In this document: positions 1 through 64,000 of the stretch, piece after piece
How the letters are laid out: each line of letters starts with the position of its first letter
How positions within the stretch are numbered: the stretch's first letter is position 1
Source of the DNA: Escherichia phage Es2
DNA length: 64,000 bases
Reading direction: 5' to 3' (one strand)
Sequence record: OR515477.1
Notes under the pieces: generated by a model
The model's database searches: none
Told to the model about the DNA's origin: nothing
Seen by the model: only the letters and a program-made list of their open reading frames with translations
Made by a program: the position numbers and the translations under genes

Positions 1-719
1 CCATCATAGTCCTTAGCAACCAGACCACGACGAGACAGCATAGATTTAACACCGCGCTCAGATTTACCAGTTTTCTCAGCGATCTCAGCAACAGTCATGT
101 TAACCAGATCCAGACCTTCTAACAGATCTTCACGAGTTTTAGCACTTGAAGTTTCCTGTACCGGCATAGCAGCGATACGACCTTCACGAAGCAGGCTCAG
201 AGCTTTACCACGGATCTGTTTGATATTACGACCGAAGTGAGCAGCGATAGCTTCAATAGTAGCACCAGCAACAACCTGATTAACAAAATCAGTTTCTTCA
301 TCCGGAGTGAAGGAACGAACAGCGGCAGCTTTTTCAGTTGGTTTAACAGAAGCGGTCATTTCCAGACTCAGGATCTTACCCTGTACCTGTTTAGCACCGA
401 ACTGACCACCAGCTACAGCAGCAGCGATCTCAGCATAGGTATACTGACCAGCATGAGCGTTCAGGAAATCAACCAGTTCAGCTTCCTGCTCAGGAGTCCA
501 CGGGGATTTCTGTACTTCGTTAGCTTTCTGTACTTCAAAACCTTCTTTACGCAGTTTAGAGCCAACGGAGCGAGCAGTAACATCTTTGCCAGTTTCAGCA
601 GCCAGTTCAGCAGCGATAGCAGCTACTTGTTCTTGAGAGATTACAGCAACACCCAGAGCAGTGGCTTTTGCTTTCAGAGACTCGGTTACACCTTCTACGT
701 TCCAGTTCAGTTTAGACAT
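1..719 (-). CDS. hypothetical protein, partial (C-terminus beyond window edge); three internal repeats, strong codon bias
   Basis: Minus frame open from ATG (plus-strand cat at 717-719) to position 1; translation MSKLNWNVEGVTESLKAKATALGVAV... with three similar segments (AEIAAAV / IEAIAAHFGRNIKQIRGKALSL / VAEIAEKTGKSERGVKSMLSRRGL); the + ORF 237-746 is its Ser-rich antisense. Confidence 0.55.
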   Translation of the reverse strand, partial: MSKLNWNVEGVTESLKAKATALGVAVISQEQVAAIAAELAAETGKDVTARSVGSKLRKEGFEVQKANEVQKSPWTPEQEAELVDFLNAHAGQYTYAEIAAAVAGGQFGAKQVQGKILSLEMTASVKPTEKAAAVRSFTPDEETDFVNQVVAGATIEAIAAHFGRNIKQIRGKALSLLREGRIAAMPVQETSSAKTREDLLEGLDLVNMTVAEIAEKTGKSERGVKSMLSRRGLVAKDYD

Positions 720-1494
720 TATTATTTTTCTCCAATAGTTCTTTAATCGACAGGATTTCTATCCCATTCGTTTCGGCTTTCTTATAAGATGAGGAAGAAC
801 GCTTTGATTCATCCTCACAGATTAGGTATTTGACGTCTTTAGTAACGGATTTCTTAACCGTATACCCTAGACTTTCTAAATAGTTTGTTGCATCCGTTCT
901 ATTTGCAAAATCTTGCAAAGATCCGGTAATACATACCGCGATTCCATTTGGTTGGGCTACTAGACCATCAGTGATGATAACCTCAGCTTTAGCACCCTTA
1001 ATACCATTTGAGAATTTCCACGGTAATTCAATAACATCCTTGCCTTGTGGGGAATTTAGCCAGGCTTTATAGTTTTCTCCAGCTTTGCCGTCAGCCTTCA
1101 CATCACGGAAGCTAGTGCAATTTTGGGATAATTTCTTTGCTGCAACCTCTCCAATTAGGGGGATTCCTAAAGAACCGAGAACTGAACCAAAGTCAATGTC
1201 TCCGCGAACTTTAGTATTTAATTCGCTAATTAACTTAGCGGCAACCTTGCTACCCACGGCTCTAACCAAATCTTCTTCGGTTAGGTAAAATAGTTCTGAA
1301 ATCTTCGTCAGCCCCAGCTTCTCAATAGTTTTTGGGCCAAAACCCTTTAACTTCATTTTTGAACAGAAGTTCTCAATTAACTTACTTGATTGCGCTGGAC
1401 AGTTGGACTTATTCCGACAGAATAATTGTCCGTTGACAAGATCTAGCTTAGAACCACAAGAGGGACATTGTGTTGGAATTTCGATTTTCATCAA
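712..1494 (-). CDS. lig: NAD-dependent DNA ligase, C-terminal module (Zn-finger, HhH, BRCT-like)
   Basis: CPSCGSKL..C..C zinc-finger-like N-terminus, GFGPKTIEKL helix-hairpin-helix, C-terminal BRCT-like region; adjacent to the adenylation module. Confidence 0.75.
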   Translation of the reverse strand: MMKIEIPTQCPSCGSKLDLVNGQLFCRNKSNCPAQSSKLIENFCSKMKLKGFGPKTIEKLGLTKISELFYLTEEDLVRAVGSKVAAKLISELNTKVRGDIDFGSVLGSLGIPLIGEVAAKKLSQNCTSFRDVKADGKAGENYKAWLNSPQGKDVIELPWKFSNGIKGAKAEVIITDGLVAQPNGIAVCITGSLQDFANRTDATNYLESLGYTVKKSVTKDVKYLICEDESKRSSSSYKKAETNGIEILSIKELLEKNNNV

Positions 1495-1521
1495 ATTTCT
1501 TCCTTATCAATTTATATAAAT

Positions 1522-1550
1522 ATTATAGCAAGTATTTAAGCATTTAGCAA
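1522..1550 (-). promoter_or_regulatory. early-type sigma70 promoter (minus strand)
   Basis: Reverse complement reads TTGCTA, 17 bp, TATAAT, then TTTATATAAATTGATAAGG. Confidence 0.6.
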
Positions 1551-1693
1551 CTACAATTTTAATTAACTTTGCTTACCCTCGCCATAACTTTCTATCCCTC
1601 AACTGAATGATAATAGTATATACCTAAGCGGCGAAAATGTCAATAACCACTTTATAATTCCGATATGGTAGATGGGTAGCAAAGGGTTATGTA

Positions 1694-2665
1694 TTAATCG
1701 TATACTCGCTCTACTATGCACGGTATTACACCACCAGCACGAATCACTCGAATCTGGCAACCGATCTCTAGATCAAGAGAGTTAATATAATCAACGTTAT
1801 TAAGAGTCGCTTTAACAATTGTAGCGTCATCAATAATTACCGGTTCGAAATATCCAACAGGAGTTACTTTACCAGAAGCCCCTACCTGCCACTCAACTTT
1901 GAGAAGAGTTGTAATTTCGCCTTCTTCATCTTGTTTAATTGCATAAGCACCGCGAGGATGTTTATTCGTCCAACCTTCTCGGAAGAATTTGTTGTTGTCA
2001 TTAATACGAACAACTTTACCGTCCGTAGGAATCCATTTAAAGAAGGAACGCACATTAACAACTGTTAAGAAGTTCTCATTCTCCAGCCAGAGCATATCTT
2101 TTAAATATGCTTCTGTAACACCTACAGATTCAGCAGAACACTGGATACCATATGCAACGAAGATTAAACCACCCTCCCCGATACGTTGTACGAAATCATC
2201 GCTATCTTTGAGGTTAATAGCACCAGAGGCAAAGTTACGTTTATTTTCTACTTCTTTTGTAATTAGAACTTCGCCAGTGATTTGAGTAGGTACTTTTTGA
2301 GAAATCTTTTTAGGAATGTTCAGCAATCTTACGTTGCTTGTGACATCATTTCCCAGAATACCATTACCACGAGTTAATGCTTGAACAAACTCACCGTTAA
2401 TATATAGCAGAGAAATTGCACAACCATCTAACTTATCAGTTTCTACCTGACCTAACGGGTTAAATGGGGGTTTATCTCCACGATTATAATAAACTTTCTG
2501 TAAAGAATACATACGATACAGATGTGGAATATCACCCTTAGGCCCGATCTCTTCTTCTAGTGGGAAGCGTTTTACTAAGCAATCATATTCTTCATCAGAG
2601 ATTAAAGACATGCCTTGATAGTATGCTTCTTGACAGCGTTTAATAAATTCTTTTACATTAGTCAT
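1694..2665 (-). CDS. lig: NAD-dependent DNA ligase, N-terminal adenylation/OB module
   Basis: KLDG adenylation motif (ETDKLDGCAISLLY), LigA-like domain order; promoter-like sequence in the 199 bp gap to the C-terminal module. Confidence 0.75.
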   Translation of the reverse strand: MTNVKEFIKRCQEAYYQGMSLISDEEYDCLVKRFPLEEEIGPKGDIPHLYRMYSLQKVYYNRGDKPPFNPLGQVETDKLDGCAISLLYINGEFVQALTRGNGILGNDVTSNVRLLNIPKKISQKVPTQITGEVLITKEVENKRNFASGAINLKDSDDFVQRIGEGGLIFVAYGIQCSAESVGVTEAYLKDMLWLENENFLTVVNVRSFFKWIPTDGKVVRINDNNKFFREGWTNKHPRGAYAIKQDEEGEITTLLKVEWQVGASGKVTPVGYFEPVIIDDATIVKATLNNVDYINSLDLEIGCQIRVIRAGGVIPCIVERVYD

Positions 2666-2697
2666 TTATTTGTATCTCTCATTAATTTATATAAATA

Positions 2698-2725
2698 TTA
2701 TATAACAGAACTGAGTTGAAAGCAA
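2698..2725 (-). promoter_or_regulatory. early-type sigma70 promoter (minus strand)
   Basis: Reverse complement TTGCTT, 16 bp, TATAAT; drives the ligase N-terminal module. Confidence 0.6.
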
Positions 2726-2752
2726 ATACATTTATAAAGAAAAAGCCAAGAA

Positions 2753-3061
2753 CTAGGCATTCTTGGCTTTGAGTTCTTCAGCTCGTTTCTGTACTTCATG
2801 TAAAACCTCAGATTCGCTAAGAATCTGTGTAAACGCATAGAAAAGCTGTGATGTTGTTTCTAGAGTGTAAGGAAAAGAGAAGCCAGATTTCGTTGGAAAC
2901 CATTCATCATTAATATCAAGAAGCCAGTAACGAATACCCATGTATAGATTCCCACGAAATTCAGATACTGTTAATCTTACTTGTTCCCCCTCCTTCTCCC
3001 AAAGTATGATGGACTGGTCATCAACGTGTCCTTCATAGTTTTGATTTACCTGTTCGCTCAT
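2753..3061 (-). CDS. hypothetical protein
   Basis: Six-frame ORF, 102 aa, preceded by early-type promoter on minus strand. Confidence 0.5.
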   Translation of the reverse strand: MSEQVNQNYEGHVDDQSIILWEKEGEQVRLTVSEFRGNLYMGIRYWLLDINDEWFPTKSGFSFPYTLETTSQLFYAFTQILSESEVLHEVQKRAEELKAKNA

Positions 3062-3080
3062 TTACATATCCCAAATACAC

Positions 3081-3101
3081 AAAAAGCCCCATATAGGGGC
3101 T
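3081..3101 (-). terminator. rho-independent terminator (minus strand)
   Basis: Reverse complement AGCCCCTATATGGGGCT followed by TTTTT. Confidence 0.55.
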
Positions 3102-3111
3102 AATTGGTTTC

Positions 3112-3408
3112 TTATCGGCCTACTGGAGAAGCACGATCTAACTCTGATTGGAGGCTAGTCACACGACGGACTTTCTCGACAGGAATAAAACGGAAGCTAT
3201 CATTAGTACGAGAGAAGACAAGGATCTCATCATCTTTCGCTTTACGAATACGTTCACGTTTAATACGCTCAGCTAGATATTTATCCTGGGCTGGATCAAA
3301 TTCCATAGTACCCTGAAGGTACGTGGTTCCTTTCTGACGAAGTTTCTCGTAATGAAGATAAAACTCACCAAATTTTTCACATTGTGCAATAATTTCAGCT
3401 TTGGTCAT
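3112..3408 (-). CDS. hypothetical protein
   Basis: Six-frame ORF, 98 aa; followed by minus-strand hairpin terminator. Confidence 0.5.
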   Translation of the reverse strand: MTKAEIIAQCEKFGEFYLHYEKLRQKGTTYLQGTMEFDPAQDKYLAERIKRERIRKAKDDEILVFSRTNDSFRFIPVEKVRRVTSLQSELDRASPVGR

Positions 3409-3444
3409 AACTGTGTTCCTTTTGTTGGTGGATTTATCTAAAAA

Positions 3445-3855
3445 TTACTTAGTGATAGCTCGGATTGCTTCTGCCAGATGAGCAGCCGCTTTACCGGTCA
3501 GTTTGTCGATAATTGCATCATCCAGAAAATCTGGTGCTAGGCCAGCATCAGAGAATGCTGAACGAAGGTCGGCATGAGCTTGGGCTTTAGAAGTACGAGA
3601 GCCACCAGAAGCTTTTTCTCCAGTAGATGCGCTAGATTTAGAAGTAGAACCAGCAGCTTTCTTGATGTACAAACCTGCTTTAGTCAGCTTCATACGAAAA
3701 CCGTTCGGGGTTACACCATTTTCCTGGGCAATTTCGCTAACAATTTCCATGCTAACACCCGGACGTTCATCCTCTGGGAATTGCTCCATACGAGCAACAT
3801 ATTCGGAAGACATTTTTTCGAACAGTTCATCAGTCCACTGAGTTGGAGTAGTCAT
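3445..3855 (-). CDS. hypothetical protein
   Basis: Six-frame ORF, 136 aa, promoter upstream at 3913-3941. Confidence 0.5.
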   Translation of the reverse strand: MTTPTQWTDELFEKMSSEYVARMEQFPEDERPGVSMEIVSEIAQENGVTPNGFRMKLTKAGLYIKKAAGSTSKSSASTGEKASGGSRTSKAQAHADLRSAFSDAGLAPDFLDDAIIDKLTGKAAAHLAEAIRAITK

Positions 3856-3912
3856 ATTTTATATTTCCTTAATTAAGAATTAAACAGAATAGTTCTTTCA
3901 AACTATGAGAAT

Positions 3913-3941
3913 ATTATATCAAGAATTGTAGGATTAAGCAA
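3913..3941 (-). promoter_or_regulatory. early-type sigma70 promoter (minus strand)
   Basis: Reverse complement TTGCTT, 17 bp, TATAAT. Confidence 0.55.
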
Positions 3942-3961
3942 TTGAAATTTTTCGGTAATTG

Positions 3962-4222
3962 CTACACATCTAGCTCAACAATCCCCCAATCATCCGCTAG
4001 AGCTTCGTCTAGGGTTAATTCAACCTCTTCATCACTAGGCAGCAGCGTAGTATCTGGAGGCATCCACACGTATTGACGTACAGTATTGCTGTCTACGTCA
4101 AATTTCAATAGTACAGTATATTCTTTATTATTTTCCCAGCTATCCCGCTGGAGATATTTTACGTCTCCAGCTTTAAGTAAATCAGTTAGTTTACTCACGG
4201 CGTTTTCCTTTTTCTTTATCAA
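3962..4222 (-). CDS. hypothetical acidic protein
   Basis: Six-frame ORF, 86 aa. Confidence 0.45.
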   Translation of the reverse strand: MIKKKENAVSKLTDLLKAGDVKYLQRDSWENNKEYTVLLKFDVDSNTVRQYVWMPPDTTLLPSDEEVELTLDEALADDWGIVELDV

Positions 4223-4895
4223 GTTTCAGGGCAGCCTTAACAGCTTCGTTAATCAACGTAATAACTTCTTCACGAGTCCACTTGTACCCCAGTGATTTTA
4301 CGTCAACTCCTAACTTTTCCAGGTGTTTAACAGAAGCCAGCTCATAATTCATATAATGAACGTTCTGTTGTTTGCCTTCCGATAGAAGCCATACGCGGTA
4401 ACAACCAACAGGGTTATCCATTGCTTTTTTGATTTCACCGATACACTGGTATCCAGGAACCCAGACAAGTTCTCCAACCTCAAATTCTTCTGCTACAGCA
4501 TCATCAGGAATAATTGGTGGATTCAATGGATCTACAATATCATTCAAACGAAGCAGAGCGCCATAGCGCTCCAGAACAGATTTAACCATTGCTACAGAGC
4601 GATAATTACGATCAGCAATCTCCTCAAAGGAATCACCAGATAGATACTGTTCAATAACGTTGGCTAACTCGATGCCTTCAATGAGTGTGCCACGTTTCTT
4701 TTTCTTCATTTCGGCAACTTGAATCTGGCGGTCTTGCCATTCCTCAATCATCCTTTCCATAGTTGGATTGGATGATACGCCGAGCATTTCACATGCTGCT
4801 TTCTTAGTACCACCGTTCTCCAGGTGCTCTATAACCTTTTTAAAGACTTCATCTGGGATTTCATGAATGTGTTTCTTTCTGCGAGAACCAGCCAT
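4191..4895 (-). CDS. putative HTH DNA-binding protein
   Basis: 234 aa; N-terminal HTH-like segment (GGTKKAACEMLGVSSNPTMERMIEEW); sits directly downstream of a PN25-like promoter. Confidence 0.5.
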   Translation of the reverse strand: MAGSRRKKHIHEIPDEVFKKVIEHLENGGTKKAACEMLGVSSNPTMERMIEEWQDRQIQVAEMKKKKRGTLIEGIELANVIEQYLSGDSFEEIADRNYRSVAMVKSVLERYGALLRLNDIVDPLNPPIIPDDAVAEEFEVGELVWVPGYQCIGEIKKAMDNPVGCYRVWLLSEGKQQNVHYMNYELASVKHLEKLGVDVKSLGYKWTREEVITLINEAVKAALKLDKEKGKRRE

Positions 4896-4926
4896 ATTTA
4901 AACTCCTCTCTCAAATTTATGAATCT

Positions 4927-4955
4927 ATTATACAGAAATTTTTTGCACTATGCAA
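4927..4955 (-). promoter_or_regulatory. PN25-like strong early promoter (minus strand)
   Basis: Reverse complement AAAAATTTATTTGCAT...TTTCTGTATAATAGATTCATAAATTTGAGAGAGGAGTTT; the -10 and downstream segment match the classic T5 N25 promoter as recalled. Confidence 0.7.
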
Positions 4956-4963
4956 ATAAATTT

Positions 4964-5206
4964 TTACGATTCCTTGAGCAAAGAAGCAAGTTCAGCATAG
5001 ACTTTATCTAACTCAAAGCCTACGCGAAGAGACACGTTAGTTTTCCGTTGTTTAAGTAACCACTCGGATATGTTAGGGATGCCAGCTAGTCTATGCGGTA
5101 CCACCCTACATAGCTTTTCCGAAGTGTCGTAAACAGGAACTTTACGTTCTTTTACTGGAAACTTCCTTGTTTCCCATTTTTTATTCTTCACTGTCATTTC
5201 TAGCAC
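4964..5206 (-). CDS. hypothetical protein
   Basis: Six-frame ORF, 80 aa. Confidence 0.4.
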   Translation of the reverse strand: MLEMTVKNKKWETRKFPVKERKVPVYDTSEKLCRVVPHRLAGIPNISEWLLKQRKTNVSLRVGFELDKVYAELASLLKES

Positions 5207-7970
5207 CTAGCTCTGCCATTGCTTCATCATGCATATGTTTTTCCTCGTCAGTCATGAATTTATAAGGAATTGGCATACACTCGATTTTACAATAAGTTCT
5301 GTACCAGTCTACGATATTTTCAGTGTTCATATCTTTGCCAATACCCATCATACCAAGATACATTCTGGCATATTTTGGGTTAGCACTCTGACCTGTTTTA
5401 AGGAAGAAATCTTTCTTCTTACCTTTCAGAGCTTCTATGAATGGTTTGATAGTGACATTTGAACACTTCTTAATATCTTCCCAGAACATCTCATGCATCT
5501 TATGGAAGAACGCAGCTCGATCATTAGGTTTATCCTTGATATATTGTTCAACATGCTCAACTGTTACATCTTTAATAGACTCAAGATGATAATAGCGAAC
5601 AAGAAGTAGTTTAGCTTCATACGCATCTGCATGGCGTGGAGCACAATAGTCCGGAGTTGAGTGCAGAATAGCTTTGATTCGCTCTTCTGTATACTCTTTT
5701 CCTGCACCTTCGATAGTTCCCCAGCTTTCACTGAAAATATCAATAGTTGCTCCCTGATCAAGCAAGTAATAGCGTAAAGTACTAGTGTAGTTCCTAGATT
5801 CCAGCTCCCTACGACGTGCGTATAATTGCTGTGCTAACTCCAGCCAACCTTCATCAATGTTATATTGTTCAGAACCTGCTGAGAATCCACTCGTAGATTT
5901 ATCAATAAAATAATAAATGTTCTGAGCGCCACGGTCGCGCCTGATTGCTTGGAAACGCATGTTTGGCGCTTGATTACTGGTTCTAGTAATAACGAATACG
6001 TTATCAAAATAGTTAAAGTCAACGCCACTCGTTACGGATGGACTACATAATAAGCAATCAATTTGTTGATCAATTAGCTCATTAGTTGTGTAATCCAGAA
6101 TACGTCTAATATCTACATCAGACGTAGAATTTGAGTGAATTTCCTTAACTAACGCACCCGTATTACGACGCAGTGCCATACCCTTCTCATTCAGCTCATC
6201 AGGGCCACAGTCAGATACTAGAATAGACTTCTCCCCCATCTCTAGTGATGTTTGGAGTGCAACCCAAATACTAGATTCATCAGGAAACTCATAAGCATGG
6301 GCTTTTGACAGCATCTTACGGTGATGATTATAAAATGCGACCGGTTTATCAAACTCAATTAAAGAACCATATGCTTCAATTGTTTCTGCACTAATGTCCC
6401 CATCAGATAATATAATGATTTTTGCAGTTGCAAGAATATCCCGAAGAACCTGAATACATTCACGACGTTGCTTAACAACCGGGGCGAATAACAGGTCATT
6501 CATTACAGCATCACATTCATCGATAAAGATTGCATCTATTTGACCAATAAAACTCTTGAATTTATGCAAAGAGTGAATAGTTGTGGACATACGGTCAATA
6601 GCACCACGCTTAAAATTAAGCATATCTACAGACTTATCGTATTGTCCTGCACTAAATTTCTTAGCATTTGAGGATACCAGTGCTCGAGTATTGGTAATTG
6701 CTAAGAAATTACCTTTAATAACTCCCGAATCTAACCAACGCACAACCGCCGTAGTTTTACCTGTACCTAGACTTGCTTTTACAAAAGTCATATAGCCTTC
6801 TGGTGGTACAGTATTTAATTTCAAGAAGTTATCAGTCTCTAAAGAGTTAGTTTCTAGCTTTTTAAGTGGAATACCTTTTAAAACATCAGGTATATCACGT
6901 TTAGAATTATTAACAAACGCTTTCAGAGCCTGTTTTCTACCATTATTAAAGTAATCTTGAATATTACGACTATTATCTTTAGTTGCAATATATTCTGATA
7001 AGGCTGGGCGGATTTCTTTTTCTAGCCATGCAAAGTCAACACCATCCTCTAAAGCTCTGTGATAGAGTTTAGGTATGATACGTAGATACACTCCATCCTC
7101 AGCTTCTTCTAGTTCGCTGATAGTTTCCTCTACTTTATCAGAGGCAGCTTTTTTACCCTTAATTTGGTCGAGTAAAGAGTAGAACTCTTCTTTAAACTCA
7201 CCTCTAGTTGTTTCATAGTCAACCAGATTATTGGGTAAATTTACTTTAGAACCCTTAACAAATACCAGACGTGAAGCACCCTCCGCTTTAAACGGATCTA
7301 CTATACCATCAGTAAATAAAGGATCTGCAAAATAATGGAGCTGTACGGAAGAGTAATAAGCTAAGTCGGCAATATCAAAGCCATACTTTTGTCTACTACT
7401 TTCGTTGATAGATGTAAATAAGAATTTGATTTGACCCTGAGTTACTTTAACATTAGATTCTAGTATTAAGTGCATTCGGATACCTGGTTTTAGCCCAGCC
7501 GAAGACGATGCGTGAGCGATAAACCCTGCATCAAGAGGAAACATATCCTCACTAATACTATTTAACATTCTAATAATATGTCGAGCCATGCCAACAAGAT
7601 CAAACTTGTTACAACCACCTGTATCTACAATACCATCCACGTCCATTGCAATTATATGACTTGGATTAGATACATTAAAGTTGCCCTTCTTACGTCGCAC
7701 ATTATTTTTAGGTGCAAGACATCGACCTCGTACCGCAACGATATGAGGGTCAGACGTTAAACGTCTCATAAGAGGAAGCATTTCTACTAGGGTTTGAGGA
7801 TCAACTTCATCAATTACATCAAACTTGAAGGGCATTGAAGCTGGTTTACCTTCAGGATGCTTTGAGGAAAATCTTTTAGCAAAAAGATAGTCTTCTGCTT
7901 TAACTTCTCGCCAAATGCCTGTGGCTAAATCGCGATGAAATCCTGCATGACCTTGTAGGATTGAGAACAC
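5181..7970 (-). CDS. SF2-like helicase/ATPase (Walker A GTGKTT, DECD box)
   Basis: Walker A LGTGKTT and Walker B-like IFIDECDAV; track ORF begins at a TTG (8048) but a GTG about 7 nt after an AGGAG at ~7970 is the better start (position +/-1). Confidence 0.6.
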   Translation of the reverse strand: MFSILQGHAGFHRDLATGIWREVKAEDYLFAKRFSSKHPEGKPASMPFKFDVIDEVDPQTLVEMLPLMRRLTSDPHIVAVRGRCLAPKNNVRRKKGNFNVSNPSHIIAMDVDGIVDTGGCNKFDLVGMARHIIRMLNSISEDMFPLDAGFIAHASSSAGLKPGIRMHLILESNVKVTQGQIKFLFTSINESSRQKYGFDIADLAYYSSVQLHYFADPLFTDGIVDPFKAEGASRLVFVKGSKVNLPNNLVDYETTRGEFKEEFYSLLDQIKGKKAASDKVEETISELEEAEDGVYLRIIPKLYHRALEDGVDFAWLEKEIRPALSEYIATKDNSRNIQDYFNNGRKQALKAFVNNSKRDIPDVLKGIPLKKLETNSLETDNFLKLNTVPPEGYMTFVKASLGTGKTTAVVRWLDSGVIKGNFLAITNTRALVSSNAKKFSAGQYDKSVDMLNFKRGAIDRMSTTIHSLHKFKSFIGQIDAIFIDECDAVMNDLLFAPVVKQRRECIQVLRDILATAKIIILSDGDISAETIEAYGSLIEFDKPVAFYNHHRKMLSKAHAYEFPDESSIWVALQTSLEMGEKSILVSDCGPDELNEKGMALRRNTGALVKEIHSNSTSDVDIRRILDYTTNELIDQQIDCLLCSPSVTSGVDFNYFDNVFVITRTSNQAPNMRFQAIRRDRGAQNIYYFIDKSTSGFSAGSEQYNIDEGWLELAQQLYARRRELESRNYTSTLRYYLLDQGATIDIFSESWGTIEGAGKEYTEERIKAILHSTPDYCAPRHADAYEAKLLLVRYYHLESIKDVTVEHVEQYIKDKPNDRAAFFHKMHEMFWEDIKKCSNVTIKPFIEALKGKKKDFFLKTGQSANPKYARMYLGMMGIGKDMNTENIVDWYRTYCKIECMPIPYKFMTDEEKHMHDEAMAELGARNDSEE

Positions 7971-8469
7971 AACAATACTCCTGTGTTGGAAATAAAATAA
8001 GTTTTCTTTAGGACTATTCAGAAAGAATAGAACAACTGTTACTGTCAATTTCTCAACAAATTAATCGCAAATACTGAAGGGGGGTGGCAACTTCCCCTTT
8101 CACGCTACACTGCCGCTTCACTATACCGCACAAATCCTTGAGGATGGCCGCTAAGCCAGATTTGCTCACCTAATGCTTCATGTACTAGCTCATACTAGGT
8201 GCAGTATACCTTACGTCATCACTTCTCAGAGTTTTTCACTCTTCCCGTCTCACTTCACAACCACCTCACACTAGGTTGCTTCGAGGCCTTACCAGGGTTC
8301 CTACGGGATGTAGATCGCTAAGTATTCTATTAACTATTTGTTTAAAAACTAACACGTAACAGTTAAAACAACCCTTAATGGGGCAGCCTAACTGTTCCGT
8401 ATCGCGGATTGTAAACAAGAAAAATTAGTAAAATCAATTTTTACTAATGTCTCTCAATTCAATATAAAT

Positions 8470-8498
8470 ATTATATCAAGATTTTGGGCATCCTGCAA
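8470..8498 (-). promoter_or_regulatory. early-type sigma70 promoter (minus strand) upstream of helicase leader
   Basis: Reverse complement TTGCAG, 17 bp, TATAAT, then TTTATATTGAATTGAGAG. Confidence 0.55.
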
Positions 8499-8589
8499 GT
8501 AAAATTTTCCAGATGGTGCTATCATTGGTCTTGGGTACGGATAAAACCGAGCCAAAATGACTCGGTAATCGGGGTTCAGCTAATAAAAA

Positions 8590-8982
8590 TCATTCATCAT
8601 TTAATCCCGGAACATAGATCCCAACACGGCTTAATTGTTCTTTAGCTTCTGCGAGAATATCTGGAGTGTACTCCCAAATATCATCTTCCACCCGTAAAAG
8701 ATGGGGTGAACAACCATCATCCGGCACACGACATATGGCCAGACCACGTGGATGGAACAAAGAGAAATTTAGGGCAACAATCAAGCCCATAGCAGACAAT
8801 TCATTCCAATCCAATTCCCGTTCCCCGGCATATCCAGACAGGAAAACACCAATGCAGGGGTCATCTATTTGCTGCTCCGGAAAAGTGAAGGAGGCTTGTC
8901 TTACCCCCAACCAACGTTGTAGTAGCTTCTCCGCACGTCTCACCAAACTAGGGTCAATCTGACGCCAATATACTTGTTCCAT
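8590..8982 (-). CDS. hypothetical protein, paralog of 8992-9420
   Basis: Shares PCIG, W.EL..MGL..ALN..LF.P and G..VPGL blocks with the adjacent ORF. Confidence 0.55.
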   Translation of the reverse strand: MEQVYWRQIDPSLVRRAEKLLQRWLGVRQASFTFPEQQIDDPCIGVFLSGYAGERELDWNELSAMGLIVALNFSLFHPRGLAICRVPDDGCSPHLLRVEDDIWEYTPDILAEAKEQLSRVGIYVPGLNDE

Positions 8983-8991
8983 TCTGCCTCC

Positions 8992-9420
8992 TTAAGCAGT
9001 TAAACCTGGGATCATATACCCGAAACGTCGAAGTTTCTGAATCCCCTCATTTACTTCTTCCGGTGAGTAAGACCAACCATAACGTTCATTAACCTGAAAA
9101 CCAGGAGATTCACTAGTCTTATAGTTAACAACGAGGCGATGCTTAGCAGGCATAAACAGCTTATAGTTTAACGCAAAAACTAAGCCCATTTCATCTAGCT
9201 CTTTCCAGCCCACAATCTCTTCAAGACCATCCTCTACCTGCACAATTAAACCAATACATGGGGCCTCATCAATATCATCTTTAAAAGCAAAGGAGATTTC
9301 GTTATTCTCACACCATATTTTCAAAAAGTTAATAGCCTCATTATACAGGCTAGCCGGGAGAGTACGCCAAAAGTTAACCAAAATTGGGTTAGCTTCTTTA
9401 GAGAATACATTATTGAACAT
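8992..9420 (-). CDS. hypothetical protein, paralog of 8590-8982
   Basis: Tandem paralog; same conserved blocks. Confidence 0.55.
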   Translation of the reverse strand: MFNNVFSKEANPILVNFWRTLPASLYNEAINFLKIWCENNEISFAFKDDIDEAPCIGLIVQVEDGLEEIVGWKELDEMGLVFALNYKLFMPAKHRLVVNYKTSESPGFQVNERYGWSYSPEEVNEGIQKLRRFGYMIPGLTA

Positions 9421-9422
9421 AC

Positions 9423-9929
9423 TTACACCTTAAATTGTTGTAAGGATTTACACATTTCAAGATCTGGGCTAAATTCTAGCATATAGCTAACAGCTTTTAA
9501 ATCTTGAAGATTTACCCCAGTCCTACCATTGACTATAACCGTTGGATACTGGTACATCATAGCACCAGCATCATCCAGCACACACCAATGTTTGAGCTTA
9601 TGCTTTTCAACGAAGCGAAGAACAGAATTACCCCTAGATAATCCACCCCCGGTAAAATCCGTTGTACCAAGAAAACGATCGATAAGACCTAATCCGGTCA
9701 TAATCTGAACGTTCTCCATCTCATTTCTGACAGAGAACCAAGATGATACCCCAACAATCATTATTGAAGAGGGACGAATAAAATCCTGAAAAGCCTTGAG
9801 AAGTGGCTTAAAAACCCAATCACTTCCGAAGAAGATCTTTTCATCATCCGGCGCATGGTGGTGCGAGATGCTCGAATTGAGCACCCCATCAATATCTAGA
9901 AAAATAACTGGAGTATTACTTATTTCCAT
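9423..9929 (-). CDS. HAD-superfamily phosphatase-like protein
   Basis: N-terminal FLDIDGVLN (DxDG[TV] HAD motif I). Confidence 0.55.
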   Translation of the reverse strand: MEISNTPVIFLDIDGVLNSSISHHHAPDDEKIFFGSDWVFKPLLKAFQDFIRPSSIMIVGVSSWFSVRNEMENVQIMTGLGLIDRFLGTTDFTGGGLSRGNSVLRFVEKHKLKHWCVLDDAGAMMYQYPTVIVNGRTGVNLQDLKAVSYMLEFSPDLEMCKSLQQFKV

Positions 9930-10098
9930 TTTTGTTCCTTTCTAAGAACGTATCATACTCAACCGTATCAACATATATGACACCATAGTCATCGGATTTA
10001 TAGTCCATTTCCCACAGCTCACAGCGATAACACCAACTACCATCCGCCCATACAAATATATCATCGGGATGTGTATATACAGATTTAACTATAGACAT
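9916..10098 (-). CDS. hypothetical protein
   Basis: 60 aa ORF overlapping neighbours by a few nt (coupled). Confidence 0.4.
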   Translation of the reverse strand: MSIVKSVYTHPDDIFVWADGSWCYRCELWEMDYKSDDYGVIYVDTVEYDTFLERNKNGNK

Positions 10099-10913
10099 AT
10101 TTGTTTCCCTGGCATATAAGGTCTACCCTCTAAATGAGCTTCCACACGAGCAATAAAATCAGGATCACTGAAAGCATCTACCGCACCTTTACTCCAGTAA
10201 GGGATACCACGTTCTTCCAACTGGTACATCTCACTACGAGTCATACCTTGATAGCCGGGCTCCGCTGCTAGAGCACTATCATAGTAGTTAACAACCATAA
10301 GTTTCGCAGCAGTCAAATTAAGAACAGGAAATAATTCCCAGTAGAAGTTAATTACTTGGTTAGAACAACCAACTACAATAATCATATCTTGACTGGTAAT
10401 ACTGTCAAAAACATTATACATTTCTGTGTATGCAGGAGCATGCTCTCCAAAGAAGATTACATTAGGTTTAACCCATTTATAATCATCTGGATCAATAGAA
10501 TTGTATCCTACGTCAATAATCCGTTTATTGCTACTATTATAGCTATCAGCTACAATAATCTCTTTTAAATATCCGTGAATGTGCAGAATGTCACTATGTG
10601 GAACGCCAGCACGTTCAATAAGGTCATCAACGTTAGTAGTCAAGTTTACTACTTGACCTGGATATTGTTTATACCATTCACCAATACGCAAATGCGCAAG
10701 ATTGGGTTCAACAGTTTTTAGCTCTTCACGACGTTTATTGTAAAATGCGTGAGTTTTATGATAAAAGTTACCACGAAAGGCATGAATATTACATACCTCT
10801 TCTAGATCATAATCATCCCACAATGCCTTACCGCTAGCAGTATCCGTACGGAAGGCTCGTACACCACTTTCAACGCTCAAACCTGCACCACTAATAATAA
10901 TTAATCTACGCAT
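10089..10913 (-). CDS. Sir2-family (sirtuin-like) NAD-dependent protein
   Basis: ISGAGLSVESGVRAFR (GAGIS..SGIP.FR-like), TNVDDLIERAG (TQNID.LH..AG-like) and HIHG motifs. Confidence 0.7.
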   Translation of the reverse strand: MRRLIIISGAGLSVESGVRAFRTDTASGKALWDDYDLEEVCNIHAFRGNFYHKTHAFYNKRREELKTVEPNLAHLRIGEWYKQYPGQVVNLTTNVDDLIERAGVPHSDILHIHGYLKEIIVADSYNSSNKRIIDVGYNSIDPDDYKWVKPNVIFFGEHAPAYTEMYNVFDSITSQDMIIVVGCSNQVINFYWELFPVLNLTAAKLMVVNYYDSALAAEPGYQGMTRSEMYQLEERGIPYWSKGAVDAFSDPDFIARVEAHLEGRPYMPGKQICL

Positions 10914-11127
10914 TTTTCACCTGTTCTCTGAAGTTTTGCCCAATACTGTCTAACAGCTCAGCTAACTCTTTATTGCCTTTCTCCATTAAGGTATTAGCAA
11001 TAACTTCTAGCATAGTAGCGCAGGATTCAACACCATCCTTATAGCCAGTTTCCCAGTGCTGCATTAATGCGTTTTCCAAAGCGGTGTTTAAATCATTATC
11101 GGGTAGCATCGGCTTCGAGAATGCCAT
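10906..11127 (-). CDS. hypothetical protein
   Basis: Six-frame ORF, 73 aa. Confidence 0.4.
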   Translation of the reverse strand: MAFSKPMLPDNDLNTALENALMQHWETGYKDGVESCATMLEVIANTLMEKGNKELAELLDSIGQNFREQVKNA

Positions 11128-11320
11128 AAAGTTTCTCCTCTAGTTCCATGATACGATTTTCATAAGAGGCACGCAACTTTTCAATTGCCAGCGCACGCAC
11201 TGTAACTTCATTAGAATTAATAGCTAATTGGGCCAGGTCTTCTGTTTCCATACGTCCGTTGTAAATTAAGCGATATTTAAGATGTTTCACATTCTTAGTC
11301 ATTATTAAACTCCACTGCAA
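11096..11320 (-). CDS. hypothetical protein
   Basis: Six-frame ORF, 74 aa. Confidence 0.4.
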   Translation of the reverse strand: MQWSLIMTKNVKHLKYRLIYNGRMETEDLAQLAINSNEVTVRALAIEKLRASYENRIMELEEKLYGILEADATR

Positions 11321-11675
11321 CTGTTTCTAGGTCTTCATCAGAAAAATTAGAGTATACATCTTTAAGGTATTGTTTAATGTCTTCAGTAATATCTTCGTAT
11401 CCCTCAGGACTACGTTGGTATACTTTTAGTACTCTATTATAAACAAATTCAATATCATACTTTATTTCACCCTCATCCTCGTCAAACAAGCAATCTGAGT
11501 TATACGGTGATACATCTAGATTTGTTTCTACCCAATCACCAATAATTGATGAATATCCAATACCCTCTAGATGGGAGTAATCTCCAGTAGATGCAAAAAT
11601 AGCTTCTCTAAGATCGTCTACGCCAAGATGGAAACCACCACATGTAGACTCAACTATATATGGTTTTAGATTCAT
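11295..11675 (-). CDS. hypothetical acidic protein
   Basis: 126 aa ORF downstream of promoter 11706-11734. Confidence 0.5.
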   Translation of the reverse strand: MNLKPYIVESTCGGFHLGVDDLREAIFASTGDYSHLEGIGYSSIIGDWVETNLDVSPYNSDCLFDEDEGEIKYDIEFVYNRVLKVYQRSPEGYEDITEDIKQYLKDVYSNFSDEDLETVAVEFNND

Positions 11676-11705
11676 AATTCATACCTCTCTCAAATTTATA
11701 AATCT

Positions 11706-11734
11706 ATTATATATAAATTTTTGGCTGAAAGCAA
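11706..11734 (-). promoter_or_regulatory. early-type sigma70 promoter (minus strand)
   Basis: Reverse complement TTGCTT, 17 bp, TATAAT, then ATTTATAAATTTGAGAGAGG. Confidence 0.6.
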
Positions 11735-11770
11735 ATAAAATAAAAGCCAGGTCGACTAGCAACCCGGCTG
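11733..11770 (-). terminator. rho-independent terminator after nrdD (minus strand)
   Basis: Reverse complement AGCCGGGTTGCTAGTCGACCTGGCT followed by TTTATTTTATTT. Confidence 0.6.
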
Positions 11771-11776
11771 ATTAGC

Positions 11777-13651
11777 TTATTTAGCTCGAATATCCTGATG
11801 TTTCACTCTGCCCATAACCTCGTGCTGTTTGCCAGGGTTAAATGGACGAGCACCTGGATTTCCAAGATACCCACAAACTCGACGAGTTACTTCAAGAGTT
11901 TCGGGGTCATGATTACCACAGATAGGGCACTTAAATCCATCTTCGGATGCTACTGTTTCACCTAAGAATCCACATTTACCACAAGAATCCACTGGAGTAT
12001 TAATACCGAAGTAATGAACTTTACTAGCAGCATAATTAATAACCCATTCCAGTGCATCTGGGAATCGTTTCATATCTGGTAGTTCTACATAGGAAATGCA
12101 CCCACCAGAAGCAATCGGAGTAAAATTAGATTCATAATCAAATTTCACATTGGGAGCAACTTTGCGTTCTACATCAAGGTGGTGCGAGTTAGTGTAGTAA
12201 CCTTTACTAAGAATATCTTCATGCTCCGGGAAATATTCACGATCTAAACGGCAGAAACGATCACATAAGGATTCAGATGGTGTAGCATACAGGCTATAAC
12301 CTAACTTAGTTTCTTCCTTCTTCTGATCGACTCTATCCCGCATGTACTGCAATACACGCTGAACAAACTTGATGCAGGTATCGGACATTGTGTCTACATC
12401 TTTGCCAAACATGAACTGTAGCATTTCATGGCAACCAATATACCCTAGAGATACAGAAGCACGGTTATAGAAATGATCGAATACATATTCATCAGGCTCC
12501 AAGCGTAACCCAAAGGCTCCTGACATATAGAGGATGGGTGCAGCTTTAGCTTGGATGTATTTTAAGCGATCAACTCTCCACTCCAATGCTTTTAGCGCTG
12601 TATCCACACGTAGCTCAAGCAAATCAAAGAATAGATCAATATTTCCTTCAGCTTCGATAGCAATTCTAGGCAAGTTTACAGAAACAACACCTAAGTTATT
12701 ACGACCGGCAGTTTCACCATCTTCTGCAGCAGCTAGGAATGAACGACAGCCCATAGAAACTTTGTAGTCTCCAGTAACTTCTACAACCTTGTCATAGCTG
12801 ATATAATCTGGATACATACGTTCAGACGTACATTTCATAGCTAACTTCTTGATGTCATAATTAACATCCCCTGGTTTCATGTTAACGCCATCACGGAGTA
12901 CAAATACCAGTTTAGGGAAGATAGCTGTACGCTTATTGATACCTAAACCATCCATGCGTACTTTCAGTATTGCTTTCTGTACTAGACGTGCTTCCCAAGA
13001 AGTTCCTAGACCAAAACCAAAGGTAATAAATGGACTCTGACCATTAGAGTTGAACATGGTATTGATTTCATATTCTAAACCCTGACAAGCGTCATAGACT
13101 TCTTTTTCAGTCATCTCCGTAGCCATTACGGATGCTTTAGCTTCATCCTTAGTCCAACGTTTTGCAAACGCATGATTTTTGTCATAGGATTTACGAACAT
13201 AAGGGGCTAATACTTCATCAAGGCGATCTACAGAAGTACCACCATACTGATGGGAGCTAACCTGAGTGATAATCTGAGCAGTAATAGCCGCCGCAGTAGT
13301 GATAGAGTTTGGAGTGCTAATTTCAGCATTACCAACCTTCATACCATTCTTCAACATATCTTCCAGAGCTACCAGGCAACAGTTAGTCATGCCTAATGCA
13401 GCATAATCAGCATCATGGAAATGAATATCCCCAATCATATGAGCATTTCGAATCTGAATTGGCATTTCTTCTAGAATCAGATACTTACTCAATTCACCTG
13501 CAAGCATATCCCTTTGTGTAGGGAAACGTTCTGAGGGTTTATTGGCATTATTAAACAGCAGCTCTTCATCTGCTGACCCTTCGATAATCTCTTTGCAGTT
13601 TCTAATTAACGCCTGCATTTCTTTATACTTTAGTTCTTCATTGCGATTCAT
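11777..13651 (-). CDS. nrdD: anaerobic ribonucleoside-triphosphate reductase (class III RNR)
   Basis: C-terminal glycyl-radical motif TRRVCGYLG, Cys-rich CGKCGF..CPICG zinc site, 624 aa. Confidence 0.8.
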   Translation of the reverse strand: MNRNEELKYKEMQALIRNCKEIIEGSADEELLFNNANKPSERFPTQRDMLAGELSKYLILEEMPIQIRNAHMIGDIHFHDADYAALGMTNCCLVALEDMLKNGMKVGNAEISTPNSITTAAAITAQIITQVSSHQYGGTSVDRLDEVLAPYVRKSYDKNHAFAKRWTKDEAKASVMATEMTEKEVYDACQGLEYEINTMFNSNGQSPFITFGFGLGTSWEARLVQKAILKVRMDGLGINKRTAIFPKLVFVLRDGVNMKPGDVNYDIKKLAMKCTSERMYPDYISYDKVVEVTGDYKVSMGCRSFLAAAEDGETAGRNNLGVVSVNLPRIAIEAEGNIDLFFDLLELRVDTALKALEWRVDRLKYIQAKAAPILYMSGAFGLRLEPDEYVFDHFYNRASVSLGYIGCHEMLQFMFGKDVDTMSDTCIKFVQRVLQYMRDRVDQKKEETKLGYSLYATPSESLCDRFCRLDREYFPEHEDILSKGYYTNSHHLDVERKVAPNVKFDYESNFTPIASGGCISYVELPDMKRFPDALEWVINYAASKVHYFGINTPVDSCGKCGFLGETVASEDGFKCPICGNHDPETLEVTRRVCGYLGNPGARPFNPGKQHEVMGRVKHQDIRAK

Positions 13652-13680
13652 TATACTCTCCTTCTCTAACTAAGACTACT

Positions 13681-13709
13681 ATTATAACTCATTCGAGGGC
13701 GGATGTCAA
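13681..13709 (-). promoter_or_regulatory. sigma70 promoter for nrdD (minus strand)
   Basis: Reverse complement TTGACA, 17 bp, TATAAT. Confidence 0.55.
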
Positions 13710-13760
13710 CAATATTTTACTATAAAGTTCTGTAACATGATCTGAGTCAAAAAATTTTAT

Positions 13761-13789
13761 TTGCCAATCTCTATTAAAAATTGTATAAT
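13761..13789 (+). promoter_or_regulatory. sigma70-like promoter (TTGCCA, 17 bp, TATAAT)
   Basis: Part of the divergent control region; followed by CACGCACTCGTGCACGC partial dyad. Confidence 0.5.
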
Positions 13790-13901
13790 CACGCACTCGT
13801 GCACGCAATATAAAATGATTATCTAGTATCACACATCTCACGTTAAAAGCAAGCAAATTTTTTATTTAAATGCAATATCATAGGCTTATTTAAAATTGTA
13901 G

Positions 13902-13930
13902 TTGCTTTTTACTGTATATATTGGTATAAT
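13902..13930 (+). promoter_or_regulatory. early-type sigma70 promoter for phoH operon
   Basis: TTGCTT, 17 bp (TG-extended), TATAAT. Confidence 0.6.
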
Positions 13931-14003
13931 ATATTTGTAAGTTGATAAACAAGATCTTTTTGTTGATCCTCTGTTAGCGAAATACACTATAGGAGTGTTA
14001 TTT

Positions 14004-14756
14004 ATGGGAAAAGCACGTCAAAAAAGAGAGAACCGCAATGGTTCAAGAAAGCGTGGCAACAAGTATGAGAATAACGTAATTCAGGCTGATTTTTCTAATG
14101 ATTACGCTAACCCAGTTGCTAAATCCCTAGTAGGTAAAAACCGCGAGCAAAAATCATATATCAATATGATCAAGAACAACACAGTGACTGTGGGTATCGG
14201 TGAGCCAGGTACTGGTAAAACCTTTATTCCGTCCGTTCTTGCAGCTCAGGAACTCGTAGACATTCACTCAGATATTGAGCAAGTGATTCTCGTCCGTCCT
14301 AATGAACCTCTAGGTAAGTCTCTTGGTATGCTTCCTGGTGATCTAGCGGAAAAGCTAGAGCCTTGGTTGGAGCCAATAGCTGATGGTATGAAATGGGCCA
14401 TCGGCGATCATGCATATAAAGGATATGTCGAACGTCAGAAAATTAAATTTTTGGCTATCGAACATGCTCGTGGCAGAACTTTCAACAACTCCTATGTAAT
14501 TGTCGATGAAGCTCAGAATATTTCCGTTGAGGCAATGATTTGTCTCCTAACTCGTGTAGGACAAGACTGCCGTTTAATTATCTGCGGAGATATAGCTCAG
14601 AAAGACATTAAAGGTGATTCAGGTCTAGCACTCCTTATGGAAGTCTATGAGAAATACGAAAATGCCCCCTTCTCAATGATCGAATTGATTGATAACGTTC
14701 GTTCTGTTGAGTCTAAAGCATTCTATGACATTTTTAAAGACATGGGGAAGGTGTAA
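14004..14756 (+). CDS. phoH: PhoH-like ATPase
   Basis: Walker A GEPGTGKTF, Walker B-like VIVDEAQN; ATG 14004 with AGGAG upstream. Confidence 0.75.
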   Translation: MGKARQKRENRNGSRKRGNKYENNVIQADFSNDYANPVAKSLVGKNREQKSYINMIKNNTVTVGIGEPGTGKTFIPSVLAAQELVDIHSDIEQVILVRPNEPLGKSLGMLPGDLAEKLEPWLEPIADGMKWAIGDHAYKGYVERQKIKFLAIEHARGRTFNNSYVIVDEAQNISVEAMICLLTRVGQDCRLIICGDIAQKDIKGDSGLALLMEVYEKYENAPFSMIELIDNVRSVESKAFYDIFKDMGKV

Positions 14757-14757
14757 T

Positions 14758-14979
14758 ATGGGAAACGTCGTTCATCTGAGCCGTAAAACTAAAATACATC
14801 GTACTTCACTGAGTGCTGCTAATATGATTACACGTAAGGAAGGGGAAGAAAGTCCTAAGACAACCCTAGCATGGAAAATTGTAACCTCAAATCCAAATAA
14901 ACCATTCAATTATAACGAGCTGAGCACCTCCATAGATATTCTATTAAAAGAAGTAGCTAGAGCTAAAGTAATTGAATAA
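14758..14979 (+). CDS. hypothetical protein
   Basis: ATG immediately after phoH stop; 73 aa. Confidence 0.45.
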   Translation: MGNVVHLSRKTKIHRTSLSAANMITRKEGEESPKTTLAWKIVTSNPNKPFNYNELSTSIDILLKEVARAKVIE

Positions 14980-15121
14980 GCTAAAAAGCTAGACTGACAA
15001 CACAGAAGGCCTGGGTATGAAAATACTCGGGCCTTTTCTATCAGAAAATTTTATTTGCCTAATGACCGATAATAAAGTAGAATATTTCCTAAATCCTGAT
15101 AACTATAAAAAGGAAAACCAA

Positions 15122-17452
15122 ATGAGCCATCGTATTGAAAAAGTAATTAAACGTGACGGTACTGTAGAAGACTTTGCTCCTGGAAAAATCAATGGTTGGG
15201 CAGAGTATGGTTGCAAAACAGTTGATGTAAGTTGGTCAGCCATTACTATGGCTGCTCAAAAAACTCTACCTAAAGGGGTTGTAGATTCCGATACTCTGAT
15301 GGACGCATTAATTAAGGCTGCTGAAAGTCTTATCAAAGATAACCCAGCATATGATGTGCCGGCAAAGGAATTACGTCTTGCGCAAATGCGTAAACGTCTT
15401 TATGACTCTTTCGAACCGCCTTCTCTGCGCTTCTTCCACGACCATATGGTTAGCGTAGGTGCATGGGAAGATATGAGTGCATGGATTACCGATGAGCAAT
15501 TTGAAGCTCTGAATCAGGTTATCGACCATGATCGTGACCGTCTTTTTACTAGTGGTGGGCTGAAGCAGTTCTTTGATAAATATTCCCGTCGTAACATAGC
15601 CACTGGTGAAATTTACGAAACCCCGCAGTTTGCCTACATGGGTATGGCAATGGCGATGCTATCTCAACCTAACTGGACAATTCTAGATGCAATCGATCTC
15701 TACAATGCAATGTCGCTCCACAAAATCAACGTTCCTACGCCGCCACTGGTTGGTCTGCGCTCTAGTGACCGTGGATTTGCTAGTTGCTGCCTCGTGGATT
15801 CCACTGACACGTTGGATTCAATCGACACCGCCGAGCACATCGTCTTCAAGATGGTCGCAGCCAGAGCGGGAATCGGGTATCATCTTGAAAGCCGATCAAT
15901 TGCTGATCCGGTGCGAAATGGGGCATTCCCGCATTCCGGAAAACTGCCATATTATCGACACATTGACCGCTCAGTAAAGGCCAATACTCAGCAAACTCGT
16001 GGTGGTTCTGCTACAGTGTCTTATCCATACTTCGACCCTGAAATCATTCAGTTGATGCAGGTTAAGCAACAACGTGCTACAGACGAGAATAAAATCGACA
16101 AGATGGATTATTCTCTGAATTTCAATAATCTTTTGTTAAAACGTTATCTTAAAAACGAAGATATTACGCTAATGTCATACTTCTATGCTCCAGAAGTTCA
16201 TGAAGCGTTTTATAGTGATGACGAGGCTAAATTTGAAGAAATCTACGTGGCAGCGGAGAAACGTGTGGCATCTCTTACAAAGATCGACCACGAAGGAAAA
16301 ACAGTTCCAGCAGCTCCTAAAGTCTCTGCAAAAGAAATCCTAGATACTTGGCTACGTATCCGAATGGAAACAGGACGTATGTATGCTCATCACATCGGGG
16401 AATCTAATCGTCACGGTAACTTCCTTGATCCGATCCGTATGACAAACCTTTGTGTTGAAATTACTCAGCCTACACGCCCGTTCCATCATATTACAGAGCT
16501 GTACAAGACAAAAGAGCAGCTTGATCAAATGAAGCCGGAGGATATTGGTGAAGTATCCCTGTGTAACTTAGGTGGTGTTGTACTTGGACGCATGGAATCT
16601 CTGGCTGAGTGGGAAAAAACTTGCTATATTCTTCTGAAATTCGTTGATACCATCATTGAAATTCAGGATTATCCGTTCCCAACTATGGAATATACGGCTA
16701 AGAAACGTCGTAACGTTGGTATTGGTCTGATGAACGCAGCGGGTGCAATGGCAGCGGAAGGTTTGGCTTACGAAGGTATTGAAGCTCGTAACTGGATCCA
16801 CCGTGAGGCTGAAAAACTATCTTACTTCCTGCATAAAGCCTCTGTACGCCTGGCTAAGGAACAGGGTGCATGTGAGTGGTTTGATCGTACTAAACCATCT
16901 AAAGGAATTCTAGTAATCGATACGTACAAGAAAACTGTTGATGAACTGGTATCCGTAGGTCTAGAAATGGATTGGGAGTCTCTGCGTGCAGATATTCTGA
17001 AATACGGTATGCGTAACTCTGTTCTGACTGCTCAGATGCCAGGAGAAAGTTCTTCTGTTCTGTTAGGTGTTACTAACTCTATTGAACCGCCTCGTAAGAT
17101 TGTATCTATCAAAGGTAGTGCAGTGAATAAAGTAATTGCAATTGCCCCGGGTGCAACCGATTGGGAAACGTTAATGAGCTATAAACTGGCTTATGATGTA
17201 GATCGTATCGAGTGGATCAAATGGGTAGCAACTATGCAGAAATTCTTCAGTCAGTCTATCAGTACGAATATGTACTATGACTACACCAAGTTTGAGAATG
17301 AAATCATTCCTGGCCCAGTAGTAGTTCGTGATTTCATGACTGCTGTTAAGTATGGGTGGAAAACTTGGTATTATGCTAACTTCAACACTGCAAATGGTGG
17401 AGGTGCAGGAGAAGAAGCAGCAGGTTGTGCATCCGGTGGTTGTACTATTTAA
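15122..17452 (+). CDS. nrdA: ribonucleoside-diphosphate reductase alpha subunit (class Ia)
   Basis: N-terminal ATP-cone-like region, active-site TNLCVEI, C-terminal CASGGC tail; start at MSHRIEK with RBS. Confidence 0.8.
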   Translation: MSHRIEKVIKRDGTVEDFAPGKINGWAEYGCKTVDVSWSAITMAAQKTLPKGVVDSDTLMDALIKAAESLIKDNPAYDVPAKELRLAQMRKRLYDSFEPPSLRFFHDHMVSVGAWEDMSAWITDEQFEALNQVIDHDRDRLFTSGGLKQFFDKYSRRNIATGEIYETPQFAYMGMAMAMLSQPNWTILDAIDLYNAMSLHKINVPTPPLVGLRSSDRGFASCCLVDSTDTLDSIDTAEHIVFKMVAARAGIGYHLESRSIADPVRNGAFPHSGKLPYYRHIDRSVKANTQQTRGGSATVSYPYFDPEIIQLMQVKQQRATDENKIDKMDYSLNFNNLLLKRYLKNEDITLMSYFYAPEVHEAFYSDDEAKFEEIYVAAEKRVASLTKIDHEGKTVPAAPKVSAKEILDTWLRIRMETGRMYAHHIGESNRHGNFLDPIRMTNLCVEITQPTRPFHHITELYKTKEQLDQMKPEDIGEVSLCNLGGVVLGRMESLAEWEKTCYILLKFVDTIIEIQDYPFPTMEYTAKKRRNVGIGLMNAAGAMAAEGLAYEGIEARNWIHREAEKLSYFLHKASVRLAKEQGACEWFDRTKPSKGILVIDTYKKTVDELVSVGLEMDWESLRADILKYGMRNSVLTAQMPGESSSVLLGVTNSIEPPRKIVSIKGSAVNKVIAIAPGATDWETLMSYKLAYDVDRIEWIKWVATMQKFFSQSISTNMYYDYTKFENEIIPGPVVVRDFMTAVKYGWKTWYYANFNTANGGGAGEEAAGCASGGCTI

Positions 17453-17459
17453 TAAAAAT

Positions 17460-17487
17460 AAGGAGATCTTCGGGTCTCCTTTTTCTT
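17460..17487 (+). terminator. rho-independent terminator after nrdA
   Basis: AGGAGATC-TTCG-GGTCTCCT followed by TTTTCTTT. Confidence 0.65.
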
Positions 17488-17553
17488 TGAAATTTTACTT
17501 GCTAATCGCTACCAGATTTGCTATAATATCTCCATTAGTTAAGGAGATTAGTT

Positions 17554-18078
17554 TTGATAACACAAGATGAATTAAAAAGGGTTCTGGAATATAATCCAGA
17601 TGAAGGAACATTTACTTGGTTAGATAATCAAGAAGTACATAATAAAGTAAGAGGGCTACCTGCCGGTTGCTTAAAACCGCACTCAGTAGATCCTAACCGA
17701 AAAGATTTAGTAATACAAATCAACGGTAAGAAGTATCCTGCACAAAATATTGCTTTCCTGTATATGACAGGAAATTTACCCAAAATTATGGTTGATCATG
17801 TAGATGGAGATCCACTAAATTATAGGTGGAATAATCTAAGGGAAGCAGACTGGCAGTTAAATAGTCAAAATAGAAAAACCAGCAAAAACAATATATTGGG
17901 TACTAAGAATATTAGGAAGAAAGGGTCTGGGTTCCAAGTTAGAAAATCCATTAACGGAAAAGAATATGTGAAAACTCTTCCTACGCTAGAAGAAGCGATA
18001 GAATATCGAGATTCTTTAATCCTCTCTATAACCAAAGACCCAACACTACTTAGAAACACAGATAAACAGGAGAACTAA
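17554..18078 (+). CDS. HNH homing endonuclease-like protein
   Basis: DHVDGDPLNYRWNNLREA HNH motif; TTG start 7 nt after AAGGAGA; inserted between nrdA and nrdB. Confidence 0.6.
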   Translation: MITQDELKRVLEYNPDEGTFTWLDNQEVHNKVRGLPAGCLKPHSVDPNRKDLVIQINGKKYPAQNIAFLYMTGNLPKIMVDHVDGDPLNYRWNNLREADWQLNSQNRKTSKNNILGTKNIRKKGSGFQVRKSINGKEYVKTLPTLEEAIEYRDSLILSITKDPTLLRNTDKQEN

Positions 18079-19223
18079 TGACAACTTTACTTAACTTAAA
18101 CTGGGACCATACCAATAAAGATCTATTTCTTGGTGATTCTCTTGGTATTGCAGATTATGTACGAGTAGCCCATCCAGAGCTAGAAAGGCTGGCGTTATTA
18201 GCTCGCTCTCAATTTTGGACTGAAACTGAAATCAGTCTGGAAGCAGATAAGAAACAATGGCCTAATCTCCCACGTGAAATTCAGGAAATTACACTCCTGA
18301 ACTTAGCATGGCAAACCCAAACCGACTCCTTTATCAGTCGTGCCCCTGAAGCAGCTATTATGCCGCTTGTAAGTCGTCCAGAATTGGAAGGTATGCTCAA
18401 GCAGTGGAGCTACTTCGAAGATCTGCATAGTCGTGCTTATAGTAATATTATTCGTAATGTGCTGACTGATCCAGCAGAATTTATTGATTCTGTAACCAAA
18501 AACCAGGAAGCATTCGCACGTATCGCTGATTCTGTTGAACTATTCGATGAACTGTACCAGTTAGGTCAGTATTTCATCGCAGTACGCGATCATCGTGGCG
18601 ACAATACATACCCAGAAACTGAGTTCCCTGAAGTTAAACGTGAAACTCAGTCTAAACTATTAGACGCTTACTTTGCGATCTATGGTCTGGAAGCAATGCA
18701 GTTTTACGCATCCTTTGCATGTACCTTTGCATTAGCAGAGAACGATATTCTGCAAGGTATTGCTAAAAATCTGCAATTAATCGCTAAAGATGAAGCTCTG
18801 CACACTCAGATGTCCAAAGCAATCATCCAGATTATGTTTCAGCAATTTGACAAAGATCTGGTAGATGAAGCAGTGGCTAAAGCACCAGCACAGCTCCTGA
18901 AAACTCTGAAAACTGAAATTGAATGGGGTCATTTCATTTTCAAAGGTCGTAGTCTGATTGGCTTGAATGCAGAACTTCTAGAAGAATATCTGTACTTTGT
19001 GGGGCGTAATGCATTTATGCACATTGGTGTAGAATGGCCTAGTCATTTACCAGTAATCACCAAAAACCCTATTCCGTGGATCATGAACTGGTTGGATACC
19101 ACTTCTTTACAGCCTGCTCCACAAGAAATCCAGATTGGTGCAGCTTACCGTGTAGGTCAGGTAACTGAGACCTCTACTGATACTCTGAAAGATTTGGGCA
19201 ATGAATTTGGAGATTTCCTATGA
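18078..19223 (+). CDS. nrdB: ribonucleoside-diphosphate reductase beta subunit
   Basis: Di-iron ligand pattern (EDLHSRAY, DEALHTQM), size 381 aa, follows nrdA. Confidence 0.75.
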   Translation: MTTLLNLNWDHTNKDLFLGDSLGIADYVRVAHPELERLALLARSQFWTETEISLEADKKQWPNLPREIQEITLLNLAWQTQTDSFISRAPEAAIMPLVSRPELEGMLKQWSYFEDLHSRAYSNIIRNVLTDPAEFIDSVTKNQEAFARIADSVELFDELYQLGQYFIAVRDHRGDNTYPETEFPEVKRETQSKLLDAYFAIYGLEAMQFYASFACTFALAENDILQGIAKNLQLIAKDEALHTQMSKAIIQIMFQQFDKDLVDEAVAKAPAQLLKTLKTEIEWGHFIFKGRSLIGLNAELLEEYLYFVGRNAFMHIGVEWPSHLPVITKNPIPWIMNWLDTTSLQPAPQEIQIGAAYRVGQVTETSTDTLKDLGNEFGDFL

Positions 19224-19753
19224 TTACAGCAATGTATGCAGTTGGGCCGAATGGGGAGTTCGGCCTCCGAGGTAAGCTACCATGGGGTTCTTTCAAAGAA
19301 GAATTGAATGCTTTTTATTCCCAACTGGATGTATTGAATCCCGATAACATCATTATTGGTGCGGGTACTTATTTAGCTCTTCCACACGCCGTTAGGGAAC
19401 GTATGATTGGAGCTTCTGACCTATTTATTCGTGCTGATCGTCCACTACCAGACGATATTACACATGATATTTACACTCCAATTTCTAAGATTGGGGATAC
19501 ATTACCTACATTCTTAAAAGATCAACAGACAGTGGTGTTAGGTGGTGCAACATTACTGTACGAAATGTATATTCATGGACATATTGAAAGTGCTTTTGTA
19601 TCCACGATCTTTAGTACTCAAAAACTAGAGGCAGATGTACATCTGGATAATACGATTCTAGATTACAACTATGAATCTACTCGTTTAGTTTACGCAACTG
19701 GCGCAAACAGTGATAACAGCCTGCGATTTGTACAGGAATTGGTTACTTATTAA
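19220..19753 (+). CDS. frd: dihydrofolate reductase
   Basis: [24 protein letters not shown]-terminal DHFR signature; ATGA overlap with nrdB. Confidence 0.7.
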
Positions 19754-20607
19754 TGGATCAGTATATCGAAGTTGGAAAACGTATTCTATCAGAAGGTCAG
19801 TGGGTAACGAATCCTAGAACAGGGGTTCGTTGCCTCACCATTATTGACGCAGATTTTACTTTTAACGTAGGTGCAGGTGAATTTCCACTTATTACTACCC
19901 GTAAGGCGTTTGCAAAACAAGCAATAATGGAAATGATTGGGTATCTACGTGGGTATGATTCAGCAGCACAATTCCGCGCTATTGGTGTTAACACATGGAA
20001 TGCTAATGCAAATGAAAATTTAGCTTGGCTAGACAATCCATACCGTAAAGGTGAGGATGATATGGGACGAGTCTATGGTGTTCAAGGACGTCAGTGGACT
20101 AATTCCGATGGTCTTATGTTTGACCAGCTAGCCAAGATTTACCATAACCTGAAGAAGGGCATTGATGATCGTGGGGAAATTCTAACGTTCTGGAATCCGG
20201 GGGAGTTCTCAAAGGGTTGCTTACGTCCATGTATGCACACTCATCAGTTCTCTATTTTGGGAGATACATTATACCTGAACTCTTTCCAGAGATCTAATGA
20301 CTTCCTGCTAGGCCAAGTATTTAACATGGTTCAGTGCTATACGCTTCTAGCATTAATGGCACAGATTACAGGCCTTAAACCAGGAATTGCACGCCAGAAG
20401 ATTATCAATCTTCATATCTATGAGGATCAGTATAATGTTTTGATGGAGCATAAGCAATTCGATCGTGAACCTTTTGCACCTCCTACTCTAGAAATCAATC
20501 CAAATATCCGAACTCTGGAGGATGTATTGACCTGGGTAAATAAGGATGATTTTACTGTTCGTGGTTATGAACACCATCCTGCTATTGCATACCCCTTTAC
20601 GGTATAA
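19753..20607 (+). CDS. thyA: thymidylate synthase
   Basis: Active-site region [11 protein letters not shown] and conserved DFLLGQVFN-like block; 284 aa. Confidence 0.8.
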
Positions 20608-20610
20608 TAT

Positions 20611-20964
20611 ATGCTTACAATATTATTATTTGTTATATTCTTCCTGAAACATTTTATGGCTGATTATCCCCTCCAAACTCCATACATGTTAAGAAAGACT
20701 CACAAAATAGGATGGAAACTTCCATTACTAACCCATTCTCTAGCACATGCTGGGCTAACCTTTATAATTCTTACTATGTTCACATCACTAGGGATGGCTA
20801 TAACTTTAGCTATAATGGAATTAATCCTACACTTTATCATAGATTACTGGAAAGCACAACGCTGTAAATACGATATAAGTGATTCCAAGTTTTGGATAGC
20901 TTTAGGATTTGATCAGTTACTTCATTACTTAACCTACGCTCTCATAATCTTGATTATAATTTAG
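20611..20964 (+). CDS. small integral membrane protein
   Basis: 117 aa, multiple hydrophobic segments; hairpin terminator follows. Confidence 0.5.
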   Translation: MLTILLFVIFFLKHFMADYPLQTPYMLRKTHKIGWKLPLLTHSLAHAGLTFIILTMFTSLGMAITLAIMELILHFIIDYWKAQRCKYDISDSKFWIALGFDQLLHYLTYALIILIII

Positions 20965-20968
20965 CTCA

Positions 20969-20995
20969 AATAGCCCTTCGGGGCTATTATATTTA
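20969..20995 (+). terminator. rho-independent terminator
   Basis: TAGCCC-TTCG-GGGCTA followed by TTATATTT. Confidence 0.6.
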
Positions 20996-21003
20996 AATTT
21001 CAT

Positions 21004-21032
21004 TTGCTTATTTAGTGAAATTTAAATATAAT
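21004..21032 (+). promoter_or_regulatory. early-type sigma70 promoter
   Basis: TTGCTT, 17 bp, TATAAT, then TTTTATAAATTGG. Confidence 0.6.
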
Positions 21033-21058
21033 ATATTTTATAAATTGGAGGTACACAT

Positions 21059-21322
21059 ATGGGACTCTTTAGAAAGAAAATTTATCTAACAGAAAGGCAA
21101 GAACACAAACTTCTTACTCTATCAGAATACTATCATTTACCTTATGACTACTTTGTAGATAGAGCAATAGAGGAATTCTTGGATAGGGAATTAGAGGCTA
21201 TAAAACCTAAGCCTCCTGAGCCGTCTTTAGCATCAAATGGTCCACAAAGAGAGTACCCAAGAGTTCCACCAATGCCTCCTACTCCGCCAAAAACTAGAGT
21301 TGTAACAGAAGGTGAAAAATAA
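21059..21322 (+). CDS. hypothetical protein
   Basis: 87 aa ORF after promoter 21004-21032, GGAGG RBS. Confidence 0.5.
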   Translation: MGLFRKKIYLTERQEHKLLTLSEYYHLPYDYFVDRAIEEFLDRELEAIKPKPPEPSLASNGPQREYPRVPPMPPTPPKTRVVTEGEK

Positions 21323-21798
21323 TGTCGGTTTTCCACATTTACACAGATGGTGCTTGTAAGTCTAATCCAGGTCCAGGTGCTTGGGGTTTTATTGTCTATG
21401 ATGATAACGACGATCGTTTAGGTTCTAAATCTGGTTATAATCCTAAAACTACAAATAATGAGATGGAACTCACAGCTATCGTAGAAGCCCTACGTTGGTC
21501 TGTTAAAAAAGATAATAGACCAATTGCTATATATACTGACTCTGCTTATTGCAAAAATGGTATGGAAAGTTGGATGTTTTCTTGGCAAAGGAAAGGTTGG
21601 AAGAAAGCAGATGGTGAAGTCCCTCTTAATCTAGAACTTTGGCAGGAAGCATTTAAATTAACACAGCAGTATATCAACTTTCATAATACTAACCCTACCT
21701 TTATTAAGGTTAAAGGACATTCTGGTATCAGTGGTAATGAAGCTGCAGATGCATTGTGTAACACAGTTATTACTGAAGCTGAAATGGCTGAGATGTGA
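21322..21798 (+). CDS. rnhA: ribonuclease H
   Basis: YTDGACKSNPGPGAWG and TNNEMEL RNase HI motifs. Confidence 0.8.
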   Translation: MSVFHIYTDGACKSNPGPGAWGFIVYDDNDDRLGSKSGYNPKTTNNEMELTAIVEALRWSVKKDNRPIAIYTDSAYCKNGMESWMFSWQRKGWKKADGEVPLNLELWQEAFKLTQQYINFHNTNPTFIKVKGHSGISGNEAADALCNTVITEAEMAEM

Positions 21799-21818
21799 TA
21801 AATAAATTAAAAATTTTC

Positions 21819-21847
21819 TTGCTTAAAGCCCTCTAATTTAGTATAAT
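21819..21847 (+). promoter_or_regulatory. early-type sigma70 promoter
   Basis: TTGCTT, 17 bp, TATAAT. Confidence 0.6.
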
Positions 21848-21874
21848 ATTCGTATTGAAAGTGAGGAGGGCTTT

Positions 21875-22153
21875 ATGCGAATTTATAACTCAAATTCACT
21901 AGGATTTAAACCATTGAGAAAACGTGCACAATCACCTCGTCAAATAAGAAAGGCTAATATTGGTGAGCCAGAAACACGTCTTCCACCCCCTCCAGAACAA
22001 CGTTTAGTTTATCTGGACGAAGAATTAGCTGAACGCGAAAGAAAAGCTCAAGAAGAGATTGAGCGTAAGAAAATGTGTACTGCTCCGGCGTATAATAAAG
22101 GAGCGTATCAATATGTCTCAGATGCTGAACAAGCTAAGATGGTTGGTAGATAA
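21875..22153 (+). CDS. hypothetical protein
   Basis: 92 aa ORF with GAGGAGGG RBS after promoter 21819-21847. Confidence 0.5.
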   Translation: MRIYNSNSLGFKPLRKRAQSPRQIRKANIGEPETRLPPPPEQRLVYLDEELAERERKAQEEIERKKMCTAPAYNKGAYQYVSDAEQAKMVGR

Positions 22154-22169
22154 TTTTTAAAAAATTCAT

Positions 22170-22198
22170 TTGCTAAACGTTTCAAATTCTCGTATAAT
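22170..22198 (+). promoter_or_regulatory. early-type sigma70 promoter
   Basis: AAAAATTCATTTGCTA, 17 bp, TATAAT, then TTCATAAATTGAT. Confidence 0.65.
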
Positions 22199-22236
22199 AT
22201 ATTTCATAAATTGATAAACAAAAAGGAAAATAAATA

Positions 22237-22752
22237 ATGGCTAAGCAGAAAAACGCAAAAACTCAAGCAGCTCCGGCAGTTAAAACTTTCCCGCAGACCG
22301 AGGCTAATCGCAAAGCTCGTCTGGAACGTCACCTGCGTAAGCATCCTACCGATGCTCAGGCTGCGCAAGCACTGAATAATCCGGCTCCGATTCGTAAGAA
22401 GCCTAAAGCTAAAAATGCCGCCCGTAAATCCTACAAAATGGTTATGTATGTAGAAAATTACGGCCACAAATCTGTCCCAGTTTCCCTGAGCTTCAACGCT
22501 GGGGCTGAATTGTTCCCTCGTAATGGTATGTCTATGAAAGACTATGAGAAGGCAGTTAACCAGAAGCGTAAACCAACAGCAGATGTATTGCGTGATACTC
22601 GTGGACAGTTTGGTTCTGTTAAGCCAAATATCTTTGGCGTAGAGTATAGTAAAGATAATGTTCGTGCTCTGTGTTACGGTGTAGGCATTAAGTTCACGGG
22701 TGATTCTGCTCGTAAATCTGCTAAACCAGCGCGCAAGCGTAAAGCGAAGTAA
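22237..22752 (+). CDS. hypothetical basic protein (possible nucleic-acid binding)
   Basis: 171 aa, Lys/Arg-rich, host-like codon bias; terminator 22762-22784 follows. Confidence 0.5.
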   Translation: MAKQKNAKTQAAPAVKTFPQTEANRKARLERHLRKHPTDAQAAQALNNPAPIRKKPKAKNAARKSYKMVMYVENYGHKSVPVSLSFNAGAELFPRNGMSMKDYEKAVNQKRKPTADVLRDTRGQFGSVKPNIFGVEYSKDNVRALCYGVGIKFTGDSARKSAKPARKRKAK

Positions 22753-22761
22753 TAGATAAAT

Positions 22762-22784
22762 AGGGGCGAAAGCCCCTCTTATTT
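22762..22784 (+). terminator. rho-independent terminator
   Basis: AGGGGC-GAAA-GCCCCT followed by CTTATTT. Confidence 0.65.
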
Positions 22785-22793
22785 GGAGAAACT

Positions 22794-23030
22794 ATGCGTA
22801 ATTTTGTAGCAAAGAATGACTTTAATCGTGCTAGCACTCATAAGTCCGCTAGAGATTATACACGACTTTCTAGTCATGAGGTAATGGATACCTGTTATGA
22901 AGAGCTGGAAGGTAGCTGGAATGAGTGGCCCGACTTCTCTATGGAAGAGAACTGGGATGTCAGTGAGGATATGCTTCCTGGTTTTAAAGACCCCAAGAAG
23001 TGGGAGTCTATTAAAGAGACAGCTCTTTAA
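22794..23030 (+). CDS. hypothetical acidic protein
   Basis: 78 aa ORF. Confidence 0.45.
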   Translation: MRNFVAKNDFNRASTHKSARDYTRLSSHEVMDTCYEELEGSWNEWPDFSMEENWDVSEDMLPGFKDPKKWESIKETAL

Positions 23031-23058
23031 TAGTTTTCTACACAATAAAGGATAAGTT

Positions 23059-23760
23059 ATGAAAGTAAAACCATTTGGTATGCTAGATATTGAATCTCTG
23101 GGAACTCCAGGAGATTGTGGTACTACTCATATCGCAATGCCTTCTTTCGCTTTTGTGGCTATGCATGGAATTGATAAAGACCCTGATCTAATATTTGTTA
23201 CTTTGGATGTGCAGGATCAGCTTAATTCTGGTGCCAAAGTTACAGCATCTACTCTAGCATTCTGGATGGATCAAGCTAAACATAGCCCGTCTGCTATCCA
23301 CATTATGGAAGCCATGAAGGAACGTAATCCAAAACTGATTGTCTTCCAAAATGGTAAACATCATTGCACTAATAAATTAGGCTCAAACTATGCTGCCTTC
23401 TCTATGGCTCAAAATATTATGGAGTTGGCTCTAGGTGAAAATGCTTTGTATTATGGCAACGGTCCAGAGTTTGATATGACTATCTACTCTGCAAACACGT
23501 TCCATGCTGGAACCAATGAAGAGGTAGTTCCGTGGAAATTCTGGAATTTGGGTAATGTTCGATCTCTTCGTAACCTCTGGATGCAAGCTGGATACAGTTA
23601 TAAAGCTCTAGAGACCGAAGGTATTAGCTGGGCAATAGCTAAAATGGAGAAGATGGACACCATTCGTTATGGGATCTATCCGGTTAAGCACGACCCTGCA
23701 TTTGATGCCTTAGTTGAAAGCTATTGTGTTGCAGCTATGATCGAAAAAATGAAAATTTGA
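23059..23760 (+). CDS. putative DEDDh-type 3'-5' exonuclease-like protein
   Basis: N-terminal MLDIESLG (D-x-E) and C-terminal KHDPAFDA (H-x-A-x-x-DA) resemble DnaQ/RNase T exonuclease motifs. Confidence 0.4.
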   Translation: MKVKPFGMLDIESLGTPGDCGTTHIAMPSFAFVAMHGIDKDPDLIFVTLDVQDQLNSGAKVTASTLAFWMDQAKHSPSAIHIMEAMKERNPKLIVFQNGKHHCTNKLGSNYAAFSMAQNIMELALGENALYYGNGPEFDMTIYSANTFHAGTNEEVVPWKFWNLGNVRSLRNLWMQAGYSYKALETEGISWAIAKMEKMDTIRYGIYPVKHDPAFDALVESYCVAAMIEKMKI

Positions 23761-23761
23761 T

Positions 23762-23790
23762 TTGCTTCCGGCTCCAAAATTCTGTATAAT
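23762..23790 (+). promoter_or_regulatory. early-type sigma70 promoter
   Basis: TTGCTT, 17 bp, TGTATAAT. Confidence 0.6.
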
Positions 23791-23830
23791 ATATTCATAA
23801 ATTTGAGAAAACAATAAAAGGAAAACAAAT

Positions 23831-24013
23831 ATGCCAGTATCTAAAAATGTTCGTAAAAATGGTAAGAAAGCTACTCGTAATCTGGGTATCCGTCGTATGG
23901 CTGAACGTCAATCAGGTATCCAGAAAATCTTTGATCTGCTAAATCGTGCTAATCCTAAAATTGATAACAGTAATGATACTGTTCTGCGCACTCTGCTGGC
24001 AATTGGTCTGTAA
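23831..24013 (+). CDS. hypothetical basic protein
   Basis: 60 aa ORF after promoter 23762-23790. Confidence 0.45.
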   Translation: MPVSKNVRKNGKKATRNLGIRRMAERQSGIQKIFDLLNRANPKIDNSNDTVLRTLLAIGL

Positions 24014-24066
24014 TAGGCCAACTTTAAACAAATTCAAATCTCAAACTTCATATAAGGAAGCAAATA

Positions 24067-24705
24067 ATGACTACTCGTATTTCTAAAACTCGCGCTCTGG
24101 CAACTATCAAATCTCTGGAAGCTAAAATCCGTAAAGCTACTGAACAACATCTTCTGATTGCTGTTGGTGAAGGTAAGGATAAAAACCAGGTTGTAGTTGG
24201 CGCTGCAATCGAAGTAGCTGATCTGTCTACTCGTATTAAGACTGATTTCCAATCTCTGCTGGATATGATGTCTCGGCGTGATCGTATTAAATCTGCTCTG
24301 ATTAAGAGCAATGCAGAAACAATCGTTGAGATCGGTTCTCGTAAGATGACTGTTGCGGAAGCAATTGAAGCTAAGCGTTCTATGGAACTTAAAGCTCAAC
24401 TGCTGGCTAACATGCGTAAGCAGTTCCATGCCGCTACGGTTAAGTTTAATACGCAGAAAGCACAGTTTGATGCTAAATACGAGCGTTTGCAGGACAGCAT
24501 GGCTACCCGCGATAAGAAAACTTCCGAAGATGAAGTTAAAATGCAGCTCAACCTGCTGGAACTCAAGAATACTCCATTCTTGATTGATCCGCTGGAACTG
24601 GAGAAGCTGATTAAGCAGCATGACGAGGAATACCAGGACTTTGCAACAAATGTTGACTTTGTTCTGTCCGAGTCTAACGCCTCTACCTTTATTGAAGTAG
24701 AGTAA
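24067..24705 (+). CDS. hypothetical protein
   Basis: 212 aa ORF, strong codon bias, coiled-coil-like. Confidence 0.55.
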   Translation: MTTRISKTRALATIKSLEAKIRKATEQHLLIAVGEGKDKNQVVVGAAIEVADLSTRIKTDFQSLLDMMSRRDRIKSALIKSNAETIVEIGSRKMTVAEAIEAKRSMELKAQLLANMRKQFHAATVKFNTQKAQFDAKYERLQDSMATRDKKTSEDEVKMQLNLLELKNTPFLIDPLELEKLIKQHDEEYQDFATNVDFVLSESNASTFIEVE

Positions 24706-25088
24706 TAATTTAAAAGCTAGTAAATCGGTAGACGAAAGCCCAAGCATCTTACCTCGCAGCAGCGGTTGAAATACGAGGTTAAATAAGACCGCTGACCATA
24801 CTATAAAGTATAATCTATTGGAGATTATGTTTATTACACCAGCCTTTTAAGCTGACACGTAAGAACAAAGCGTCGTTGATATTACCGACACAACTTCAAA
24901 GATCAACATTTAAGTATGAAAGCTGAAAAGTTCAAAGAACTCAAACTTCTAAACTTCTAAAGCTAAAAGATGCAAAGTATTCGTTGATGATTCAAACCCT
25001 AGATCAAAGGTACATGGCTCATAAGATATGGCCTGTGGCGCCTCTAGGCTGTTTATCGGTTTACTAGTTTCACAATTTAAAAATGTAT

Positions 25089-25117
25089 TTGCTAATCTAC
25101 TAAATTATATGTATAAT
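25089..25117 (+). promoter_or_regulatory. early-type sigma70 promoter
   Basis: TTGCTA, 17 bp, TGTATAAT. Confidence 0.6.
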
Positions 25118-25147
25118 ATATTTTTAAATTGATGAAACGAGGCTATT

Positions 25148-25465
25148 ATGACTTTTCATATTTTGATTGATGATGTGCGTAATCTTCACGGAATGGACAT
25201 TATCATTCGAACCCCAGAAGCCGCTGTAGAGTTTCTGAATAAAACTGATACCACAGGCCATTTCGTTTATATGGATAATGACTTGGCTGTAGATGGTATG
25301 GAAGGTTATCAAATTCTTCGTTTACTCTTAGAATTTGGGCAGAGACCAAAGAAAGTGGTACTAGTAACCTCGAACCCAGTAGCTAAGCAAAATATGCGTA
25401 ATGATTTGCTTGACTTAGGGTATAAAGAAAATCCCAATCGTGTTGAATATGATTGGCAGGAGTAA
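25148..25465 (+). CDS. hypothetical protein
   Basis: 105 aa ORF after promoter 25089-25117. Confidence 0.5.
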   Translation: MTFHILIDDVRNLHGMDIIIRTPEAAVEFLNKTDTTGHFVYMDNDLAVDGMEGYQILRLLLEFGQRPKKVVLVTSNPVAKQNMRNDLLDLGYKENPNRVEYDWQE

Positions 25466-25470
25466 AAAGA

Positions 25471-25920
25471 ATGAAGGCAGCTTTGCTTTTAGTAGCTGCC
25501 CTTACCTTCAGCTTTAGTAGTCAGGCATCGCACGATGCAAAAGAAATAGATTGCATTGCTAAAAATATCTATTTCGAAAGTCGTGGTGAGGGCATAAAGG
25601 GAATGACGGCGATTGCACATGTTACTAAAAACCGTGTAAACTCCGGTAAATTCCCAGATTCCTACTGTAAAGTAGTATATCAGTCTAACCAGTTCTCTTG
25701 GGTATCTAAGAGACCAAAAGTTGATAAAACTGATGAGGCTTGGCAAACCGCTAAGAATTTAGCTAGAGTGATATACTACGTTGATTTACCACAAGATCCT
25801 ACACATGGAGCATTATACTTCCATAGTGGTAAAGATAAACCTTACTGGACAAAGAAATTTAAGAAAACAACTAAGATTAAGGGGCATACATTCTATAAAC
25901 CTGTTGTCACTAAAACTTAA
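25471..25920 (+). CDS. secreted SleB-like cell-wall hydrolase
   Basis: Signal peptide MKAALLLVAALTFSFSSQA then CIAKNIYFESRGE...AHVTKNRV...YCKVVYQSNQFSW (cell-wall hydrolase family signature). Confidence 0.6.
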   Translation: MKAALLLVAALTFSFSSQASHDAKEIDCIAKNIYFESRGEGIKGMTAIAHVTKNRVNSGKFPDSYCKVVYQSNQFSWVSKRPKVDKTDEAWQTAKNLARVIYYVDLPQDPTHGALYFHSGKDKPYWTKKFKKTTKIKGHTFYKPVVTKT

Positions 25921-25928
25921 AAATTTAC

Positions 25929-25957
25929 TTGCTTAAATACTTAAATTTCTGTATAAT
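25929..25957 (+). promoter_or_regulatory. early-type sigma70 promoter
   Basis: TTGCTT, 17 bp, TGTATAAT. Confidence 0.6.
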
Positions 25958-25988
25958 ACTTCCATAAATTAATGAGAGGAAGCGAAAT

Positions 25989-26159
25989 ATGAAATCAGTT
26001 GTAATTATTGGTGTTAACACTCGCGGTATTCGTACTACGAAAACTGTTAAAACTTCTAACGTTGCTGAAATCACTACGAACCCTAAAAAGTTTGATTTCG
26101 CCAAAGTCTCAGCAGTTATGACAGAGCAATCTTTTAACCAAGCATTGGGGATGAAATAA
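25989..26159 (+). CDS. hypothetical small protein
   Basis: 56 aa ORF (MKSVVIIGVNTRGIR...) with AGGAAG RBS after promoter 25929-25957; below track cutoff. Confidence 0.4.
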   Translation: MKSVVIIGVNTRGIRTTKTVKTSNVAEITTNPKKFDFAKVSAVMTEQSFNQALGMK

Positions 26160-26593
26160 TGGGTACGAATATGATTCGTGTGCTGCGAGAATTAATTGAA
26201 AAAGCTCGCAAACACGGTGATACTGTGTCAGTCAAGCACCTTAGTACGATTTTAGGTGACTTACAACGAATTGATAAAGATTGCGTATCTAGACTAGAGT
26301 TTACTAACTGGATTAAATCACAGTTCAAAGCAATTGAGAATACAATGACTTCTGCTGCAAAAGCAAATATCGAGTATACTCCAGATGCTGAATATCTCGA
26401 CTTGTTAGCAGGTCTAGAGTATGAATATGCTCTAGAGCAGTTAACTGAAGTTCAGATTCGTGAGTATTTTGCAGAACTGGTTAAATTAAACCCAGGTATT
26501 ACCAAAGCTCTATTAATGAAAACTATTAAGGCAGAATTTCCTGGACGTTATGACGGTAAAACAACTGCTTTGATTGCTAGTGAATTTTTCTAA
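26159..26593 (+). CDS. hypothetical protein
   Basis: 144 aa ORF, ATGA coupling. Confidence 0.5.
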   Translation: MGTNMIRVLRELIEKARKHGDTVSVKHLSTILGDLQRIDKDCVSRLEFTNWIKSQFKAIENTMTSAAKANIEYTPDAEYLDLLAGLEYEYALEQLTEVQIREYFAELVKLNPGITKALLMKTIKAEFPGRYDGKTTALIASEFF

Positions 26594-26601
26594 AAATTCA
26601 T

Positions 26602-26630
26602 TTGCTAAATGCTTATAAATTCTGTATAAT
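26602..26630 (+). promoter_or_regulatory. early-type sigma70 promoter heading the tRNA/ncRNA cluster
   Basis: AAAAATTCATTTGCTA, 17 bp, TGTATAAT. Confidence 0.6.
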
Positions 26631-26853
26631 ATATTCATAAATTAGGGAACAGCGAGCCGATTACGCTGAGTGCAGAATCCCAACCGGAGCGCATTGAATA
26701 GAGTCGGTGGGTTAGTTGTAAAACTAGTACACAGGGGGCGGCAATCCCGGTTAGTGGCTAGAACGTGTAAAATGAGGCGTCTGAAACCTCTCCCTTAAAC
26801 TCTTCTCTAATTTATAAATAGTGGGGTGTGGAAATCACTTATGTAGTAACACT

Positions 26854-26925
26854 GCCGTCCTAGTATAATTGGTATTATCAAGCCGTAACTGGTGGAAGAT
26901 GTAGGTTCGAATCCTACGGTCGGTA
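26854..26925 (+). tRNA. tRNA-like (isotype undetermined)
   Basis: T-arm GTAGG-TTCGAAT-CCTAC and acceptor GCCGTCC/GGTCGGT, but no clean anticodon arm. Confidence 0.35.
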
Positions 26926-27427
26926 AGAACTGGATAACTGATGCTTTTAACGTAAAAGCTTCCGAGGTTAGTTGCGCACTGCCTAAACCACGCGGTAGTT
27001 GGTTCCAGACTAACCAACCAGTCTGCTGAATAGTTTTATTACGATTTAACTATGTCCAGGCTAAAGAAGAACTTTAGAAAGTATTCTAGGATAGTGAAGT
27101 TCTTTCTCCATATCGGAGTAGTTTTTCAAGCTATCCATAAAGTGGGAAATGCTGGCATGAGAGATGCCACTAATGGTGCACAATAGCACAGGTAATTCGC
27201 GATAACTCCTGTTGAGTAGCAGCAAAAGGCGGGAAGTCATGACCCCAAGCCTAACCGAGTCCTCAATATACCGCAGGACATAACCACTAAGTCACCCTGA
27301 CTTAAACTGGAAAATAATAGACGTTACTGTATTTTGTCTTGAAATACTTAATGAGTGAGACTTATGACTCTCCCGGTATCGTCTGTATTTTTAAGAGTTT
27401 TTACGAGAGTTCTTAAAAATACTTAAA

Positions 27428-27499
27428 CGGGGTGTAGTCTAAGGGAGAGGCAGGAGTCTTCTAAATTCCTTTATGCAGGTTCGAATCCTGTCACCTCGG
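27428..27499 (+). tRNA. tRNA-Arg (anticodon TCT)
   Basis: Acceptor CGGGGTG/CACCTCG, anticodon loop CTTCTAA, T-arm GCAGG-TTCGAAT-CCTGT, CCA encoded. Confidence 0.7.
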
Positions 27500-27536
27500 C
27501 CAATTTTATTAACTGTAGCTAAAACAAAGGAAATAT

Positions 27537-28484
27537 ATGTTTAATACTAAAAATATGAAAGAACTGACTTCTGAGCAAAAAGTAATTCGCACTATTAAAC
27601 GTTGGGGTATTGGTGCTGTAGTTGGTTTAGCAGGTTTAGTTCTAGCTCTTAACTCCTATACCGTTGTTCAAGACGGTACTGTTAAGACCCAGACTTTCTT
27701 GGGTAAAGTTGATCCTAACCCTGTATTGCCGGGCTTTCATATTGTAAATCCTTTTGCTTCTTTTGATACTTTTAGTACTAAAGATATTGCTCTGAAATTA
27801 GATAAACTTCAGGTTCCTAGTCAGGATAAGTTTAAATCCACTGTTGACCTGACTGTTATGTTGCAGTTTGATGGTTCTAAAGCACCGATTAACCGTATTA
27901 ATGCAGGTACTCAGGATCAAGCATTAGACAAATATGTAACTGAAAAATTACTGTCTACTATTCGTGAGTTTGGTAAGTCTGTACCTAAAGCACAAGATTT
28001 ATTTGATGCTAAAATTCAGGCTCAATTGCAAACTGCAATTCAACAGGAAGTTGAAGAGTATGCACGCCCATATGGTTACACAGTTAAGCAGGTGTTTCTT
28101 CAGGATATTACTTTGCCACCGGTAATCATGGAACAGGTACAGAATACCAAAGTTCGTGAAGAACAGGTTAATGCTGCTAAAGCTGAATTAGCTCGTGTTG
28201 AACAGGAAGCACAGCAAAAAGTTAAACAAGCAGAAGCAGATCGTGAAGCTCGCAACAACCAAGCTATTGCTAACGAACGTGACGCAGATGCTAAGCTGTA
28301 TGCAGCTAAGAAAGAAGCTGAAGCTAACGCCGCATTGCAACGTACCATTACTCCTGAGATGATTCACTGGAAGCAACTGGAAGTTGAAATGATTCGTGCT
28401 CAGAAGTATCAGGGTGGTGTACCGCAGACTGTGGTTGGCACTGGCTATGATGGCCAAATGATTATGGATATGCGTAATAAATAA
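27537..28484 (+). CDS. SPFH/band-7 (prohibitin/HflKC-like) membrane protein
   Basis: N-terminal TM (WGIGAVVGLAGLVLAL), SPFH-like core, Ala/Gln/Glu-rich coiled-coil C-terminus. Confidence 0.6.
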   Translation: MFNTKNMKELTSEQKVIRTIKRWGIGAVVGLAGLVLALNSYTVVQDGTVKTQTFLGKVDPNPVLPGFHIVNPFASFDTFSTKDIALKLDKLQVPSQDKFKSTVDLTVMLQFDGSKAPINRINAGTQDQALDKYVTEKLLSTIREFGKSVPKAQDLFDAKIQAQLQTAIQQEVEEYARPYGYTVKQVFLQDITLPPVIMEQVQNTKVREEQVNAAKAELARVEQEAQQKVKQAEADREARNNQAIANERDADAKLYAAKKEAEANAALQRTITPEMIHWKQLEVEMIRAQKYQGGVPQTVVGTGYDGQMIMDMRNK

Positions 28485-28509
28485 TACCCGCATGTAACAT
28501 CTGAAGTAA

Positions 28510-28545
28510 GCCCTGCGTTTCCTGGAGAGCGCAGGGCTTTTCTAT
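28510..28545 (+). terminator. rho-independent terminator
   Basis: GCCCTGCG...CGCAGGGC hairpin followed by TTTTC. Confidence 0.6.
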
Positions 28546-28580
28546 ATAATGTATTTGTAAATCTAACTAGGAGATCAAAT

Positions 28581-29099
28581 ATGAATGTTGATGAGCTAAC
28601 ACAGCACCTCTTATCTAGAGGATTTGATACAGATAAATATCATTGCTGGTTAAGTCCAGCAGGGTGGCTAACAGTCCCGTTGTATGATTTCTCTGGGATG
28701 TTGAGGGGCTATCAAACTTATAATCCTTCTGCTCCAAAAGGTCATGGTAAGTGTCCCTTTGAAGCTAAATATTTTACCTATTCTACTACCCAGTGTGTAT
28801 GGGGATTAGAAACTCTCAATGGAGATGAAAAAGTAGTATTGGTCGCTGAATCTGTATTTAAGGCAGTTGCGTTACATAATGCTGGTTATCCAGCCCTAGC
28901 AATGTTGGGTTCTTCTCCAGGAAAAGCGTTATTAAAGCAACTGAAATTATTACCTTTTAAATTGGTAGCTGTCGGGGATAACGATCCTGCGGGTGAAAAA
29001 TTTGCTAGAAAATTAAACGGCTTTGTTTCTCCTGTAGATGTGGATGAGATGTCTACCGAAAACTTGAAAAATTTTCTTGCTATGAAGCTAAATTTCTAA
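28581..29099 (+). CDS. hypothetical protein
   Basis: 172 aa ORF with AGGAG RBS. Confidence 0.5.
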   Translation: MNVDELTQHLLSRGFDTDKYHCWLSPAGWLTVPLYDFSGMLRGYQTYNPSAPKGHGKCPFEAKYFTYSTTQCVWGLETLNGDEKVVLVAESVFKAVALHNAGYPALAMLGSSPGKALLKQLKLLPFKLVAVGDNDPAGEKFARKLNGFVSPVDVDEMSTENLKNFLAMKLNF

Positions 29100-29120
29100 T
29101 ATAATATATCTTATAAATTC

Positions 29121-29206
29121 GGAAGAATAGCATAATGGTATTGCAGCAGATTGCTAATCTGTCGGTTTGAAATATAGCCTTGTGGGTTCGATTCCCACTT
29201 CTTCCG
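29121..29206 (+). tRNA. tRNA-Ser (anticodon GCT)
   Basis: Acceptor GGAAGAA/TTCTTCC, anticodon loop TTGCTAA, long variable arm, T-arm GTGGG-TTCGATT-CCCAC, CCA encoded. Confidence 0.75.
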
Positions 29207-29215
29207 CCAGATTTT

Positions 29216-29290
29216 GGTTCTCAAGCTCATATGGTATGAGCACCCGGCTCATAACCGGAAGGTACGTAGGTTCGAATCCTCGGGGAGCCA
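29216..29290 (+). tRNA. tRNA-Met/Ile2 (anticodon CAT)
   Basis: Acceptor GGTTCTC/GGGAGCC, anticodon loop CTCATAA, TTCGAAT T-loop (T-stem imperfect), CCA encoded. Confidence 0.6.
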
Positions 29291-29312
29291 CCAACTTATT
29301 TAGGAGCTACAA

Positions 29313-29501
29313 GTGGAACTATACATAGTTTATGTTGTGTTTATTCAAGATAGAGAATATCCGGATGAGTATAAACAAGGGTATAGGTTAGCCAGGGCTA
29401 CCTCTGAAGCACAAGCTATGGATAAAGTAGCTGAGTATATGATTATGGTAGAAAATGTACACTATATCGACTCACTTGAAGCCTCAAAAGTAATTGAATA
29501 A
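29313..29501 (+). CDS. hypothetical protein
   Basis: 62 aa ORF. Confidence 0.4.
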   Translation: MELYIVYVVFIQDREYPDEYKQGYRLARATSEAQAMDKVAEYMIMVENVHYIDSLEASKVIE

Positions 29502-29510
29502 GGAGACTGT

Positions 29511-29696
29511 ATGTCCAAGTTTCAAGAACTCAAGCAAGAGCTAGAAGAATGTGCCTGCCCTGAGTGTAGGGGAATTGGTGAAAGTTCTGATGCAGAAGCA
29601 GGAGATACTTTTTGCAATATCTGGGTTTGCCCAAATTGCAATGGTACAGGTATTAATCCTAACTGTGGTATTTCTCTAGATATTGAAAGGGGATAA
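29511..29696 (+). CDS. small zinc-ribbon protein
   Basis: CACPECRG...CPNCNG paired CxxC motifs, AAGGAG RBS. Confidence 0.5.
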   Translation: MSKFQELKQELEECACPECRGIGESSDAEAGDTFCNIWVCPNCNGTGINPNCGISLDIERG

Positions 29697-29797
29697 TATC
29701 TGTGAAACTAAAAGATTATTATATTGGTTGGTTTGTGGGACTAGTAGTAGGATTTTCACTAGGCTATAATATGTATCAACTAATAAACTGATTACAC

Positions 29798-29871
29798 GGG
29801 GGTGTAATCGAATTGGCATAGGTACTGGACTTAAAATTCAGGTTTTGTGGGTTCGAATCCCACCACCCCTA
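29798..29871 (+). tRNA. tRNA with anticodon TAA (Leu-decoding; class I architecture)
   Basis: Acceptor GGGGGTG/CACCCCT, anticodon loop CTTAAAA, short variable arm, T-arm GTGGG-TTCGAAT-CCCAC, CCA encoded. Confidence 0.55.
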
Positions 29872-30049
29872 CCAAATTAAGGAAATAAGATGTATAGACA
29901 TCCACCTCCGCCAACACGTCGTTCTAGAGAAGTTATCCTCATGGAATTGACTAAAAACTTCAAGGCAACTCTTGAAGATAGAGATTTAGGCACGGATGAA
30001 GACATTGATTTTATTTGTAGACTATTAAAGATGAAATTGGAGAAACAAC

Positions 30050-30256
30050 ATGGCTAATCCTGAAATTACCGCACAACGTTTCATGCTTAAAGGCATGATT
30101 GCTGAAGCAGGTATGACTCAAGAGGTTGCAGACTTTCATAAGCAATTTCTTGATATTATAACTCTAGCTAAGGAGACTGGAGAAAAAGAGCACGCAGCAG
30201 CAATTATGGCTATATCTCTTATTAGTCTAGACTTGGCTGAAGAATCTGGAGTTTAG
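30050..30256 (+). CDS. hypothetical protein
   Basis: 68 aa ORF. Confidence 0.45.
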   Translation: MANPEITAQRFMLKGMIAEAGMTQEVADFHKQFLDIITLAKETGEKEHAAAIMAISLISLDLAEESGV

Positions 30257-30285
30257 CTCCTCCAAACAGAATTTTTAAAAATGTA

Positions 30286-30315
30286 CTTGCCTTTTGCTTT
30301 AAATTTCTGATATAA
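30286..30315 (+). promoter_or_regulatory. early-type sigma70 promoter
   Basis: TTGCCT, 18 bp, TATAAT. Confidence 0.5.
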
Positions 30316-30346
30316 TAGTTATATAAATTAATGAAGGAGTTAACAA

Positions 30347-30622
30347 ATGCAAAATCGTGTTATAGCAACTGGTATTGAAAGTGCAATCTGTAAATCCTGG
30401 GAAGGCTGGGAAGGTGAGATTGAATGGCTTTATTTCTACGATGTAGAACTTCTGCCGGAAGTTAAAGCTAAATGTGTTGAAGCTGGCATGGCTCCAGATG
30501 CAAAAGCTGATATTGATATTTCAATGTCTGAACTTAAAGGCCGTGTAATTACTGTTAGTGATGAGGGCGAAGAAGTTTTCGAACTTCCGTTCTCCTTAAC
30601 TGTCACTCCTAAGTTCGACTAA
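30347..30622 (+). CDS. hypothetical acidic protein
   Basis: 91 aa ORF, AAGGAG RBS after promoter 30286-30315. Confidence 0.5.
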   Translation: MQNRVIATGIESAICKSWEGWEGEIEWLYFYDVELLPEVKAKCVEAGMAPDAKADIDISMSELKGRVITVSDEGEEVFELPFSLTVTPKFD

Positions 30623-30658
30623 CTAATACAGCACTGAGCAAGTTCTTTAAAATTTGAC

Positions 30659-30687
30659 TTGCTCAGTGCCTTAAAACTTGGTATAAT
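30659..30687 (+). promoter_or_regulatory. early-type sigma70 promoter overlapping a 12 bp-stem hairpin
   Basis: TTGCTC, 17 bp, TGGTATAAT; -35 lies inside the inverted repeat GCACTGAGCAAG...CTTGCTCAGTGC (30631-30669). Confidence 0.55.
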
Positions 30688-30705
30688 AGTTATCTAATTT
30701 GGAAA

Positions 30706-30812
30706 CATATTTGAATGAGAAGTAACTAAGCGAGTTGCTTTGAGGGGTAAAGTCAGGATAGCCTGAAATATTCCACCTTGAGTTTAACCGACTTACTTTT
30801 CATTCAAATATG
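30706..30812 (+). ncRNA. long hairpin element (20 bp stem enclosing 67 nt) at start of tRNA-Tyr transcript
   Basis: CATATTTGAATGAGAAGTAA (30706-30725) pairs with TTACTTTTCATTCAAATATG (30793-30812); lies between promoter -10 (30682-30687) and tRNA-Tyr. Confidence 0.4.
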
Positions 30813-30890
30813 GGGGGGTTGGCTCAGAGGCGACGGCGCCTGGCTGTAGACCGGGTATACCACGCGGAGGTTCGAGTCCTCCATCCCCCA
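30813..30890 (+). tRNA. tRNA-Tyr (anticodon GTA)
   Basis: Acceptor GGGGGGT/ATCCCCC, anticodon loop CTGTAGA, extended variable region, T-arm GGAGG-TTCGAGT-CCTCC, CCA encoded. Confidence 0.6.
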
Positions 30891-30911
30891 CCAAATTACT
30901 AAGGAAATAAT

Positions 30912-31457
30912 ATGCACAATAAGTTAATAAATGAACTTCAAAAAAGACAAATAATAACAAAAACTAAGGAGTTTGATATAACTCCGGATTTAATAGTTGA
31001 ATGTTCGAAAGTTTACTTAGAGTTAAGTAACACAAAGGCTAAGAAAGTCTCTTTAGGAGATCTTAGATATAATGTTAAACTATTGTGCCTATCCTTAATT
31101 AAATTTAAGCAAGAAAATAAACTTCTCATAAAAGAAGGTTTCATATATTTTATAGCAAATAAGGCGTGGCCCAATTATTTTAAGATTGGTATGTCAGCTA
31201 ACCCAAAGAAACGTCTGGCTAACTATCAAACATATAGTCCTTTTAGGGATTATACAATGCTACACTGGTCTTTCTGGTTTGACAGAAAGGAAGGTGAAAA
31301 ATTTGTACATAGTCTCTACCAAGACAGAGATCATGAATGGGTTAGGCTGCCACAAAGAAAACTAAATAAAATATTTGAGCAAATAAATAAACTTTCTGGC
31401 CTAGAACACTTGGTACAGAAAGTTAATAGAGAAATAGTTAATGCACCTATCGTCTAA
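30912..31457 (+). CDS. GIY-YIG-like (T5orf172-type) domain protein
   Basis: FIYFIANKAWPNYFKIGMSANPKKRLANYQTYSP resembles the GIY-YIG/T5orf172 fold; 3' end overlaps tRNA-Glu. Confidence 0.5.
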   Translation: MHNKLINELQKRQIITKTKEFDITPDLIVECSKVYLELSNTKAKKVSLGDLRYNVKLLCLSLIKFKQENKLLIKEGFIYFIANKAWPNYFKIGMSANPKKRLANYQTYSPFRDYTMLHWSFWFDRKEGEKFVHSLYQDRDHEWVRLPQRKLNKIFEQINKLSGLEHLVQKVNREIVNAPIV

Positions 31458-31514
31458 TGGTTAGGACATCAGGATTTCAATCTGAGAATCGGAGTTCAAT
31501 TCTCCGTGGGTGTA
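31443..31514 (+). tRNA. tRNA-Glu (anticodon TTC)
   Basis: Acceptor GCACCTA/TGGGTGT, anticodon loop ATTTCAA, T-arm CGGAG-TTCAATT-CTCCG, CCA encoded. Confidence 0.7.
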
Positions 31515-31523
31515 CCAAATTCT

Positions 31524-31599
31524 GCATTCCTAGAGTGTTACTGGACAGCATGTCGGTCTCCAAAACCGTACGGTCTAGGTTCGAGTCCTAGTAGGTTTG
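31524..31599 (+). tRNA. tRNA-like, possible tRNA-Trp (anticodon CCA)
   Basis: Good T-arm CTAGG-TTCGAGT-CCTAG and anticodon loop CTCCAAA, but acceptor stem pairing is poor; ends approximate. Confidence 0.35.
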
Positions 31600-31608
31600 C
31601 CAAAATTT

Positions 31609-31680
31609 GCACCTTTAGCTGAGATGGATTAGCGCTTGCCTGAAGAGCTTGAGAGGTTCGTTCGATTCGAACAGGGTGCA
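31609..31680 (+). tRNA. tRNA, possible tRNA-Phe (anticodon GAA)
   Basis: Acceptor GCACCTT/AGGGTGC, T-arm GTTCG-TTCGATT-CGAAC, CCA encoded; anticodon stem weak (loop CTGAAGA). Confidence 0.5.
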
Positions 31681-31685
31681 CCAAT

Positions 31686-31973
31686 TTGAGGGAGCTGCTG
31701 ATGCATCCTGAAAACTTCTTTATTTACTGCGCTGATAAGTCGCTGAAACGTAGAATTAACAAAGTCTATCATTATAGTGCTAGTCAACAGCCTTATGTAT
31801 ACGCTTTTGACGGTGATCACATTCCACTAGAACAATTATCTTGTGATTACATGATATTGAAGAACTTTGATGAGACGAAGATCTCGAGCGTTCATAATCG
31901 ACAGAATCCATTGACGTGGAAATATAAGAAGAAAAAGAAAGGCATCAAATTCTTAAAAAATGTAGTTGCTTAG
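31686..31973 (+). CDS. hypothetical protein
   Basis: 95 aa ORF; a promoter overlaps its 3' end. Confidence 0.45.
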   Translation: MRELLMHPENFFIYCADKSLKRRINKVYHYSASQQPYVYAFDGDHIPLEQLSCDYMILKNFDETKISSVHNRQNPLTWKYKKKKKGIKFLKNVVA

Positions 31974-31994
31974 TTTCCAAAAGTTCTGTATAAT
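31966..31994 (+). promoter_or_regulatory. early-type sigma70 promoter
   Basis: TTGCTT, 17 bp, TGTATAAT. Confidence 0.6.
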
Positions 31995-32005
31995 AATTAC
32001 ATAAA

Positions 32006-32248
32006 TTGAACTGGAGAAGCAACATGACAGAACAAGAATTGAATGAACGTAAGCTGGTAATGCTTCGCTTACTAAATATTTTCTCTGGTATGGACGGTGG
32101 AATTGACTTTGTTCATCTACGTTCTTTCGTAGAAGAAGCTGAAGGCGAATCTATCACTAAAATCCTTAAACACATGGGATTACTTTTAGATGCTGCTAAT
32201 GTGGCTACTGAATATAAAATAGAAGATCTACCGGAGCGTGTTAAATGA
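32006..32248 (+). CDS. hypothetical protein
   Basis: 80 aa ORF after promoter 31966-31994. Confidence 0.5.
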   Translation: MNWRSNMTEQELNERKLVMLRLLNIFSGMDGGIDFVHLRSFVEEAEGESITKILKHMGLLLDAANVATEYKIEDLPERVK

Positions 32249-32436
32249 AACGATTAGTTAGATTTAAGTGTTGTGGTTCCGAGCACATTTTCACACATCT
32301 TCGTGAATTTAAAATGTGTGATTGTGGTAAATCAGGCTATGACTCAGGAGATGGGTTCTACACCCGTACTCTAGGGAACTTCAATGATCTAGAATTTGAA
32401 GATCTCGAAAAACAAGATAAACCGACCGTTGGCTGA
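32245..32436 (+). CDS. small Cys-rich protein
   Basis: 63 aa, CCGSEH...CDCG motif; 3' end overlaps tRNA-Cys. Confidence 0.45.
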   Translation: MKRLVRFKCCGSEHIFTHLREFKMCDCGKSGYDSGDGFYTRTLGNFNDLEFEDLEKQDKPTVG

Positions 32437-32495
32437 ATGGCTTAGGCGAAGGATTGCAAATCCTTTTTATGTGAGTTCAAATCTCATGCGGTCGT
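32423..32495 (+). tRNA. tRNA-Cys (anticodon GCA)
   Basis: Acceptor CGACCGT/GCGGTCG, anticodon stem-loop AAGGA-TTGCAAA-TCCTT, T-arm GTGAG-TTCAAAT-CTCAT, CCA encoded. Confidence 0.7.
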
Positions 32496-32501
32496 CCAAT
32501 T

Positions 32502-32640
32502 TGCTGAAAGAATTGTTAAATCAATTCAGGCACGCGTAGGAACACTGTCTCCGTAATTGAAAGATGAGGCACGGTTTGGAGAGGTATGCCGCTACACGCT
32601 ACGGTGCTAACTCCGTCTAGGTGAAAATCCTAGTCAGCAA
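32502..32640 (+). ncRNA. long tRNA-like element (~139 nt)
   Basis: 7 bp acceptor-like pairing TTGCTGA/TCAGCAA, D-arm-like hairpin GAATTG-TTAAAT-CAATTC, T-arm-like CTAGG-TGAAAAT-CCTAG; no ORF. Confidence 0.35.
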
Positions 32641-32650
32641 TATAAATTTA

Positions 32651-32730
32651 GGGTCGTTAGCCAAGCGGTTTGGCGGTGGACTGTTAATCCATGTCGAAAG
32701 ACAACGTAGGTTCGAATCCTACACGGCCCG
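32651..32730 (+). tRNA. tRNA-Asn (anticodon GTT)
   Basis: Acceptor GGGTCGT/ACGGCCC, anticodon loop CTGTTAA, extended variable region, T-arm GTAGG-TTCGAAT-CCTAC, CCA encoded. Confidence 0.65.
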
Positions 32731-32835
32731 CCAAATTCTGTGTAGAGTTAAGTAAACCGGTAGCCAACCAGCTATCATTGCTGATATCGAATTCAGCCAC
32801 AGATACCATTTTCATTAATAACTGAGGAAACAAGC

Positions 32836-33021
32836 ATGTCCAAGAATGTAATTGCACAGCTAGAAGTTCATCGTGATAACACAGCTAATAACATTAAGTG
32901 CCGACAAAAAGATATTGAAGCTCGAAAGGCTGATCTTTTAATGAGTATTCGAGAGCTTAATGTACGGAAAGAGTTTCTTAAAGAACTTAATGCAGCTATT
33001 GAAAAACTCAAAGTTGAGTAA
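32836..33021 (+). CDS. hypothetical protein
   Basis: 61 aa ORF, coiled-coil-like. Confidence 0.4.
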   Translation: MSKNVIAQLEVHRDNTANNIKCRQKDIEARKADLLMSIRELNVRKEFLKELNAAIEKLKVE

Positions 33022-33030
33022 ATAAATTAT

Positions 33031-33104
33031 GCGACCGGGGCTGGCTTGGTAATGGTACTCCCCTGTCACGGGAGGGAATGTGGGTTCAAATCCCATCGGT
33101 CGCG
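33031..33104 (+). tRNA. tRNA-Asp (anticodon GTC)
   Basis: Acceptor GCGACCG/CGGTCGC, anticodon stem-loop CTCCC-CTGTCAC-GGGAG, T-arm GTGGG-TTCAAAT-CCCAT, CCA encoded. Confidence 0.75.
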
Positions 33105-33132
33105 CCAAATTAATTTAGTATGAGAATATACT

Positions 33133-33480
33133 ATGCGTAATGCTAAAGAAGAGTTGTTACTTGCCTTAAAAAATACTAATTCTGAAGTTAAATGTATTAA
33201 AATAGAATTCGGGTATTATGGGGATAAAAAAGTTTGGGTATTACCTTTAGGTTATACAGAAAAAGATATTGAGGATTTTCTTAATAATCTAGACTTTAAG
33301 TACGATTCTGGGTATGGTGGGCAATTACTTTATGGTAATGTATGGTTTGCCGACGGAACTTGGCTAGAACGTGGGGAATACGATGGTGCTGAGTGGTGGG
33401 AGTACAAAGCTACCCCGGAAATTCCAGAGGAATGCCGAACAATTAATGGTGAAGTAGATAATACTTTACTATTAAACTAA
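33133..33480 (+). CDS. hypothetical protein
   Basis: 115 aa ORF. Confidence 0.5.
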   Translation: MRNAKEELLLALKNTNSEVKCIKIEFGYYGDKKVWVLPLGYTEKDIEDFLNNLDFKYDSGYGGQLLYGNVWFADGTWLERGEYDGAEWWEYKATPEIPEECRTINGEVDNTLLLN

Positions 33481-33602
33481 AAGAATTTCAGTGCAGAACA
33501 CGGAGCTAGCAATTCGGAAGTGCTGACTCATGATAAGCTGCCTATGTACTTGCTAAGCGGTCGTGTCCAAGACTCGGACTCTTGCACTGAAAACAATCAA
33601 AC

Positions 33603-33723
33603 ATTCTAGCGTGGTTGATGGGGAAACCAGCTTGGCTAGGGCAGAAGCTCGTTCGATTCGAGTGAAAGAATGGTTCTCGTAAGTCCGCACAAGTGATAGC
33701 AGGTTCGAGTCCTGTCTAGAATG
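33603..33723 (+). ncRNA. long tRNA-like element (~121 nt)
   Basis: Perfect 7 bp acceptor pairing ATTCTAG/CTAGAAT, T-arm GCAGG-TTCGAGT-CCTGT, internal second T-arm-like GCTCG-TTCGATT-CGAGT; too long for a canonical tRNA. Confidence 0.4.
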
Positions 33724-33731
33724 ACACTATA

Positions 33732-33859
33732 AAGTTTACTTATTATGTAGGTTCCGATAGATCGGCGGGTCTATTCTGGCATTTAAGAGAAGTCTCGCAA
33801 ACTTCTTTGTCAGCCGTGGGGTTGGTAGCCTCCAGGTGGCCTACACAATAAGTAAATTT
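33732..33859 (+). ncRNA. long hairpin element (20 bp stem enclosing ~88 nt)
   Basis: AAGTTTACTTATTATGTAGG (33732-33751) pairs with CCTACACAATAAGTAAATTT (33840-33859); sub-hairpins inside; no ORF. Confidence 0.4.
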
Positions 33860-33872
33860 ATTAAAAATTCAT

Positions 33873-33901
33873 TTGCTATTTTTCTTAATTATCTGTATAA
33901 T
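33873..33901 (+). promoter_or_regulatory. early-type sigma70 promoter
   Basis: AAAAATTCATTTGCTA, 17 bp, TGTATAAT. Confidence 0.6.
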
Positions 33902-33933
33902 ATATTTTATAAAGTGAAGAGAAGGAAAGCAAA

Positions 33934-34092
33934 ATGAAACACAAGATAGCCCAAGTTTTTATGGCATTATGGTGTATGCCAATAGCTATAACAGCATTTA
34001 ATCTAGATACTTTTACTATAGAAGAAAAATGTATCGGATTAGTTAGCGGCTTTAGTATGCTTGGCTTATCTTTGTTGTGGTTGAAGAAATAA
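33934..34092 (+). CDS. small hydrophobic protein
   Basis: 52 aa ORF MKHKIAQVFMALWCMPIAITAF... after promoter 33873-33901; below track cutoff. Confidence 0.4.
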   Translation: MKHKIAQVFMALWCMPIAITAFNLDTFTIEEKCIGLVSGFSMLGLSLLWLKK

Positions 34093-34096
34093 TATT

Positions 34097-34171
34097 CTCC
34101 GTGTAGCTCAGTTTGGCCAGAGCGTTTCGTTTGGGGCGATAGGGTCGGGGGTTCAAATCCTCCCACGGAGA
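34097..34171 (+). tRNA. tRNA-Pro (anticodon TGG)
   Basis: Acceptor CTCCGTG/CACGGAG, D-arm GCTC..GAGC, anticodon loop TTTGGGG, T-arm GGGGG-TTCAAAT-CCTCC, CCA encoded. Confidence 0.7.
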
Positions 34172-34180
34172 CCAAACAAT

Positions 34181-34255
34181 TGCGGGTTAGATCTCTGGTA
34201 GAGATCGCTAGTCTCATAAGCTAGAAAGAGGTAGGTTCGATTCCTGCACCCGCTT
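34181..34255 (+). tRNA. tRNA-Met/Ile2 (anticodon CAT)
   Basis: Acceptor TGCGGGT/ACCCGCT (1-72 mismatch), anticodon stem-loop CTAGT-CTCATAA-GCTAG, T-arm GTAGG-TTCGATT-CCTGC, CCA encoded. Confidence 0.65.
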
Positions 34256-34278
34256 CCATTTTAATAGAGGATTTCGAA

Positions 34279-34446
34279 ATGAAAGTATTTCGATTAGTAG
34301 TAAGTGACAAACGGTTAGGTAAGAATACATCAAAATCCCTACTCGCTCATTACGGTAAAAATTGGGATGAAGTAATGGCAGAGTTTAGTACTAATCACCC
34401 TTACTTGAAAGTTCACTCTATTAAAGAAGTATATAATGGTTACTAA
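34279..34446 (+). CDS. hypothetical small protein
   Basis: 55 aa ORF with GAGGA RBS between tRNAs; below track cutoff. Confidence 0.4.
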   Translation: MKVFRLVVSDKRLGKNTSKSLLAHYGKNWDEVMAEFSTNHPYLKVHSIKEVYNGY

Positions 34447-34447
34447 T

Positions 34448-34523
34448 AGATCGCTAGCTCAATAGGTTTAGTAGCATCCGACTTTTAATCGGAAGGTTCT
34501 GGGTTCGAGTCCCAGGCGATCTA
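34448..34523 (+). tRNA. tRNA-Lys (anticodon TTT)
   Basis: Acceptor AGATCGC/GCGATCT, anticodon stem-loop TCCGA-CTTTTAA-TCGGA, T-arm CTGGG-TTCGAGT-CCCAG, CCA encoded. Confidence 0.75.
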
Positions 34524-34530
34524 CCAAATT

Positions 34531-34601
34531 GCTCGGTTAGTTTAATGGGAGAACCCCGTCTTTACACGGCGGTTGAGATAGTTCAATTCTATCACCGAGT
34601 A
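34531..34601 (+). tRNA. tRNA-Val (anticodon TAC)
   Basis: Acceptor GCTCGGT/ACCGAGT, anticodon loop TTTACAC, T-arm GATAG-TTCAATT-CTATC, CCA encoded. Confidence 0.7.
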
Positions 34602-34623
34602 CCAATTAACTCAAAATAAGGAA

Positions 34624-34983
34624 TTGCAAATGCAATTATCAAGCAAGATTCAAGGTTATTTCGGTCATGTAACAATGGAGTTCGCTATCTCTAAAGGTTG
34701 GGACTTCGAACAAGATTTAGCTGAGTTCTACAAAGATATTGATCTGAACGTACCGTACATGGGACTTTCTACTGGTCAGGAGATCACAGAAGCCGATGTA
34801 TTCAAGGCAAGTCAAGGTGAGGTAACACCTAGTTTTGCCGAGTTCTGGTTAGGCATTACGTTAAAAGAAGATGCACCAGATAGTGGTGTACTAATGTCTA
34901 GTATGCACTCTGGAAGTTCCGATTACCTTTTCATTAGCGATGTTAAGGAAATACAAGAAGTCTGCAAAAATGTACTTGCTTGA
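34624..34983 (+). CDS. hypothetical protein
   Basis: 119 aa ORF with AAGGA RBS. Confidence 0.5.
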   Translation: MQMQLSSKIQGYFGHVTMEFAISKGWDFEQDLAEFYKDIDLNVPYMGLSTGQEITEADVFKASQGEVTPSFAEFWLGITLKEDAPDSGVLMSSMHSGSSDYLFISDVKEIQEVCKNVLA

Positions 34984-35004
34984 TGCTTAATTTCTTGTTA
35001 TAAT
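34976..35004 (+). promoter_or_regulatory. early-type sigma70 promoter
   Basis: TTGCTT, 17 bp, TATAAT; followed by hairpin GATGAGGA-GAAA-TCCTCATC. Confidence 0.55.
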
Positions 35005-35242
35005 ATTTATATAAATTGATGAGGAGAAATCCTCATCATAGTTCACTAAGGTATTAGCTCGACCTAGGACTGGCTGCCAAAAAGCACGATCCCTACGATT
35101 CGGGAAAAGTTCTAGATTGGTCCACTAGATTCAGCGGCAACTGAATAGTGTATTGGGTTTGCGAGATGACGTAGTTCCTTCCGCTCTAAGCGAAGGTGCT
35201 GTAGTTACGCCGAGCTAATAGCCTTAGTAAACTAAAGAATTT

Positions 35243-35318
35243 GGGGAATGGGTCTGCATGGAGTGGACACCTCGCTTGCACCGAGGACATCAGAACGGTT
35301 CGATTCCGTTATTCTCCA
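35243..35318 (+). tRNA. tRNA-Ala (anticodon TGC)
   Basis: Acceptor GGGGAAT/ATTCTCC, anticodon stem-loop CCTCG-CTTGCAC-CGAGG, T-arm AACGG-TTCGATT-CCGTT, CCA encoded. Confidence 0.7.
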
Positions 35319-35326
35319 CCAAATAC

Positions 35327-35400
35327 GCGTGATTGATGGAATGGGCATACATACCGTCCTTAGAAGTCGGGTTTTGAGGGTTCGAATCCCTTGTCACGCA
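35327..35400 (+). tRNA. tRNA with anticodon TAG (Leu-decoding; class I architecture)
   Basis: Acceptor GCGTGAT/GTCACGC, anticodon loop CTTAGAA, short variable arm, T-arm GAGGG-TTCGAAT-CCCTT, CCA encoded. Confidence 0.55.
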
Positions 35401-35515
35401 CCAAATTTGATGGTCAGAGTAAATTAAACCTACTATCTCGGTTGAGCTGTTTTAATGGGTTCGAATCCCAGCGGGGCGTAACTGCCTGGTGTGATAGAGG
35501 CATCATCTTATTATT

Positions 35516-35603
35516 GGAAGAGCAAATCGAATTGGCGACGAAAACCGCTTGGAAAGTGGCTGACTGGTAAAACGGCTTGAGAGTTCAAATCTCTCCTCTT
35601 CCG
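35516..35603 (+). tRNA. tRNA-Ser (anticodon GGA)
   Basis: Acceptor GGAAGAG/CTCTTCC, anticodon loop TTGGAAA, 18 nt variable arm, T-arm GAGAG-TTCAAAT-CTCTC, CCA encoded. Confidence 0.7.
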
Positions 35604-35618
35604 CCAAACAATTTATAT

Positions 35619-35710
35619 GGTAGGTCAATCCAATGGCTGGCGCTGGACTCCGACTTGAAATCGGTTGATCGTAGTGATACGGTGTAAGGGTTCGATCCCC
35701 TTACCTACCT
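35619..35710 (+). tRNA. tRNA-Ser (anticodon TGA)
   Basis: Acceptor GGTAGGT/ACCTACC, anticodon loop CTTGAAA, 20 nt variable arm, T-arm AAGGG-TTCGATC-CCCTT, CCA encoded. Confidence 0.7.
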
Positions 35711-35716
35711 CCAAAT

Positions 35717-35850
35717 CTTGAAGTATGCCGGAATCGGTAGACGGGGCTGCCTAAAAGGTTTATAGGGAACATCCACTCCCTGCAACATACCTCATAAAGC
35801 GGCTGAGATAAATGGTCTATCTCGTGAAGGTTCAAGTCCTTCTGCTTCTT
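35717..35850 (+). ncRNA. long tRNA-like element (~134 nt)
   Basis: Acceptor-like pairing TGAAGTA/TGCTTCT (6 of 7), T-arm GAAGG-TTCAAGT-CCTTC, internal D-arm-like hairpins; no CCA, no ORF. Confidence 0.35.
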
Positions 35851-35964
35851 GATACATCTATGGCTCAAAGTGTAACGGTGCTATTTGATGCTCTTGGTAA
35901 GACTTCCCCGACATGCGTTCGGGAGTAAGCTGCTAAGACTAGAGTAGAAGAGTTTCTGAGAGCC

Positions 35965-36084
35965 GCCACAATTGAAAATTCGTACTCGTCTTGAGCTGCG
36001 CGCAATAGGAGATAACTTGATTAGTATTCTAGAACATGCTAATTGAGGAAGGTTTCGCTAACCCTGCGAGTTTTCAATTGTGGC
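35965..36084 (+). ncRNA. long hairpin element (18 bp stem enclosing ~85 nt) abutting tRNA-His
   Basis: GCCACAATTGAAAATTCG (35965-35982) pairs with CGAGTTTTCAATTGTGGC (36067-36084); the 3' arm overlaps the tRNA-His acceptor. Confidence 0.4.
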
Positions 36085-36153
36085 TATATCATAATTGGTT
36101 AATGATCCTGATTGTGAATCAGGCCTATGTGGATTCGAATTCCACTAGCCACC
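36080..36153 (+). tRNA. tRNA-His (anticodon GTG)
   Basis: Acceptor GTGGCTA/TAGCCAC, D-arm TCAT..ATGA, anticodon stem-loop CCTGA-TTGTGAA-TCAGG, T-arm GTGGA-TTCGAAT-TCCAC, CCA encoded. Confidence 0.7.
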
Positions 36154-36180
36154 CCAAATTAACTTAAATAGGAAATAAAT

Positions 36181-36387
36181 ATGGCTGATTTCTGCAAACA
36201 ATGCTCCATTGATATGTGGGGTAAAGATACTGGTGATCTTTCTGGTTTGATTACAGAAGCTGAAGTTAAAGAAGGCTACGGTGCTGCTGTGATCTGCGAA
36301 GGATGCGGAGTTATTCGAGTAGATCATGAAGGCAAACGTTTAGAAGATCCAAAAAGTATTAAGAAGAAGGTTAGCCAAGTAGGTTAA
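36181..36387 (+). CDS. small zinc-ribbon protein
   Basis: CKQCS...CEGCG motifs, 68 aa; 3' end overlaps tRNA-Gln. Confidence 0.5.
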   Translation: MADFCKQCSIDMWGKDTGDLSGLITEAEVKEGYGAAVICEGCGVIRVDHEGKRLEDPKSIKKKVSQVG

Positions 36388-36437
36388 GGCTGGGGTCTCT
36401 GAAATCCTGATCAGTGGTTCGAATCCACTACCTTCTG
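36365..36437 (+). tRNA. tRNA-Gln (anticodon CTG)
   Basis: Acceptor AGAAGGT/ACCTTCT, anticodon loop CTCTGAA, T-arm AGTGG-TTCGAAT-CCACT, CCA encoded. Confidence 0.6.
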
Positions 36438-36446
36438 CCAAACAAT

Positions 36447-36521
36447 TGGGGATTAGCTTAGCTTGGCCTAAAGCTTCGGCCTTTGAAGTCGAGATCATTG
36501 GTTCAAATCCAATATCCCCTG
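36447..36521 (+). tRNA. tRNA-Gln (anticodon TTG)
   Basis: Acceptor TGGGGAT/ATCCCCT, D-arm GCTT..AAGC, anticodon stem-loop TCGGC-CTTTGAA-GTCGA, T-arm ATTGG-TTCAAAT-CCAAT, CCA encoded. Confidence 0.65.
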
Positions 36522-36534
36522 CCAGCTAAATTAA

Positions 36535-36607
36535 TGCGTGATTAGTTCAGTGGCTAGAATAACTGGCTTCCAACCAGTAGACACGAGTTCGACTCTCGTA
36601 TCCCGCA
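36535..36607 (+). tRNA. tRNA-Gly (anticodon TCC)
   Basis: Acceptor GCGTGAT/ATCCCGC, anticodon stem-loop ACTGG-CTTCCAA-CCAGT, T-arm ACGAG-TTCGACT-CTCGT, CCA encoded. Confidence 0.7.
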
Positions 36608-36624
36608 CCAAATAAGGAAACGTT

Positions 36625-36846
36625 ATGCACGTTTTTGAGTTTCGTAATAAAAATACTGATAAGCGAGTTATCATTATTGGAGAAACATACCGAGCATATG
36701 AACAAACTGACGGCTCTGTTATCTTGAATGATGAGAAAGGAGGTTTTAGCTTTTATCCAGAAGAACCTTATGAAGAGTTTCGTACTAAGTTTCTTTTACC
36801 AGACTGGCTAGCAGTAGCCGAGCAACGAGAATCCGAAGATGGCTGA
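36625..36846 (+). CDS. hypothetical protein
   Basis: 73 aa ORF, AAGGAAAC RBS. Confidence 0.5.
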   Translation: MHVFEFRNKNTDKRVIIIGETYRAYEQTDGSVILNDEKGGFSFYPEEPYEEFRTKFLLPDWLAVAEQRESEDG

Positions 36847-37001
36847 TAACCTAAAATTAAGGGTCGACAAACAAAAGAAATACATTGAGGTTGAATTAGG
36901 CGAAGAACGATTAAAGCTAACTTTCGAGTTTCTTCAGCAGTTGGCTATGACAGTTATGACTGATAAGTCTCCTGTTATTGAAAAAGAAATCCCGTTGAAA
37001 T
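36840..37001 (+). CDS. hypothetical small protein
   Basis: About 53 aa ORF (MADNLKLRVDKQKKYIEV...) overlapping the previous stop; coordinates +/-2. Confidence 0.35.
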
Positions 37002-37012
37002 AACGGGATCAT

Positions 37013-37085
37013 CGCTCCTAAAGCATTGCTGGCGATGCAGTTGCCTTGTAAGCATCTGAACCGGGTTCGATTCCTGGTGGGAGCA
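37013..37085 (+). tRNA. tRNA-Thr (anticodon TGT)
   Basis: Acceptor GCTCCTA/TGGGAGC, D-arm GCAT..ATGC, anticodon loop CTTGTAA, T-arm CCGGG-TTCGATT-CCTGG, CCA encoded. Confidence 0.65.
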
Positions 37086-37103
37086 CCAAATTTAAAAATT
37101 CAT

Positions 37104-37132
37104 TTGCTTTCTCTCTTATTTATTGTTATAAT
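37104..37132 (+). promoter_or_regulatory. early-type sigma70 promoter
   Basis: AAAAATTCATTTGCTT, 17 bp, TATAAT. Confidence 0.6.
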
Positions 37133-37162
37133 ATTCATATAAATTAATGAGAGGGAAGCCAA

Positions 37163-37456
37163 ATGAAACGTTATCTTTCTGTTGTGTTCCAAACTGGTGG
37201 TCAACGCTATACTTACGAATTTCCTGGCTCTTGGAAGATCAAAGAAGGTGATCAAGTAGTAGTGTTAACACCGCGTGAGGGTTTTAAGGTAGTAACGGTT
37301 AAGCAAGTATTTCCAAAAGAGCGTGAACCAGCTAAAGGCATTCGCTATAAGATGATTCATGGTGTAGTTCGTCAAGTACCACGAGCGGAAGTCGAAATCA
37401 AAGTAGATAAAGATGGTAAACTTAAATATACCTCTTGCTTAGACGAGTTGCTATAA
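37163..37456 (+). CDS. hypothetical protein
   Basis: 97 aa ORF after promoter 37104-37132. Confidence 0.5.
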   Translation: MKRYLSVVFQTGGQRYTYEFPGSWKIKEGDQVVVLTPREGFKVVTVKQVFPKEREPAKGIRYKMIHGVVRQVPRAEVEIKVDKDGKLKYTSCLDELL

Positions 37457-37662
37457 TGAGGATTACTTTTACAGAAAAGATCATGAGTAATGGTGTTATG
37501 ATCATTACCGCATGGGATGGTAATCAGTGGTGTAGTGTTTCAGGTATTAAGCCTGAAGAACAAACACTAGATAATATCTCAAAGATTAAGCGAAGAATGA
37601 CAGAACGTGCACGACTTCCAGGTGCACCTAGAAATGGCAAACGTTCTGCTGCAAAATGTTAA
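37456..37662 (+). CDS. hypothetical protein
   Basis: 68 aa ORF starting at overlapping TAATG. Confidence 0.45.
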   Translation: MRITFTEKIMSNGVMIITAWDGNQWCSVSGIKPEEQTLDNISKIKRRMTERARLPGAPRNGKRSAAKC

Positions 37663-37663
37663 T

Positions 37664-37737
37664 GCTTCGGTAGCTTAGCGATCTAAAGCACTCGGCTGAT
37701 AACCGAGAGATCGGGGGTTTAAATCCCTCCCGGAGTA
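37664..37737 (+). tRNA. tRNA-Ile (anticodon GAT)
   Basis: Acceptor GCTTCGG/CCGGAGT, D-arm GCTT..AAGC, anticodon stem-loop CTCGG-CTGATAA-CCGAG, unusual T-loop TTTAAAT, CCA encoded. Confidence 0.7.
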
Positions 37738-37836
37738 CCAAATTTAGGAATTAAGACTATGCGTCCAGGAAAGTTTAAAAAAGCTAATTGGTCTAAAGAG
37801 TATAAAGAATACTTACTTAGTCTAGTAAAACATAAT

Positions 37837-37909
37837 AGTTAGTTGGCAGAGTGGTTATGCACCTCCTTCATACGGAGCGACTACAGTGGTTCAAATCCAC
37901 TACTAACTA
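37837..37909 (+). tRNA. tRNA-Met/Ile2 (anticodon CAT)
   Basis: Acceptor AGTTAGT/ACTAACT, anticodon loop TTCATAC, T-arm AGTGG-TTCAAAT-CCACT, CCA encoded. Confidence 0.65.
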
Positions 37910-37949
37910 CCATTAAAAGAGCTAGAGATAGCTAACTTTAGGAGCAGCT

Positions 37950-38144
37950 ATGTTAACAATTAAAATAATGTCAGCCAAGAATGGGGAACAGATTCATACA
38001 GGCAAAAGTGTAAGCTTTAATCCTAGAAATAAAAGACTGGCTATAGTTGGAGTAGACCAAGCCATCTTTTTAAAAGAAGATGAAGTAGCATATGTCATGA
38101 ACCAAACTGGTAAGACAGTTTCCGTATACTATGGAAAAGTATAA
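37950..38144 (+). CDS. hypothetical protein
   Basis: 64 aa ORF, AGGAG RBS. Confidence 0.45.
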   Translation: MLTIKIMSAKNGEQIHTGKSVSFNPRNKRLAIVGVDQAIFLKEDEVAYVMNQTGKTVSVYYGKV

Positions 38145-38186
38145 AGAATAAATAGCTGAGCCAAATTCTAACATCGGGGAGATCTA

Positions 38187-38555
38187 ATGAAAGCATATCA
38201 AAACCTTAAATCTGGCGTAATTAATATTGTTCATAATAATCAGATCATTCAGCTATATTCCGATAATGGTGAACTTAAACAGAAAGTTCTAGTTGAAGAT
38301 CTAGAAGGTATCACACCTCACTTTGACCCTGAGGCCTTTCGCATTGTAGATGTGGAAGTGGTTCCTCAAATCGAAGGTGGTCAGCACCTAAATGTCAATG
38401 TATTAAGCCGTGATCAGCTTTTGGATGCGCAGAAACATCCTGAAAAATACCCTCAATTAACTATCCGTGTTTCAGGGTACGCTGTTCGATTTAATGCACT
38501 GACTCGTGAACAACAGAACGACGTTATTAGTCGTACATTTACTCAGGCGATGTAA
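38187..38555 (+). CDS. grcA: autonomous glycyl-radical cofactor-like protein (GrcA/YfiD-like)
   Basis: C-terminal [11 protein letters not shown]...[37 protein letters not shown] closely matches the GrcA/PFL glycyl-radical domain as recalled from memory (RVSGY motif). Confidence 0.7.
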
Positions 38556-38636
38556 TGGGGTTTGGGTACGATTTCTCCCAGCTACGCAAGGTAGTCGAGC
38601 AAACTCCGTTTATCTCCCAAGTTTTAGGAGAAATGT

Positions 38637-38951
38637 GTGGATCGAGCATTAAGACGTCATCACAGGCAACGTGTAAAGAACAACCGCAAGAAGTACTGGA
38701 CAGTCTTTCCACATGAAGAAAGCCCTAAGCGGTTAGGTATTATCACTACTACTCCTTGCATCTGTTCTTGTTGGATGTGTGGGAACCCTCGCAAGTACTA
38801 TAAGAATAGTAAAGCAGGCATGAAAACCTCGGAGATCAGGAAAATGGAAGCGATGATTATGGGCATCTCAAATGATGAATTTGATGGCTTTGTAGGATTC
38901 GGAGAAGGAATCAGCTCAGGCTGTTTAGAAGATGAACGCCCCGACCTGTAA
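38637..38951 (+). CDS. hypothetical Cys-rich basic protein
   Basis: 104 aa ORF, CICSCWMC motif; start codon uncertain. Confidence 0.4.
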   Translation: MDRALRRHHRQRVKNNRKKYWTVFPHEESPKRLGIITTTPCICSCWMCGNPRKYYKNSKAGMKTSEIRKMEAMIMGISNDEFDGFVGFGEGISSGCLEDERPDL

Positions 38952-38962
38952 TTAATAACAAA

Positions 38963-38997
38963 CCCCAGCTATTGAATAAGTAGTCTGGGGTTTTTCT
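38963..38997 (+). terminator. rho-independent terminator
   Basis: CCCCAG...CTGGGG hairpin followed by TTTTTCT. Confidence 0.6.
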
Positions 38998-39072
38998 GTA
39001 TAAAGGTACATAATATATGTATAATAAAATTCATCCACATTAGGTTAATTTAAAAGACTTAATGGAGGTAAT

Positions 39073-39420
39073 ATGAGCCGTACTTATCGTAGACAATCTG
39101 GTGATCAGTGGTGGAAGTCTAAAGAACAATTCTCTCAAGAATATTCTTTCCTCAAAGAAAATGGCTACTGGATTCGTGTTATTTATGCCAAATCCTGGGA
39201 CGACATCAAAAAAGAAATGAAGGAAGCAACCATTCGTAATGAGAAAAAGGATGGTTATAACTGGAATTCCATTAGTAAGAATGTTAAGTGGCATTCTAAT
39301 AAAATGGTTCGTCAAGGGAATCGTCAAGAACTCCACCGCGTGATGAAAGATCCAGAAAATTACGACTATAATCGCGACCATGACATGCGTAAGCGTGGAT
39401 TATGGTGGTGCTATGACTAA
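39073..39420 (+). CDS. hypothetical protein
   Basis: 115 aa, Trp/Lys-rich, GGAGG RBS. Confidence 0.5.
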   Translation: MSRTYRRQSGDQWWKSKEQFSQEYSFLKENGYWIRVIYAKSWDDIKKEMKEATIRNEKKDGYNWNSISKNVKWHSNKMVRQGNRQELHRVMKDPENYDYNRDHDMRKRGLWWCYD

Positions 39421-39437
39421 ATTCTGAAATAATTCAT

Positions 39438-39466
39438 TTGCTAAACCTCTCTTTTCTTGCTATAAT
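39438..39466 (+). promoter_or_regulatory. early-type sigma70 promoter
   Basis: TTGCTA, 17 bp, TATAAT. Confidence 0.6.
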
Positions 39467-39496
39467 ATATTTATAAATTGATAAGAGAGGTTTGAA

Positions 39497-39778
39497 ATGA
39501 AAAATCGCCTAGACTGTGCCATTCATGTTCTTGAACATGATGTTACGGGAACCTGTATGTCTTACCACGAAGCAGGTCGTTTAATTAAAGAACGCGTGGC
39601 AGATGTGTGCGGATTGAAGATTACTGCTGAGGAAGCTGATGATCTTTTAGGTCAAGCACTGGAGAAAACCGAAATGTTCCTCTGCGATTCTTGTTCTTGG
39701 TGGTGTGAAGCTCACGAACGTTCTTTCAACGATTATGATGTATGTCGTGATTGTAGTGGGGAGGATAAAGATGAATAA
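39497..39778 (+). CDS. hypothetical Cys-rich protein
   Basis: 93 aa ORF after promoter 39438-39466; CDSCSWWC...CRDC motifs. Confidence 0.5.
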   Translation: MKNRLDCAIHVLEHDVTGTCMSYHEAGRLIKERVADVCGLKITAEEADDLLGQALEKTEMFLCDSCSWWCEAHERSFNDYDVCRDCSGEDKDE

Positions 39779-40067
39779 GTTTATTATTGCACTGATGATC
39801 TCCGCAGTTAGTTTCGGTTCTCTGGCGTCTACCAAAGTTTCTATGAAAAATGGTAATGTTAAAGTCCAACAGAACGGTATTATTACTGAGTATGGTAAAG
39901 TTCGTGATGTTAAAGAACGTAATGGTAAGGTAGAAATCTATACTAATAAAAACTTCTCTACTCCAGCCGTTACTATTAGCAAACGCGGTGAAATAACCAC
40001 TCAACGTACTAATAGCTCCAGTTCTTTTACTTGTCGTTATGATTGCGACTTTGAAGGGGAAGAGTAA
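39771..40067 (+). CDS. secreted small protein (signal peptide)
   Basis: MNKFIIALMISAVSFGSLAS signal-like N-terminus; ATGAATAA overlap with upstream stop. Confidence 0.5.
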   Translation: MNKFIIALMISAVSFGSLASTKVSMKNGNVKVQQNGIITEYGKVRDVKERNGKVEIYTNKNFSTPAVTISKRGEITTQRTNSSSSFTCRYDCDFEGEE

Positions 40068-40068
40068 C

Positions 40069-40377
40069 ATGGAAAAGAACGTGAAAAAACTAAACATCAA
40101 CAGCACAGTGCAGATTCCAGCAACTAAGGATGTTTTAACATTCCTACGGAGTGAAAACGCTCAGTTTTGGCATGATCATGTTGTAAAGAACGGTAGTACT
40201 CCAGATGTAGTTTACTTTGCTAAAAAACGTATCGAAGAATATAAAGATCCAGAGATTAAAGATGGGATGATAACTATGCAATTGTGGGTAGCCATGAATA
40301 CGTTTGGACCTACTATGAGTCTAGGAGTTACTCCACTGTTTACTAATATTCTAATTAATGAAAAGGATCTGAAATGA
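40069..40377 (+). CDS. hypothetical protein
   Basis: 102 aa ORF starting MEKNVKKLN with GAAGGGGAAGAG RBS. Confidence 0.5.
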   Translation: MEKNVKKLNINSTVQIPATKDVLTFLRSENAQFWHDHVVKNGSTPDVVYFAKKRIEEYKDPEIKDGMITMQLWVAMNTFGPTMSLGVTPLFTNILINEKDLK

Positions 40378-40658
40378 TTATCTCTCCATTTGCTCTTTGG
40401 TTCGTCATCGGATCTATAGTAGCTATTTACAGCTTGGTTGATGATCTGTATATTTCTAAGAATAAAGATGTAATATTATACATTATACATAAAACTCGAC
40501 CGTTAGATCTGCCTCCTCTTGATGATAAAACATTACTGAGATGTGCTAGATCTATGATATTTATTGTGGATATTCTTCTAGGCCCAACATCTGTGTTTTT
40601 CTTTTATAGAAAGACTCGTAATATGAAAAAATTTAAAGCTGAAATGCAGAATACCTAA
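40374..40658 (+). CDS. small membrane protein
   Basis: 94 aa with two hydrophobic segments; ATGA coupling. Confidence 0.5.
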   Translation: MIISPFALWFVIGSIVAIYSLVDDLYISKNKDVILYIIHKTRPLDLPPLDDKTLLRCARSMIFIVDILLGPTSVFFFYRKTRNMKKFKAEMQNT

Positions 40659-40768
40659 AGAACTCGCGTAGGACCGAGTTGCGTCACCTGCAACTGTTAC
40701 GGATAAGGGAGTCGTGCCCCTTAGTGCGGTAAGTGGTGAGGTGGCTGCTAGCCCTAACTGGAGATAAT

Positions 40769-41113
40769 ATGACTATATTACTAATTCTTGTTACAACTTG
40801 GTTTTTAATCGGTGCTGGATATGCGATAGCTATTATTAGACATTTGGATGAACATTCTGCTGAATGGTTTGTTAAGTATCTACGTATTGATGGTCAAGAA
40901 CAGAAGTTTAAAGACGAAAAGCAGAAAAAAGCAGTAAATAATATGACAGCCAAAGAATGCTTGTTCTACATGCGTATTGTAGGGTTCTTTGGACTATTAG
41001 TTGCTGGCCCAATTGGTTCTACCATTGCCCCATATAAAGAAACAGTTGCTGACATCAAATTGTGGAGAAATGCAGGGGTACTGCACAAAGCTAGAAAAAC
41101 TAATATTACATAA
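40769..41113 (+). CDS. membrane protein
   Basis: Start MTILLILVTTWFLIGAGYAIAII with GGAGA RBS; hydrophobic segments; terminator follows. Confidence 0.5.
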   Translation: MTILLILVTTWFLIGAGYAIAIIRHLDEHSAEWFVKYLRIDGQEQKFKDEKQKKAVNNMTAKECLFYMRIVGFFGLLVAGPIGSTIAPYKETVADIKLWRNAGVLHKARKTNIT

Positions 41114-41158
41114 GATTGACACTAAGTCAGCTTACTAGCAAAAGCAAATAATGACAAA

Positions 41159-41193
41159 GCCCAGCCTGCACTTTTGCGACTGGGCTATTTTTA
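41159..41193 (+). terminator. rho-independent terminator
   Basis: GCCCAG...CTGGGC hairpin followed by TATTTTTAT. Confidence 0.6.
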
Positions 41194-41207
41194 TAATAAA
41201 ATTTTAG

Positions 41208-41236
41208 TTGCTTAGATGCCCAAACTTTTGTATAAT
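41208..41236 (+). promoter_or_regulatory. early-type sigma70 promoter
   Basis: TTGCTT, 17 bp, TGTATAAT. Confidence 0.6.
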
Positions 41237-41267
41237 ATGTTTATAGATTGAGGCAAGAGGATTAAAT

Positions 41268-41966
41268 ATGAGGATTATTTCTAAGTTCGCCGATGTGTAT
41301 GATTTGCAGAACAGTTTGTTTGACCCAGATCGTGTGTGGGAACGTAAAACTGAGGAGTTACTGGTTAAAGTAACCGATGATGCAGAAAAGAACATTGTGC
41401 ATACTCGCCAGGTATTTCGTGATGGTTCGCTATCTTTCCGTGGTGATTTCGAATACTTTGTAAACCCACTATTTGTTGCAGGTGAAGTTTACTGGTTACA
41501 CGAGCTGTACTGCTGGCATCCAGCATTTAGCTTCAAAACGTTCAACCTCGACACTATGTTCGATAAAATGGAAGAGATGGGATTGCATGCTCGCTCTTAC
41601 TTAATGGATAAGAGTCGCGGAGATGTTCGTGAAACAATGCGTGATTTGCTCGCTGAAGCAAAACCTAAAGCAGAACGTATCTTATCCGAACTGCGTGTAC
41701 CGATTGCATATGTGAAAGGTATTAAGAAGAACGATAACGATGATGTTCGTAACTTCGTGATTCAGACTAACATTCGTTTCCATCAGTCAGGTATTCCGTG
41801 GCAGGAAATTGAAAGTAACTTATACCGTTTACACCAAGTTCTCGAACAGTATATCTTCGGTGTACTAGGAACTGGTGAGCCTGATATGATTAAAGTATCA
41901 GATAAAGACAGGTTAGCAGCGCATGGATTTGATACAAAAACTTCTTTCAGGAATATGGCAAGGTAA
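41268..41966 (+). CDS. hypothetical protein
   Basis: 232 aa ORF after promoter 41208-41236. Confidence 0.55.
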   Translation: MRIISKFADVYDLQNSLFDPDRVWERKTEELLVKVTDDAEKNIVHTRQVFRDGSLSFRGDFEYFVNPLFVAGEVYWLHELYCWHPAFSFKTFNLDTMFDKMEEMGLHARSYLMDKSRGDVRETMRDLLAEAKPKAERILSELRVPIAYVKGIKKNDNDDVRNFVIQTNIRFHQSGIPWQEIESNLYRLHQVLEQYIFGVLGTGEPDMIKVSDKDRLAAHGFDTKTSFRNMAR

Positions 41967-42372
41967 GTGGTATATCCTGGGAGCAGGTCTAGCGATAGGC
42001 ATCGGGTTCGGTGCTTATCACTTAGTAGATAAAGTGGAGACTTTAGCGGGAGATCTTGCGGTAGCTACTAAAAAGATCTCTTCTCTAGAAACTTCCCTTA
42101 ATAAGGTGAAAGCTGAGAGCGAACTTCGGGAGACTCGAATGAACCAGTATTTCACAATGAATAATATTTCGCAAGCAGATCTAGACAAAAAGATTAAGCA
42201 GCTAGATAAAGCTCTTAGTCGTCAAGATATTATAGCTGCAAAGCCTGGATTGGTAACATTAATAGCTAAAAAGCAGAGTAGAGAGTTCGAGGAAAGATTA
42301 GCATGTTTAACTGGAAACTTGGAATACTGCTCGCAGCCGCAATCACAATCACAGGCTGTGCAGAAGAAATAA
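41923..42372 (+). CDS. putative i-spanin-like protein (TM plus coiled coil)
   Basis: N-terminal TM (WYILGAGLAIGIGFGAYHLV) followed by coiled-coil; downstream lipoprotein gene starts inside its 3' end. Confidence 0.45.
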   Translation: MDLIQKLLSGIWQGKWYILGAGLAIGIGFGAYHLVDKVETLAGDLAVATKKISSLETSLNKVKAESELRETRMNQYFTMNNISQADLDKKIKQLDKALSRQDIIAAKPGLVTLIAKKQSREFEERLACLTGNLEYCSQPQSQSQAVQKK

Positions 42373-42656
42373 AACCAGAGCCTTCTCATGAGTTAAAGCA
42401 AGCTCATGTAGACTGGCCTAAAGGACTTCAACCTTGTAGCTTTGACTTTAAGTTTGAAAAGAAATTAGCTACAAATGGGGAAGATGGCGTAGTAGTTGTT
42501 GTACCATATAAAGATTGGAATGCAAAAGCAAAATGTGAGGAAGCAGTTTACTCTTACATTTCACGACTGACTGGTATGGTTTGCTTCTATCGCCAAGATT
42601 TACAAGAAAAACGTTGCTTAGTTTACTATCCACCAATTAACAATAGGAAAGATTAA
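42303..42656 (+). CDS. putative o-spanin-like lipoprotein
   Basis: Lipoprotein signal MFNWKLGILLAAAITITGC (lipobox ITGC); overlaps the upstream gene in another frame (Rz/Rz1-like arrangement). Confidence 0.45.
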   Translation: MFNWKLGILLAAAITITGCAEEIKPEPSHELKQAHVDWPKGLQPCSFDFKFEKKLATNGEDGVVVVVPYKDWNAKAKCEEAVYSYISRLTGMVCFYRQDLQEKRCLVYYPPINNRKD

Positions 42657-43408
42657 TGTCAGTATTAGTCGGTTTACATGGTGAAGCTGGTTCGGGAAAA
42701 GATACCGTTGCAAAATTAATTATCGATTGGTGTAATGACACGTATCCAACGTGTTTATCCCGTCGTTATAGTTTTGCTAAGCCCGTTTATGAACTTGCAT
42801 CCGTAATCCTCGGTGTAACTCCAGAGTTTCTAGGAGAGCGCAGAGGAAAAGAGATTGCTCAATGGTTTACGGTCACACAATCTCAATTGGAGCGAGCTAG
42901 AGATGTGTGGTTTAAATACGGTATCGATAAGTTTGAAGACTTCTCGTACGTTTGGCCTATTTTTGAGGAAAAATATCTTAATCCTCAACAACTTATCTCA
43001 GAGAATAAAGAAGACGGACTTTATAGTTTATTTATTTCTCCGAGAAAAATGTTACAGCTCGTAGGGACAGAGCTAGGAAGGCAGCTGGTGCATGAACGCA
43101 TTTGGCTCATAATTCTGGAGCAATCCATCGCTAAAGACGACCCAGACGTCGCCGTAATAACAGATGTTAGATTCCCCAATGAAGGAGAGCTACTCAGAGA
43201 AACAAACCATTTAGATATGGATTCTTTGATAGTAAATGTAGTACCCGCTGAGCAGAAGTTTACTATTAAATCAGATCATCCATCTGAAAGTGGTATTCCT
43301 GCAAAATATATTACTCACGAATTAGTTAATAAATTCGATGGTATCAATAACCTTAAACTAGAAGTTTATAACTTCTGTGACTTAGAGCTAGAACCACTAG
43401 TTGGATAA
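42656..43408 (+). CDS. deoxynucleoside monophosphate kinase-like P-loop kinase
   Basis: Walker A LHGEAGSGKDT resembles phage dNMP kinases. Confidence 0.55.
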   Translation: MSVLVGLHGEAGSGKDTVAKLIIDWCNDTYPTCLSRRYSFAKPVYELASVILGVTPEFLGERRGKEIAQWFTVTQSQLERARDVWFKYGIDKFEDFSYVWPIFEEKYLNPQQLISENKEDGLYSLFISPRKMLQLVGTELGRQLVHERIWLIILEQSIAKDDPDVAVITDVRFPNEGELLRETNHLDMDSLIVNVVPAEQKFTIKSDHPSESGIPAKYITHELVNKFDGINNLKLEVYNFCDLELEPLVG

Positions 43409-43420
43409 TCAAGGATCGCT

Positions 43421-44020
43421 ATGACTAATAAAAAAGAAGAAAAGACTAACCTGTTTCACTCCATTCGCCAATCTAACGAGTATACCTTTTTCTTTGATGA
43501 AGAATTAGGCCCACCAGATGAATACCGTGATTTATCAATGGTACTTATGCAGGCAAATGAGGACGACGAAATTAATCTGATGATTAATGGTCCGGGTGGT
43601 TATGTTGATACTGCTGCACAGTTATCTAACTTAATTGCTAATTGCCGTGGAACAGTTATAGGGCATCTGATTGGTCCTAGTGCTTCTGCTTACTGCACAA
43701 TTTTCCTATCCTGTCATGGGTGGGTAGTACATCCACATGCTACGCTAATGGGGCACACGTTCTCTGGCGGATTCTGTGAGAAGGGTCAAGAAATTAAGAA
43801 AGCCTATGAATCTTACAACAAGTTCGTAGAAGATATGATGCTAGATGTCTACTATCCGTTCTTCTCAATAGACGAAATCGACGAGATGGTAAAAGACAAC
43901 AAAAATATCTATCTAGATAGCAAAGAAATCCATAAGCGTATTGAAATCTTGGCAAAATATCGATCTGAGCAATATAATAAAGCCCAGTTACCTCAATTAG
44001 AGGAGCACAGTGAAGAGTAA
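43421..44020 (+). CDS. ClpP-like serine peptidase
   Basis: INGPGGYVDTAAQL (ClpP INSPGG-like), GPSASAY serine region, downstream His residues. Confidence 0.55.
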   Translation: MTNKKEEKTNLFHSIRQSNEYTFFFDEELGPPDEYRDLSMVLMQANEDDEINLMINGPGGYVDTAAQLSNLIANCRGTVIGHLIGPSASAYCTIFLSCHGWVVHPHATLMGHTFSGGFCEKGQEIKKAYESYNKFVEDMMLDVYYPFFSIDEIDEMVKDNKNIYLDSKEIHKRIEILAKYRSEQYNKAQLPQLEEHSEE

Positions 44021-44029
44021 GTAGTTTTA

Positions 44030-44060
44030 AGCCAGGGTTTAACGACCCTGGCTTTTCTTT
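44030..44060 (+). terminator. rho-independent terminator
   Basis: GCCAGGG...CCCTGGC hairpin followed by TTTTCTTTT. Confidence 0.65.
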
Positions 44061-44176
44061 TATCTAAAATTCTTCTTGACAACGACAAAATTTTATGCTC
44101 CAGAAGTGATCTTTAAAAACACATTGTAATTTTCCTCCAAAATTAGTATAATGGTACTGGTTAGAGGAGGTTACAA

Positions 44177-44833
44177 TTGGAAAAGTTCTTACAATTATTA
44201 ACGGTACTGCTCCAAGAAGCGAAAGATCCAGCATCGCTTCTTAAACGTCTGCTAACTATCTTAGTTGCTGTCATTATTTTCTTATTTGTTAGTAATACTA
44301 GCGAGGTGATGTCATTCTTAAAGACTTTCTCCACGTCTGCGGTTCTACAGGATGTTCAAACTCAAAGGATAGATAACTTTCCTAATGTAGCTAGAGAAAA
44401 AAGCATGGTACTCTTTTCTCAAACGGGTGCGGATGCTGTTTTTGTCGTCAAGTATAAACCCGATGCCATTAATGATTATTCTAACATTATTGCATGGGAA
44501 AGCAATGCGCAATTAGATAGGGCTGACTTGGCCGATAAAGCGGTAAATAAAACGTCTGAGCTATATAGACGTCACTTGGAAGGCTTTAACTACGCATCGG
44601 ATTTAAGTGTAAAAGTAAATAAATACATGGGGTTAGATATACCTGCGTTTAAGAACGTTACTTTTAATTACATATACACTTGTCCATATTTCAATCTAAA
44701 CAATATCTATGCTGGATATATTGGTATTGCTTGGAAAGATAATCCTGTAGATGCAGCCGATTCTGAGAAATTTAACGAGTATTTAACAAAGCTCTGTTCC
44801 CCACAACAGAGATCTTTAGGTAGATCAATATGA
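44177..44833 (+). CDS. putative holin
   Basis: 218 aa with N-terminal TM (LTILVAVIIFLFV), directly upstream of and overlapping the endolysin gene. Confidence 0.6.
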   Translation: MEKFLQLLTVLLQEAKDPASLLKRLLTILVAVIIFLFVSNTSEVMSFLKTFSTSAVLQDVQTQRIDNFPNVAREKSMVLFSQTGADAVFVVKYKPDAINDYSNIIAWESNAQLDRADLADKAVNKTSELYRRHLEGFNYASDLSVKVNKYMGLDIPAFKNVTFNYIYTCPYFNLNNIYAGYIGIAWKDNPVDAADSEKFNEYLTKLCSPQQRSLGRSI

Positions 44834-45243
44834 GTTTTAAATTTGGTAAAAATAGTGAAAAACAATTAGCTACCGTTAAGCCAGAGCTACAAAAAGTAGC
44901 TCGTAGAGCTTTAGAATTATCTCCATATGATTTCACGATCGTACAGGGTATTCGTACAGTAGCACAAAGTGCCCAGAATATTGCTAATGGTACTTCATTT
45001 TTAAAAGATCCTAGTAAAAGCAAGCATATTACTGGGGATGCCCTTGATTTTGCTCCATATATTAATGGCAAAATTGATTGGAATGATTTAGAAGCATTTT
45101 GGGCAGTTAAAAAGGCTTTTGAACAAGCAGGTAAAGAACTAGGCATTAAACTTCGTTTTGGTGCTGATTGGAATGCTTCGGGAGACTATCACGATGAAAT
45201 AAAACGTGGTACCTATGATGGCGGTCATGTCGAACTAGTTTAA
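44830..45243 (+). CDS. lys: endolysin, L-alanyl-D-glutamate peptidase type
   Basis: 137 aa; H..D...H metal-site pattern (KHITGDALD ... DGGHVELV); matches the T5 endolysin as recalled from memory. Confidence 0.75.
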   Translation: MSFKFGKNSEKQLATVKPELQKVARRALELSPYDFTIVQGIRTVAQSAQNIANGTSFLKDPSKSKHITGDALDFAPYINGKIDWNDLEAFWAVKKAFEQAGKELGIKLRFGADWNASGDYHDEIKRGTYDGGHVELV

Positions 45244-45252
45244 TTGATAACT

Positions 45253-45278
45253 GAGGCGGGAATATTCCCGCCTTTTTA
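45253..45278 (+). terminator. rho-independent terminator
   Basis: GGCGGG-AATATT-CCCGCC hairpin followed by TTTTT. Confidence 0.7.
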
Positions 45279-45320
45279 GGCAAAGGGGGCTTTAATAATT
45301 TTTGAAGATAGGAGAAAGCC

Positions 45321-45737
45321 ATGTTTGCAGAACTATTCACTATGATGCTGCTAGGTATCTGGAAAATAAGTCTAGTAGTATTCGTTTTAATGATAGTTTT
45401 TACTATCCTTGCATTAACTACCCGAAATAGCTTACTAATAAAGGTTATTCACGGACTAGAGTATATAATTATGGGTTCATTCGGCGTTTGTAAATGCAAT
45501 TGCCATAGAGATACGAAATATTGTTGGTTATGGATGGAACTAGAGAATCCTATATCCATAGCTTTGGCTGTTTCATTCGGCATGATTCTTATGGCCCTTA
45601 CTCTAGCATTAATTCCTTTGATGTTAGCTGGGGGAGTTACAGCGTATTTCACCCTTTTCTCCCCGATACTTATGTACTCAATTTACCCAATAACTATGTA
45701 TCTAGTTAGGAAAAGATTTATACATGCAGTAGATTAA
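45321..45737 (+). CDS. integral membrane protein
   Basis: 138 aa with 3-4 hydrophobic segments. Confidence 0.5.
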   Translation: MFAELFTMMLLGIWKISLVVFVLMIVFTILALTTRNSLLIKVIHGLEYIIMGSFGVCKCNCHRDTKYCWLWMELENPISIALAVSFGMILMALTLALIPLMLAGGVTAYFTLFSPILMYSIYPITMYLVRKRFIHAVD

Positions 45738-45750
45738 GATAAAAAAGTAG

Positions 45751-45779
45751 TTGACTTTTAGCCCTAGTTATTATATAAT
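45751..45779 (+). promoter_or_regulatory. sigma70 promoter
   Basis: TTGACT, 17 bp, TATAAT. Confidence 0.6.
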
Positions 45780-45812
45780 ATATACATAAATTAGTTAAGA
45801 GAGGTATATATT

Positions 45813-46244
45813 ATGTCTGATCGTTTCTATACTCAAATGGCGGAACATTTTCGTATACCACATTACGAGCTAAACATTGCACTCCGTGATCATGACTCTC
45901 CTGAGTACAAAAAGCTCGAAAAGAAAGCGGAAAAATCTATTGATACAAAGGTAGGTGCATCTATGTCTAAGGGCAAAAAGTTAACTCGTCTTGATCTTAA
46001 TAAAATTTTAACTGAACTTTTGGGTACTGATATTGAAGGTGCTAAATTACCGCTTCTTGTACTAGAGACTATGATTAAAAAGGTCAAAAATAAAGAGTAT
46101 AAAAAGGTAGAAGTCCCAGAAGGCAGATTAAAGGCTCCTTATCAGGAAGCATTAACCGAGTGTTTGGGTGTAAATCTTGATCTGAGCACCGCAACCGTAA
46201 AAACTATGAAAAACTTCTTAGAGGCCATTAATAACTATGAGTAA
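45813..46244 (+). CDS. hypothetical protein
   Basis: 143 aa ORF after promoter 45751-45779, GAGAGG RBS. Confidence 0.5.
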   Translation: MSDRFYTQMAEHFRIPHYELNIALRDHDSPEYKKLEKKAEKSIDTKVGASMSKGKKLTRLDLNKILTELLGTDIEGAKLPLLVLETMIKKVKNKEYKKVEVPEGRLKAPYQEALTECLGVNLDLSTATVKTMKNFLEAINNYE

Positions 46245-46527
46245 ATTAGTATATCTATTGAAAGGTTCTACTTGCAACCCTTGCAAAATGTTTGAGCCAG
46301 TATTTGATAAAGTAGTCAATGAATATAATTTGGAAGTCCATAAAGAGACTGATAATACAGAATTAATGCAGAAATTTGGCGTACGCCAAGTTCCTGTAGT
46401 AGTTCTGGCAGATCGCTTACCTAATGGTCGAGTAGAAGCTAATCATATTTTGATTGGACGTCAGCTTCGTAAAGAAACTATGCACGAAGCTATTAAAAAT
46501 TTCCTGGATGATAATCCAGAGGATTAA
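46237..46527 (+). CDS. thioredoxin-fold protein (CxxC)
   Basis: N-terminal STCNPCKMFEP CxxC motif, 96 aa. Confidence 0.5.
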   Translation: MSKLVYLLKGSTCNPCKMFEPVFDKVVNEYNLEVHKETDNTELMQKFGVRQVPVVVLADRLPNGRVEANHILIGRQLRKETMHEAIKNFLDDNPED

Positions 46528-46533
46528 TAAACC

Positions 46534-46566
46534 AAGCCTGATCTTAGCGGATCAGGCTTTTATTTT
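46534..46566 (+). terminator. rho-independent terminator
   Basis: AAGCCTGAT...ATCAGGCTT hairpin followed by TTTATTTT. Confidence 0.7.
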
Positions 46567-46568
46567 AC

Positions 46569-46597
46569 TTGCTTTCAGCTAAAAATTTTGGTATAAT
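46569..46597 (+). promoter_or_regulatory. early-type sigma70 promoter
   Basis: TTGCTT, 17 bp, TGGTATAAT. Confidence 0.6.
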
Positions 46598-46624
46598 ACT
46601 TATATAAATTGATTGGAGGATTAA

Positions 46625-46870
46625 ATGTTAGCGGAACAAGCAAAACGTTTAGCTAGGATAAATAGAGCTGCTCTTCTCAAGAGCAGAAAGAAGCCGTATA
46701 GATACGTTAAAAGACGGATTCTAGCTTCTGTAGAGGCTGGGGGTTCTTTTATACAATTTAATCGTGATGAAATTAGTTATGAAGCTATAAAAGCCCTCTA
46801 TAAAGATGGTTATACTCTAAAACTATCAAATAATTATGGTACAACTATTTTAAATGTTATTTGGGAATAA
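46625..46870 (+). CDS. hypothetical protein
   Basis: 81 aa ORF after promoter 46569-46597. Confidence 0.5.
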   Translation: MLAEQAKRLARINRAALLKSRKKPYRYVKRRILASVEAGGSFIQFNRDEISYEAIKALYKDGYTLKLSNNYGTTILNVIWE

Positions 46871-46872
46871 TT

Positions 46873-47736
46873 ATGAAAAAAGAATTTAATGTACATAAAA
46901 CACTAGTAGTACCTGATGATGTTAACTTATTCTTTGTTGGTGATATTCATGGATGCAACGATTTACTAGAAGATGCACTACAATTAGCTGGATATAACGG
47001 CAAGAAAGATTGCGTTGTATGCGTGGGAGATTTAATTGATCGAGGCACGCAGAACCTACAAGTTTTAGCTAAATTCCTGTATAATCCACGCTTTATCAGT
47101 GTCCGTGGTAATCATGACCAATTTATGATTGTGGGAGATTGGGCTAACTGGATGTATAACGGTGGTATGTGGGCTATGAATGAACTAGATGCAGATACCA
47201 TTAAAAATATTGCCGAAGACATGGCTGAAAAAATGCCAGTATTCCTAACTGTTAAACATCGCGGCAAGAAGTATGGTGTTGTTCATGGTGGTGTACCTTT
47301 TACATACAAAGAATGTGGTAATGAAGTAGAAACCCCAGTATGGGATAATCTTATTGCACAAGTAGAAGCAGCTAAGGAAGACCCACACGACCATCCTGGA
47401 TACCATGTTGAGCCATACTTATGGGATCGAGATGTAATCCAAGAAATAGGTTTTCACTTAGCTAAAAATGGTGAAGAACACTCATATTTCCAGCGTTATG
47501 CAGGGTTTAAAGAGAAATACATGGTAGAAGTACCTCCAGTTAATGGGGTAGACTTTGTATTTCATGGACATACCGGAGTACCTTACCCGATTTTATACCA
47601 GAACCGTGTTTATCTTGATACTGGCGGTGTTTTCAACGGGCAGTTGACGGTTGCGCAAGTTAATGATGAAACTGGGAAAATCACAACATTTACCACGCTT
47701 CGAGAAGATAGCTGTGGTGTACAGAGGATTCTTTAA
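46873..47736 (+). CDS. Ser/Thr protein phosphatase (calcineurin-like metallophosphoesterase)
   Basis: GDIHGC, GDLIDRG and RGNHD motifs. Confidence 0.75.
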   Translation: MKKEFNVHKTLVVPDDVNLFFVGDIHGCNDLLEDALQLAGYNGKKDCVVCVGDLIDRGTQNLQVLAKFLYNPRFISVRGNHDQFMIVGDWANWMYNGGMWAMNELDADTIKNIAEDMAEKMPVFLTVKHRGKKYGVVHGGVPFTYKECGNEVETPVWDNLIAQVEAAKEDPHDHPGYHVEPYLWDRDVIQEIGFHLAKNGEEHSYFQRYAGFKEKYMVEVPPVNGVDFVFHGHTGVPYPILYQNRVYLDTGGVFNGQLTVAQVNDETGKITTFTTLREDSCGVQRIL

Positions 47737-48023
47737 TGAATGATAGAATGAAAGAAGTACAAGAAGAATTACGAGCAATGCGTATTGATGCCCTTCGTTG
47801 GAGAGCATTAGTTAATGCTTTCGTCAAAGGAGATACCGGAGTAATATATTCTGGAATAGCAGTCAATTTTTGTTTTAATTCTCCTGCTGAAATAGAGATA
47901 GAAACAAGGCTTACTACCTACCTTAATGAGGTAGACCTTAAGGAAGGAGAGACTCCCGGGGAGTTTAAAACTAGAGTATTAACTACCTGGGTTGATAATT
48001 TAATACAAAAAAGGAGTAAGTGA
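47736..48023 (+). CDS. hypothetical protein
   Basis: 95 aa ORF, ATGA coupling. Confidence 0.45.
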   Translation: MNDRMKEVQEELRAMRIDALRWRALVNAFVKGDTGVIYSGIAVNFCFNSPAEIEIETRLTTYLNEVDLKEGETPGEFKTRVLTTWVDNLIQKRSK

Positions 48024-48613
48024 TGAAGGTTAAATTCTGGTCAGACTTGCACTTAGACCACCCTGGAGCACTACGTTTCCGTCCGTGGTTTAAGAACATG
48101 AAAGAGCACGATGAGTATATTCTAGATACTTTATCCAAGCATATTGGTAAACGAACAAAACTTATTTTGCTAGGAGATATTGCAGTAGGTCGTGAAGGTC
48201 TGGCCAAATTAAAGTCGGTTATCCACAATGTCCCTAATCAACTCATTATGGGTAATCATGATGCGGAGCGTCAAGGACTGAGTATTAGGGACTTAGCGGA
48301 AGTTTATGACGATATTCAAGCTCTAGGCAAACAGACTGGAGGTGGCAAAAAGTTTTGGCTATCTCACTGCCCTTTGCACCCTAATGAACTTCGTGGCAAA
48401 CTAAATATTCACGGACATGTACATACTACTTCTTTACGTGATCCACGTTATATTAATGTCTCATTTGAAATGAGTAGAACTCCAATTCCACTAGAGGATA
48501 TTGTGTCTGGTAAGTTTACTAGTTACGATAGAGTGGTTAATTGTACTACCGGCGAGGTATTACAAATAGGAGAAGACGTAGCTGCTGTATTGCGTGGCGA
48601 TATAAATGTCTAA
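48020..48613 (+). CDS. calcineurin-like metallophosphoesterase (second copy)
   Basis: LGDIAVGREG, GNHD and HGHVH motifs. Confidence 0.6.
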   Translation: MMKVKFWSDLHLDHPGALRFRPWFKNMKEHDEYILDTLSKHIGKRTKLILLGDIAVGREGLAKLKSVIHNVPNQLIMGNHDAERQGLSIRDLAEVYDDIQALGKQTGGGKKFWLSHCPLHPNELRGKLNIHGHVHTTSLRDPRYINVSFEMSRTPIPLEDIVSGKFTSYDRVVNCTTGEVLQIGEDVAAVLRGDINV

Positions 48614-48721
48614 GTATATAGCTAGGGCTATTATTAAACGAATTATACAAGTGATAGCAATACTTATAGTTATTTGTATTGCCATTGGCACAGGACTAGG
48701 CATTTTAATTAAAAGTTTTAT

Positions 48722-48750
48722 TTGCTAAAATGCCTAAATTTCTGTATAAT
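48722..48750 (+). promoter_or_regulatory. early-type sigma70 promoter
   Basis: TTGCTA, 17 bp, TGTATAAT. Confidence 0.6.
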
Positions 48751-48780
48751 TACTTTATAAATTGATGAGAAGGAATAAAA

Positions 48781-49212
48781 ATGAACAAAGTCGATAAAGC
48801 CTTAGTTTTCGCAGCAGCAGATAAGTTTGAACAAGTCAAGGCAACTTTCCGAACCTTGTTCCAGTCTTACGTTCAAGATAAGTCTAATCCTATTTCTGAA
48901 CGCTTAATGGTTTGGGAATGTCATGCTTGCAATGCCCTGCTAATTGCGGATTATCGTAGTGATATAGATAAAGATCTCTGTGAAATCCTCATCCCTGAGG
49001 AAGCAGAACGTTATCAGCTAATCTCTTTTCAAGATTTGGCAGAGCACATAATCCCTGATGATCTTTGGGATAAATACTATGGTGATCCTGAAGATGAGGG
49101 GATGACTCCAGAAGCATGTATTGAGTTAATCTGTAAGGATCATCCTGAAATTGCAGAAAAATTTGAAAAAGTTTTTGCTTCTGAGTTCTCTGGTGTTGTT
49201 AACGATTGGTAA
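48781..49212 (+). CDS. hypothetical protein
   Basis: 143 aa ORF after promoter 48722-48750. Confidence 0.5.
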   Translation: MNKVDKALVFAAADKFEQVKATFRTLFQSYVQDKSNPISERLMVWECHACNALLIADYRSDIDKDLCEILIPEEAERYQLISFQDLAEHIIPDDLWDKYYGDPEDEGMTPEACIELICKDHPEIAEKFEKVFASEFSGVVNDW

Positions 49213-49229
49213 GTAATTAAAAAATTCAG

Positions 49230-49258
49230 TTGCTTTAAGCCTTAAAATTCTGTATAAT
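49230..49258 (+). promoter_or_regulatory. early-type sigma70 promoter
   Basis: TTGCTT, 17 bp, TGTATAAT. Confidence 0.6.
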
Positions 49259-49290
49259 AAGTTCATAAATTAATGAGAGAGGAAATTCTA

Positions 49291-49542
49291 ATGGAAAACA
49301 TGACTAAAAATGAAATGGCTAACGTTCTGGCAATTCTCCTCGACATGCAGGGTTTTGAGGGTCAGCTCATGAAGATGTCTATTCCGGCAATGAAAAAGAT
49401 GTATGATTCTCTGAATAAGAATGCTATGGCATTCAACCTTGCAAAACAGGAAGCACGTTTTGCTAAAGAGCATCAAGCGACTGCCGAACGTCGTGCAGCA
49501 TCTTTTGAGCGTGAAGTTAAGCAACTGAAAGGTAAGAAATAA
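49291..49542 (+). CDS. hypothetical protein
   Basis: ATG 49291 with GAGAGG RBS after promoter 49230-49258. Confidence 0.5.
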   Translation: MENMTKNEMANVLAILLDMQGFEGQLMKMSIPAMKKMYDSLNKNAMAFNLAKQEARFAKEHQATAERRAASFEREVKQLKGKK

Positions 49543-49564
49543 GGACTAAGGGAGTATATAATTA

Positions 49565-49846
49565 ATGTTGATTGAAATTCTTATTGGGTTACTAGTTCTT
49601 ACTACCCTAGTAGCGATTGGCGGAGTTATTGGGATTGTGAATGCACGAAAAAGCATGGAAAATATGCTTATTACTAATGATGGACTACACCACCGTTTGC
49701 TAGAGCAAGAGCAGGATATTGAATTAGCACAAAGACGCTCGGATATTCTTAAGGAAAAATTAAATAATATAGAAGCAATAGTTGGGAATAATAAATTACC
49801 TGCTAAAGTAATGCGTACACAGATAATCACGGAGATTAAAAAATGA
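49565..49846 (+). CDS. membrane-anchored protein
   Basis: N-terminal TM (ILIGLLVLTTLVAIGGVIGIV), 93 aa. Confidence 0.5.
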   Translation: MLIEILIGLLVLTTLVAIGGVIGIVNARKSMENMLITNDGLHHRLLEQEQDIELAQRRSDILKEKLNNIEAIVGNNKLPAKVMRTQIITEIKK

Positions 49847-50088
49847 TGATGTTTATTCTAGCGTTTTATCTAATTGTGGTTGGTGTACTGGTTACTAAGT
49901 ATCACACATGGACACCAAAGAATGTAGGTAAGGTAGCACTGTTTGTTATCCCAGTTCCACTTATTATCTTTTCTATGTTACTGGTGATGTTAATTGGTAA
50001 AGTAACAAAAACTGATATTAAACGTATTGCTGATGAATTGCAACAGTCTTGTGATATGGTAGAGGATATTATTAAAGATGAAGCTTAA
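49843..50088 (+). CDS. small membrane protein
   Basis: 81 aa, two hydrophobic segments. Confidence 0.5.
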   Translation: MMMFILAFYLIVVGVLVTKYHTWTPKNVGKVALFVIPVPLIIFSMLLVMLIGKVTKTDIKRIADELQQSCDMVEDIIKDEA

Positions 50089-50404
50089 TTTTAATGAATT
50101 AAATACCTTACATGAGATATTACAGTTTGTGAATAATAATATTAGTATTCCAGATGATACTCTAGAAGTTCTCATGTTAATCGAGAAAAAGGTAGGAATT
50201 GAAATTGAGGATTCTTGGAAACCACTTTCTGTATTAACACCACTTAATATAAAAGTGATAGTTAAAAATATTGATACTGGTGAAGAGTGTGAAATGATTC
50301 GTAAAGAACTAGCTGATAGTTATTCACCAAAGTCTGTAGTAATGTACCATGATGATACTCCTAAGGTTCTACAGACAGCTAATTACGTATGGCGTCTACC
50401 ATGA
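50078..50404 (+). CDS. hypothetical protein
   Basis: 108 aa ORF. Confidence 0.5.
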   Translation: MKLNFNELNTLHEILQFVNNNISIPDDTLEVLMLIEKKVGIEIEDSWKPLSVLTPLNIKVIVKNIDTGEECEMIRKELADSYSPKSVVMYHDDTPKVLQTANYVWRLP

Positions 50405-50503
50405 TTGATCTAGTACCAGTTACTGCGGGGCTAATAGCATTGCTAGTATTAGCAGTATTCATTATTGTGGAGCAGGCCAAAGTAATAAGGAGACTTAAAA
50501 ACA

Positions 50504-50704
50504 ATGATAAAACGTCTTGTTTATCAGGCACCAAAGATTGTAACTGAGTATTTTGTATTACTGCCTCAGATTGTATTTCTAACAGCATTATTTAATATAC
50601 TTTTTCGACATCTAGGAATAACGGAAAATATCTTCTACACTTCTGAACTACTTCCCTTTATGTACGAAGGCATCATCGTGGCAATTAACGGAGTTCGTAA
50701 ATGA
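50504..50704 (+). CDS. hypothetical protein
   Basis: 66 aa ORF. Confidence 0.4.
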   Translation: MIKRLVYQAPKIVTEYFVLLPQIVFLTALFNILFRHLGITENIFYTSELLPFMYEGIIVAINGVRK

Positions 50705-51162
50705 CAGCACTACAACAACTACAGAATTACTGGTTTGATAACCAATTTAACGATCTCTTTATCCAGTTGTTTGTCGAAACGAACGGACGCTTCAACTACC
50801 GATTCTTTAATAAGTTTCACGAAACAAAATTCTCCCATACAGAAATTAACGCAGCAATTCAGGACTTAACAGGTTCTAAGGTAATTCAGTATCGTGAAGT
50901 AGACTTTACACCAGATTGTTTTGGATTTGAATTGTTTAAGAAAGCGTATAAATTTGGCAAGTTTGAGGATGCTCGTCAATGGGTTCATGATTTCTGGTAT
51001 AATACCGATATTGTTCCTAGTCGTGTGCTGATTCTTAACTGGATTGCTAAACAACACCCACCTAAAGCTCAATCGTCCTTCTTACCAACTGACACAGGAA
51101 ACCTTTACCATGACAGAAAAGAAAAATCCATTGCTGGAGCAGATGAAGGAATGGGAGAGTAA
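50701..51162 (+). CDS. hypothetical protein
   Basis: 153 aa ORF, ATGA coupling. Confidence 0.5.
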   Translation: MTALQQLQNYWFDNQFNDLFIQLFVETNGRFNYRFFNKFHETKFSHTEINAAIQDLTGSKVIQYREVDFTPDCFGFELFKKAYKFGKFEDARQWVHDFWYNTDIVPSRVLILNWIAKQHPPKAQSSFLPTDTGNLYHDRKEKSIAGADEGMGE

Positions 51163-51481
51163 TATTGAAACTGGTCTAGTAGACGGAGAAGATATTGTTA
51201 ACTCTATGCTAGAAGTAACAGTGGATAATATTAACCCTATTTTGGCCGGGGAAACCTCAGATCTTATAGGACTTTCTAGTACATTCGATTCTTTGGCTAA
51301 ATTAGCCTTAGATAACGAAGAGATAACCAAAGAAGATCTCGCTACAGCTATGAATATGGCTATTAACGCCTATATTGGTAAACGTACTGATGAACTCGAT
51401 AAACAAATCAAAAAGCGTGATACAACGTTAGATCTTATGGAAATGGCCACTATGTTAAGAAGTGGTAAACAACTTCATTAA
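51110..51481 (+). CDS. hypothetical protein
   Basis: Start MTEKKNPLLEQ (ACAGGAAACC upstream); terminator follows. Confidence 0.45.
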   Translation: MTEKKNPLLEQMKEWESNIETGLVDGEDIVNSMLEVTVDNINPILAGETSDLIGLSSTFDSLAKLALDNEEITKEDLATAMNMAINAYIGKRTDELDKQIKKRDTTLDLMEMATMLRSGKQLH

Positions 51482-51487
51482 TTTTAG

Positions 51488-51518
51488 GGGCCAGGACTTA
51501 ATTGTTCTGGCCTTTTGT
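51488..51518 (+). terminator. rho-independent terminator
   Basis: GGCCAGG...CTGGCC hairpin followed by TTTTGTG. Confidence 0.6.
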
Positions 51519-51535
51519 GTTTCAAGGAACTCCAA

Positions 51536-51739
51536 ATGCAAGTATACGTCCTTACTAGAGACATAAATGAGTATAATCAGGATGGTGAGTATTTTGTAAA
51601 AGTGTTCGCTGAAAAGCCAAGTAAACAACAACTATTAGACGCTGGAGTACCAGAAGACCAGGCTAAGTATATACTACAAGATAAAGAATTTACTGGAGAT
51701 GCTTACGAATGCTTCCATCTTAGTTGTGAGAATATCTAA
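51536..51739 (+). CDS. hypothetical protein
   Basis: 67 aa ORF. Confidence 0.45.
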   Translation: MQVYVLTRDINEYNQDGEYFVKVFAEKPSKQQLLDAGVPEDQAKYILQDKEFTGDAYECFHLSCENI

Positions 51740-51740
51740 T

Positions 51741-52187
51741 ATGAGAGAAAAAGTAAATGAATTATTAATCGAGGAAGCGAACAACTTCCCAATAAATAGG
51801 TTTATCAAATCGGATGGATCTATTAATAGAACTAAGATTAAGCAGTTACACCCCGACTTTCAACAAGAAGCGCTAAATCTTATATTTGTCAAGAAAGCTG
51901 TTGCAGCTCATGGGGTTTTCTTCGGGTATGAGCGTGTAAATTATAAGACAATGCAACAGCAGGTTGAGATATATTGTCCAGACCACAAGGGTTATTACTG
52001 GCAAACTGCTAGATCTCATTTAGAAGGGCATGGTTGTCGACTGTGCGCACACAAGGTTGTGCAGCGTATCACGGATTATGGAACTTATACCGTACCAGCA
52101 TGTTATCATAAATTTGTAATTGACGATAACCATATAGTTTGGTATAATAAGTTTTCAAAGTTAAGAATGGAGATAAATAGTGAGTAG
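51741..52187 (+). CDS. hypothetical Cys/His-containing protein
   Basis: 148 aa; CPDHKGYYW...HGCRLCAHK motif. Confidence 0.45.
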   Translation: MREKVNELLIEEANNFPINRFIKSDGSINRTKIKQLHPDFQQEALNLIFVKKAVAAHGVFFGYERVNYKTMQQQVEIYCPDHKGYYWQTARSHLEGHGCRLCAHKVVQRITDYGTYTVPACYHKFVIDDNHIVWYNKFSKLRMEINSE

Positions 52188-52470
52188 CTACATTGTATGG
52201 TCAAATCCATTAGCAGCACTTAGTAATAAATTATTTAAAACAGAATGGGGTAAAAACGAAATAGACTTAGGTAGTCGCCCAATACCAAATAAGCACCCAT
52301 TAGTACCCGAGCTATATAGGGTAGTTATAAATGGCACAGAGTATTTGGTCGATAAATTTGACAGAAAACGTTTACTAGAGGGTATCTACGATAATTCTAT
52401 ATCAATAAATGAATTAGTGGAACATGCCCAAATATATGATAAAAGCTGGATGTTAATATGGAAATCATAG
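52180..52470 (+). CDS. hypothetical protein
   Basis: 96 aa ORF. Confidence 0.45.
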   Translation: MSSYIVWSNPLAALSNKLFKTEWGKNEIDLGSRPIPNKHPLVPELYRVVINGTEYLVDKFDRKRLLEGIYDNSISINELVEHAQIYDKSWMLIWKS

Positions 52471-52691
52471 CAATTATTTTAGTAGTTATGTTATTCATCG
52501 TAGTACTTGTATCTTTTGCTATTATGAGCAGAGCTAGAGAACTAGCAGAAGATCTAACAAAATTACGTGGTGAAGTGGCCGCCCTTAAACTACAGCGTGA
52601 GGCTTTAAAGTTGTTTGTAGTTCAGGGTAGCGTAGCTCATACACCAGAAGACTTCATCATATACCTCAAACGCTATATGGGGATTAAATAA
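52458..52691 (+). CDS. small membrane protein
   Basis: 77 aa with N-terminal TM. Confidence 0.45.
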   Translation: MEIIAIILVVMLFIVVLVSFAIMSRARELAEDLTKLRGEVAALKLQREALKLFVVQGSVAHTPEDFIIYLKRYMGIK

Positions 52692-52876
52692 TGGAAACAC
52701 TTTTTCTTTTAATGCTCGTAGGTTCGTTAGTAGTTATATTAGCACTCCTATTAATCTGTAATATTCTTAATAATAAGAATTTAGGACTAAAGTGTGAGAA
52801 CCAAATCCTTAATCGTGAACTTGAGCAATATAACCTAGCAGCCCATAAACTATTAGACAAACTGGAGAATAAATAA
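52691..52876 (+). CDS. small membrane protein
   Basis: 61 aa with N-terminal TM. Confidence 0.45.
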   Translation: METLFLLMLVGSLVVILALLLICNILNNKNLGLKCENQILNRELEQYNLAAHKLLDKLENK

Positions 52877-53475
52877 TGTTCACACAACAACCTATTCAAG
52901 TAGTACCAGACCATGAACTGAACACATGGGATTATAGCTTTAAAGATTTAACTGCTACTGTACAATTCAAATCTATGAAGCTAACATTTGCACACACTGA
53001 CCTTAGAGCATGTAAAGATCTTGAAGGTAAGCTAGAAGATGCTCGTAAGATTTTTGGCAAGGCTCGCATCCCGGCTGATAACCTGATTAATGCACTGATC
53101 GATGCAGGATACAAACTCGTGAAGGCTGAGGTTAACCGTCCTAGTACTCCAGTGACTATTAGAGATCCGTGGCAATCAGGGCCAATCGCAATGCTAAATA
53201 AATCATCGGATTTGCACAATGTTCCATGTGGCGGTACGCTGTCGTCTAATCAATCCTATCGAGTTGGGGAAGATTATGGGCCTTCTATACAGTTGAAACA
53301 TACTCAAGAAGCTCTTGAGTCTGACATGAAAAGCGTAGCACCGGGGAACTCTGGAGTTTCTAGGAATTCTGTCTATACTGTTCATTTAAACAATCCTGGT
53401 AATCATGGAAGTTTAGAGGATGCTATTATGGAGGCGTTGGGAGCTGTCATTAATGAAGATAAGAGAGGTAATTAA
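52876..53475 (+). CDS. hypothetical protein
   Basis: 199 aa ORF. Confidence 0.5.
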   Translation: MFTQQPIQVVPDHELNTWDYSFKDLTATVQFKSMKLTFAHTDLRACKDLEGKLEDARKIFGKARIPADNLINALIDAGYKLVKAEVNRPSTPVTIRDPWQSGPIAMLNKSSDLHNVPCGGTLSSNQSYRVGEDYGPSIQLKHTQEALESDMKSVAPGNSGVSRNSVYTVHLNNPGNHGSLEDAIMEALGAVINEDKRGN

Positions 53476-53822
53476 TGATATTTGGTAAAACAAAAATAGC
53501 CCCTGCTGGGGAAAATTTAATTACTCTTAGCCTCTACTATAAGGATGAAAATGTAGAAATAGAAACATTAGAGTATGTTCTTATAAATACTAATAAGCCT
53601 AAAATAGGAGAGTTACTTGGTATAATCTCTAATATCTCTGATAGGGAAGATATTCCAAGTATAACACCAAAGAATATAGCTCACTTAGCACAACAATTAG
53701 GAATCTTGTGGTATAAAGTAGATCTTCCAGCTAAAGAAAGAACCAAAGGAACCTTTGCAGAGATCGCAAGAAAACCTAAGTCAGAAAAGAAAGAAACAGG
53801 GGAGCAAGCGTCTGATATATGA
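53475..53822 (+). CDS. hypothetical protein
   Basis: 115 aa ORF. Confidence 0.5.
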   Translation: MIFGKTKIAPAGENLITLSLYYKDENVEIETLEYVLINTNKPKIGELLGIISNISDREDIPSITPKNIAHLAQQLGILWYKVDLPAKERTKGTFAEIARKPKSEKKETGEQASDI

Positions 53823-54532
53823 TTAAAGAAGCCGAAAAATTAAAACGTCTCATCCAGCTAGCGCGGGGTGCTACACAAAAGAGTCTTTCCCAGCTAACTA
53901 ATGAAGAAAAATATGCAGTAATGTTTTTAGGAGATCATTATCCTGCTAGGTGGGATAAAGGTAAGATCAAGTATGATCGTGATGCAAAACAAGTTGTTTG
54001 GTCAGGCTCATATGTAGAAGTGAATAAAGCATTAAAGGCTTTAGATCCTGAAGCAAAAGGTTTCTCTTCTAATGCTATTCATATTCTAATTGATGAAGAT
54101 CTCCCAAGATTTAAGGAAGCATCATTTAAAGAAGCATTAGCTAGTGAAGATCTTATTCCTTTTAAACACGGTAAGTATGCACATCTTCCACCACTAGAAA
54201 AAGAGAAACCTACTCTAGTTAAAGATGAAGTTTATCGTGGGATTGGCACAATGCTAGCGAGTTTGACTGTAGCTCTCCATAAAGATCTAGAGTTAACGCC
54301 CCTAGAAAACGCTGTGCATTTCATGTGCCATAAGTACGAGGATACATTTAAAGAGCTATGTAAGTCGCTAGGAATGCCAAGTTACACGATATTAAACTAT
54401 GCTCCTGAATATACTAGAGCAGCTCGTGGAACTATGGATTACGATGATACAGGATCCACTGCTTCCTATTTAGCAACTTATATCTACTTCGCATCCTTAG
54501 GTATCAAACTCAAATCCAAGAAGGAGGAATAA
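53819..54532 (+). CDS. hypothetical protein
   Basis: 237 aa ORF; last gene before the repeat region. Confidence 0.5.
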   Translation: MIKEAEKLKRLIQLARGATQKSLSQLTNEEKYAVMFLGDHYPARWDKGKIKYDRDAKQVVWSGSYVEVNKALKALDPEAKGFSSNAIHILIDEDLPRFKEASFKEALASEDLIPFKHGKYAHLPPLEKEKPTLVKDEVYRGIGTMLASLTVALHKDLELTPLENAVHFMCHKYEDTFKELCKSLGMPSYTILNYAPEYTRAARGTMDYDDTGSTASYLATYIYFASLGIKLKSKKEE

Positions 54533-54547
54533 AAGTTAACAAAAAGT

Positions 54548-54576
54548 TCTTGCATTCTCATACCCAAACATGTTAT
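54548..54576 (+). promoter_or_regulatory. sigma70-like promoter (TTGCAT, 17 bp, TATAAT)
   Basis: ttcTTGCATtctcatacccaaacatgtTATAATaatc. Confidence 0.5.
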
Positions 54577-54582
54577 AATAAT

Positions 54583-54750
54583 CTCATAGATTAACAACTA
54601 CTCTAGTTGATTAACTCTAGGGGCGATGATTATTACACGAATGTCTCGTATAGCTTGCGGCCTAGCAACAGCGGTATGACGGCATGAGTACTCACGTAAT
54701 TAATCACGCGCCCACAGGAGAGACTCTCATGAAATTGGGGGTCTCTTTTT
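54583..54750 (+). ncRNA. candidate small RNA unit (promoter to terminator, no ORF)
   Basis: Bounded by promoter 54548-54576 and hairpin AGAGAC...GTCTCT plus TTTTTCTTT (~54713-54750); internal inverted repeat TTAACAACT...AGTTGATTAA. Confidence 0.35.
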
Positions 54751-55042
54751 CTTTATATTATTTAAATATTTTTAATGGCAATATCTGTGTTCAAGATGAT
54801 ACACCTGTTGCCGCTCATCTGCTAGGATGGCACAACACTTTCTTCTAGACTCCTAAGTTTCTAGGAATAGTTGAGCACTAACTCTAGAGTTTACATTAAA
54901 CTTTAAATCTGTTTCTCTAGTCAACTCAGGCGGTTTTCATATTCCTAGAAACTCTAGCAATAGGCGGTTAATACAGGGCGGTTTTAGGGAGGGCGGTTAT
55001 TTCTAGAAGACATTTTTTGAAAACACATTTCTAGAAATTACT

Positions 55043-55643
55043 GTCGTATTTGCACACTGCATTTCTAGAAATTTATGGTCGGATTTGCACAAACGCCTAA
55101 GTTTTTAGGAACATATAATCTCTTGAAAATGGCAGCATTATTTCGGGCCGAAGGCCCGTGATTGCCTGAGTTTTTAGAGCCACAAGAATTTTCACTTGTC
55201 AAGCTATTTTGCCCCATTTAGCAAATAAAATTTTACTTTATCTCCTCTAATCTCAAATTAACCCAAATCTTCTCAACTCTTCCCCAAAATACCCGCAAAT
55301 CAGGTGCTCCGCACCAAACATGCGCCTCTCCCACAGTTCCCCCAAAATTTCTCTCGCTCTCTCAACTTCTCCCCAAACATACACAATCACACACCCTCCA
55401 ATCGAAGCCACAAAAATCTTGTCGGATTCGCACATCTTAATCCTAGAAAAACCGTGTCGGATTTGCACATACCCCACAGGATTCGAACGCAGTTCGAGAT
55501 TGCTGGAGTTTTTAGGAAAATTCATTGTCGGATTCGCACACTATAAAAATTTTTCGGGTCGGATTTGCACACTACCAAAAATTGTCGGATTCGCACATAC
55601 ACGCCCGCACGTAACACCCGTGGAGCAATGTCGGATTTGCACA
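55043..55643 (+). repeat. eight dispersed copies of a 14 bp motif GTCGGATT(T/C)GCACA
   Basis: Copies at about 55043, 55078, 55421, 55456, 55527, 55558, 55584 and 55630; interspersed TTCTAGAA palindromes and GGCGGTT repeats. Confidence 0.7.
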
Positions 55644-55646
55644 AAA

Positions 55647-55668
55647 GCGCAGGGCAATTGCCCTGCGC
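55647..55668 (+). repeat. perfect palindrome GCGCAGGGC-AATT-GCCCTGCGC
   Basis: 9 bp arms with 4 nt centre; read directly. Confidence 0.8.
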
Positions 55669-55669
55669 T

Positions 55670-55900
55670 AAATGAGAATAAAAATAAGAATCATTCTCAT
55701 TTAGAAAGCGGAATGAGAATGATAATAATTCGCATTTAGAAAGCGAAATGAGAATCAATCTCATTTAAGAACGGAAACGAAAATTATTCAGGAAGTGAAA
55801 CGATTCTCATTTAGAAAGTGGAATGATTCTCATTTAGAAAGTGGAATGCAAATGATAATGATTCGCATTTAAGAATGGAAGTGAGAAACACTGTTATTTA
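55670..55900 (+). repeat. tandem ~28-30 bp direct repeats (CTCATTTAGAAAG[CT]GGAATGA-like), about 6 units
   Basis: Repeated ATTCTCATTTAGAAAGCGGAATGAGAATGA-like units with variants; no ORF. Confidence 0.7.
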
Positions 55901-56010
55901 AGTTATCCACAGACTTATCAACAGCACGATTTGACTTGACAAAATTCTAGCCATTTTGAGGCGTTATCAACAGACTTATCAACAGCTTATCCTACTGTAT
56001 AAATATACAG
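55881..56010 (+). repeat. left composite inverted repeat (IR-A and IR-B) with DnaA-box-like TTATCCACA
   Basis: IR-A 55881-55918 is 37/38 identical to the reverse complement of 59205-59242; IR-B 55971-56010 is 38/40 identical to the reverse complement of 59113-59152. Confidence 0.75.
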
Positions 56011-56207
56011 TATTCCTATGCAGTGAATAATTCTAATATACAGCTAAAACGCTCTCAAACGCATTCTAACGCGTTTAATTTTGGTGGGGATACTAAAACA
56101 CGGGCAAAATTGGAGGAGGCTTAGAAATTAGTTAGCTCGCTAACGATCACACAAGGCGACACGTAACATCCTAACCATTAGCAGGCTAACCATCGCGGGC
56201 GCGGTCA

Positions 56208-56228
56208 AATGAGAATGATTCTCATTTG
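56208..56228 (+). repeat. palindrome AAATGAGAAT-G-ATTCTCATTT
   Basis: 10 bp perfect arms; same half-site as the 55670-55900 repeats. Confidence 0.75.
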
Positions 56229-56378
56229 AGAATTGGGGGCACTTCCTGATAGTTGCGCCCCGTGATTATTACAGTAGTGGGCAACCTTTACGCTTTGCCC
56301 ATTCCCGCCACTCATCTTGATGTCTAGACTTGCGACGGCGTACTAAAAACCATTTATACCAGTGATTAAACCATCGTT

Positions 56379-56582
56379 TCATAAATCCTCCTCCGGTAGT
56401 CGGTGCGTGATTTTTTCCTCCTCTCCGTAGGAATCCACTAAATGCTGATAATAACCATCGTGATCATAAATCACTTTATCATATTCGCCACGCTCGACCG
56501 CTTGTCGGTTTTCCGGCGTATCTGGCACGTAAAAAACATCAACCATTGTACTGATTTTGGTTACAACAATTTTATTGCTCAT
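56379..56582 (-). CDS. hypothetical protein
   Basis: 67 aa; last gene of the inverted-repeat-bounded block; GGAG RBS. Confidence 0.45.
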   Translation of the reverse strand: MSNKIVVTKISTMVDVFYVPDTPENRQAVERGEYDKVIYDHDGYYQHLVDSYGEEEKITHRLPEEDL

Positions 56583-56607
56583 AATAACGCTCCGTTATTA
56601 TATAATC

Positions 56608-56952
56608 TCATTGTGCCACCTTTCGAAACGCTGTTTCAATACTTTCCGCAGTTGACTGAATATACGCGCCTTTCATGATCAGGCGCTCAGTGCATACCTT
56701 ACGGAAGATATTAATAAAATCATCTTCATTTTCTGCAATTAACGCTTCACCCATAACCTGAACGTCACAAGATGCAAAGGTCAAAAATTGAAACGCTAGT
56801 TCACGGGCAACGACCTCATTGATTTTATAATGCGCCTTGCCCTCATAAATATTAATAACGCCCTTATATGTTGGGGAAAGCTGATTTAAATAATTTGCTA
56901 ATAATGCTGGGCGGCAATTAGCAATAAAACGATTGCCTTCATAAATAACCAT
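56608..56952 (-). CDS. hypothetical protein
   Basis: Start MVIYEGNRF after GGGAGG; 114 aa. Confidence 0.5.
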   Translation of the reverse strand: MVIYEGNRFIANCRPALLANYLNQLSPTYKGVINIYEGKAHYKINEVVARELAFQFLTFASCDVQVMGEALIAENEDDFINIFRKVCTERLIMKGAYIQSTAESIETAFRKVAQ

Positions 56953-57079
56953 TTGACAGCCTCCCAATTAGATAGCCAGATAATAACATAAAGATCCCCA
57001 ATGAAAGGGGGTCATTTTTAAATAGGGTGGCGGTAAAACCGCCAGCCATTGCAAGGATGATAACAATAACGCTTTTCAT
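56942..57079 (-). CDS. small hydrophobic peptide
   Basis: 45 aa (MKSVIVIILAMAGGFTATLF...), ATGA coupling to the upstream gene; below track cutoff. Confidence 0.35.
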
Positions 57080-57288
57080 AGTACCCCACGAAACGCAGCG
57101 TAAAAGGTGGCAAAATGTTTAACTGTTTCAGCTATCACGTTGCCGCGCTTGTCAAATTTCTTTTCTGTAACACGAAAGGCATTCTTATTACGTGCTACAT
57201 ATTCAATTTTACAATCTTCCCGCTCGAACGTGTTAACATCCACCAGCTTAAAGCCTTTCGAACGTGCAAGAGAAACATTGCGGATCAT
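57076..57288 (-). CDS. hypothetical protein
   Basis: 70 aa; AGGAGAATAA RBS. Confidence 0.5.
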   Translation of the reverse strand: MIRNVSLARSKGFKLVDVNTFEREDCKIEYVARNKNAFRVTEKKFDKRGNVIAETVKHFATFYAAFRGVL

Positions 57289-57290
57289 TT

Positions 57291-57446
57291 TTATTCTCCT
57301 TTACTAGTCATGCAGCCCAGCAGATAAGAAAATGCAGCGATACCCGCGCCAATAATAACCGCGTGAACACCGAAAGCTATTGCAAAAAGGGATAAAATAG
57401 CGCCCAAGATACCTGCTAGAATAGCTCGAAAAATAACCATTTTCAT
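57291..57446 (-). CDS. small hydrophobic peptide
   Basis: 51 aa (MKMVIFRAILAGILGAILSLFAIAFGVHAVIIGAGIAAF...), GGAGA RBS; below track cutoff. Confidence 0.35.
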   Translation of the reverse strand: MKMVIFRAILAGILGAILSLFAIAFGVHAVIIGAGIAAFSYLLGCMTSKGE

Positions 57447-57486
57447 TCTCCTAGTTTGCGGGGCGAAAGTAACGCCCCGTTATTAC

Positions 57487-57717
57487 TTACATTAAAACAA
57501 TTTTTGCCGCTTGTTTTTTAGTACAGTGTTCCGCTTTCAGGGTATCCAGCAAAAAGCCGGCCGTTTGCTGATCGATTTTATCGGCGTTGTATAGTTCTTG
57601 GATGGTGTTATAAGTTTTAGCAATGCCGAACTCCTGCACCATTTCATGAATGATGGCGCGATTAGATACCCAGCCTTGCGCGGTGAACAGATGACTAGCA
57701 GAAGAATAAGCAACCAT
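57487..57717 (-). CDS. hypothetical protein
   Basis: Start MVAYSSASH after GGAGGT; 76 aa. Confidence 0.5.
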   Translation of the reverse strand: MVAYSSASHLFTAQGWVSNRAIIHEMVQEFGIAKTYNTIQELYNADKIDQQTAGFLLDTLKAEHCTKKQAAKIVLM

Positions 57718-57781
57718 TTTAAACCTCCAAATTTTTGGGAAAATTTTCAACCGTCCTCAAACGGTGTAAAGGCATTATAAC

Positions 57782-57810
57782 AAAAAAGGTCGCCATAAAA
57801 GGCGACCTTT
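57782..57810 (-). terminator. rho-independent terminator (hairpin usable on both strands)
   Basis: AAAGGTCGCC-ATAAAA-GGCGACCTTT with A/T runs on both sides. Confidence 0.65.
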
Positions 57811-57835
57811 ACAAAACTTTACATTAGATTATTTA

Positions 57836-58846
57836 TTACTCGTTTTCGGTGTTAGTGGTAAAAGTAGAAATATCGATACCTTTTACCATTTCATCAATCA
57901 TTTCAGCGATGTTAAAACTTTGCACCATTTCCAACATTGCCGCTTCCATAGCTGCCCCTGCTACCGCTTTCGCTTTCTGGTTGCTTGGGGCATACTGGTC
58001 AACCGCTACGCTCAGCAGGTTGGCAATTACTACTCGACCGATAGGCGTATCAATATAACCTTTAATCATGAACGGTGCTTTTTTAGCCGCTACTTTCGTA
58101 ATTTGAGTCAGTGCAATTTTACCCGCTTCCAGTTTTGCAGCGTTTACAACGGCGGATTTATTAGCGGCAACGATGTTAGCAATCTTGGTCATGGTATTTT
58201 TTCCTTTATTTTCAGTGATTTGAGTATTAACGCTTTGAGTGTTAGAATTTACAGCATGGTTTTCTACGCTGTCAATAATCTGATCTTCATCTTTCCAGAA
58301 AGAAAAACCAGCGCTTTCTATATCCCCATCATAAATATACGGGTATAGCTCCCGTGGTAACAAAAAATTACCGTCGCCATCAAAAGCCATTATACCGGTA
58401 TATTGAGATCCGTCGTTATCCGGCTTATACCATCCAGCGGGTAAATACTTCCAGATAACATCTAAAAATCCCTCAATGCTAGAAAGTCCATTTATCAGAT
58501 CAAGCCCAATAAGCTCAAAACCATTTATATTAAATGATTGACGGCCTGAATTGCTATGATACGCAACAATAGTATTGCCCTGCGCAACAATAAAATCGGT
58601 ATCCGGCCCCGCTCCCCTGCCCGTAAAGATATGGCAATCCCGATTATGTAAAACTAGCGTTGCCCCTTGCTTATATAAGGGTAGAAAACTATCCATATCA
58701 TAGGCGTCATATTCATCAAAAAAGTTTTGATGAATAGTTTCAACCTTGTTAATAAAATGTTTAATGCTGGTTGACTTGCTACCGTCCAGCAGGTTACGCA
58801 ATGCACCTTTTAAGACGGTTGCGTTATCTGGTTTATAAAGCCTCAT
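57836..58846 (-). CDS. hypothetical protein (336 aa)
   Basis: AGGAGG RBS; GC-richer codon usage than the surrounding phage genes; no recognisable motif. Confidence 0.55.
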   Translation of the reverse strand: MRLYKPDNATVLKGALRNLLDGSKSTSIKHFINKVETIHQNFFDEYDAYDMDSFLPLYKQGATLVLHNRDCHIFTGRGAGPDTDFIVAQGNTIVAYHSNSGRQSFNINGFELIGLDLINGLSSIEGFLDVIWKYLPAGWYKPDNDGSQYTGIMAFDGDGNFLLPRELYPYIYDGDIESAGFSFWKDEDQIIDSVENHAVNSNTQSVNTQITENKGKNTMTKIANIVAANKSAVVNAAKLEAGKIALTQITKVAAKKAPFMIKGYIDTPIGRVVIANLLSVAVDQYAPSNQKAKAVAGAAMEAAMLEMVQSFNIAEMIDEMVKGIDISTFTTNTENE

Positions 58847-59112
58847 TTGTTCGGCCTCCTCGTTAATCGGTGAGTGAATGATAAAGGTATTTTCTTTCTA
58901 GGGGCAAATATTATTTTACCTTTTTATTTTCTTTGCCTAACTCCTAGTTTTATGCTAATCGCGCAGCGGTACAGTAAAGAGCAAAACACGGCGAAGCCAC
59001 CAGGGCGACGGGTGAAGGCTTTACTTTAATATTACCCCACTGCATTTAGCTCGTTAGAAAGCGATTTAGGCCGCTTAAAATTGATTGCAGTTGTTAACAC
59101 TACCTTTTTACC

Positions 59113-59242
59113 CTGTATATTTATACAGTAGGATAACCTGTGGATAAGTCTGTGTAAAAGTCCTTATATCGCCGCCTATCATGTCAAGTTATTTTACAAA
59201 ATGTATAAGTCTGTGGATAACTTAAATAATAGTGTTTCTCAC
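59113..59242 (+). repeat. right composite inverted repeat (IR-B' and IR-A') with two TGTGGATAA DnaA-box-like sites
   Basis: Reverse-complement match to 55881-56010. Confidence 0.75.
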
Positions 59243-59410
59243 TAACTAATTTATGCAGTTATTATATCGTAAAATATAGTTAGTTGGCTAATAGGATTTT
59301 AAAGTGATTATGAGTCCGCTAATTAAACCTGAAAAACTCATTAGCTAGTCTGCTAATCATTTTGATATAATATAATAGAGATTAAATTAATAACATAAGG
59401 AAACAATTAG

Positions 59411-59929
59411 ATGCCTAAATATAAACATATAGATTATGACCTTTTTAATAGTTACTTTTATTATGATGAAACATCGTTATCATTTTTACGCTGGCGAGAA
59501 GATCATGCCATCGCTGGTGGTTTAAATGGTAATTATTGGCAAGTTGAATTATTAGATAAAGGACAATTCAAAGTACATAGAATTATTTTTTGTATAATGA
59601 ATGGTGGTATAGATAGCGAGCTAATGATTGATCATATTGATCGTAACCCCCGTAATAATAACATTTGGAATCTTCGCGCGGTTGATAGTTCCCAGAATAA
59701 CTATAATAAGACTCCTAGTGAGTATGAAAACTATAAGCGTGCTAATGGTATCCCTAGAAACATTTACGTTAATAAAATTCGCCCCCGTGATAGTTTCGGG
59801 CGTGATTATTTAACTGCTCAAATTAAGAATCCTATTACTAACAAGCGTGTTAGTAAGTCTGGTTATGATTTACAAGAGTTATTATTATGGCTTGAAGCTA
59901 AAAAAGCTGAATTCGGAATTGTCAATTAA
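59411..59929 (+). CDS. HNH endonuclease
   Basis: DHIDRNPRNNNIWNLRAV HNH motif; AAGGAAAC RBS. Confidence 0.65.
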   Translation: MPKYKHIDYDLFNSYFYYDETSLSFLRWREDHAIAGGLNGNYWQVELLDKGQFKVHRIIFCIMNGGIDSELMIDHIDRNPRNNNIWNLRAVDSSQNNYNKTPSEYENYKRANGIPRNIYVNKIRPRDSFGRDYLTAQIKNPITNKRVSKSGYDLQELLLWLEAKKAEFGIVN

Positions 59930-60875
59930 TTTATTTTATAAATTAACTCGTTTAGTCTTGATTTTTAAAAGTCAAGACCTTTTTCAACTATTTTTCAATT
60001 TTGCGGTTGTTAAATATTTGTTAAACCGAAAATAAGCCGCCTAAAACGCCCCAGAACGCGATGAAAGTTTTAGTCATGCCATTGCATTGCCTACCCTCGT
60101 TTATCGCTACCACGAGCTTTTTAGATTTTGTCAAGTAGGGGAAAGCAAATATAAATGAAAAAATTACTTGCCTATCTGCTATGTTTTGTGGTATTCACGC
60201 GCCCGTTTCTTTTAATTTTAGTGTGCCGCGCCCTAGTCGCCGCACGCCGTCCGGTGAATCGTGTCTTTACGTTTCTTTACAAAAATAAGGTTGCGCCATT
60301 TTCGGGAATCCCCTATTATTTATCACGTAGGGCGGCAATGACGAACTACACGGCGGGAAGTTTACCGCCACGCTCTTTAAAAATTGGGTATATCTTAAAG
60401 CCTATCGGCGGTAAACTTATTCATTATAAGGAATCGACGATATGAAACAAACGCTTTTGATAACTGGTAAACCAGCTAAAAAATTAGATGGTACTACTAA
60501 AAAATTGTTGACAGTAGCGCAAAGATCCATAAGATATAGATTCACGCAGTACAAGAAAGGCCGCCAGCAAGGTTTAGAAATGATCTGGCGAAATATTATG
60601 ATTGACCTGAAAGAAAATCATAAAAAACTGCAAAAAATTGTTTGACACCCTAGCCGATAGGCTTTAAGATGTACCCAGTTCGATGAGAGCGATAACTTGA
60701 TACAATTTGACGGTCGGTGCTTACCATAATGCATCCCGCCCCCTAACTGGGATATAGCGGCCTGAGTGGAGTTCTTTAAATTGATTATAATGGCGAGCGG
60801 ATTGTTACTTATTACCTGCTACTATTTTCTAGTAGGTAATGCGAAACAATCCCCTAAATAACTGGAGTTTATACT

Positions 60876-61127
60876 ATGCAAAACGTTACTAATGCGCCGA
60901 AAATTGGTCAATCCGTTTTTATCCCTTTCGTTACCAAAACGGATGAATTAACCGGAAAAGCCGAACGTATTAAAGGTGCGGCGCTTATGCCGTTCGATAC
61001 AATCGACGCGGTATACGCTGAAAATGAACGCAGTAACAACGGCAAGCCGATTTATAACGTTCGCGTTAAATCCGGCGACGTTGTAAAGGTTGTTCAACGC
61101 AACGAAAAATGGGAAGCTGTACTGTAA
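60876..61127 (+). CDS. hypothetical protein
   Basis: 83 aa ORF with TGGAG RBS. Confidence 0.5.
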   Translation: MQNVTNAPKIGQSVFIPFVTKTDELTGKAERIKGAALMPFDTIDAVYAENERSNNGKPIYNVRVKSGDVVKVVQRNEKWEAVL

Positions 61128-61225
61128 TCTAGTGTTAACTTTATATTCCCCTGAAATATGGGGAATATAACGATTAACATTAGTTAATCATAATCCCTTA
61201 AATTAAACTAATAGGAGTTTATATC

Positions 61226-61633
61226 ATGACTAACGCAAAAACCGCAAAATTCGCATGGAATGAAGAAAACACCCAAAAAGCTGTTACCATGTACCAGCAG
61301 TTAATCAACGAAAACGGTTTAGATTTCGCAAATAGTGACGGGCTGAAAGAGATTGCAAAAGCAGTAGGCGCGGCTTCTCCCGTATCCGTTCGCTCAAAAT
61401 TGACCAGTGCAAAAGCCTACCAGAAAAGCGATAAGCCGCGTAAAGTTGGCGGCGGCAGTTCTGTACGCAAAGCGCATTATGTGCGTGTTATTGCTAAACA
61501 TGCCATTGATTCCGGCATTATCAAAGACGCTGACGATCTGGCATCACTGGAAAGTGCAAAACTTGAAACGCTGGACGCGGTAGCGCAATTGCTAGGCGTT
61601 GCCGATGAAGTGAAACAAGCCGCAGGCGAATAA
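61226..61633 (+). CDS. hypothetical protein
   Basis: 135 aa ORF with AGGAG RBS. Confidence 0.5.
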   Translation: MTNAKTAKFAWNEENTQKAVTMYQQLINENGLDFANSDGLKEIAKAVGAASPVSVRSKLTSAKAYQKSDKPRKVGGGSSVRKAHYVRVIAKHAIDSGIIKDADDLASLESAKLETLDAVAQLLGVADEVKQAAGE

Positions 61634-61722
61634 TAGTTATACATTGCCCTTCCTAGTGGGAGGGCAATAATATAACTGTTTAGCGATAGTTATTTTCTTC
61701 CCTTAAATCAGGAGTTTTAAAA

Positions 61723-61920
61723 ATGATTTTCTTTCCTACTGAATCATTAATTTTAGGCTTGTTTATTATGGCGGCCTCATTATTGTTCGCTTATTTTCAA
61801 AATGATTTAGATTCATATTATTTTAAACGTAAATCTAAGTTAGCAAAGCGTTTAGGTCTGATTTGTTTTATTGCCGCCGTTGCTTGTGGTGTTAGTTCTA
61901 GCCTTATGCCTTTAAATTAA
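61723..61920 (+). CDS. small membrane protein
   Basis: 65 aa, two hydrophobic segments. Confidence 0.45.
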   Translation: MIFFPTESLILGLFIMAASLLFAYFQNDLDSYYFKRKSKLAKRLGLICFIAAVACGVSSSLMPLN

Positions 61921-62016
61921 TGTTGCAAATTATAACGCCTATTATTCAAGGCGTTATATTTGGCAATATTTGCCAATAACAAACGTTTTTTAATCCCTTT
62001 AATGGAGTTTATTACT

Positions 62017-63681
62017 ATGATTATTTCCGCAGAAAAACAAACCGTTATCCTGAAAATGGCCGCTGACTTTAATTTCTATGGTAAACGTCTGCGCGCCACT
62101 AAACTGGAGGTCTGCGACGATATATCAAAAGCGGTCTACGATACAACAAAACACTCGACCGCCATTTGTGATTGGCTGGAAGCAAATAAACCAGTTAAAC
62201 CAAAAGCTGCAAAAGTAGCAAAAGCTATTAAAAACGATGAGCGCCCCGAAGCGGCTGGGATCGTTTCTAGCACGGTTGAACAGTGGGAAGTAAAACAAGG
62301 CAAACGCTTTATTATTACGTCGATTCAGAATAATACTTTCCCGCATAAAAACTTTTTGGCCTCGCTTGAACAGTATGCTAAATACATCGGCGCTGATTTG
62401 CTTGTTTCTAAGTATATTTATAATAAAAACGGCTTCCAAAATGGTGAAGGTGCGGATGGAATCAAATATGATTCCGCGTTCGATAAGTATATTTGCAGCA
62501 AAAACGTGTTTTTAAACAACCGCCGTTTTGCTTTCATGGCTGAAATTAACGTTTTGCCTACCGCAGATTATCCGCTTTCTGGATTCGCTGAAACTGCAAC
62601 GGCGCTTAATCTTGAAGGTCTGGCAATTGGTCACGCTAAAATCACCGCCGAAAGCGTGCCAGCTTTAAAAGGTGAAGTAGTACGCCGCATGTACTCAACC
62701 GGAACGGCAACGCTAAAAAACTACATTCAGCAGAAAGCAGGGCAAAAAGCGGAAGCGCTGCATAACTTCGGTGCGCTGATTGTTGAGTTCGACGAAGACG
62801 GTGAGTTTTTTGTACGCCAGCTTGAAACAATGGACGAAAGCGGGGTGTTTTATGATCTGAATGTTTGCGCTACTCCCGCAGGATGCTATGAAACATCGGG
62901 GCATGTTTTAGGTTTACAATATGGCGACATCCACGCAGAAAAATTAGATGATGATTGTGCCGTTGCGTCATGGGCTGGCGAAAATAGCTTGCTTGATATT
63001 CTTAAACCAAAATATCAGTTTATCCATGACGTTCACGATTTTACATCTCGCAATCATCATAATCGTGCGTCCGGTGTATTCCTAGCGAAACAGTACGCCG
63101 CCGGACGTGATAAAGTTCTGGATGATCTTATCGATACGGGGCGCGTGCTGGAATCAATGGAACGTGATTTTAGTCAAACGATCATTGTTGAATCGAATCA
63201 CGATTTGGCGCTATCCCGTTGGCTGGATGATCGTAATGCTAACATTAAAGACGATCCAGCAAACGCCGAACTATATCACCGCCTGAATGCTGCAATTTAC
63301 GCGGCAATCGGTGAACACGACGAAACGTTTAACGTGTTAGATTATGCGCTGCGCAAGGTTGCAGGTTGCGAGTTTAACGCCATTTTCCTAACAACTGACC
63401 AATCATTTAAAATTGCAGGCATCGAGTGTGGCGTACACGGTCACAACGGCATTAACGGAAGCCGTGGCAATCCTAAACAGTTTAAGAAATTGGGCAAACT
63501 GAACACGGGGCATACGCATACGGCAAGCATTTACGGCGGGGTATACACCGCTGGCGTGGCTGGTAGTCTGGACATGGGTTACAACGTTGGCGCGTCAAGC
63601 TGGACGCAAACGCATTTAATTACCTATGCAAACGGTCAGCGCACTTTGATTGACTTTAAAAACGGTAAATTCTTTGCGTAA
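62017..63681 (+). CDS. A1: A1-like pre-early protein with calcineurin-like phosphoesterase motifs
   Basis: GDIHAE, ESNHD, GHNG and GHTHT metallophosphoesterase motifs; size ~554 aa; gene symbol assigned by analogy to T5 A1 from memory. Confidence 0.5.
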   Translation: MIISAEKQTVILKMAADFNFYGKRLRATKLEVCDDISKAVYDTTKHSTAICDWLEANKPVKPKAAKVAKAIKNDERPEAAGIVSSTVEQWEVKQGKRFIITSIQNNTFPHKNFLASLEQYAKYIGADLLVSKYIYNKNGFQNGEGADGIKYDSAFDKYICSKNVFLNNRRFAFMAEINVLPTADYPLSGFAETATALNLEGLAIGHAKITAESVPALKGEVVRRMYSTGTATLKNYIQQKAGQKAEALHNFGALIVEFDEDGEFFVRQLETMDESGVFYDLNVCATPAGCYETSGHVLGLQYGDIHAEKLDDDCAVASWAGENSLLDILKPKYQFIHDVHDFTSRNHHNRASGVFLAKQYAAGRDKVLDDLIDTGRVLESMERDFSQTIIVESNHDLALSRWLDDRNANIKDDPANAELYHRLNAAIYAAIGEHDETFNVLDYALRKVAGCEFNAIFLTTDQSFKIAGIECGVHGHNGINGSRGNPKQFKKLGKLNTGHTHTASIYGGVYTAGVAGSLDMGYNVGASSWTQTHLITYANGQRTLIDFKNGKFFA

Positions 63682-63735
63682 TTAAATTATTACCCTAGCG
63701 GCTTGAAATACAGCCGCTATTATAGGAGTCAAAAA

Positions 63736-63993
63736 ATGAAAGTTACATTACCCAAAACATTAGACGAAAAAGCGTTTATTTCCCCCGATGAAATGGAATC
63801 CGATAAAGTTTACAGCTTCGGGCCTATCCTAGCCGCCAAAACTAATACTGATGGAATTATTACAGTCGATTATCGTGATAATGATATTGTTCCCTTTGAC
63901 GATGATGACGCTTTTTACGAGTGGTTAAGCGATAATAATTTACCCGTAAGTGGTGAATTAACGCCGTATCAGATGCAAATCATTATCAAATAA
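63736..63993 (+). CDS. hypothetical acidic protein
   Basis: Start MKVTLPKT with AGGAG RBS; 85 aa. Confidence 0.45.
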   Translation: MKVTLPKTLDEKAFISPDEMESDKVYSFGPILAAKTNTDGIITVDYRDNDIVPFDDDDAFYEWLSDNNLPVSGELTPYQMQIIIK

Positions 63994-64000
63994 TTTAAAT

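What the first reader, a model, noticed from the sequence alone, without database searches (positions are those of the whole stretch)
55881..59242. 3.1 kb GC-richer gene block bounded by ~130 bp composite inverted repeats carrying DnaA-box-like sites
Two inverted-repeat pairs bracket the segment. IR-A at 55881-55918 is 37/38 identical to the reverse complement of 59205-59242, and IR-B at 55971-56010 is 38/40 identical to the reverse complement of 59113-59152, so the ends are arranged A..B [cargo] B'..A'. Each IR contains TTATCCACA or its complement. The enclosed block carries seven minus-strand ORFs, two of them small hydrophobic peptides joined by ATGA overlaps, with visibly higher GC and different codon usage from the flanking phage genes, and no recognisable recombinase. 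The architecture fits an invertible or mobile segment, a small DnaA-dependent origin, or a horizontally acquired module (the small coupled hydrophobic peptides are reminiscent of toxin or abortive-infection cassettes).
Basis: seen in the sequence. Interest (0 to 1): 0.75.

Follow-up and report, generated by a model that had tools for sequence, protein, structure and literature searches.

The report
Known T5 injection-stop inverted repeats
The two inverted repeats are real, but they are the long-described DnaA-box repeats of T5-like phages that flank a dispensable early host-takeover operon beside the DNA "injection stop" region, not a mobile element, switch or replication origin.

Summary
Two ~131-bp composite inverted repeats (55881-56012 and 59113-59243; a 38-nt arm, a 52-bp spacer, a 40-nt arm) bracket a 3.1-kb minus-strand gene block.

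The window is a T5-like phage. The repeats are 90-93% identical to T5's own IRC-spacer-IRD and IRD'-spacer-IRC', described in 1987, 2005, 2015 and 2020 with their paired DnaA boxes. They lie in the first-step-transfer terminal repeat, and the left copy sits inside the annotated injection stop signal.

The cargo is T5 genes 011-017. These genes are dispensable, and three of them (011, 013, 015) are toxic when expressed alone. The block is not a compositional island.

No recombinase is present. The arm sequence is absent from E. coli genomes and plasmids. None of 577 matching phage records carries the inverted isomer.

Two additions come from this work. First, the whole cassette lies in the opposite orientation in Sugarlandvirus and Mccorquodalevirinae, with gene order preserved, so it has flipped on an evolutionary timescale. 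Second, the cargo-proximal end of each arm carries a near-consensus LexA (SOS) box that is conserved across genera and that I did not find mentioned in the literature I could search.

The function is still untested. Host-protein binding at the injection stop is the leading hypothesis.

The parts
55880..55918 (.). Left arm, outer sub-repeat (T5 IRC'). It contains the small palindrome AGTGAGAAACACT and the first DnaA box.
   Evidence: 39 nt, 97% complementary to 59205-59243. 93% identical to T5 9409-9540 over the whole arm.
55903..55923 (+). DnaA-box pair 1 of the left arm: TTATCCACA-GAC-TTATCAACA.
   Evidence: The 3-bp spacing matches the pairs described by Davison.
55919..55970 (.). Left 52-bp spacer, with the conserved TTGACA at 55936-55941.
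   Evidence: The 52-bp spacer length matches the published constant. TTGAC is kept in 33/33 left arms and 32/33 right arms.
55964..55984 (+). DnaA-box pair 2 of the left arm: TTATCAACA-GAC-TTATCAACA (both are one-mismatch variants).
55993..56012 (.). LexA (SOS) box-like palindrome TACTGTATAAATATACAGTA at the cargo-proximal end of the left arm (inner part of T5 IRD').
   Evidence: 19/20 match to the consensus taCTGTatatatatACAGta. Only two such sites occur in the window, against 0.15 expected. Conserved in 30/33 left arms.
56013..56100 (.). Degenerate inner extension of the left repeat. It carries terminator-like hairpins on both strands and marks the end of the 011-017 operon.
   Evidence: In Sugarlandvirus and DU_PP_V it lies next to the opposite arm.
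56208..56226 (.). Perfect palindrome AATGAGAATGATTCTCATT. It belongs to the same repeat family as the injection-stop-region repeats at 55680-55870.
   Evidence: 7 copies against 0.12 expected.
56269..56382 (-). 37-aa ORF that overlaps the stop of the T5.017 homologue by ATGA. Whether it is coding is uncertain.
   Evidence: No PHROG family matched.
56379..56582 (-). 67-aa homologue of T5.017.
   Evidence: 90% identical to T5. Matches phrog_6973.
56608..56952 (-). 114-aa homologue of T5.015, probably the Ung-dependent AP-site nickase.
   Evidence: 93% identical to T5.015. UniProt names T5.015 a DNA-(apurinic or apyrimidinic site) endonuclease. Mahata 2021 describes the activity.
56939..57079 (-). 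46-aa hydrophobic ORF. It is absent from T5 itself but present in many relatives.
   Evidence: phrog_19184.
57076..57288 (-). 70-aa homologue of T5.014.
   Evidence: 100% identical to T5.014. Matches phrog_4227, whose nickase label probably belongs to T5.015 instead.
57291..57446 (-). 51-aa homologue of T5.013, a two-transmembrane peptide.
   Evidence: T5 gp013 is toxic and compromises membrane integrity.
57487..57717 (-). 76-aa homologue of T5.012.
57836..58846 (-). 336-aa homologue of T5.011 (DUF7566).
   Evidence: Pfam PF24450, E 1e-113. 90% identical to T5.011. Toxic on expression, with nucleoid disorganisation.
58858..58930 (-). Promoter region of gene 011. It lies inside the repeats.
   Evidence: 92% identical to the promoter annotated at T5 6411-6483, which a preprint reports as experimentally characterised.
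59020..59112 (.). Degenerate inner extension of the right repeat.
59111..59130 (.). LexA-box-like palindrome of the right arm (CTGTATATTTATACAG at 59113-59128).
   Evidence: Conserved in 28/33 right arms.
59139..59159 (-). DnaA-box pair of the right arm (T5 IRD): TTTTACACA-GAC-TTATCCACA.
59153..59204 (.). Right 52-bp spacer, with TTGACA on the minus strand at 59183-59188.
59205..59243 (.). Right arm, outer sub-repeat (T5 IRC), with TTATCCACA on the minus strand at 59212-59220.
   Evidence: 90% identical to T5 6099-6228 over the whole arm.

Best explanation
These are the two copies of the conserved ~131-bp composite repeat of T5-like phages (family Demerecviridae). The right copy is IRC-52 bp spacer-IRD (T5 'Repeat Region 2'). 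The left copy is its inverse, IRD'-spacer-IRC' (T5 'Repeat Region 3', inside the annotated injection stop signal). Both lie in the terminal repeat, which enters the cell first.

Shown here:
- Each copy is a set of conserved short motifs: an outer small palindrome, two pairs of DnaA-type 9-mers set 3 bp apart, an invariant TTGAC(A) in the spacer, and a near-consensus LexA-type palindrome at the cargo-proximal end. A degenerate extension of about 90 bp with terminator-like hairpins follows.
- The motifs are kept while the rest of the spacer drifts independently in each arm.
- Between the copies lies a self-contained accessory pre-early transcription unit (promoter, genes 011-017, terminator). 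It varies in gene content between relatives.

Reported in the literature: the unit is dispensable in T5, and genes 011, 013 and 015 are toxic when expressed alone.

Inferred:
- The arms are binding modules for host proteins on the newly injected DNA. DnaA is the candidate proposed by Davison, and the sequence suggests LexA as well.
- The left module helps build the nucleoprotein or membrane complex at which DNA entry pauses.
- The right module is a non-essential second anchor or boundary.
- Because the modules are inverted homologous sequences and the cassette carries its own promoter and terminator, recombination between them has flipped the cassette at least once in the family's history without harm.

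My confidence that these are the known T5 repeats is about 0.97. My confidence in the host-protein-binding and injection-stop role is about 0.4.
For: Identity: megablast finds 530 phage records, all T5-like. The T5 annotation places the left arm inside the misc_feature 'injection stop signal' and the right arm between hegG and T5.011. The window arms are 93% and 90% identical to the T5 arms. Davison's description of a 131-bp repeat with a 52-bp spacer and box pairs 3 bp apart matches exactly.

Conservation: both arms are present in 37/37 T5-type loci that reach far enough upstream. The distance between arms ranges from 1.7 to 4.1 kb.

Selection on motifs rather than on arm-to-arm homology: left-right identity is 0.749 within a genome and 0.746 between genomes. 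It is 0.896 in motif columns and 0.48 in non-motif spacer columns.

LexA-type palindrome: 19/20 match to the consensus. It is kept in Tequintavirus and Epseptimavirus, Sugarlandvirus, My1, DU_PP_V and PM135.

Self-contained unit: the mapped 011 promoter lies at 58858-58930, and terminator-like hairpins lie at 56043-56076, both inside the arms.

Cargo is accessory: a T5 mutant deleted from hegG to 017 is viable, and 011, 013 and 015 are toxic.

Inversion between genera: both flanks are collinear and the interior is reversed. Homologues of 011 (E 2e-44), 015 and 017 keep their order.
Against: No experiment has shown that DnaA, LexA or any other protein binds these sites or that they stop injection; the BF23 paper says functional studies are lacking. 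About half the boxes are one- or two-mismatch variants. The right arm is missing in PR1-type phages, and the viable T5 hegG-017 deletion probably removes it, although I could not see the deletion boundaries. The pairing of the two arms is therefore not essential. The sigma-70 promoter scan gives only weak candidates next to the palindromes, so a classical LexA-operator arrangement is not demonstrated.
Confidence: 0.7

Rival explanations
1. The arms are transcriptional operators or insulators for the accessory pre-early operon. Host DnaA or LexA, or phage A2, binds both ends. This times or confines expression of the toxic genes 011-017, possibly by looping, and plays no part in stopping DNA injection.
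For: LexA-type palindromes bracket the operon in every genus that has it, even where the right-arm DnaA boxes are lost, as in PM135. Terminator-like hairpins sit just inside the left arm. The cargo is toxic. Weak inward-facing promoter-like sites abut the palindromes, for example 59158-59130. The right arm is too far from the shear point to act as the stop site itself.
Against: The characterised 011 promoter lies about 185 bp from the palindrome and does not overlap it. The left arm lies inside the mapped injection-stop region. No expression data bear on the question.
Confidence: 0.25
2. A programmed invertible segment, like the Mu G or P1 C segments or Salmonella hin. It would flip at appreciable frequency within a phage population to switch gene expression.
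For: Inverted repeats flank a gene block, and both orientations exist among genera.
Against: No serine or tyrosine recombinase lies in or near the block. None of 577 records carries the inverted junction. All 37 close loci share one orientation. The arms are not homogenised. The block carries its own promoter, so flipping would not switch its expression.
Confidence: 0.03
3. A mobile element or horizontally acquired island bounded by terminal inverted repeats.
For: The ends are inverted repeats. Cargo content varies between relatives. The neighbour is a homing endonuclease.
Against: There is no transposase and no flanking direct duplication. The arm is absent from all complete E. coli genomes and from PLSDB plasmids. 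It is always at the same locus. GC and codon use are typical of pre-early genes. The arms stay conserved while the cargo changes, which is the reverse of what a transposed unit would show.
Confidence: 0.03
4. A small DnaA-dependent replication origin.
For: There are clusters of DnaA boxes in two opposed arrays. An AT-rich stretch lies beside the right arm (59243-59410, GC 0.24).
Against: T5 origins were mapped near the genome centre, and replication genes are not on the first-step-transfer DNA (Davison). The hegG-017 deletion is viable. The AT-rich stretch belongs to the hegG insertion, which most relatives lack.
Confidence: 0.05

Closest known systems
Bacteriophage T5 IRC-spacer-IRD (Repeat Region 2) and IRD'-spacer-IRC' (Repeat Region 3, injection stop signal), described by Heusterspreute 1987, Wang 2005 and Davison 2015/2020
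   Same: Same locus, same 131-bp layout with a 52-bp spacer, same paired DnaA boxes 3 bp apart. Sequence identity to the T5 arms is 90-93%, and the cargo is the same (T5.011-017).
   Different: Only allelic detail differs. The window keeps the second box of the outer right arm in degenerate form, has an extra 46-aa ORF, and lacks T5.016. The centre of the left palindrome is in the opposite orientation to T5's.
E. coli oriC and datA-type arrays of DnaA boxes
   Same: Closely spaced, same-orientation 9-mers matching TTWTNCACA, arranged as two opposed arrays.
   Different: The arrays are 3 kb apart. No evidence exists for a DNA-unwinding element or for initiation. The location is pre-early phage DNA that carries no replication genes.
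Invertible segments of phages Mu (G) and P1 (C) and Salmonella hin
   Same: A gene block between inverted repeats that is found in both orientations.
   Different: There is no invertase gene and no hix/gix-type crossover sites. No population polymorphism is seen; the orientation differs only between genera.
LexA (SOS) operators of Gammaproteobacteria
   Same: A 20-bp palindrome matching taCTGTatatatatACAGta at 19/20 positions, with CTGT and ACAG conserved and an A/T-only centre.
   Different: It does not demonstrably overlap a promoter. It occurs as an inverted pair bracketing an operon on a virulent phage. Binding is untested.
Phage 'moron' cassettes (promoter-gene-terminator accessory units)
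   Same: A self-contained, dispensable, variable transcription unit that encodes host-directed functions.
   Different: It is a multi-gene operon bracketed by conserved repeat modules, in a virulent phage's first-injected DNA.

Membership tests
T5-type first-step-transfer inverted repeats (IRC/IRD and IRD'/IRC') | Located in the terminal repeat of a T5-like phage, between the A1/A2 operon side and the non-coding injection-stop region | tested here: met
   A2 and A1 lie to the right, and the inner end of the terminal repeat maps to about 55177.
T5-type first-step-transfer inverted repeats (IRC/IRD and IRD'/IRC') | About 131 bp, composed of a 38-nt arm, a 52-bp spacer and a 40-nt arm, present as two inverted copies | tested here: met
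   The spacers are 55919-55970 and 59153-59204, both 52 bp, as stated.
T5-type first-step-transfer inverted repeats (IRC/IRD and IRD'/IRC') | DnaA or near-DnaA boxes in pairs separated by 3 bp, two pairs per copy | tested here: met
   Seven clear boxes are present; the eighth is degenerate (TTATACATT).
T5-type first-step-transfer inverted repeats (IRC/IRD and IRD'/IRC') | Sequence homology to the T5 arms themselves | tested here: met
   93.2% over 132 bp for the left arm and 90.1% over 130 bp for the right arm.
T5-type first-step-transfer inverted repeats (IRC/IRD and IRD'/IRC') | Acts in stopping DNA injection | not testable with these tools
   This is a hypothesis only. states that experimental studies are lacking.
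Site-specific invertible segment (Gin/Hin/Cin type) | An adjacent invertase or recombinase gene | tested here: not met
   Pfam scans of all cargo and neighbouring proteins found only DUF7566, DUF7177, DUF7416 and HNH_3.
Site-specific invertible segment (Gin/Hin/Cin type) | Both orientations present among closely related genomes or within a population | tested here: not met
   0 of 577 records carry the inverted junction, and 37/37 loci share one orientation. Within-stock heterogeneity cannot be tested here.
Transposable element or composite transposon | A transposase, target-site duplication, and copies at unrelated loci | tested here: not met
DnaA-dependent replication origin | A cluster of DnaA boxes | tested here: met
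DnaA-dependent replication origin | Replication initiates there, with an unwinding element | not testable with these tools
   The literature places T5 origins mid-genome. The region is deletable.
LexA operator | A CTGT-N8-ACAG palindrome close to the consensus | tested here: met
LexA operator | Overlaps a promoter and is bound by LexA | tested here: inconclusive
   Only weak promoter-like sites lie adjacent. Binding cannot be tested here.
Toxin-antitoxin or abortive-infection cassette | Similarity to known defence-system proteins | tested here: not met
   PADLOC gave no hits for seven cargo proteins.

The most novel reading that the evidence does not exclude
The arms are composite landing pads for two abundant host proteins, DnaA and LexA. 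The conserved pair of SOS-box palindromes was not mentioned in the T5 literature I could search. Under this reading they are functional LexA sites that bracket the accessory pre-early cassette. They would tie its expression, or the nucleoprotein complex at the injection stop, to the host's SOS state. They would also provide the homology by which the cassette has flipped between genera.
Probability: 0.3. Interest if true: 0.6.

Novelty: already known. Interest (0 to 1): 0.3.

Why it matters
What halts T5 DNA entry at 8% of the genome, and what restarts it, has been open since Lanni's 1968 model. These repeats are the main sequence candidates, yet no binding or mutational test has been published. 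The finding itself adds nothing to the published description.

The follow-up gives two concrete handles.
- A near-perfect SOS box at each end of the cassette is conserved across at least four genera. This makes LexA, as well as DnaA, a testable host partner.
- The block previously described as 'replaced' in Klebsiella and Pectobacterium relatives is the same operon inverted between the repeats. This shows that orientation is neutral and that the repeats, not the cargo, are the conserved element.

Tried and rejected
- AlphaFold2 on the 336-aa gene 011 homologue, using a 15-sequence alignment of 76-96% identity (the only homologues I was allowed to submit), gave mean pLDDT 54.8. I ran no fold search because the matches would be meaningless.
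- PDB sequence searches with the 336-aa and 114-aa proteins found nothing significant.
- Rfam found nothing above the gathering score in 54500-60500.
- PADLOC found nothing.
- The sigma-70 scan found 26 promoter-like sites against 16.8 ± 4.0 expected. That is too unspecific to assign promoters at the palindromes.
- Davison's 2015 review is not held in the library, so I cannot exclude that the LexA-like palindrome or the inversion is mentioned there or in the 1987 and 2005 papers.
- I tried to polarise the inversion. The divergent orientation is found in T5-types, PM135 and PR1. The co-directional orientation is found in Sugarlandvirus, My1 and DU_PP_V. A1, A2 and Dmp identities place PM135 outermost and T5 closest to Sugarlandvirus. 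That would require two flips, but four taxa and raw identities are not a phylogeny, so I claim only at least one.
- I considered an essential 'LexA cleavage releases the stop' mechanism and rate it unlikely. The right arm is dispensable, and A2 mutants degrade host DNA yet still fail second-step transfer.
- I considered gene conversion between the arms and rejected it. Left-right identity within a genome equals that between genomes.

Full report
**What is in the sequence**

The repeats are real. The repeat finder reports arms 55880-55918 and 59205-59243 (39 nt, 97% complementary) and arms 55934-56010 and 59113-59189 (77 nt, 77%). A pairwise alignment of the two ends shows one composite repeat of about 131 bp, made of a 38-nt arm, a 52-bp spacer and a 40-nt arm. 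The longest exact inverted match is 25 nt, against a mean of 11.8 and a maximum of 15 in 100 shuffles.

TTATCCACA occurs four times in the 64-kb window against 0.74 expected, and three of the four are in the arms. With one-mismatch variants included there are seven clear boxes, arranged as pairs 3 bp apart. The left inner arm has TTATCAACA.

The enclosed 3,102 bp hold seven or eight minus-strand ORFs, including two small hydrophobic ones and two ATGA overlaps.

The 'GC-richer' claim does not stand up as a mark of foreign origin. The block has GC 0.409 against a window mean of 0.390 (sd 0.015 for windows of this size), and 10% of such windows are as high. Cargo GC3 is 0.378 against 0.322 ± 0.065 for all ORFs, and the codon-usage distance is in the 7% tail. 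The other pre-early genes to the right (A2, A1, the 007 homologue) have GC3 of about 0.43. The visual contrast comes from the AT-rich arms (GC 0.32-0.35) and from the homing-endonuclease gene and its upstream gap (GC 0.24-0.33).

**Where it is**

Megablast of 55600-59500 finds 530 phage records, all T5-like, at 80-93% identity. Against the T5 reference (NC_005859) the window is the reverse complement of the left end of the genome.
- The HNH gene hegG lies at 59411-59929, A2 at 61226-61633 and A1 at about 62002-63681.
- The inner end of the terminal repeat maps to about 55177, and the major nick to about 55647.
- The cargo ORFs are homologues of T5.011, 012, 013, 014, 015 and 017 at 65-100% amino-acid identity.
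- The left arm corresponds to T5 9409-9540 at 93.2% identity. That lies inside the feature annotated 'injection stop signal (iss)', 9140-10149.
- The right arm corresponds to T5 6099-6228 at 90.1%, between hegG and T5.011.

**It is already described**

Davison's preprint 'Phage T5 two-step injection' (10.1101/866236) names these two elements IRCspacerIRD (Repeat Region 2) and IRD'spacerIRC' (Repeat Region 3). It credits the 1987 sequence of the injection-stop region and the 2005 genome paper. It reports that almost all of 25 T5-like phages have eight DnaA or near-DnaA boxes in pairs separated by 3 bp, that the spacer is always 52 bp, and that the distance between the copies varies from 1.85 to 4.26 kb. 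All of this matches the window.

Davison proposes that membrane-bound DnaA binds the boxes and stops DNA entry. The BF23 genome paper notes that experimental studies of these sites are lacking. A 2026 PNAS paper still describes the mechanism as poorly understood.

**The cargo**

- The 336-aa protein belongs to Pfam DUF7566 (E 1e-113). The others match only PHROG families of unknown function, except phrog_4227.
- No cargo protein matches a defence-system model. No recombinase or transposase is present in the cargo or its neighbours.
- Mahata et al. 2021 found 008, 011 and 015 toxic and showed that 015 is an Ung-dependent AP-site nickase.
- A 2026 preprint (10.64898/2026.04.02.716235) adds that 013, the two-transmembrane peptide, is toxic and compromises membrane integrity. 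It reports that a T5 mutant deleted from hegG to 017 is viable with smaller plaques, and that a promoter upstream of 011 has been characterised.
- That promoter maps to 58858-58930, inside the right arm. Terminator-like hairpins lie at 56043-56076, just inside the left arm. The block is therefore a self-contained, dispensable, pre-early host-takeover operon.

**Comparative analysis of the arms**

I fetched 40 loci around A2 homologues and seven further annotated stretches. Both arms are present in every T5-type locus that extends far enough, 1.7-4.1 kb apart. The cargo is always on the strand opposite A2.

An alignment of 33 left arms and 33 right arms shows what is conserved in both:
- the outer palindrome AGTGAGAAACACT;
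- the two box pairs;
- TTGAC(A) in the spacer (33/33 left arms and 32/33 right arms);
- a 16-20-bp palindrome, CTGTATAWWTATACAG, at the cargo-proximal end (exact CTGT and ACAG ends in 30/33 left arms and 28/33 right arms).

Left-right identity is 0.749 within a genome and 0.746 between genomes. It is 0.896 in motif columns and 0.48 in the remaining spacer columns. The arms are therefore not being homogenised by recombination. The repeat is maintained by selection on short motifs, which is the signature of protein-binding sites.

**The palindrome looks like an SOS box**

Window 55993-56012 reads TACTGTATAAATATACAGTA. That is a 19/20 match to the E. coli LexA-box consensus taCTGTatatatatACAGta. 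Only two such sites occur in the window, one per arm, against 0.15 expected.

The palindrome is kept in Sugarlandvirus, My1, DU_PP_V and PM135. In PM135 the right side has lost its DnaA boxes but keeps TACTGTATAAATAAACAGTA. Its A/T centre is found in either orientation in either arm, which fits a symmetric dimer that reads the outer half-sites.

Davison's preprint never mentions LexA or SOS. Two full-text searches found no paper that links T5 with a LexA or SOS box. The 1987, 2005 and 2015 papers are not held in the library, so I cannot claim priority. Binding is untested, and the known 011 promoter does not overlap the site.

**The cassette has been inverted between genera**

In Klebsiella phages (KpGranit, and loci L040 to L042, whose contig lengths suggest Sugarland and IME260) and in Pectobacterium phages (My1, DU_PP_V), every pre-early gene is on the A1/A2 strand. 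blastn of the window against these loci shows both flanks collinear, the arms matching in both senses, and the interior matching on the opposite strand.

The interior genes are homologues in conserved order. The 011 homologue shows 36% identity with E 2e-44. The C-terminal half of 015 matches with E 1e-6. In My1 the 017 homologue shows 51% identity. The degenerate inner extension that lies beside the left palindrome in T5-types lies beside the right palindrome in these phages. Everything between the palindromes has therefore flipped.

[quoted passage not shown] The data here show an inversion of the same operon. PM135 and PR1 have the T5 orientation. With T5 closest to Sugarlandvirus by A1, A2 and Dmp identity, two events are likely, but only one is secure.

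- A synthetic 'inverted-junction' query (left flank + arm + the reverse complement of the right interior) matches 577 phage records, but none over more than 63% of its length. No sequenced close relative carries the flipped isomer.
- The arm sequence is absent from 5,426 complete E. coli genomes and 72,556 plasmids.
- No known RNA family is present.
- An origin function is contradicted by the mid-genome origins cited by Davison and by the viable deletion.

**Verdict**

It is wrong about mobility, an origin and foreign composition. 'Invertible' is right only in an evolutionary sense.

The feature is the known T5 injection-stop-associated inverted repeat pair. The best mechanistic reading is that the arms are host-protein binding modules, with the left one contributing to the injection pause. 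That reading remains inference. The LexA-type palindromes and the cassette inversion are modest additions that make the old question more testable.

Noticed in passing
window 55993-56012 and 59111-59130; same position in L001-L046: A near-consensus LexA (SOS) box lies at the cargo-proximal end of each arm. It is conserved across Tequintavirus and Epseptimavirus, Sugarlandvirus, Myunavirus, Hongcheonvirus and Novosibvirus, and it was not mentioned in the T5 literature I could search.
   Followed up: partly
L041 4438-8223; L043 (KpGranit); L044 (DU_PP_V); L046 (My1): The IR-bounded cassette is inverted relative to T5-types with gene order preserved. The literature had described it as a replacement by unrelated ORFs.
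   Followed up: yes
window 55995-56010 compared with L001 (T5) and other loci: The A/T centre of the palindrome (AAAT or ATTT) occurs in all four left/right combinations among genomes. T5 itself has the same centre orientation in both arms. This suggests loop inversion by template switching within the palindrome.
   Followed up: partly
window 55680-55870 and 56208-56226: Repeated palindromes such as TGATAATGATTCGCA and TGAGAATGATTCTCA resemble the Fur-box 7-1-7 motif TGATAATNATTATCA. Three of the four window matches with two or fewer mismatches lie here, against 0.94 expected window-wide. T5 uses the Fur-regulated receptor FhuA. I did not test this further.
   Followed up: partly
window 57076-57288 (70 aa) and 56608-56952 (114 aa): There is an annotation conflict. 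RefSeq and PHROG 4227 label the 70-aa T5.014 homologue as the Ung-dependent nickase. UniProt gives that name to the 114-aa T5.015, the gene named in the 2021 paper. The 70-aa protein is called 'ORF015' in another T5 record, so a numbering mix-up is likely.
   Followed up: yes
window 56269-63681: All pre-early genes have higher GC3 (0.38-0.44) than the rest of the phage (mean 0.32). A possible reason is that they must be translated before the phage's own tRNA genes enter with the second-step DNA.
   Followed up: partly
window 59243-59929: The homing-endonuclease gene hegG (HNH_3) and its AT-rich upstream region sit immediately outside the right arm. The gene is present at about 95% identity in some relatives and absent from many others.
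   Followed up: partly
window 55037-55643: About ten copies of TGTCGGATT(T/C)GCACA (the published DRD repeats) fill the non-coding region at the inner boundary of the terminal repeat (about 55177). No binding protein is known.
   Followed up: no
window 55646-55668: The palindrome GCGCAGGGCAATTGCCCTGCGC coincides with the position homologous to the major single-strand interruption of T5 (T5 9748/9749).
   Followed up: no
window 56939-57079; T5 8681-8938: Cargo content differs from T5. The window has an extra 46-aa hydrophobic ORF, which is absent from T5 but present in many relatives, and it lacks T5.016.
   Followed up: partly
window 56013-56100 and 59020-59112: The inverted repeat continues inward for about 90 bp in degenerate form (shared blocks CCTAAAACGC, TTCTAACG, GGGGATAYTAAA). 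The full repeat is therefore about 220 bp, not 131 bp.
   Followed up: partly

Follow-up and report, generated by a model that had tools for sequence, protein, structure and literature searches.

What is the right-hand end of the Escherichia phage Es2 sequence, and why does its composition differ from that of the DNA beside it? The window analysed here is a stretch of 64,000 nucleotides from that phage (OR515477.1). A sequence-only reading of its last 8 kb had pointed to a rise in G+C, a change in codon preference, and canonical promoter elements, and had offered two accounts of these features, namely a pre-early or terminal-repeat region, or DNA acquired horizontally.

Identity and extent of the element

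Comparison with T5 (NC_005859, positions 1-10219) and with FFH1, NBSal005, and NG_A1 indicates, almost beyond doubt, that 55177-64000 belongs to the long direct terminal repeat of a Tequintavirus (T5-like) phage, of which it forms the inner 8.8 kb in reverse orientation. As the homologue of the left terminal repeat, this is first-step-transfer, pre-early DNA, and as an element it is already known. The repeat is 86% identical to that of T5 and 91-92% identical to those of FFH1, NG_A1, and NBSal005, and 96-99% of the interval 56011-64000 can be aligned, at 91-92% identity, with the termini of Tequintavirus genomes. The block is matched, along with A1, A2, and the injection-stop region, in 538 phage records, and PHROG and Pfam profile matches for A1, A2, the HNH protein, and others back the T5-like identity.

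The inner edge is set at 55177 because two independent records agree on it to the base: the end of the T5 left repeat, at 10219, maps there, and the NBSal005 record, in which the second repeat copy is 100% identical, aligns there with its base 1. The element thus begins 834 nt further left than the start near 56 kb (56011) proposed earlier, while the pre-early or terminal-repeat account itself is upheld by identity, gene order, and boundary alike. One copy of the repeat is visible within the window; it runs off the window end, with its outer ~1.6 kb (T5.002 and dmp) falling beyond.

Organization of the repeat

Reading rightward, the repeat carries the injection-stop repeats, homologues of T5.017 to T5.011, then hegG, hdi, A2, and A1; by the T5 and FFH1 annotations, A1, A2, hegG, and the injection-stop repeats stand in T5 order. 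The T5 left terminal repeat has the same succession, from a T5.003-like ORF through A1, T5.005, A2, T5.007, hdi, T5.009, and hegG to the divergent T5.011-T5.015 and T5.017, and shares with Es2 the promoters P-H22 and P-D/E20 and an injection-stop region with paired IRD'/IRC' and IRC/IRD inverted repeats, DnaA-box pairs, and the palindrome of the major nick site.

The non-coding injection-stop-signal region (Davison's Repeat Region 3) occupies 55247-56396 and maps to the T5 "injection stop signal" at 9140-10149. Within it lie copies of TGTCGGATTYGCACA at 55415-55643, palindromic repeats of AAATGAGAATNATTCTCATTT at 55682-55904 and 56207, and an IRD'-spacer-IRC' arm at 55880-56010 with DnaA-box-like TTATCCACA/TTATCAACA pairs; the repeat families are D1-D5, D11, and I1-I2. 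This layout matches the architecture of injection-stop repeats and DnaA boxes already described (bioRxiv 10.1101/866236). The T5 major nick site (7.9%/99.6%) has its homologue at 55635-55672 on the plus strand, within the palindrome AAAGCGCAGGGCAATTGCCCTGCGCT; a 25-mer spanning T5 nick 9748 has an exact match at 55635, and the nick itself maps to 55646/55647. The inverted partner of the 55880-56010 arm is an IRC-spacer-IRD arm at 59113-59243, with I1 and I2 77-97% complementary.

That second arm sits in a divergent promoter and repeat region (58852-59403), to which T5 promoters 6411-6489 and 5938-6012 map and which yields promoter-like hits; the mapping gives a T5.011 promoter homologue at 58852-58930 (minus strand) and a hegG promoter homologue at 59329-59403 (plus strand). 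The P-H22 homologue lies at 60487-60561 (plus strand, from T5 annotation), with TTGACA-16-TAAGAT at 60508-60535, and a second promoter, TTGACA-17-TAAGAT, follows at 60642-60670, so that the TTGACA elements noted earlier at 60500-60650 are indeed present. The P-D/E20 region falls at 60696-61019. Past the T5.012 homologue, a terminator-like hairpin lies at 57810-57785, and the T5 terminator 7534-7559 maps to 57782-57807.

On the minus strand are the homologues of T5.017 (56379-56582, 67 aa; phrog_6973, E=2.6e-41, and coordinate map), T5.015 (56608-56967, 119 aa; phrog_4379, E=2.4e-63), T5.014 (57076-57288; phrog_4227, E=6e-49), annotated in T5 as an endonuclease nicking abasic sites made by host Ung, T5.013 (57291-57446; phrog_5607), T5.012 (57487-57750; phrog_5145), and T5.011 (57836-58846, 336 aa, DUF7566; PF24450, E=2.7e-113, and map). 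On the plus strand follow the HNH homing endonuclease hegG (59411-59929; PF13392 HNH_3, E=1.4e-12, and map to T5 hegG), a T5.009-like ORF (60155-60445), and the T5.008/hdi homologue (60442-60645), both of these assigned by map and by matches to phrog_17446 and phrog_4718 that cover 60155-60645. Beyond them come the T5.007 homologue (60876-61127, DUF7177; PF23801, E=1.8e-42), the A2 DNA-binding protein (61226-61633, 135 aa; phrog_1725, E=8e-52, and map to T5 A2), the T5.005 homologue, a small membrane protein (61723-61920; phrog_4820, E=1.2e-32), and the DNA transfer and host-DNA-degradation protein A1 (62017-63681; phrog_1745, E=5e-245, and map). The A1 frame is open from a TTG at 61960, the T5 start mapping to 62017, and the product shows 97% amino-acid identity to that of Salmonella phage Th1. 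A 96-aa ORF at 63703-63993, from the ORF list, stands at the position of T5.003/FFH1 gp003 (FFH1 annotation).

Es2 departs from T5 in several respects. T5.016 is missing between 56582 and the T5.015 homologue, collapsing to 56598-56599 in the alignment; the T5.009-like ORF encodes 96 aa vs 35 aa for T5.009; T5.018, the neighbor of the repeat on its unique side, is replaced by an unrelated 237-aa ORF (53819-54532); and the repeat has a single EcoRI site, at 59909 within hegG, whereas that of T5 has none.

A synonymous-codon and dinucleotide regime

The impression of DNA "visibly richer in G+C" holds only locally. The interval 56011-64000 is 40.0% G+C vs 38.8-38.9% for the rest of the window, and exceeds the 36.4% of 44-54 kb and the 37.0% of the preceding 8 kb. 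Against the whole window, however, the repeat (55177-64000, 39.95%) is unexceptional (z=0.98), with 67 of 464 size-matched windows as GC-rich or more, so that the quantitative profile puts the bulk shift, on which the emphasis had been laid, at chance level.

The different codon preferences, on the other hand, are real. In the first-pass ORF set, GCG and CGC are used three to four times more often in the block than in the rest (25.8 vs 6.3 and 15.8 vs 5.5 per 1000 codons), with GCC at 17.7 vs 7.3 and CCG at 9.1 vs 5.9. The favored codons are GCG, CGC, GGC, ACG, ACC, and AGC; AGA, ATA, CTA, and other A-ending codons are disfavored. In the refined gene set, GC3 at synonymous sites is 0.361 vs 0.286 (p=0.003, Mann-Whitney test per gene), with no change in GC1 or GC2; the gene sets were drawn up by a longest-ORF heuristic. 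Both CpG and GpC are overrepresented, and GCGC, CGCG, CGCC, and CCGC stand at host levels or above. CpG observed/expected is 1.351, vs 0.801±0.049 (maximum 0.919) in size-matched windows (z=11), and there are 40 GCGC sites vs 6.9±2.3 (maximum 11; z=14.6). In 1-kb windows CpG observed/expected is at most 0.93 throughout 50.0-55.0 kb and at least 1.08 throughout 55.0-64 kb, with the step placed at 55.0-55.5 kb. The compositional shift is thus shown to be a change of synonymous-codon and dinucleotide regime, not a G+C shift, and to begin exactly at the repeat boundary, the CpG/GCGC-rich island coinciding with the repeat. T5 itself has the same codon and CpG regime. Our search of the literature found no published description of a CpG/GCGC signature in the T5-like pre-early block.

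Maintenance of the regime across the family

Horizontally acquired DNA, whether from a host or from another mobile element, might retain the composition of its donor, and the host-like codon and tetranucleotide signatures of the block are what one would then see. The small pre-early genes are, moreover, mosaic: besides the lack of T5.016 in Es2, NBSal005 has an extra gene, and hegG occurs in only some phages. We nonetheless find this second account of the earlier reading barely credible, and close to refuted. The block is present in hundreds of phage records, as noted above; A1 homologues span the Demerecviridae; and a megablast search of 5,426 complete E. coli genomes returned no match. The vertically inherited A1 is itself GCGC-dense, its full ORF having 14 sites (8.1 per kb), among the highest gene densities, while hegG, the sole plausibly mobile gene, is the AT-rich exception (31% G+C in the trough at 59-60 kb; GC3 0.24).

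The same island marks the pre-early blocks of four distant Demerecviridae, Proteus phage M4H10_20, Vibrio phage JSF10, Klebsiella phage Roth50, and Aeromonas phage AhSzq-1, whose A1 proteins are only 34-73% identical to that of Es2. Here, too, early genes are followed by a 1.7-2.4 kb non-coding gap and a pre-early block with A2, A1, and dmp among its genes; as in T5, a divergent arm of small genes opens this block in the Proteus and Vibrio phages. CpG observed/expected is 0.97-1.38 vs 0.56-0.92, GCGC stands at 4.4-5.5 vs 0.7-1.3 per kb, and AGA, ATA, and CTA are depleted; over five lineages, the depletion of these three codons in pre-early genes is seen in 15 of 15 comparisons. Recurrence of the signature where A1 is only 34-43% identical means that it has been maintained, with no recent donor, and its persistence over the full range of divergence rules out a historical accident. 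The distinct regime recognized by the earlier reading is therefore a property of the family. Some features do vary: the GC3 shift ranges from -0.01 to +0.12, and palindrome avoidance is lineage-specific, with CCGG present 0 times vs 14 expected in the Proteus pre-early block and CCWGG and CTNAG the avoided words in that of Es2.

Two unrelated virulent enterobacterial phages, N4 and FelixO1, served as controls and show no CpG/GCGC island; CpG words are depleted in both, from which it follows that the terminal repeat is the exception. The rest of the Es2 genome shows a milder depletion of CpG, GCGC, and CGCG than either.

Possible causes of the regime

With E. coli as the sole host reference (ordinary K-12 genes for RSCU), which may not be the real host of Es2, the RSCU correlation with host genes is 0.74 for pre-early and 0.34 for early genes; in T5 it is 0.67 for pre-early, 0.34 for early, and 0.21 for late genes. 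Codon enrichment tracks E. coli preference within the A/T-ending (rho 0.65) and G/C-ending (0.62) classes separately, and the tetranucleotide correlation with E. coli is 0.46 in the repeat vs 0.29 in the rest, where 24 size-matched windows reach at most 0.42. When the reference is highly expressed E. coli genes (ribosomal proteins, EF-Tu, EF-G), the pre-early genes are hardly better adapted (CAI 0.406 vs 0.365, p=0.07, with p=0.26 in T5; RSCU r 0.49 in pre-early genes vs 0.39), which argues against a translational cause. What the pre-early genes display is resemblance to the average host gene together with avoidance of rare codons, not classical translational optimization. Also against such a cause, the Klebsiella phage shows no GC3 shift, and the Proteus phage shows one even though the G+C content of its host's genome is only ~39%.

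Part of the CpG-word excess is, furthermore, not explained by translation, since it holds at codon boundaries (3|1 phase, 1.33 vs 0.75; E. coli 1.05), is still there when synonymous codons are shuffled, and extends to the non-coding DNA of the repeat. In pre-early genes GCGC is commoner than in within-gene synonymous shuffles (z=3.1; T5 z=4.7), whereas in early and late genes the sign is opposite (z=-3.6; T5 z=-2.3), and its observed/expected ratio in the repeat, 2.8, surpasses the host value of 1.45. The richness in CpG, GCGC, and CGCG might then serve a DNA-level function of the repeat, codon usage being a by-product. These short GC-rich words might be scattered sites at which a phage protein recognizes the DNA or loads onto it, whether for A2 binding, for an A1-dependent nuclease or transcription shut-off to which first-step DNA is no different from host DNA, or for nicking of relaxed specificity that would foster recombination between repeats and the formation of concatemers. 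That the island sets in at the edge of the repeat instead of at its first gene fits such a function, as do the GCGC density, near-constant across blocks that range from 39 to 51% G+C and close to the 5.6 per kb of E. coli, and the GCGC/CGCG richness of non-coding injection-stop regions in four lineages, although these samples are small (1-2 kb each). By annotation, the T5 nick consensus has GCGC at its core, and A1 is needed for shut-off of both host and pre-early genes. How T5 DNA escapes A1-dependent degradation has been stated to be unknown (bioRxiv 10.64898/2026.04.02.716235). Because it is in its first-step DNA that the genome is sensitive to restriction (PMC10644984), a merely passive lack of selection against 4-bp palindromes would be unexpected. 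Yet no extended consensus around GCGC is common to the lineages, RGCGC lacks strand asymmetry even though nicks are strand-specific, the major-nick consensus RAGCGCAGGG occurs just once in the repeat, and codon usage plus protein sequence predict 23 of the 34 GCGC observed in genes. We judge a DNA-level function unlikely as the primary cause.

Still less probable, in our estimation, is a region-specific mutation or repair bias, or gene conversion, that drives the repeat to a host-like, GC/CpG-richer equilibrium in place of selection. At the time of its entry the repeat meets active host repair (Ung, mismatch, very-short-patch), and it is a substrate for repeat-repeat recombination in every cycle; the step falls at its physical boundary, non-coding DNA included, and the likeness is to average, not highly expressed, host genes. 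In regression the G/C-ending effect is independent of host preference (beta=0.61, p=8e-6) and takes in the host-rare CCC and CGG. Against such a bias, GC1 and GC2 do not move, bulk non-coding G+C is hardly raised (0.377 vs 0.364), a pure GC bias neither raises CpG observed/expected nor removes AGA, ATA, and CTA specifically, the Klebsiella phage has its island without a GC3 shift, and the two copies are identical although just the left one encounters the active host. The terminal redundancy of Bacillus phage SPO1, a 13.2 kb host-takeover module, cuts both ways. Like the Es2 repeat, it is a long direct repeat of small, very early host-shutoff genes transcribed by host RNA polymerase, and its GC3 exceeds that of adjacent unique DNA (0.401 vs 0.335); its genes are unrelated, however, and it has no CpG island (0.49 vs 0.46), CGCG being absent from both parts. 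SPO1 is not known to inject its DNA in two steps.

Host-compatible pre-early expression as a proposed cause

The cause that we tentatively put forward as the likeliest for the regime is selection acting on DNA that an unmodified host has to express ahead of the entry of the phage tRNA genes, and we regard as rather probable the explanation as a whole, which joins the identity of the repeat, the regime change, and selection for host compatibility. The 23 phage tRNA genes lie at 27.4-37.9 kb in the window. Of the eight codons that match U34 phage tRNAs in multi-isoacceptor families, seven are depleted in pre-early genes (AGA, log2 -1.6; CTA, -0.9; also ACA, CCA, GTA, GGA, and GCA), and the 4-mers depleted family-wide, AGAG, GAGA, AGAC, AAGA, and AGGA, all contain AGA or AGG. 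Of the whole genome, the repeat alone would have to be both transcribed and translated by an unmodified cell, the second-step DNA with its tRNA genes being still outside when the pre-early genes are expressed. The rest of the genome uses A/T-ending codons, several of them cognate to phage tRNAs. Selection would keep the pre-early genes matched to the tRNAs that the host supplies and near the composition of an average host gene.

A T5-like terminal repeat at the right-hand end

The last 8 kb of the window (56011-64000) had been taken, on a sequence-only reading, for either a pre-early or terminal-repeat region or horizontally acquired DNA, and comparison with T5 (A1, A2, injection-stop region, promoters, boundary) bears out the first of these: the segment 55177-64000 is the first-step-transfer (FST), or pre-early, terminal repeat of a T5-like phage. 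By megablast, 56011-64000 matches the genome ends of Tequintavirus with 91-92% identity over 96-99% of its length; 538 phage records match, with at least 80% of the query covered in 156. The 12 kb preceding this interval match the early region in those phages (holin, endolysin, phosphatases), and 44-55 kb aligns specifically to early genes of NBSal005 and T5 for holin, endolysin and a NinI-like phosphatase. Read as its reverse complement, the window thus covers ~2-66 kb of a T5-like genome, and on these alignments the right end of the window corresponds to the left terminal repeat, i.e., the FST DNA, which adjoins and is colinear with an early region holding lysis genes, phosphatases and a tRNA cluster.

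A MAFFT alignment to T5 (86% identity) places every annotated T5 feature in the window. Two sources put the inner repeat boundary at 55177, namely the end of the T5 repeat at 10219, which maps there, and base 1 of the NBSal005 record, which aligns there independently of the T5 annotation; in NBSal005 the same 1200 bases recur, 100% identical, at its position 110219. The true start is 834 nt to the left of 56011. The direct repeat at both genome ends is assigned by homology (T5 repeat 1-10219; second copy in NBSal005), the 64-kb window having room for only one copy and stopping ~1.6 kb before the genome ends; the gene for the dNMP phosphatase Dmp should lie beyond 64000, judging by its position in FFH1, NBSal005 and T5. 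By homology to T5 and BF23 (PMC10644984), this DNA would be the first to enter the cell, with entry then pausing until A1 and A2 are made. Structurally there is nothing new in the element, which is textbook material, and the phage that carries it is ~92% identical to relatives already sequenced.

Gene content and organization of the repeat

Just inside the inner edge lies the non-coding injection-stop signal (55247-56396, mapped from the T5 iss feature), with the mapped major nick at 55646/7. This region features nested repeat families (D1-D5 and D11), palindromes and paired DnaA boxes (TTATCCACA and TTATCAACA pairs), all of them elements of the T5 injection-stop region as published (bioRxiv 10.1101/866236). 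An inverted pair, 55880-56010 with 59113-59243, is 77-97% complementary. Homologues of T5.017, T5.015, T5.014, T5.013, T5.012 and T5.011 follow on the minus strand (56379-58846), and then divergent promoter homologues (58852-58930 and 59329-59403), hegG (59411-59929; HNH_3), the T5.009 and hdi homologues (60155-60645), the P-H22 homologue (60487-60561), P-D/E20 (60696-61019) and the T5.007 homologue (60876-61127; DUF7177). The essential pre-early proteins are both encoded here, A2 at 61226-61633 (phrog_1725, E=8e-52) and A1 at 62017-63681 (phrog_1745, E=5e-245; 97% amino-acid identity to phage Th1), with the T5.005 homologue between them (61723-61920). PHROG and Pfam scans agree with the T5 map (A1, A2, HNH_3, DUF7566, DUF7177 and phrog_4227, the last an abasic-site nickase family). 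The transcription units are divergent, with predicted host sigma-70-type promoter sequences. The TTGACA elements that had been pointed out at 60500-60650 are indeed present, as two promoter-like TTGACA/TAAGAT pairs, one with 16-nt spacing at 60508-60535, within the P-H22 homologue, and one with 17-nt spacing at 60642-60670. Structured RNAs gave no Rfam match at the gathering threshold in 54-64 kb.

Several local differences from known relatives were seen. The T5.016 homologue is missing between 56582 and 56608, where the alignment collapses to 56598-56599, and the window lacks, at 57750-57836, the extra 495-nt gene (gp111) that NBSal005 carries between its T5.011 and T5.012 homologues. The ORF at the T5.009 position (60155-60445) encodes 96 aa vs. 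the 35 aa annotated in T5, shares 4 nt with the hdi start, and is spanned by PHROG family 17446 in residues 1-59 only. Just outside the repeat, 53479-54790 is without homology to T5 and is common to NBSal005 (gp120); the position of T5.018 is taken by a 237-aa ORF (53819-54532) with no Pfam match, and the segment forms a mosaic junction beside the repeat boundary. The G+C minimum of the right-hand 20 kb, 31.3% at 59001-60000, corresponds to hegG and its flanks; this HNH gene has been described as an insertion dividing one ancestral repeat region, found in only some T5-like phages (Davison, bioRxiv 10.1101/866236). Chi octamers (GCTGGTGG) occur at 57240 (-) and 59513 (+), the T5 sites being at 8127 and 8689. 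The minus-strand site at 57240 is conserved with T5 in the orientation read by RecBCD entering from the right genome end, and the other lies within hegG; these sites are too few for statistics or for interpretation as a signal.

A CpG island rather than a G+C shift

The sequence was also said to become richer in G+C from about 56 kb. That is real only against the adjacent AT-rich 44-54 kb (36.4%) and fails window-wide: G+C stays within 0.35-0.44 from one end of the window to the other (2-kb sliding profile), 56011-64000 is 40.0% GC vs. 38.8% for the rest, with 105 of 1121 same-size windows at least as GC-rich, and for 55177-64000 against non-overlapping size-matched windows z=0.98 (67/464 at least as high). 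A 31% trough at 59-60 kb even sits within the supposedly enriched interval. The accompanying claim, that codon preferences differ and that GCG, CCG and CGC become frequent, is strongly upheld. In first-pass ORFs, counts per 1000 codons in the repeat vs. the rest are 25.8 vs. 6.3 for GCG, 15.8 vs. 5.5 for CGC, 17.7 vs. 7.3 for GCC and 4.3 vs. 11.3 for AGA; in the refined gene set, for which a heuristic took the longest ORFs within strand blocks, synonymous-site GC3 is 0.361 in pre-early genes vs. 0.286, with GC1 and GC2 the same.

The sharp signal is at the dinucleotide level. CpG o/e (observed/expected) is 1.351 in the repeat vs. 0.801±0.049 (maximum 0.919) in size-matched windows (z=11), and GCGC occurs 40 times vs. 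6.9±2.3 (maximum 11; z=14.6), several such word-level tests having been picked after the data were seen. In 1-kb steps, CpG o/e is at most 0.93 in all windows of 50.0-55.0 kb and at least 1.08 in all from 55.0 kb, the AT-rich hegG stretch included, and none of 110 windows in 1-55 kb reaches 4 GCGC per kb. [quoted passage not shown] 0.6.

Distant relatives and control phages

We compared the A1 neighbourhoods of four distant Demerecviridae (Proteus phage M4H10_20, Vibrio phage JSF10, Klebsiella phage Roth50 and Aeromonas phage AhSzq-1, the last a poor, fragmented record), using loci of 23-34 kb; their A1 proteins are 34-73% identical to that of the window. The pre-early block of each forms a CpG island (CpG o/e 0.97-1.38 vs. 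0.56-0.92), with 4.4-5.5 GCGC per kb vs. 0.7-1.3. For the Proteus and Vibrio phages, whose loci extend to both sides of the island, the two boundaries are sharp, and in these and the Klebsiella phage onset falls inside a non-coding gap. GCGC, CGCG, CGCC, CCGC and CGGC show 2-6-fold relative enrichment in every lineage; AGAG, GAGA, AGAC, AAGA and AGGA are depleted in the pre-early blocks across lineages, and AGA, ATA and CTA are depleted in pre-early genes in 15/15 comparisons. Not every lineage has the GC3 shift: the Klebsiella phage shows -0.01, the Proteus phage +0.058. The Proteus phage's host has a genome of ~39% GC.

The alternative first raised for this DNA, that it was acquired horizontally, is essentially excluded by these data, since the block recurs in 538 phage records and has the same composition in four distant lineages. 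Transfer from the host in particular is rejected, a megablast search of 5,426 E. coli genomes having returned no match to the repeat.

Outside the pre-early blocks, CGCG is the most depleted of 136 tetramers by mean log2 o/e across six genomes, at 0.30-0.46 in each. One might suppose that CpG depletion of second-step DNA, which enters after the FST segment, is specific to Demerecviridae, for example as avoidance of A1 targets. This idea is rejected: FelixO1 and N4 are even more depleted than T5-like second-step DNA (CpG o/e 0.46 and 0.51; GCGC 0.26 and 0.02; CGCG 0.03 in both), so that two unrelated, virulent, AT-rich phages of enterobacteria show such depletion too, which leaves the terminal repeat as the exception. 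In the segments of these phages used (FelixO1 40-75 kb, N4 1-50 kb), GATC, CGCG and GCGC are all nearly absent (o/e 0.00-0.26). Nor is the island a generic property of long terminal repeats bearing host-takeover genes. The 13.2-kb terminal redundancy of the Bacillus phage SPO1, a functional analogue of the T5-like repeat, has, in the SPO1 segment compared (1-36000), a GC3 of 0.401 vs. 0.335 in adjacent unique DNA and yet lacks a CpG island (CpG o/e 0.49 vs. 0.46, with CGCG in neither part).

Codon usage and a possible link to expression timing

Pre-early genes resemble host genes in their codon usage. With E. coli as the sole host reference, which may not be this phage's host, and a codon table that agreed with 50 kb of E. 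coli K-12 at r=0.95, RSCU correlates with that of ordinary E. coli genes at 0.74 for pre-early genes vs. [quoted passage not shown] Regression of log2(RSCU pre-early/RSCU rest) yields separate terms for G/C-ending codons (β=0.61, p=8e-6) and for E. coli preference (β=0.40, p=1e-6), and enrichment follows E. coli preference within A/T-ending (rho 0.65) and G/C-ending (rho 0.62) codons taken separately. Against the ribosomal-protein and elongation-factor genes of E. coli, the advantage in CAI is only marginal (0.406 vs. 0.365, p=0.07; T5 p=0.26), and strict translational optimisation is accordingly rejected; with the advantage nearly gone against highly expressed genes, pre-early genes are average-host-like and rare-codon-avoiding rather than classically optimised.

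The most depleted pre-early codons include AGA, ATA, CTA, TCT, ACT, GCT, CCA, ACA, GGA and GTA. The window carries 23 tRNA genes on the plus strand (27428-37912), including Arg-UCU, Leu-UAG, Leu-UAA, Gly-UCC, Thr-UGU, Pro-UGG, Ala-UGC, Val-UAC and two CAU anticodons, several of which match codons shunned by pre-early genes. Phage-tRNA cognate codons as a class do not account for the pattern, as the Watson-Crick cognates of all phage tRNAs show no significant depletion in pre-early genes (p=0.35-0.42); the effect is confined to U34 tRNAs in multi-isoacceptor families, for which 7/8 matching codons are depleted, and to AGA, ATA and CTA.

The account we tentatively favour, at somewhat short of even chances, is that repeat composition reflects selection on gene expression. 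Pre-early genes would need to be expressed by a host cell that is still unmodified, ahead of the arrival of the phage tRNA genes, and selection on such genes would then shape the composition of the repeat. A regional mutation or repair bias would explain why the island coincides with the repeat boundary; it fails on the codon-specific pattern, on the Klebsiella phage and on the SPO1 control, and we consider it very improbable.

Signal beyond codons

A more serious rival to expression-timing selection, or a complement to it, is that the CpG words have a role at the level of the DNA itself, a proposal that we judge unlikely, if clearly worth weighing. In its favour, the CpG excess is found in all three codon phases, and at the codon boundary it reaches 1.33 vs. 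0.75 (E. coli 1.05). GCGC also exceeds what synonymous shuffles predict. Shuffles were run within genes, because genes differ in GC3 and a pooled-gene version inflates both AT-rich and GC-rich words; the repeat genes hold 34 GCGC vs. 23 predicted (z=3.1; T5 z=4.7), and the early genes 32 vs. 51 predicted (z=-3.6). Non-coding repeat DNA is likewise rich in GCGC and CGCG, with 8 in 1.2 kb in the window and 12-22 in ~2 kb in the distant relatives. Against a DNA-level role stands the lack of an extended motif, no flank preference or 6-mer around GCGC being convincingly common to five lineages, together with the lack of strand asymmetry of RGCGC in the repeat and the single occurrence there of the extended major-nick consensus RAGCGCAGGG. 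The latter two results also lead us to reject GCGC as nick sites.

Of the four major nick sites annotated in T5, three have the extended consensus (A/G)AGCGCAGGG, and these three are kept in the window at 55646, 42837 and 28528 (+), each differing at 0-2 of 25 nt. A site of the GCGCAGG or GCGCAGA type lies in a non-coding, injection-stop-like gap of the Proteus (locus position 12661), Klebsiella (12911) and Vibrio (11105) relatives, which suggests that the 7.9% nick site is conserved across the family.

Restriction systems are reported to affect Tequintaviruses only via sites in FST DNA (PMC10644984). Observed over base-composition-expected counts in the repeat are 1/8.4 for CCWGG (T5 2/9.8), 6/31.7 for CTNAG and 0/5.6 for CCSGG, all of which are at about the expected level elsewhere; by the shuffle control, avoidance of CCNGG, CTNAG and GGCC is confined to the repeat, with z at roughly -2 to -3. 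GGWCC, GAATTC (EcoRI) and AAGCTT (HindIII) are avoided genome-wide, more than codon usage predicts (within-gene shuffle z -3.7 to -5.4 in the early genes of window 1-54600 and in T5 10.9-111.5 kb), with 5 EcoRI sites in window early genes vs. 17.7 expected. The sole CCWGG of the repeat is at 59000, and its sole EcoRI site (59909) lies within hegG. In the Proteus relative, CCGG is at 0/14.4 in the pre-early block vs. 10/16.2 in the rest. The repeat-specific avoidance fits the FST restriction rule, which makes the GCGC/CGCG richness of the repeat counter-intuitive: no other part of the genome escapes, let alone reverses, the GCGC, CGCG and CpG depletion, yet the repeat is the sole segment exposed to host restriction.

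Implications for T5-like phages

For this family, the repeat boundary is marked by CpG o/e and GCGC density to within a few hundred bases, bulk G+C being a poor marker, and these measures offer a simple locator of terminal repeats for the many Demerecviridae assemblies deposited without them. Within the incomplete literature covered, we found no paper on class-specific codon usage or on a CpG/GCGC island in T5-like repeats, nor any report that, family-wide, the only restriction-exposed DNA, the FST segment, is rich in 4-bp CpG palindromes. The avoidance in pre-early genes of codons read by the phage's own later-arriving tRNAs would be a clean natural case in which, inside a single genome, the timing of expression shapes codon usage.

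If the Demerecviridae-wide island is an adaptation of the DNA itself and not a by-product of codon usage, its host-like density of short CpG words could be what makes a pre-early function treat FST DNA like host DNA, a reading to which we give little credence. Candidate functions would then be degradation or shut-off dependent on A1, binding of A2, and repeat-associated nicking or recombination, and CpG-poor second-step DNA would be spared. How T5 DNA escapes A1-dependent degradation is stated to be unknown in a 2026 preprint (bioRxiv 10.64898/2026.04.02.716235), and a link of the CpG/GCGC signature to this escape is speculative. The signature nonetheless supplies a sequence variable for experiments on A1/A2 function and on self-vs.-host DNA, and DNA-level adaptation, if true, would bear on how T5 discriminates between the host chromosome and unmodified DNA of its own.
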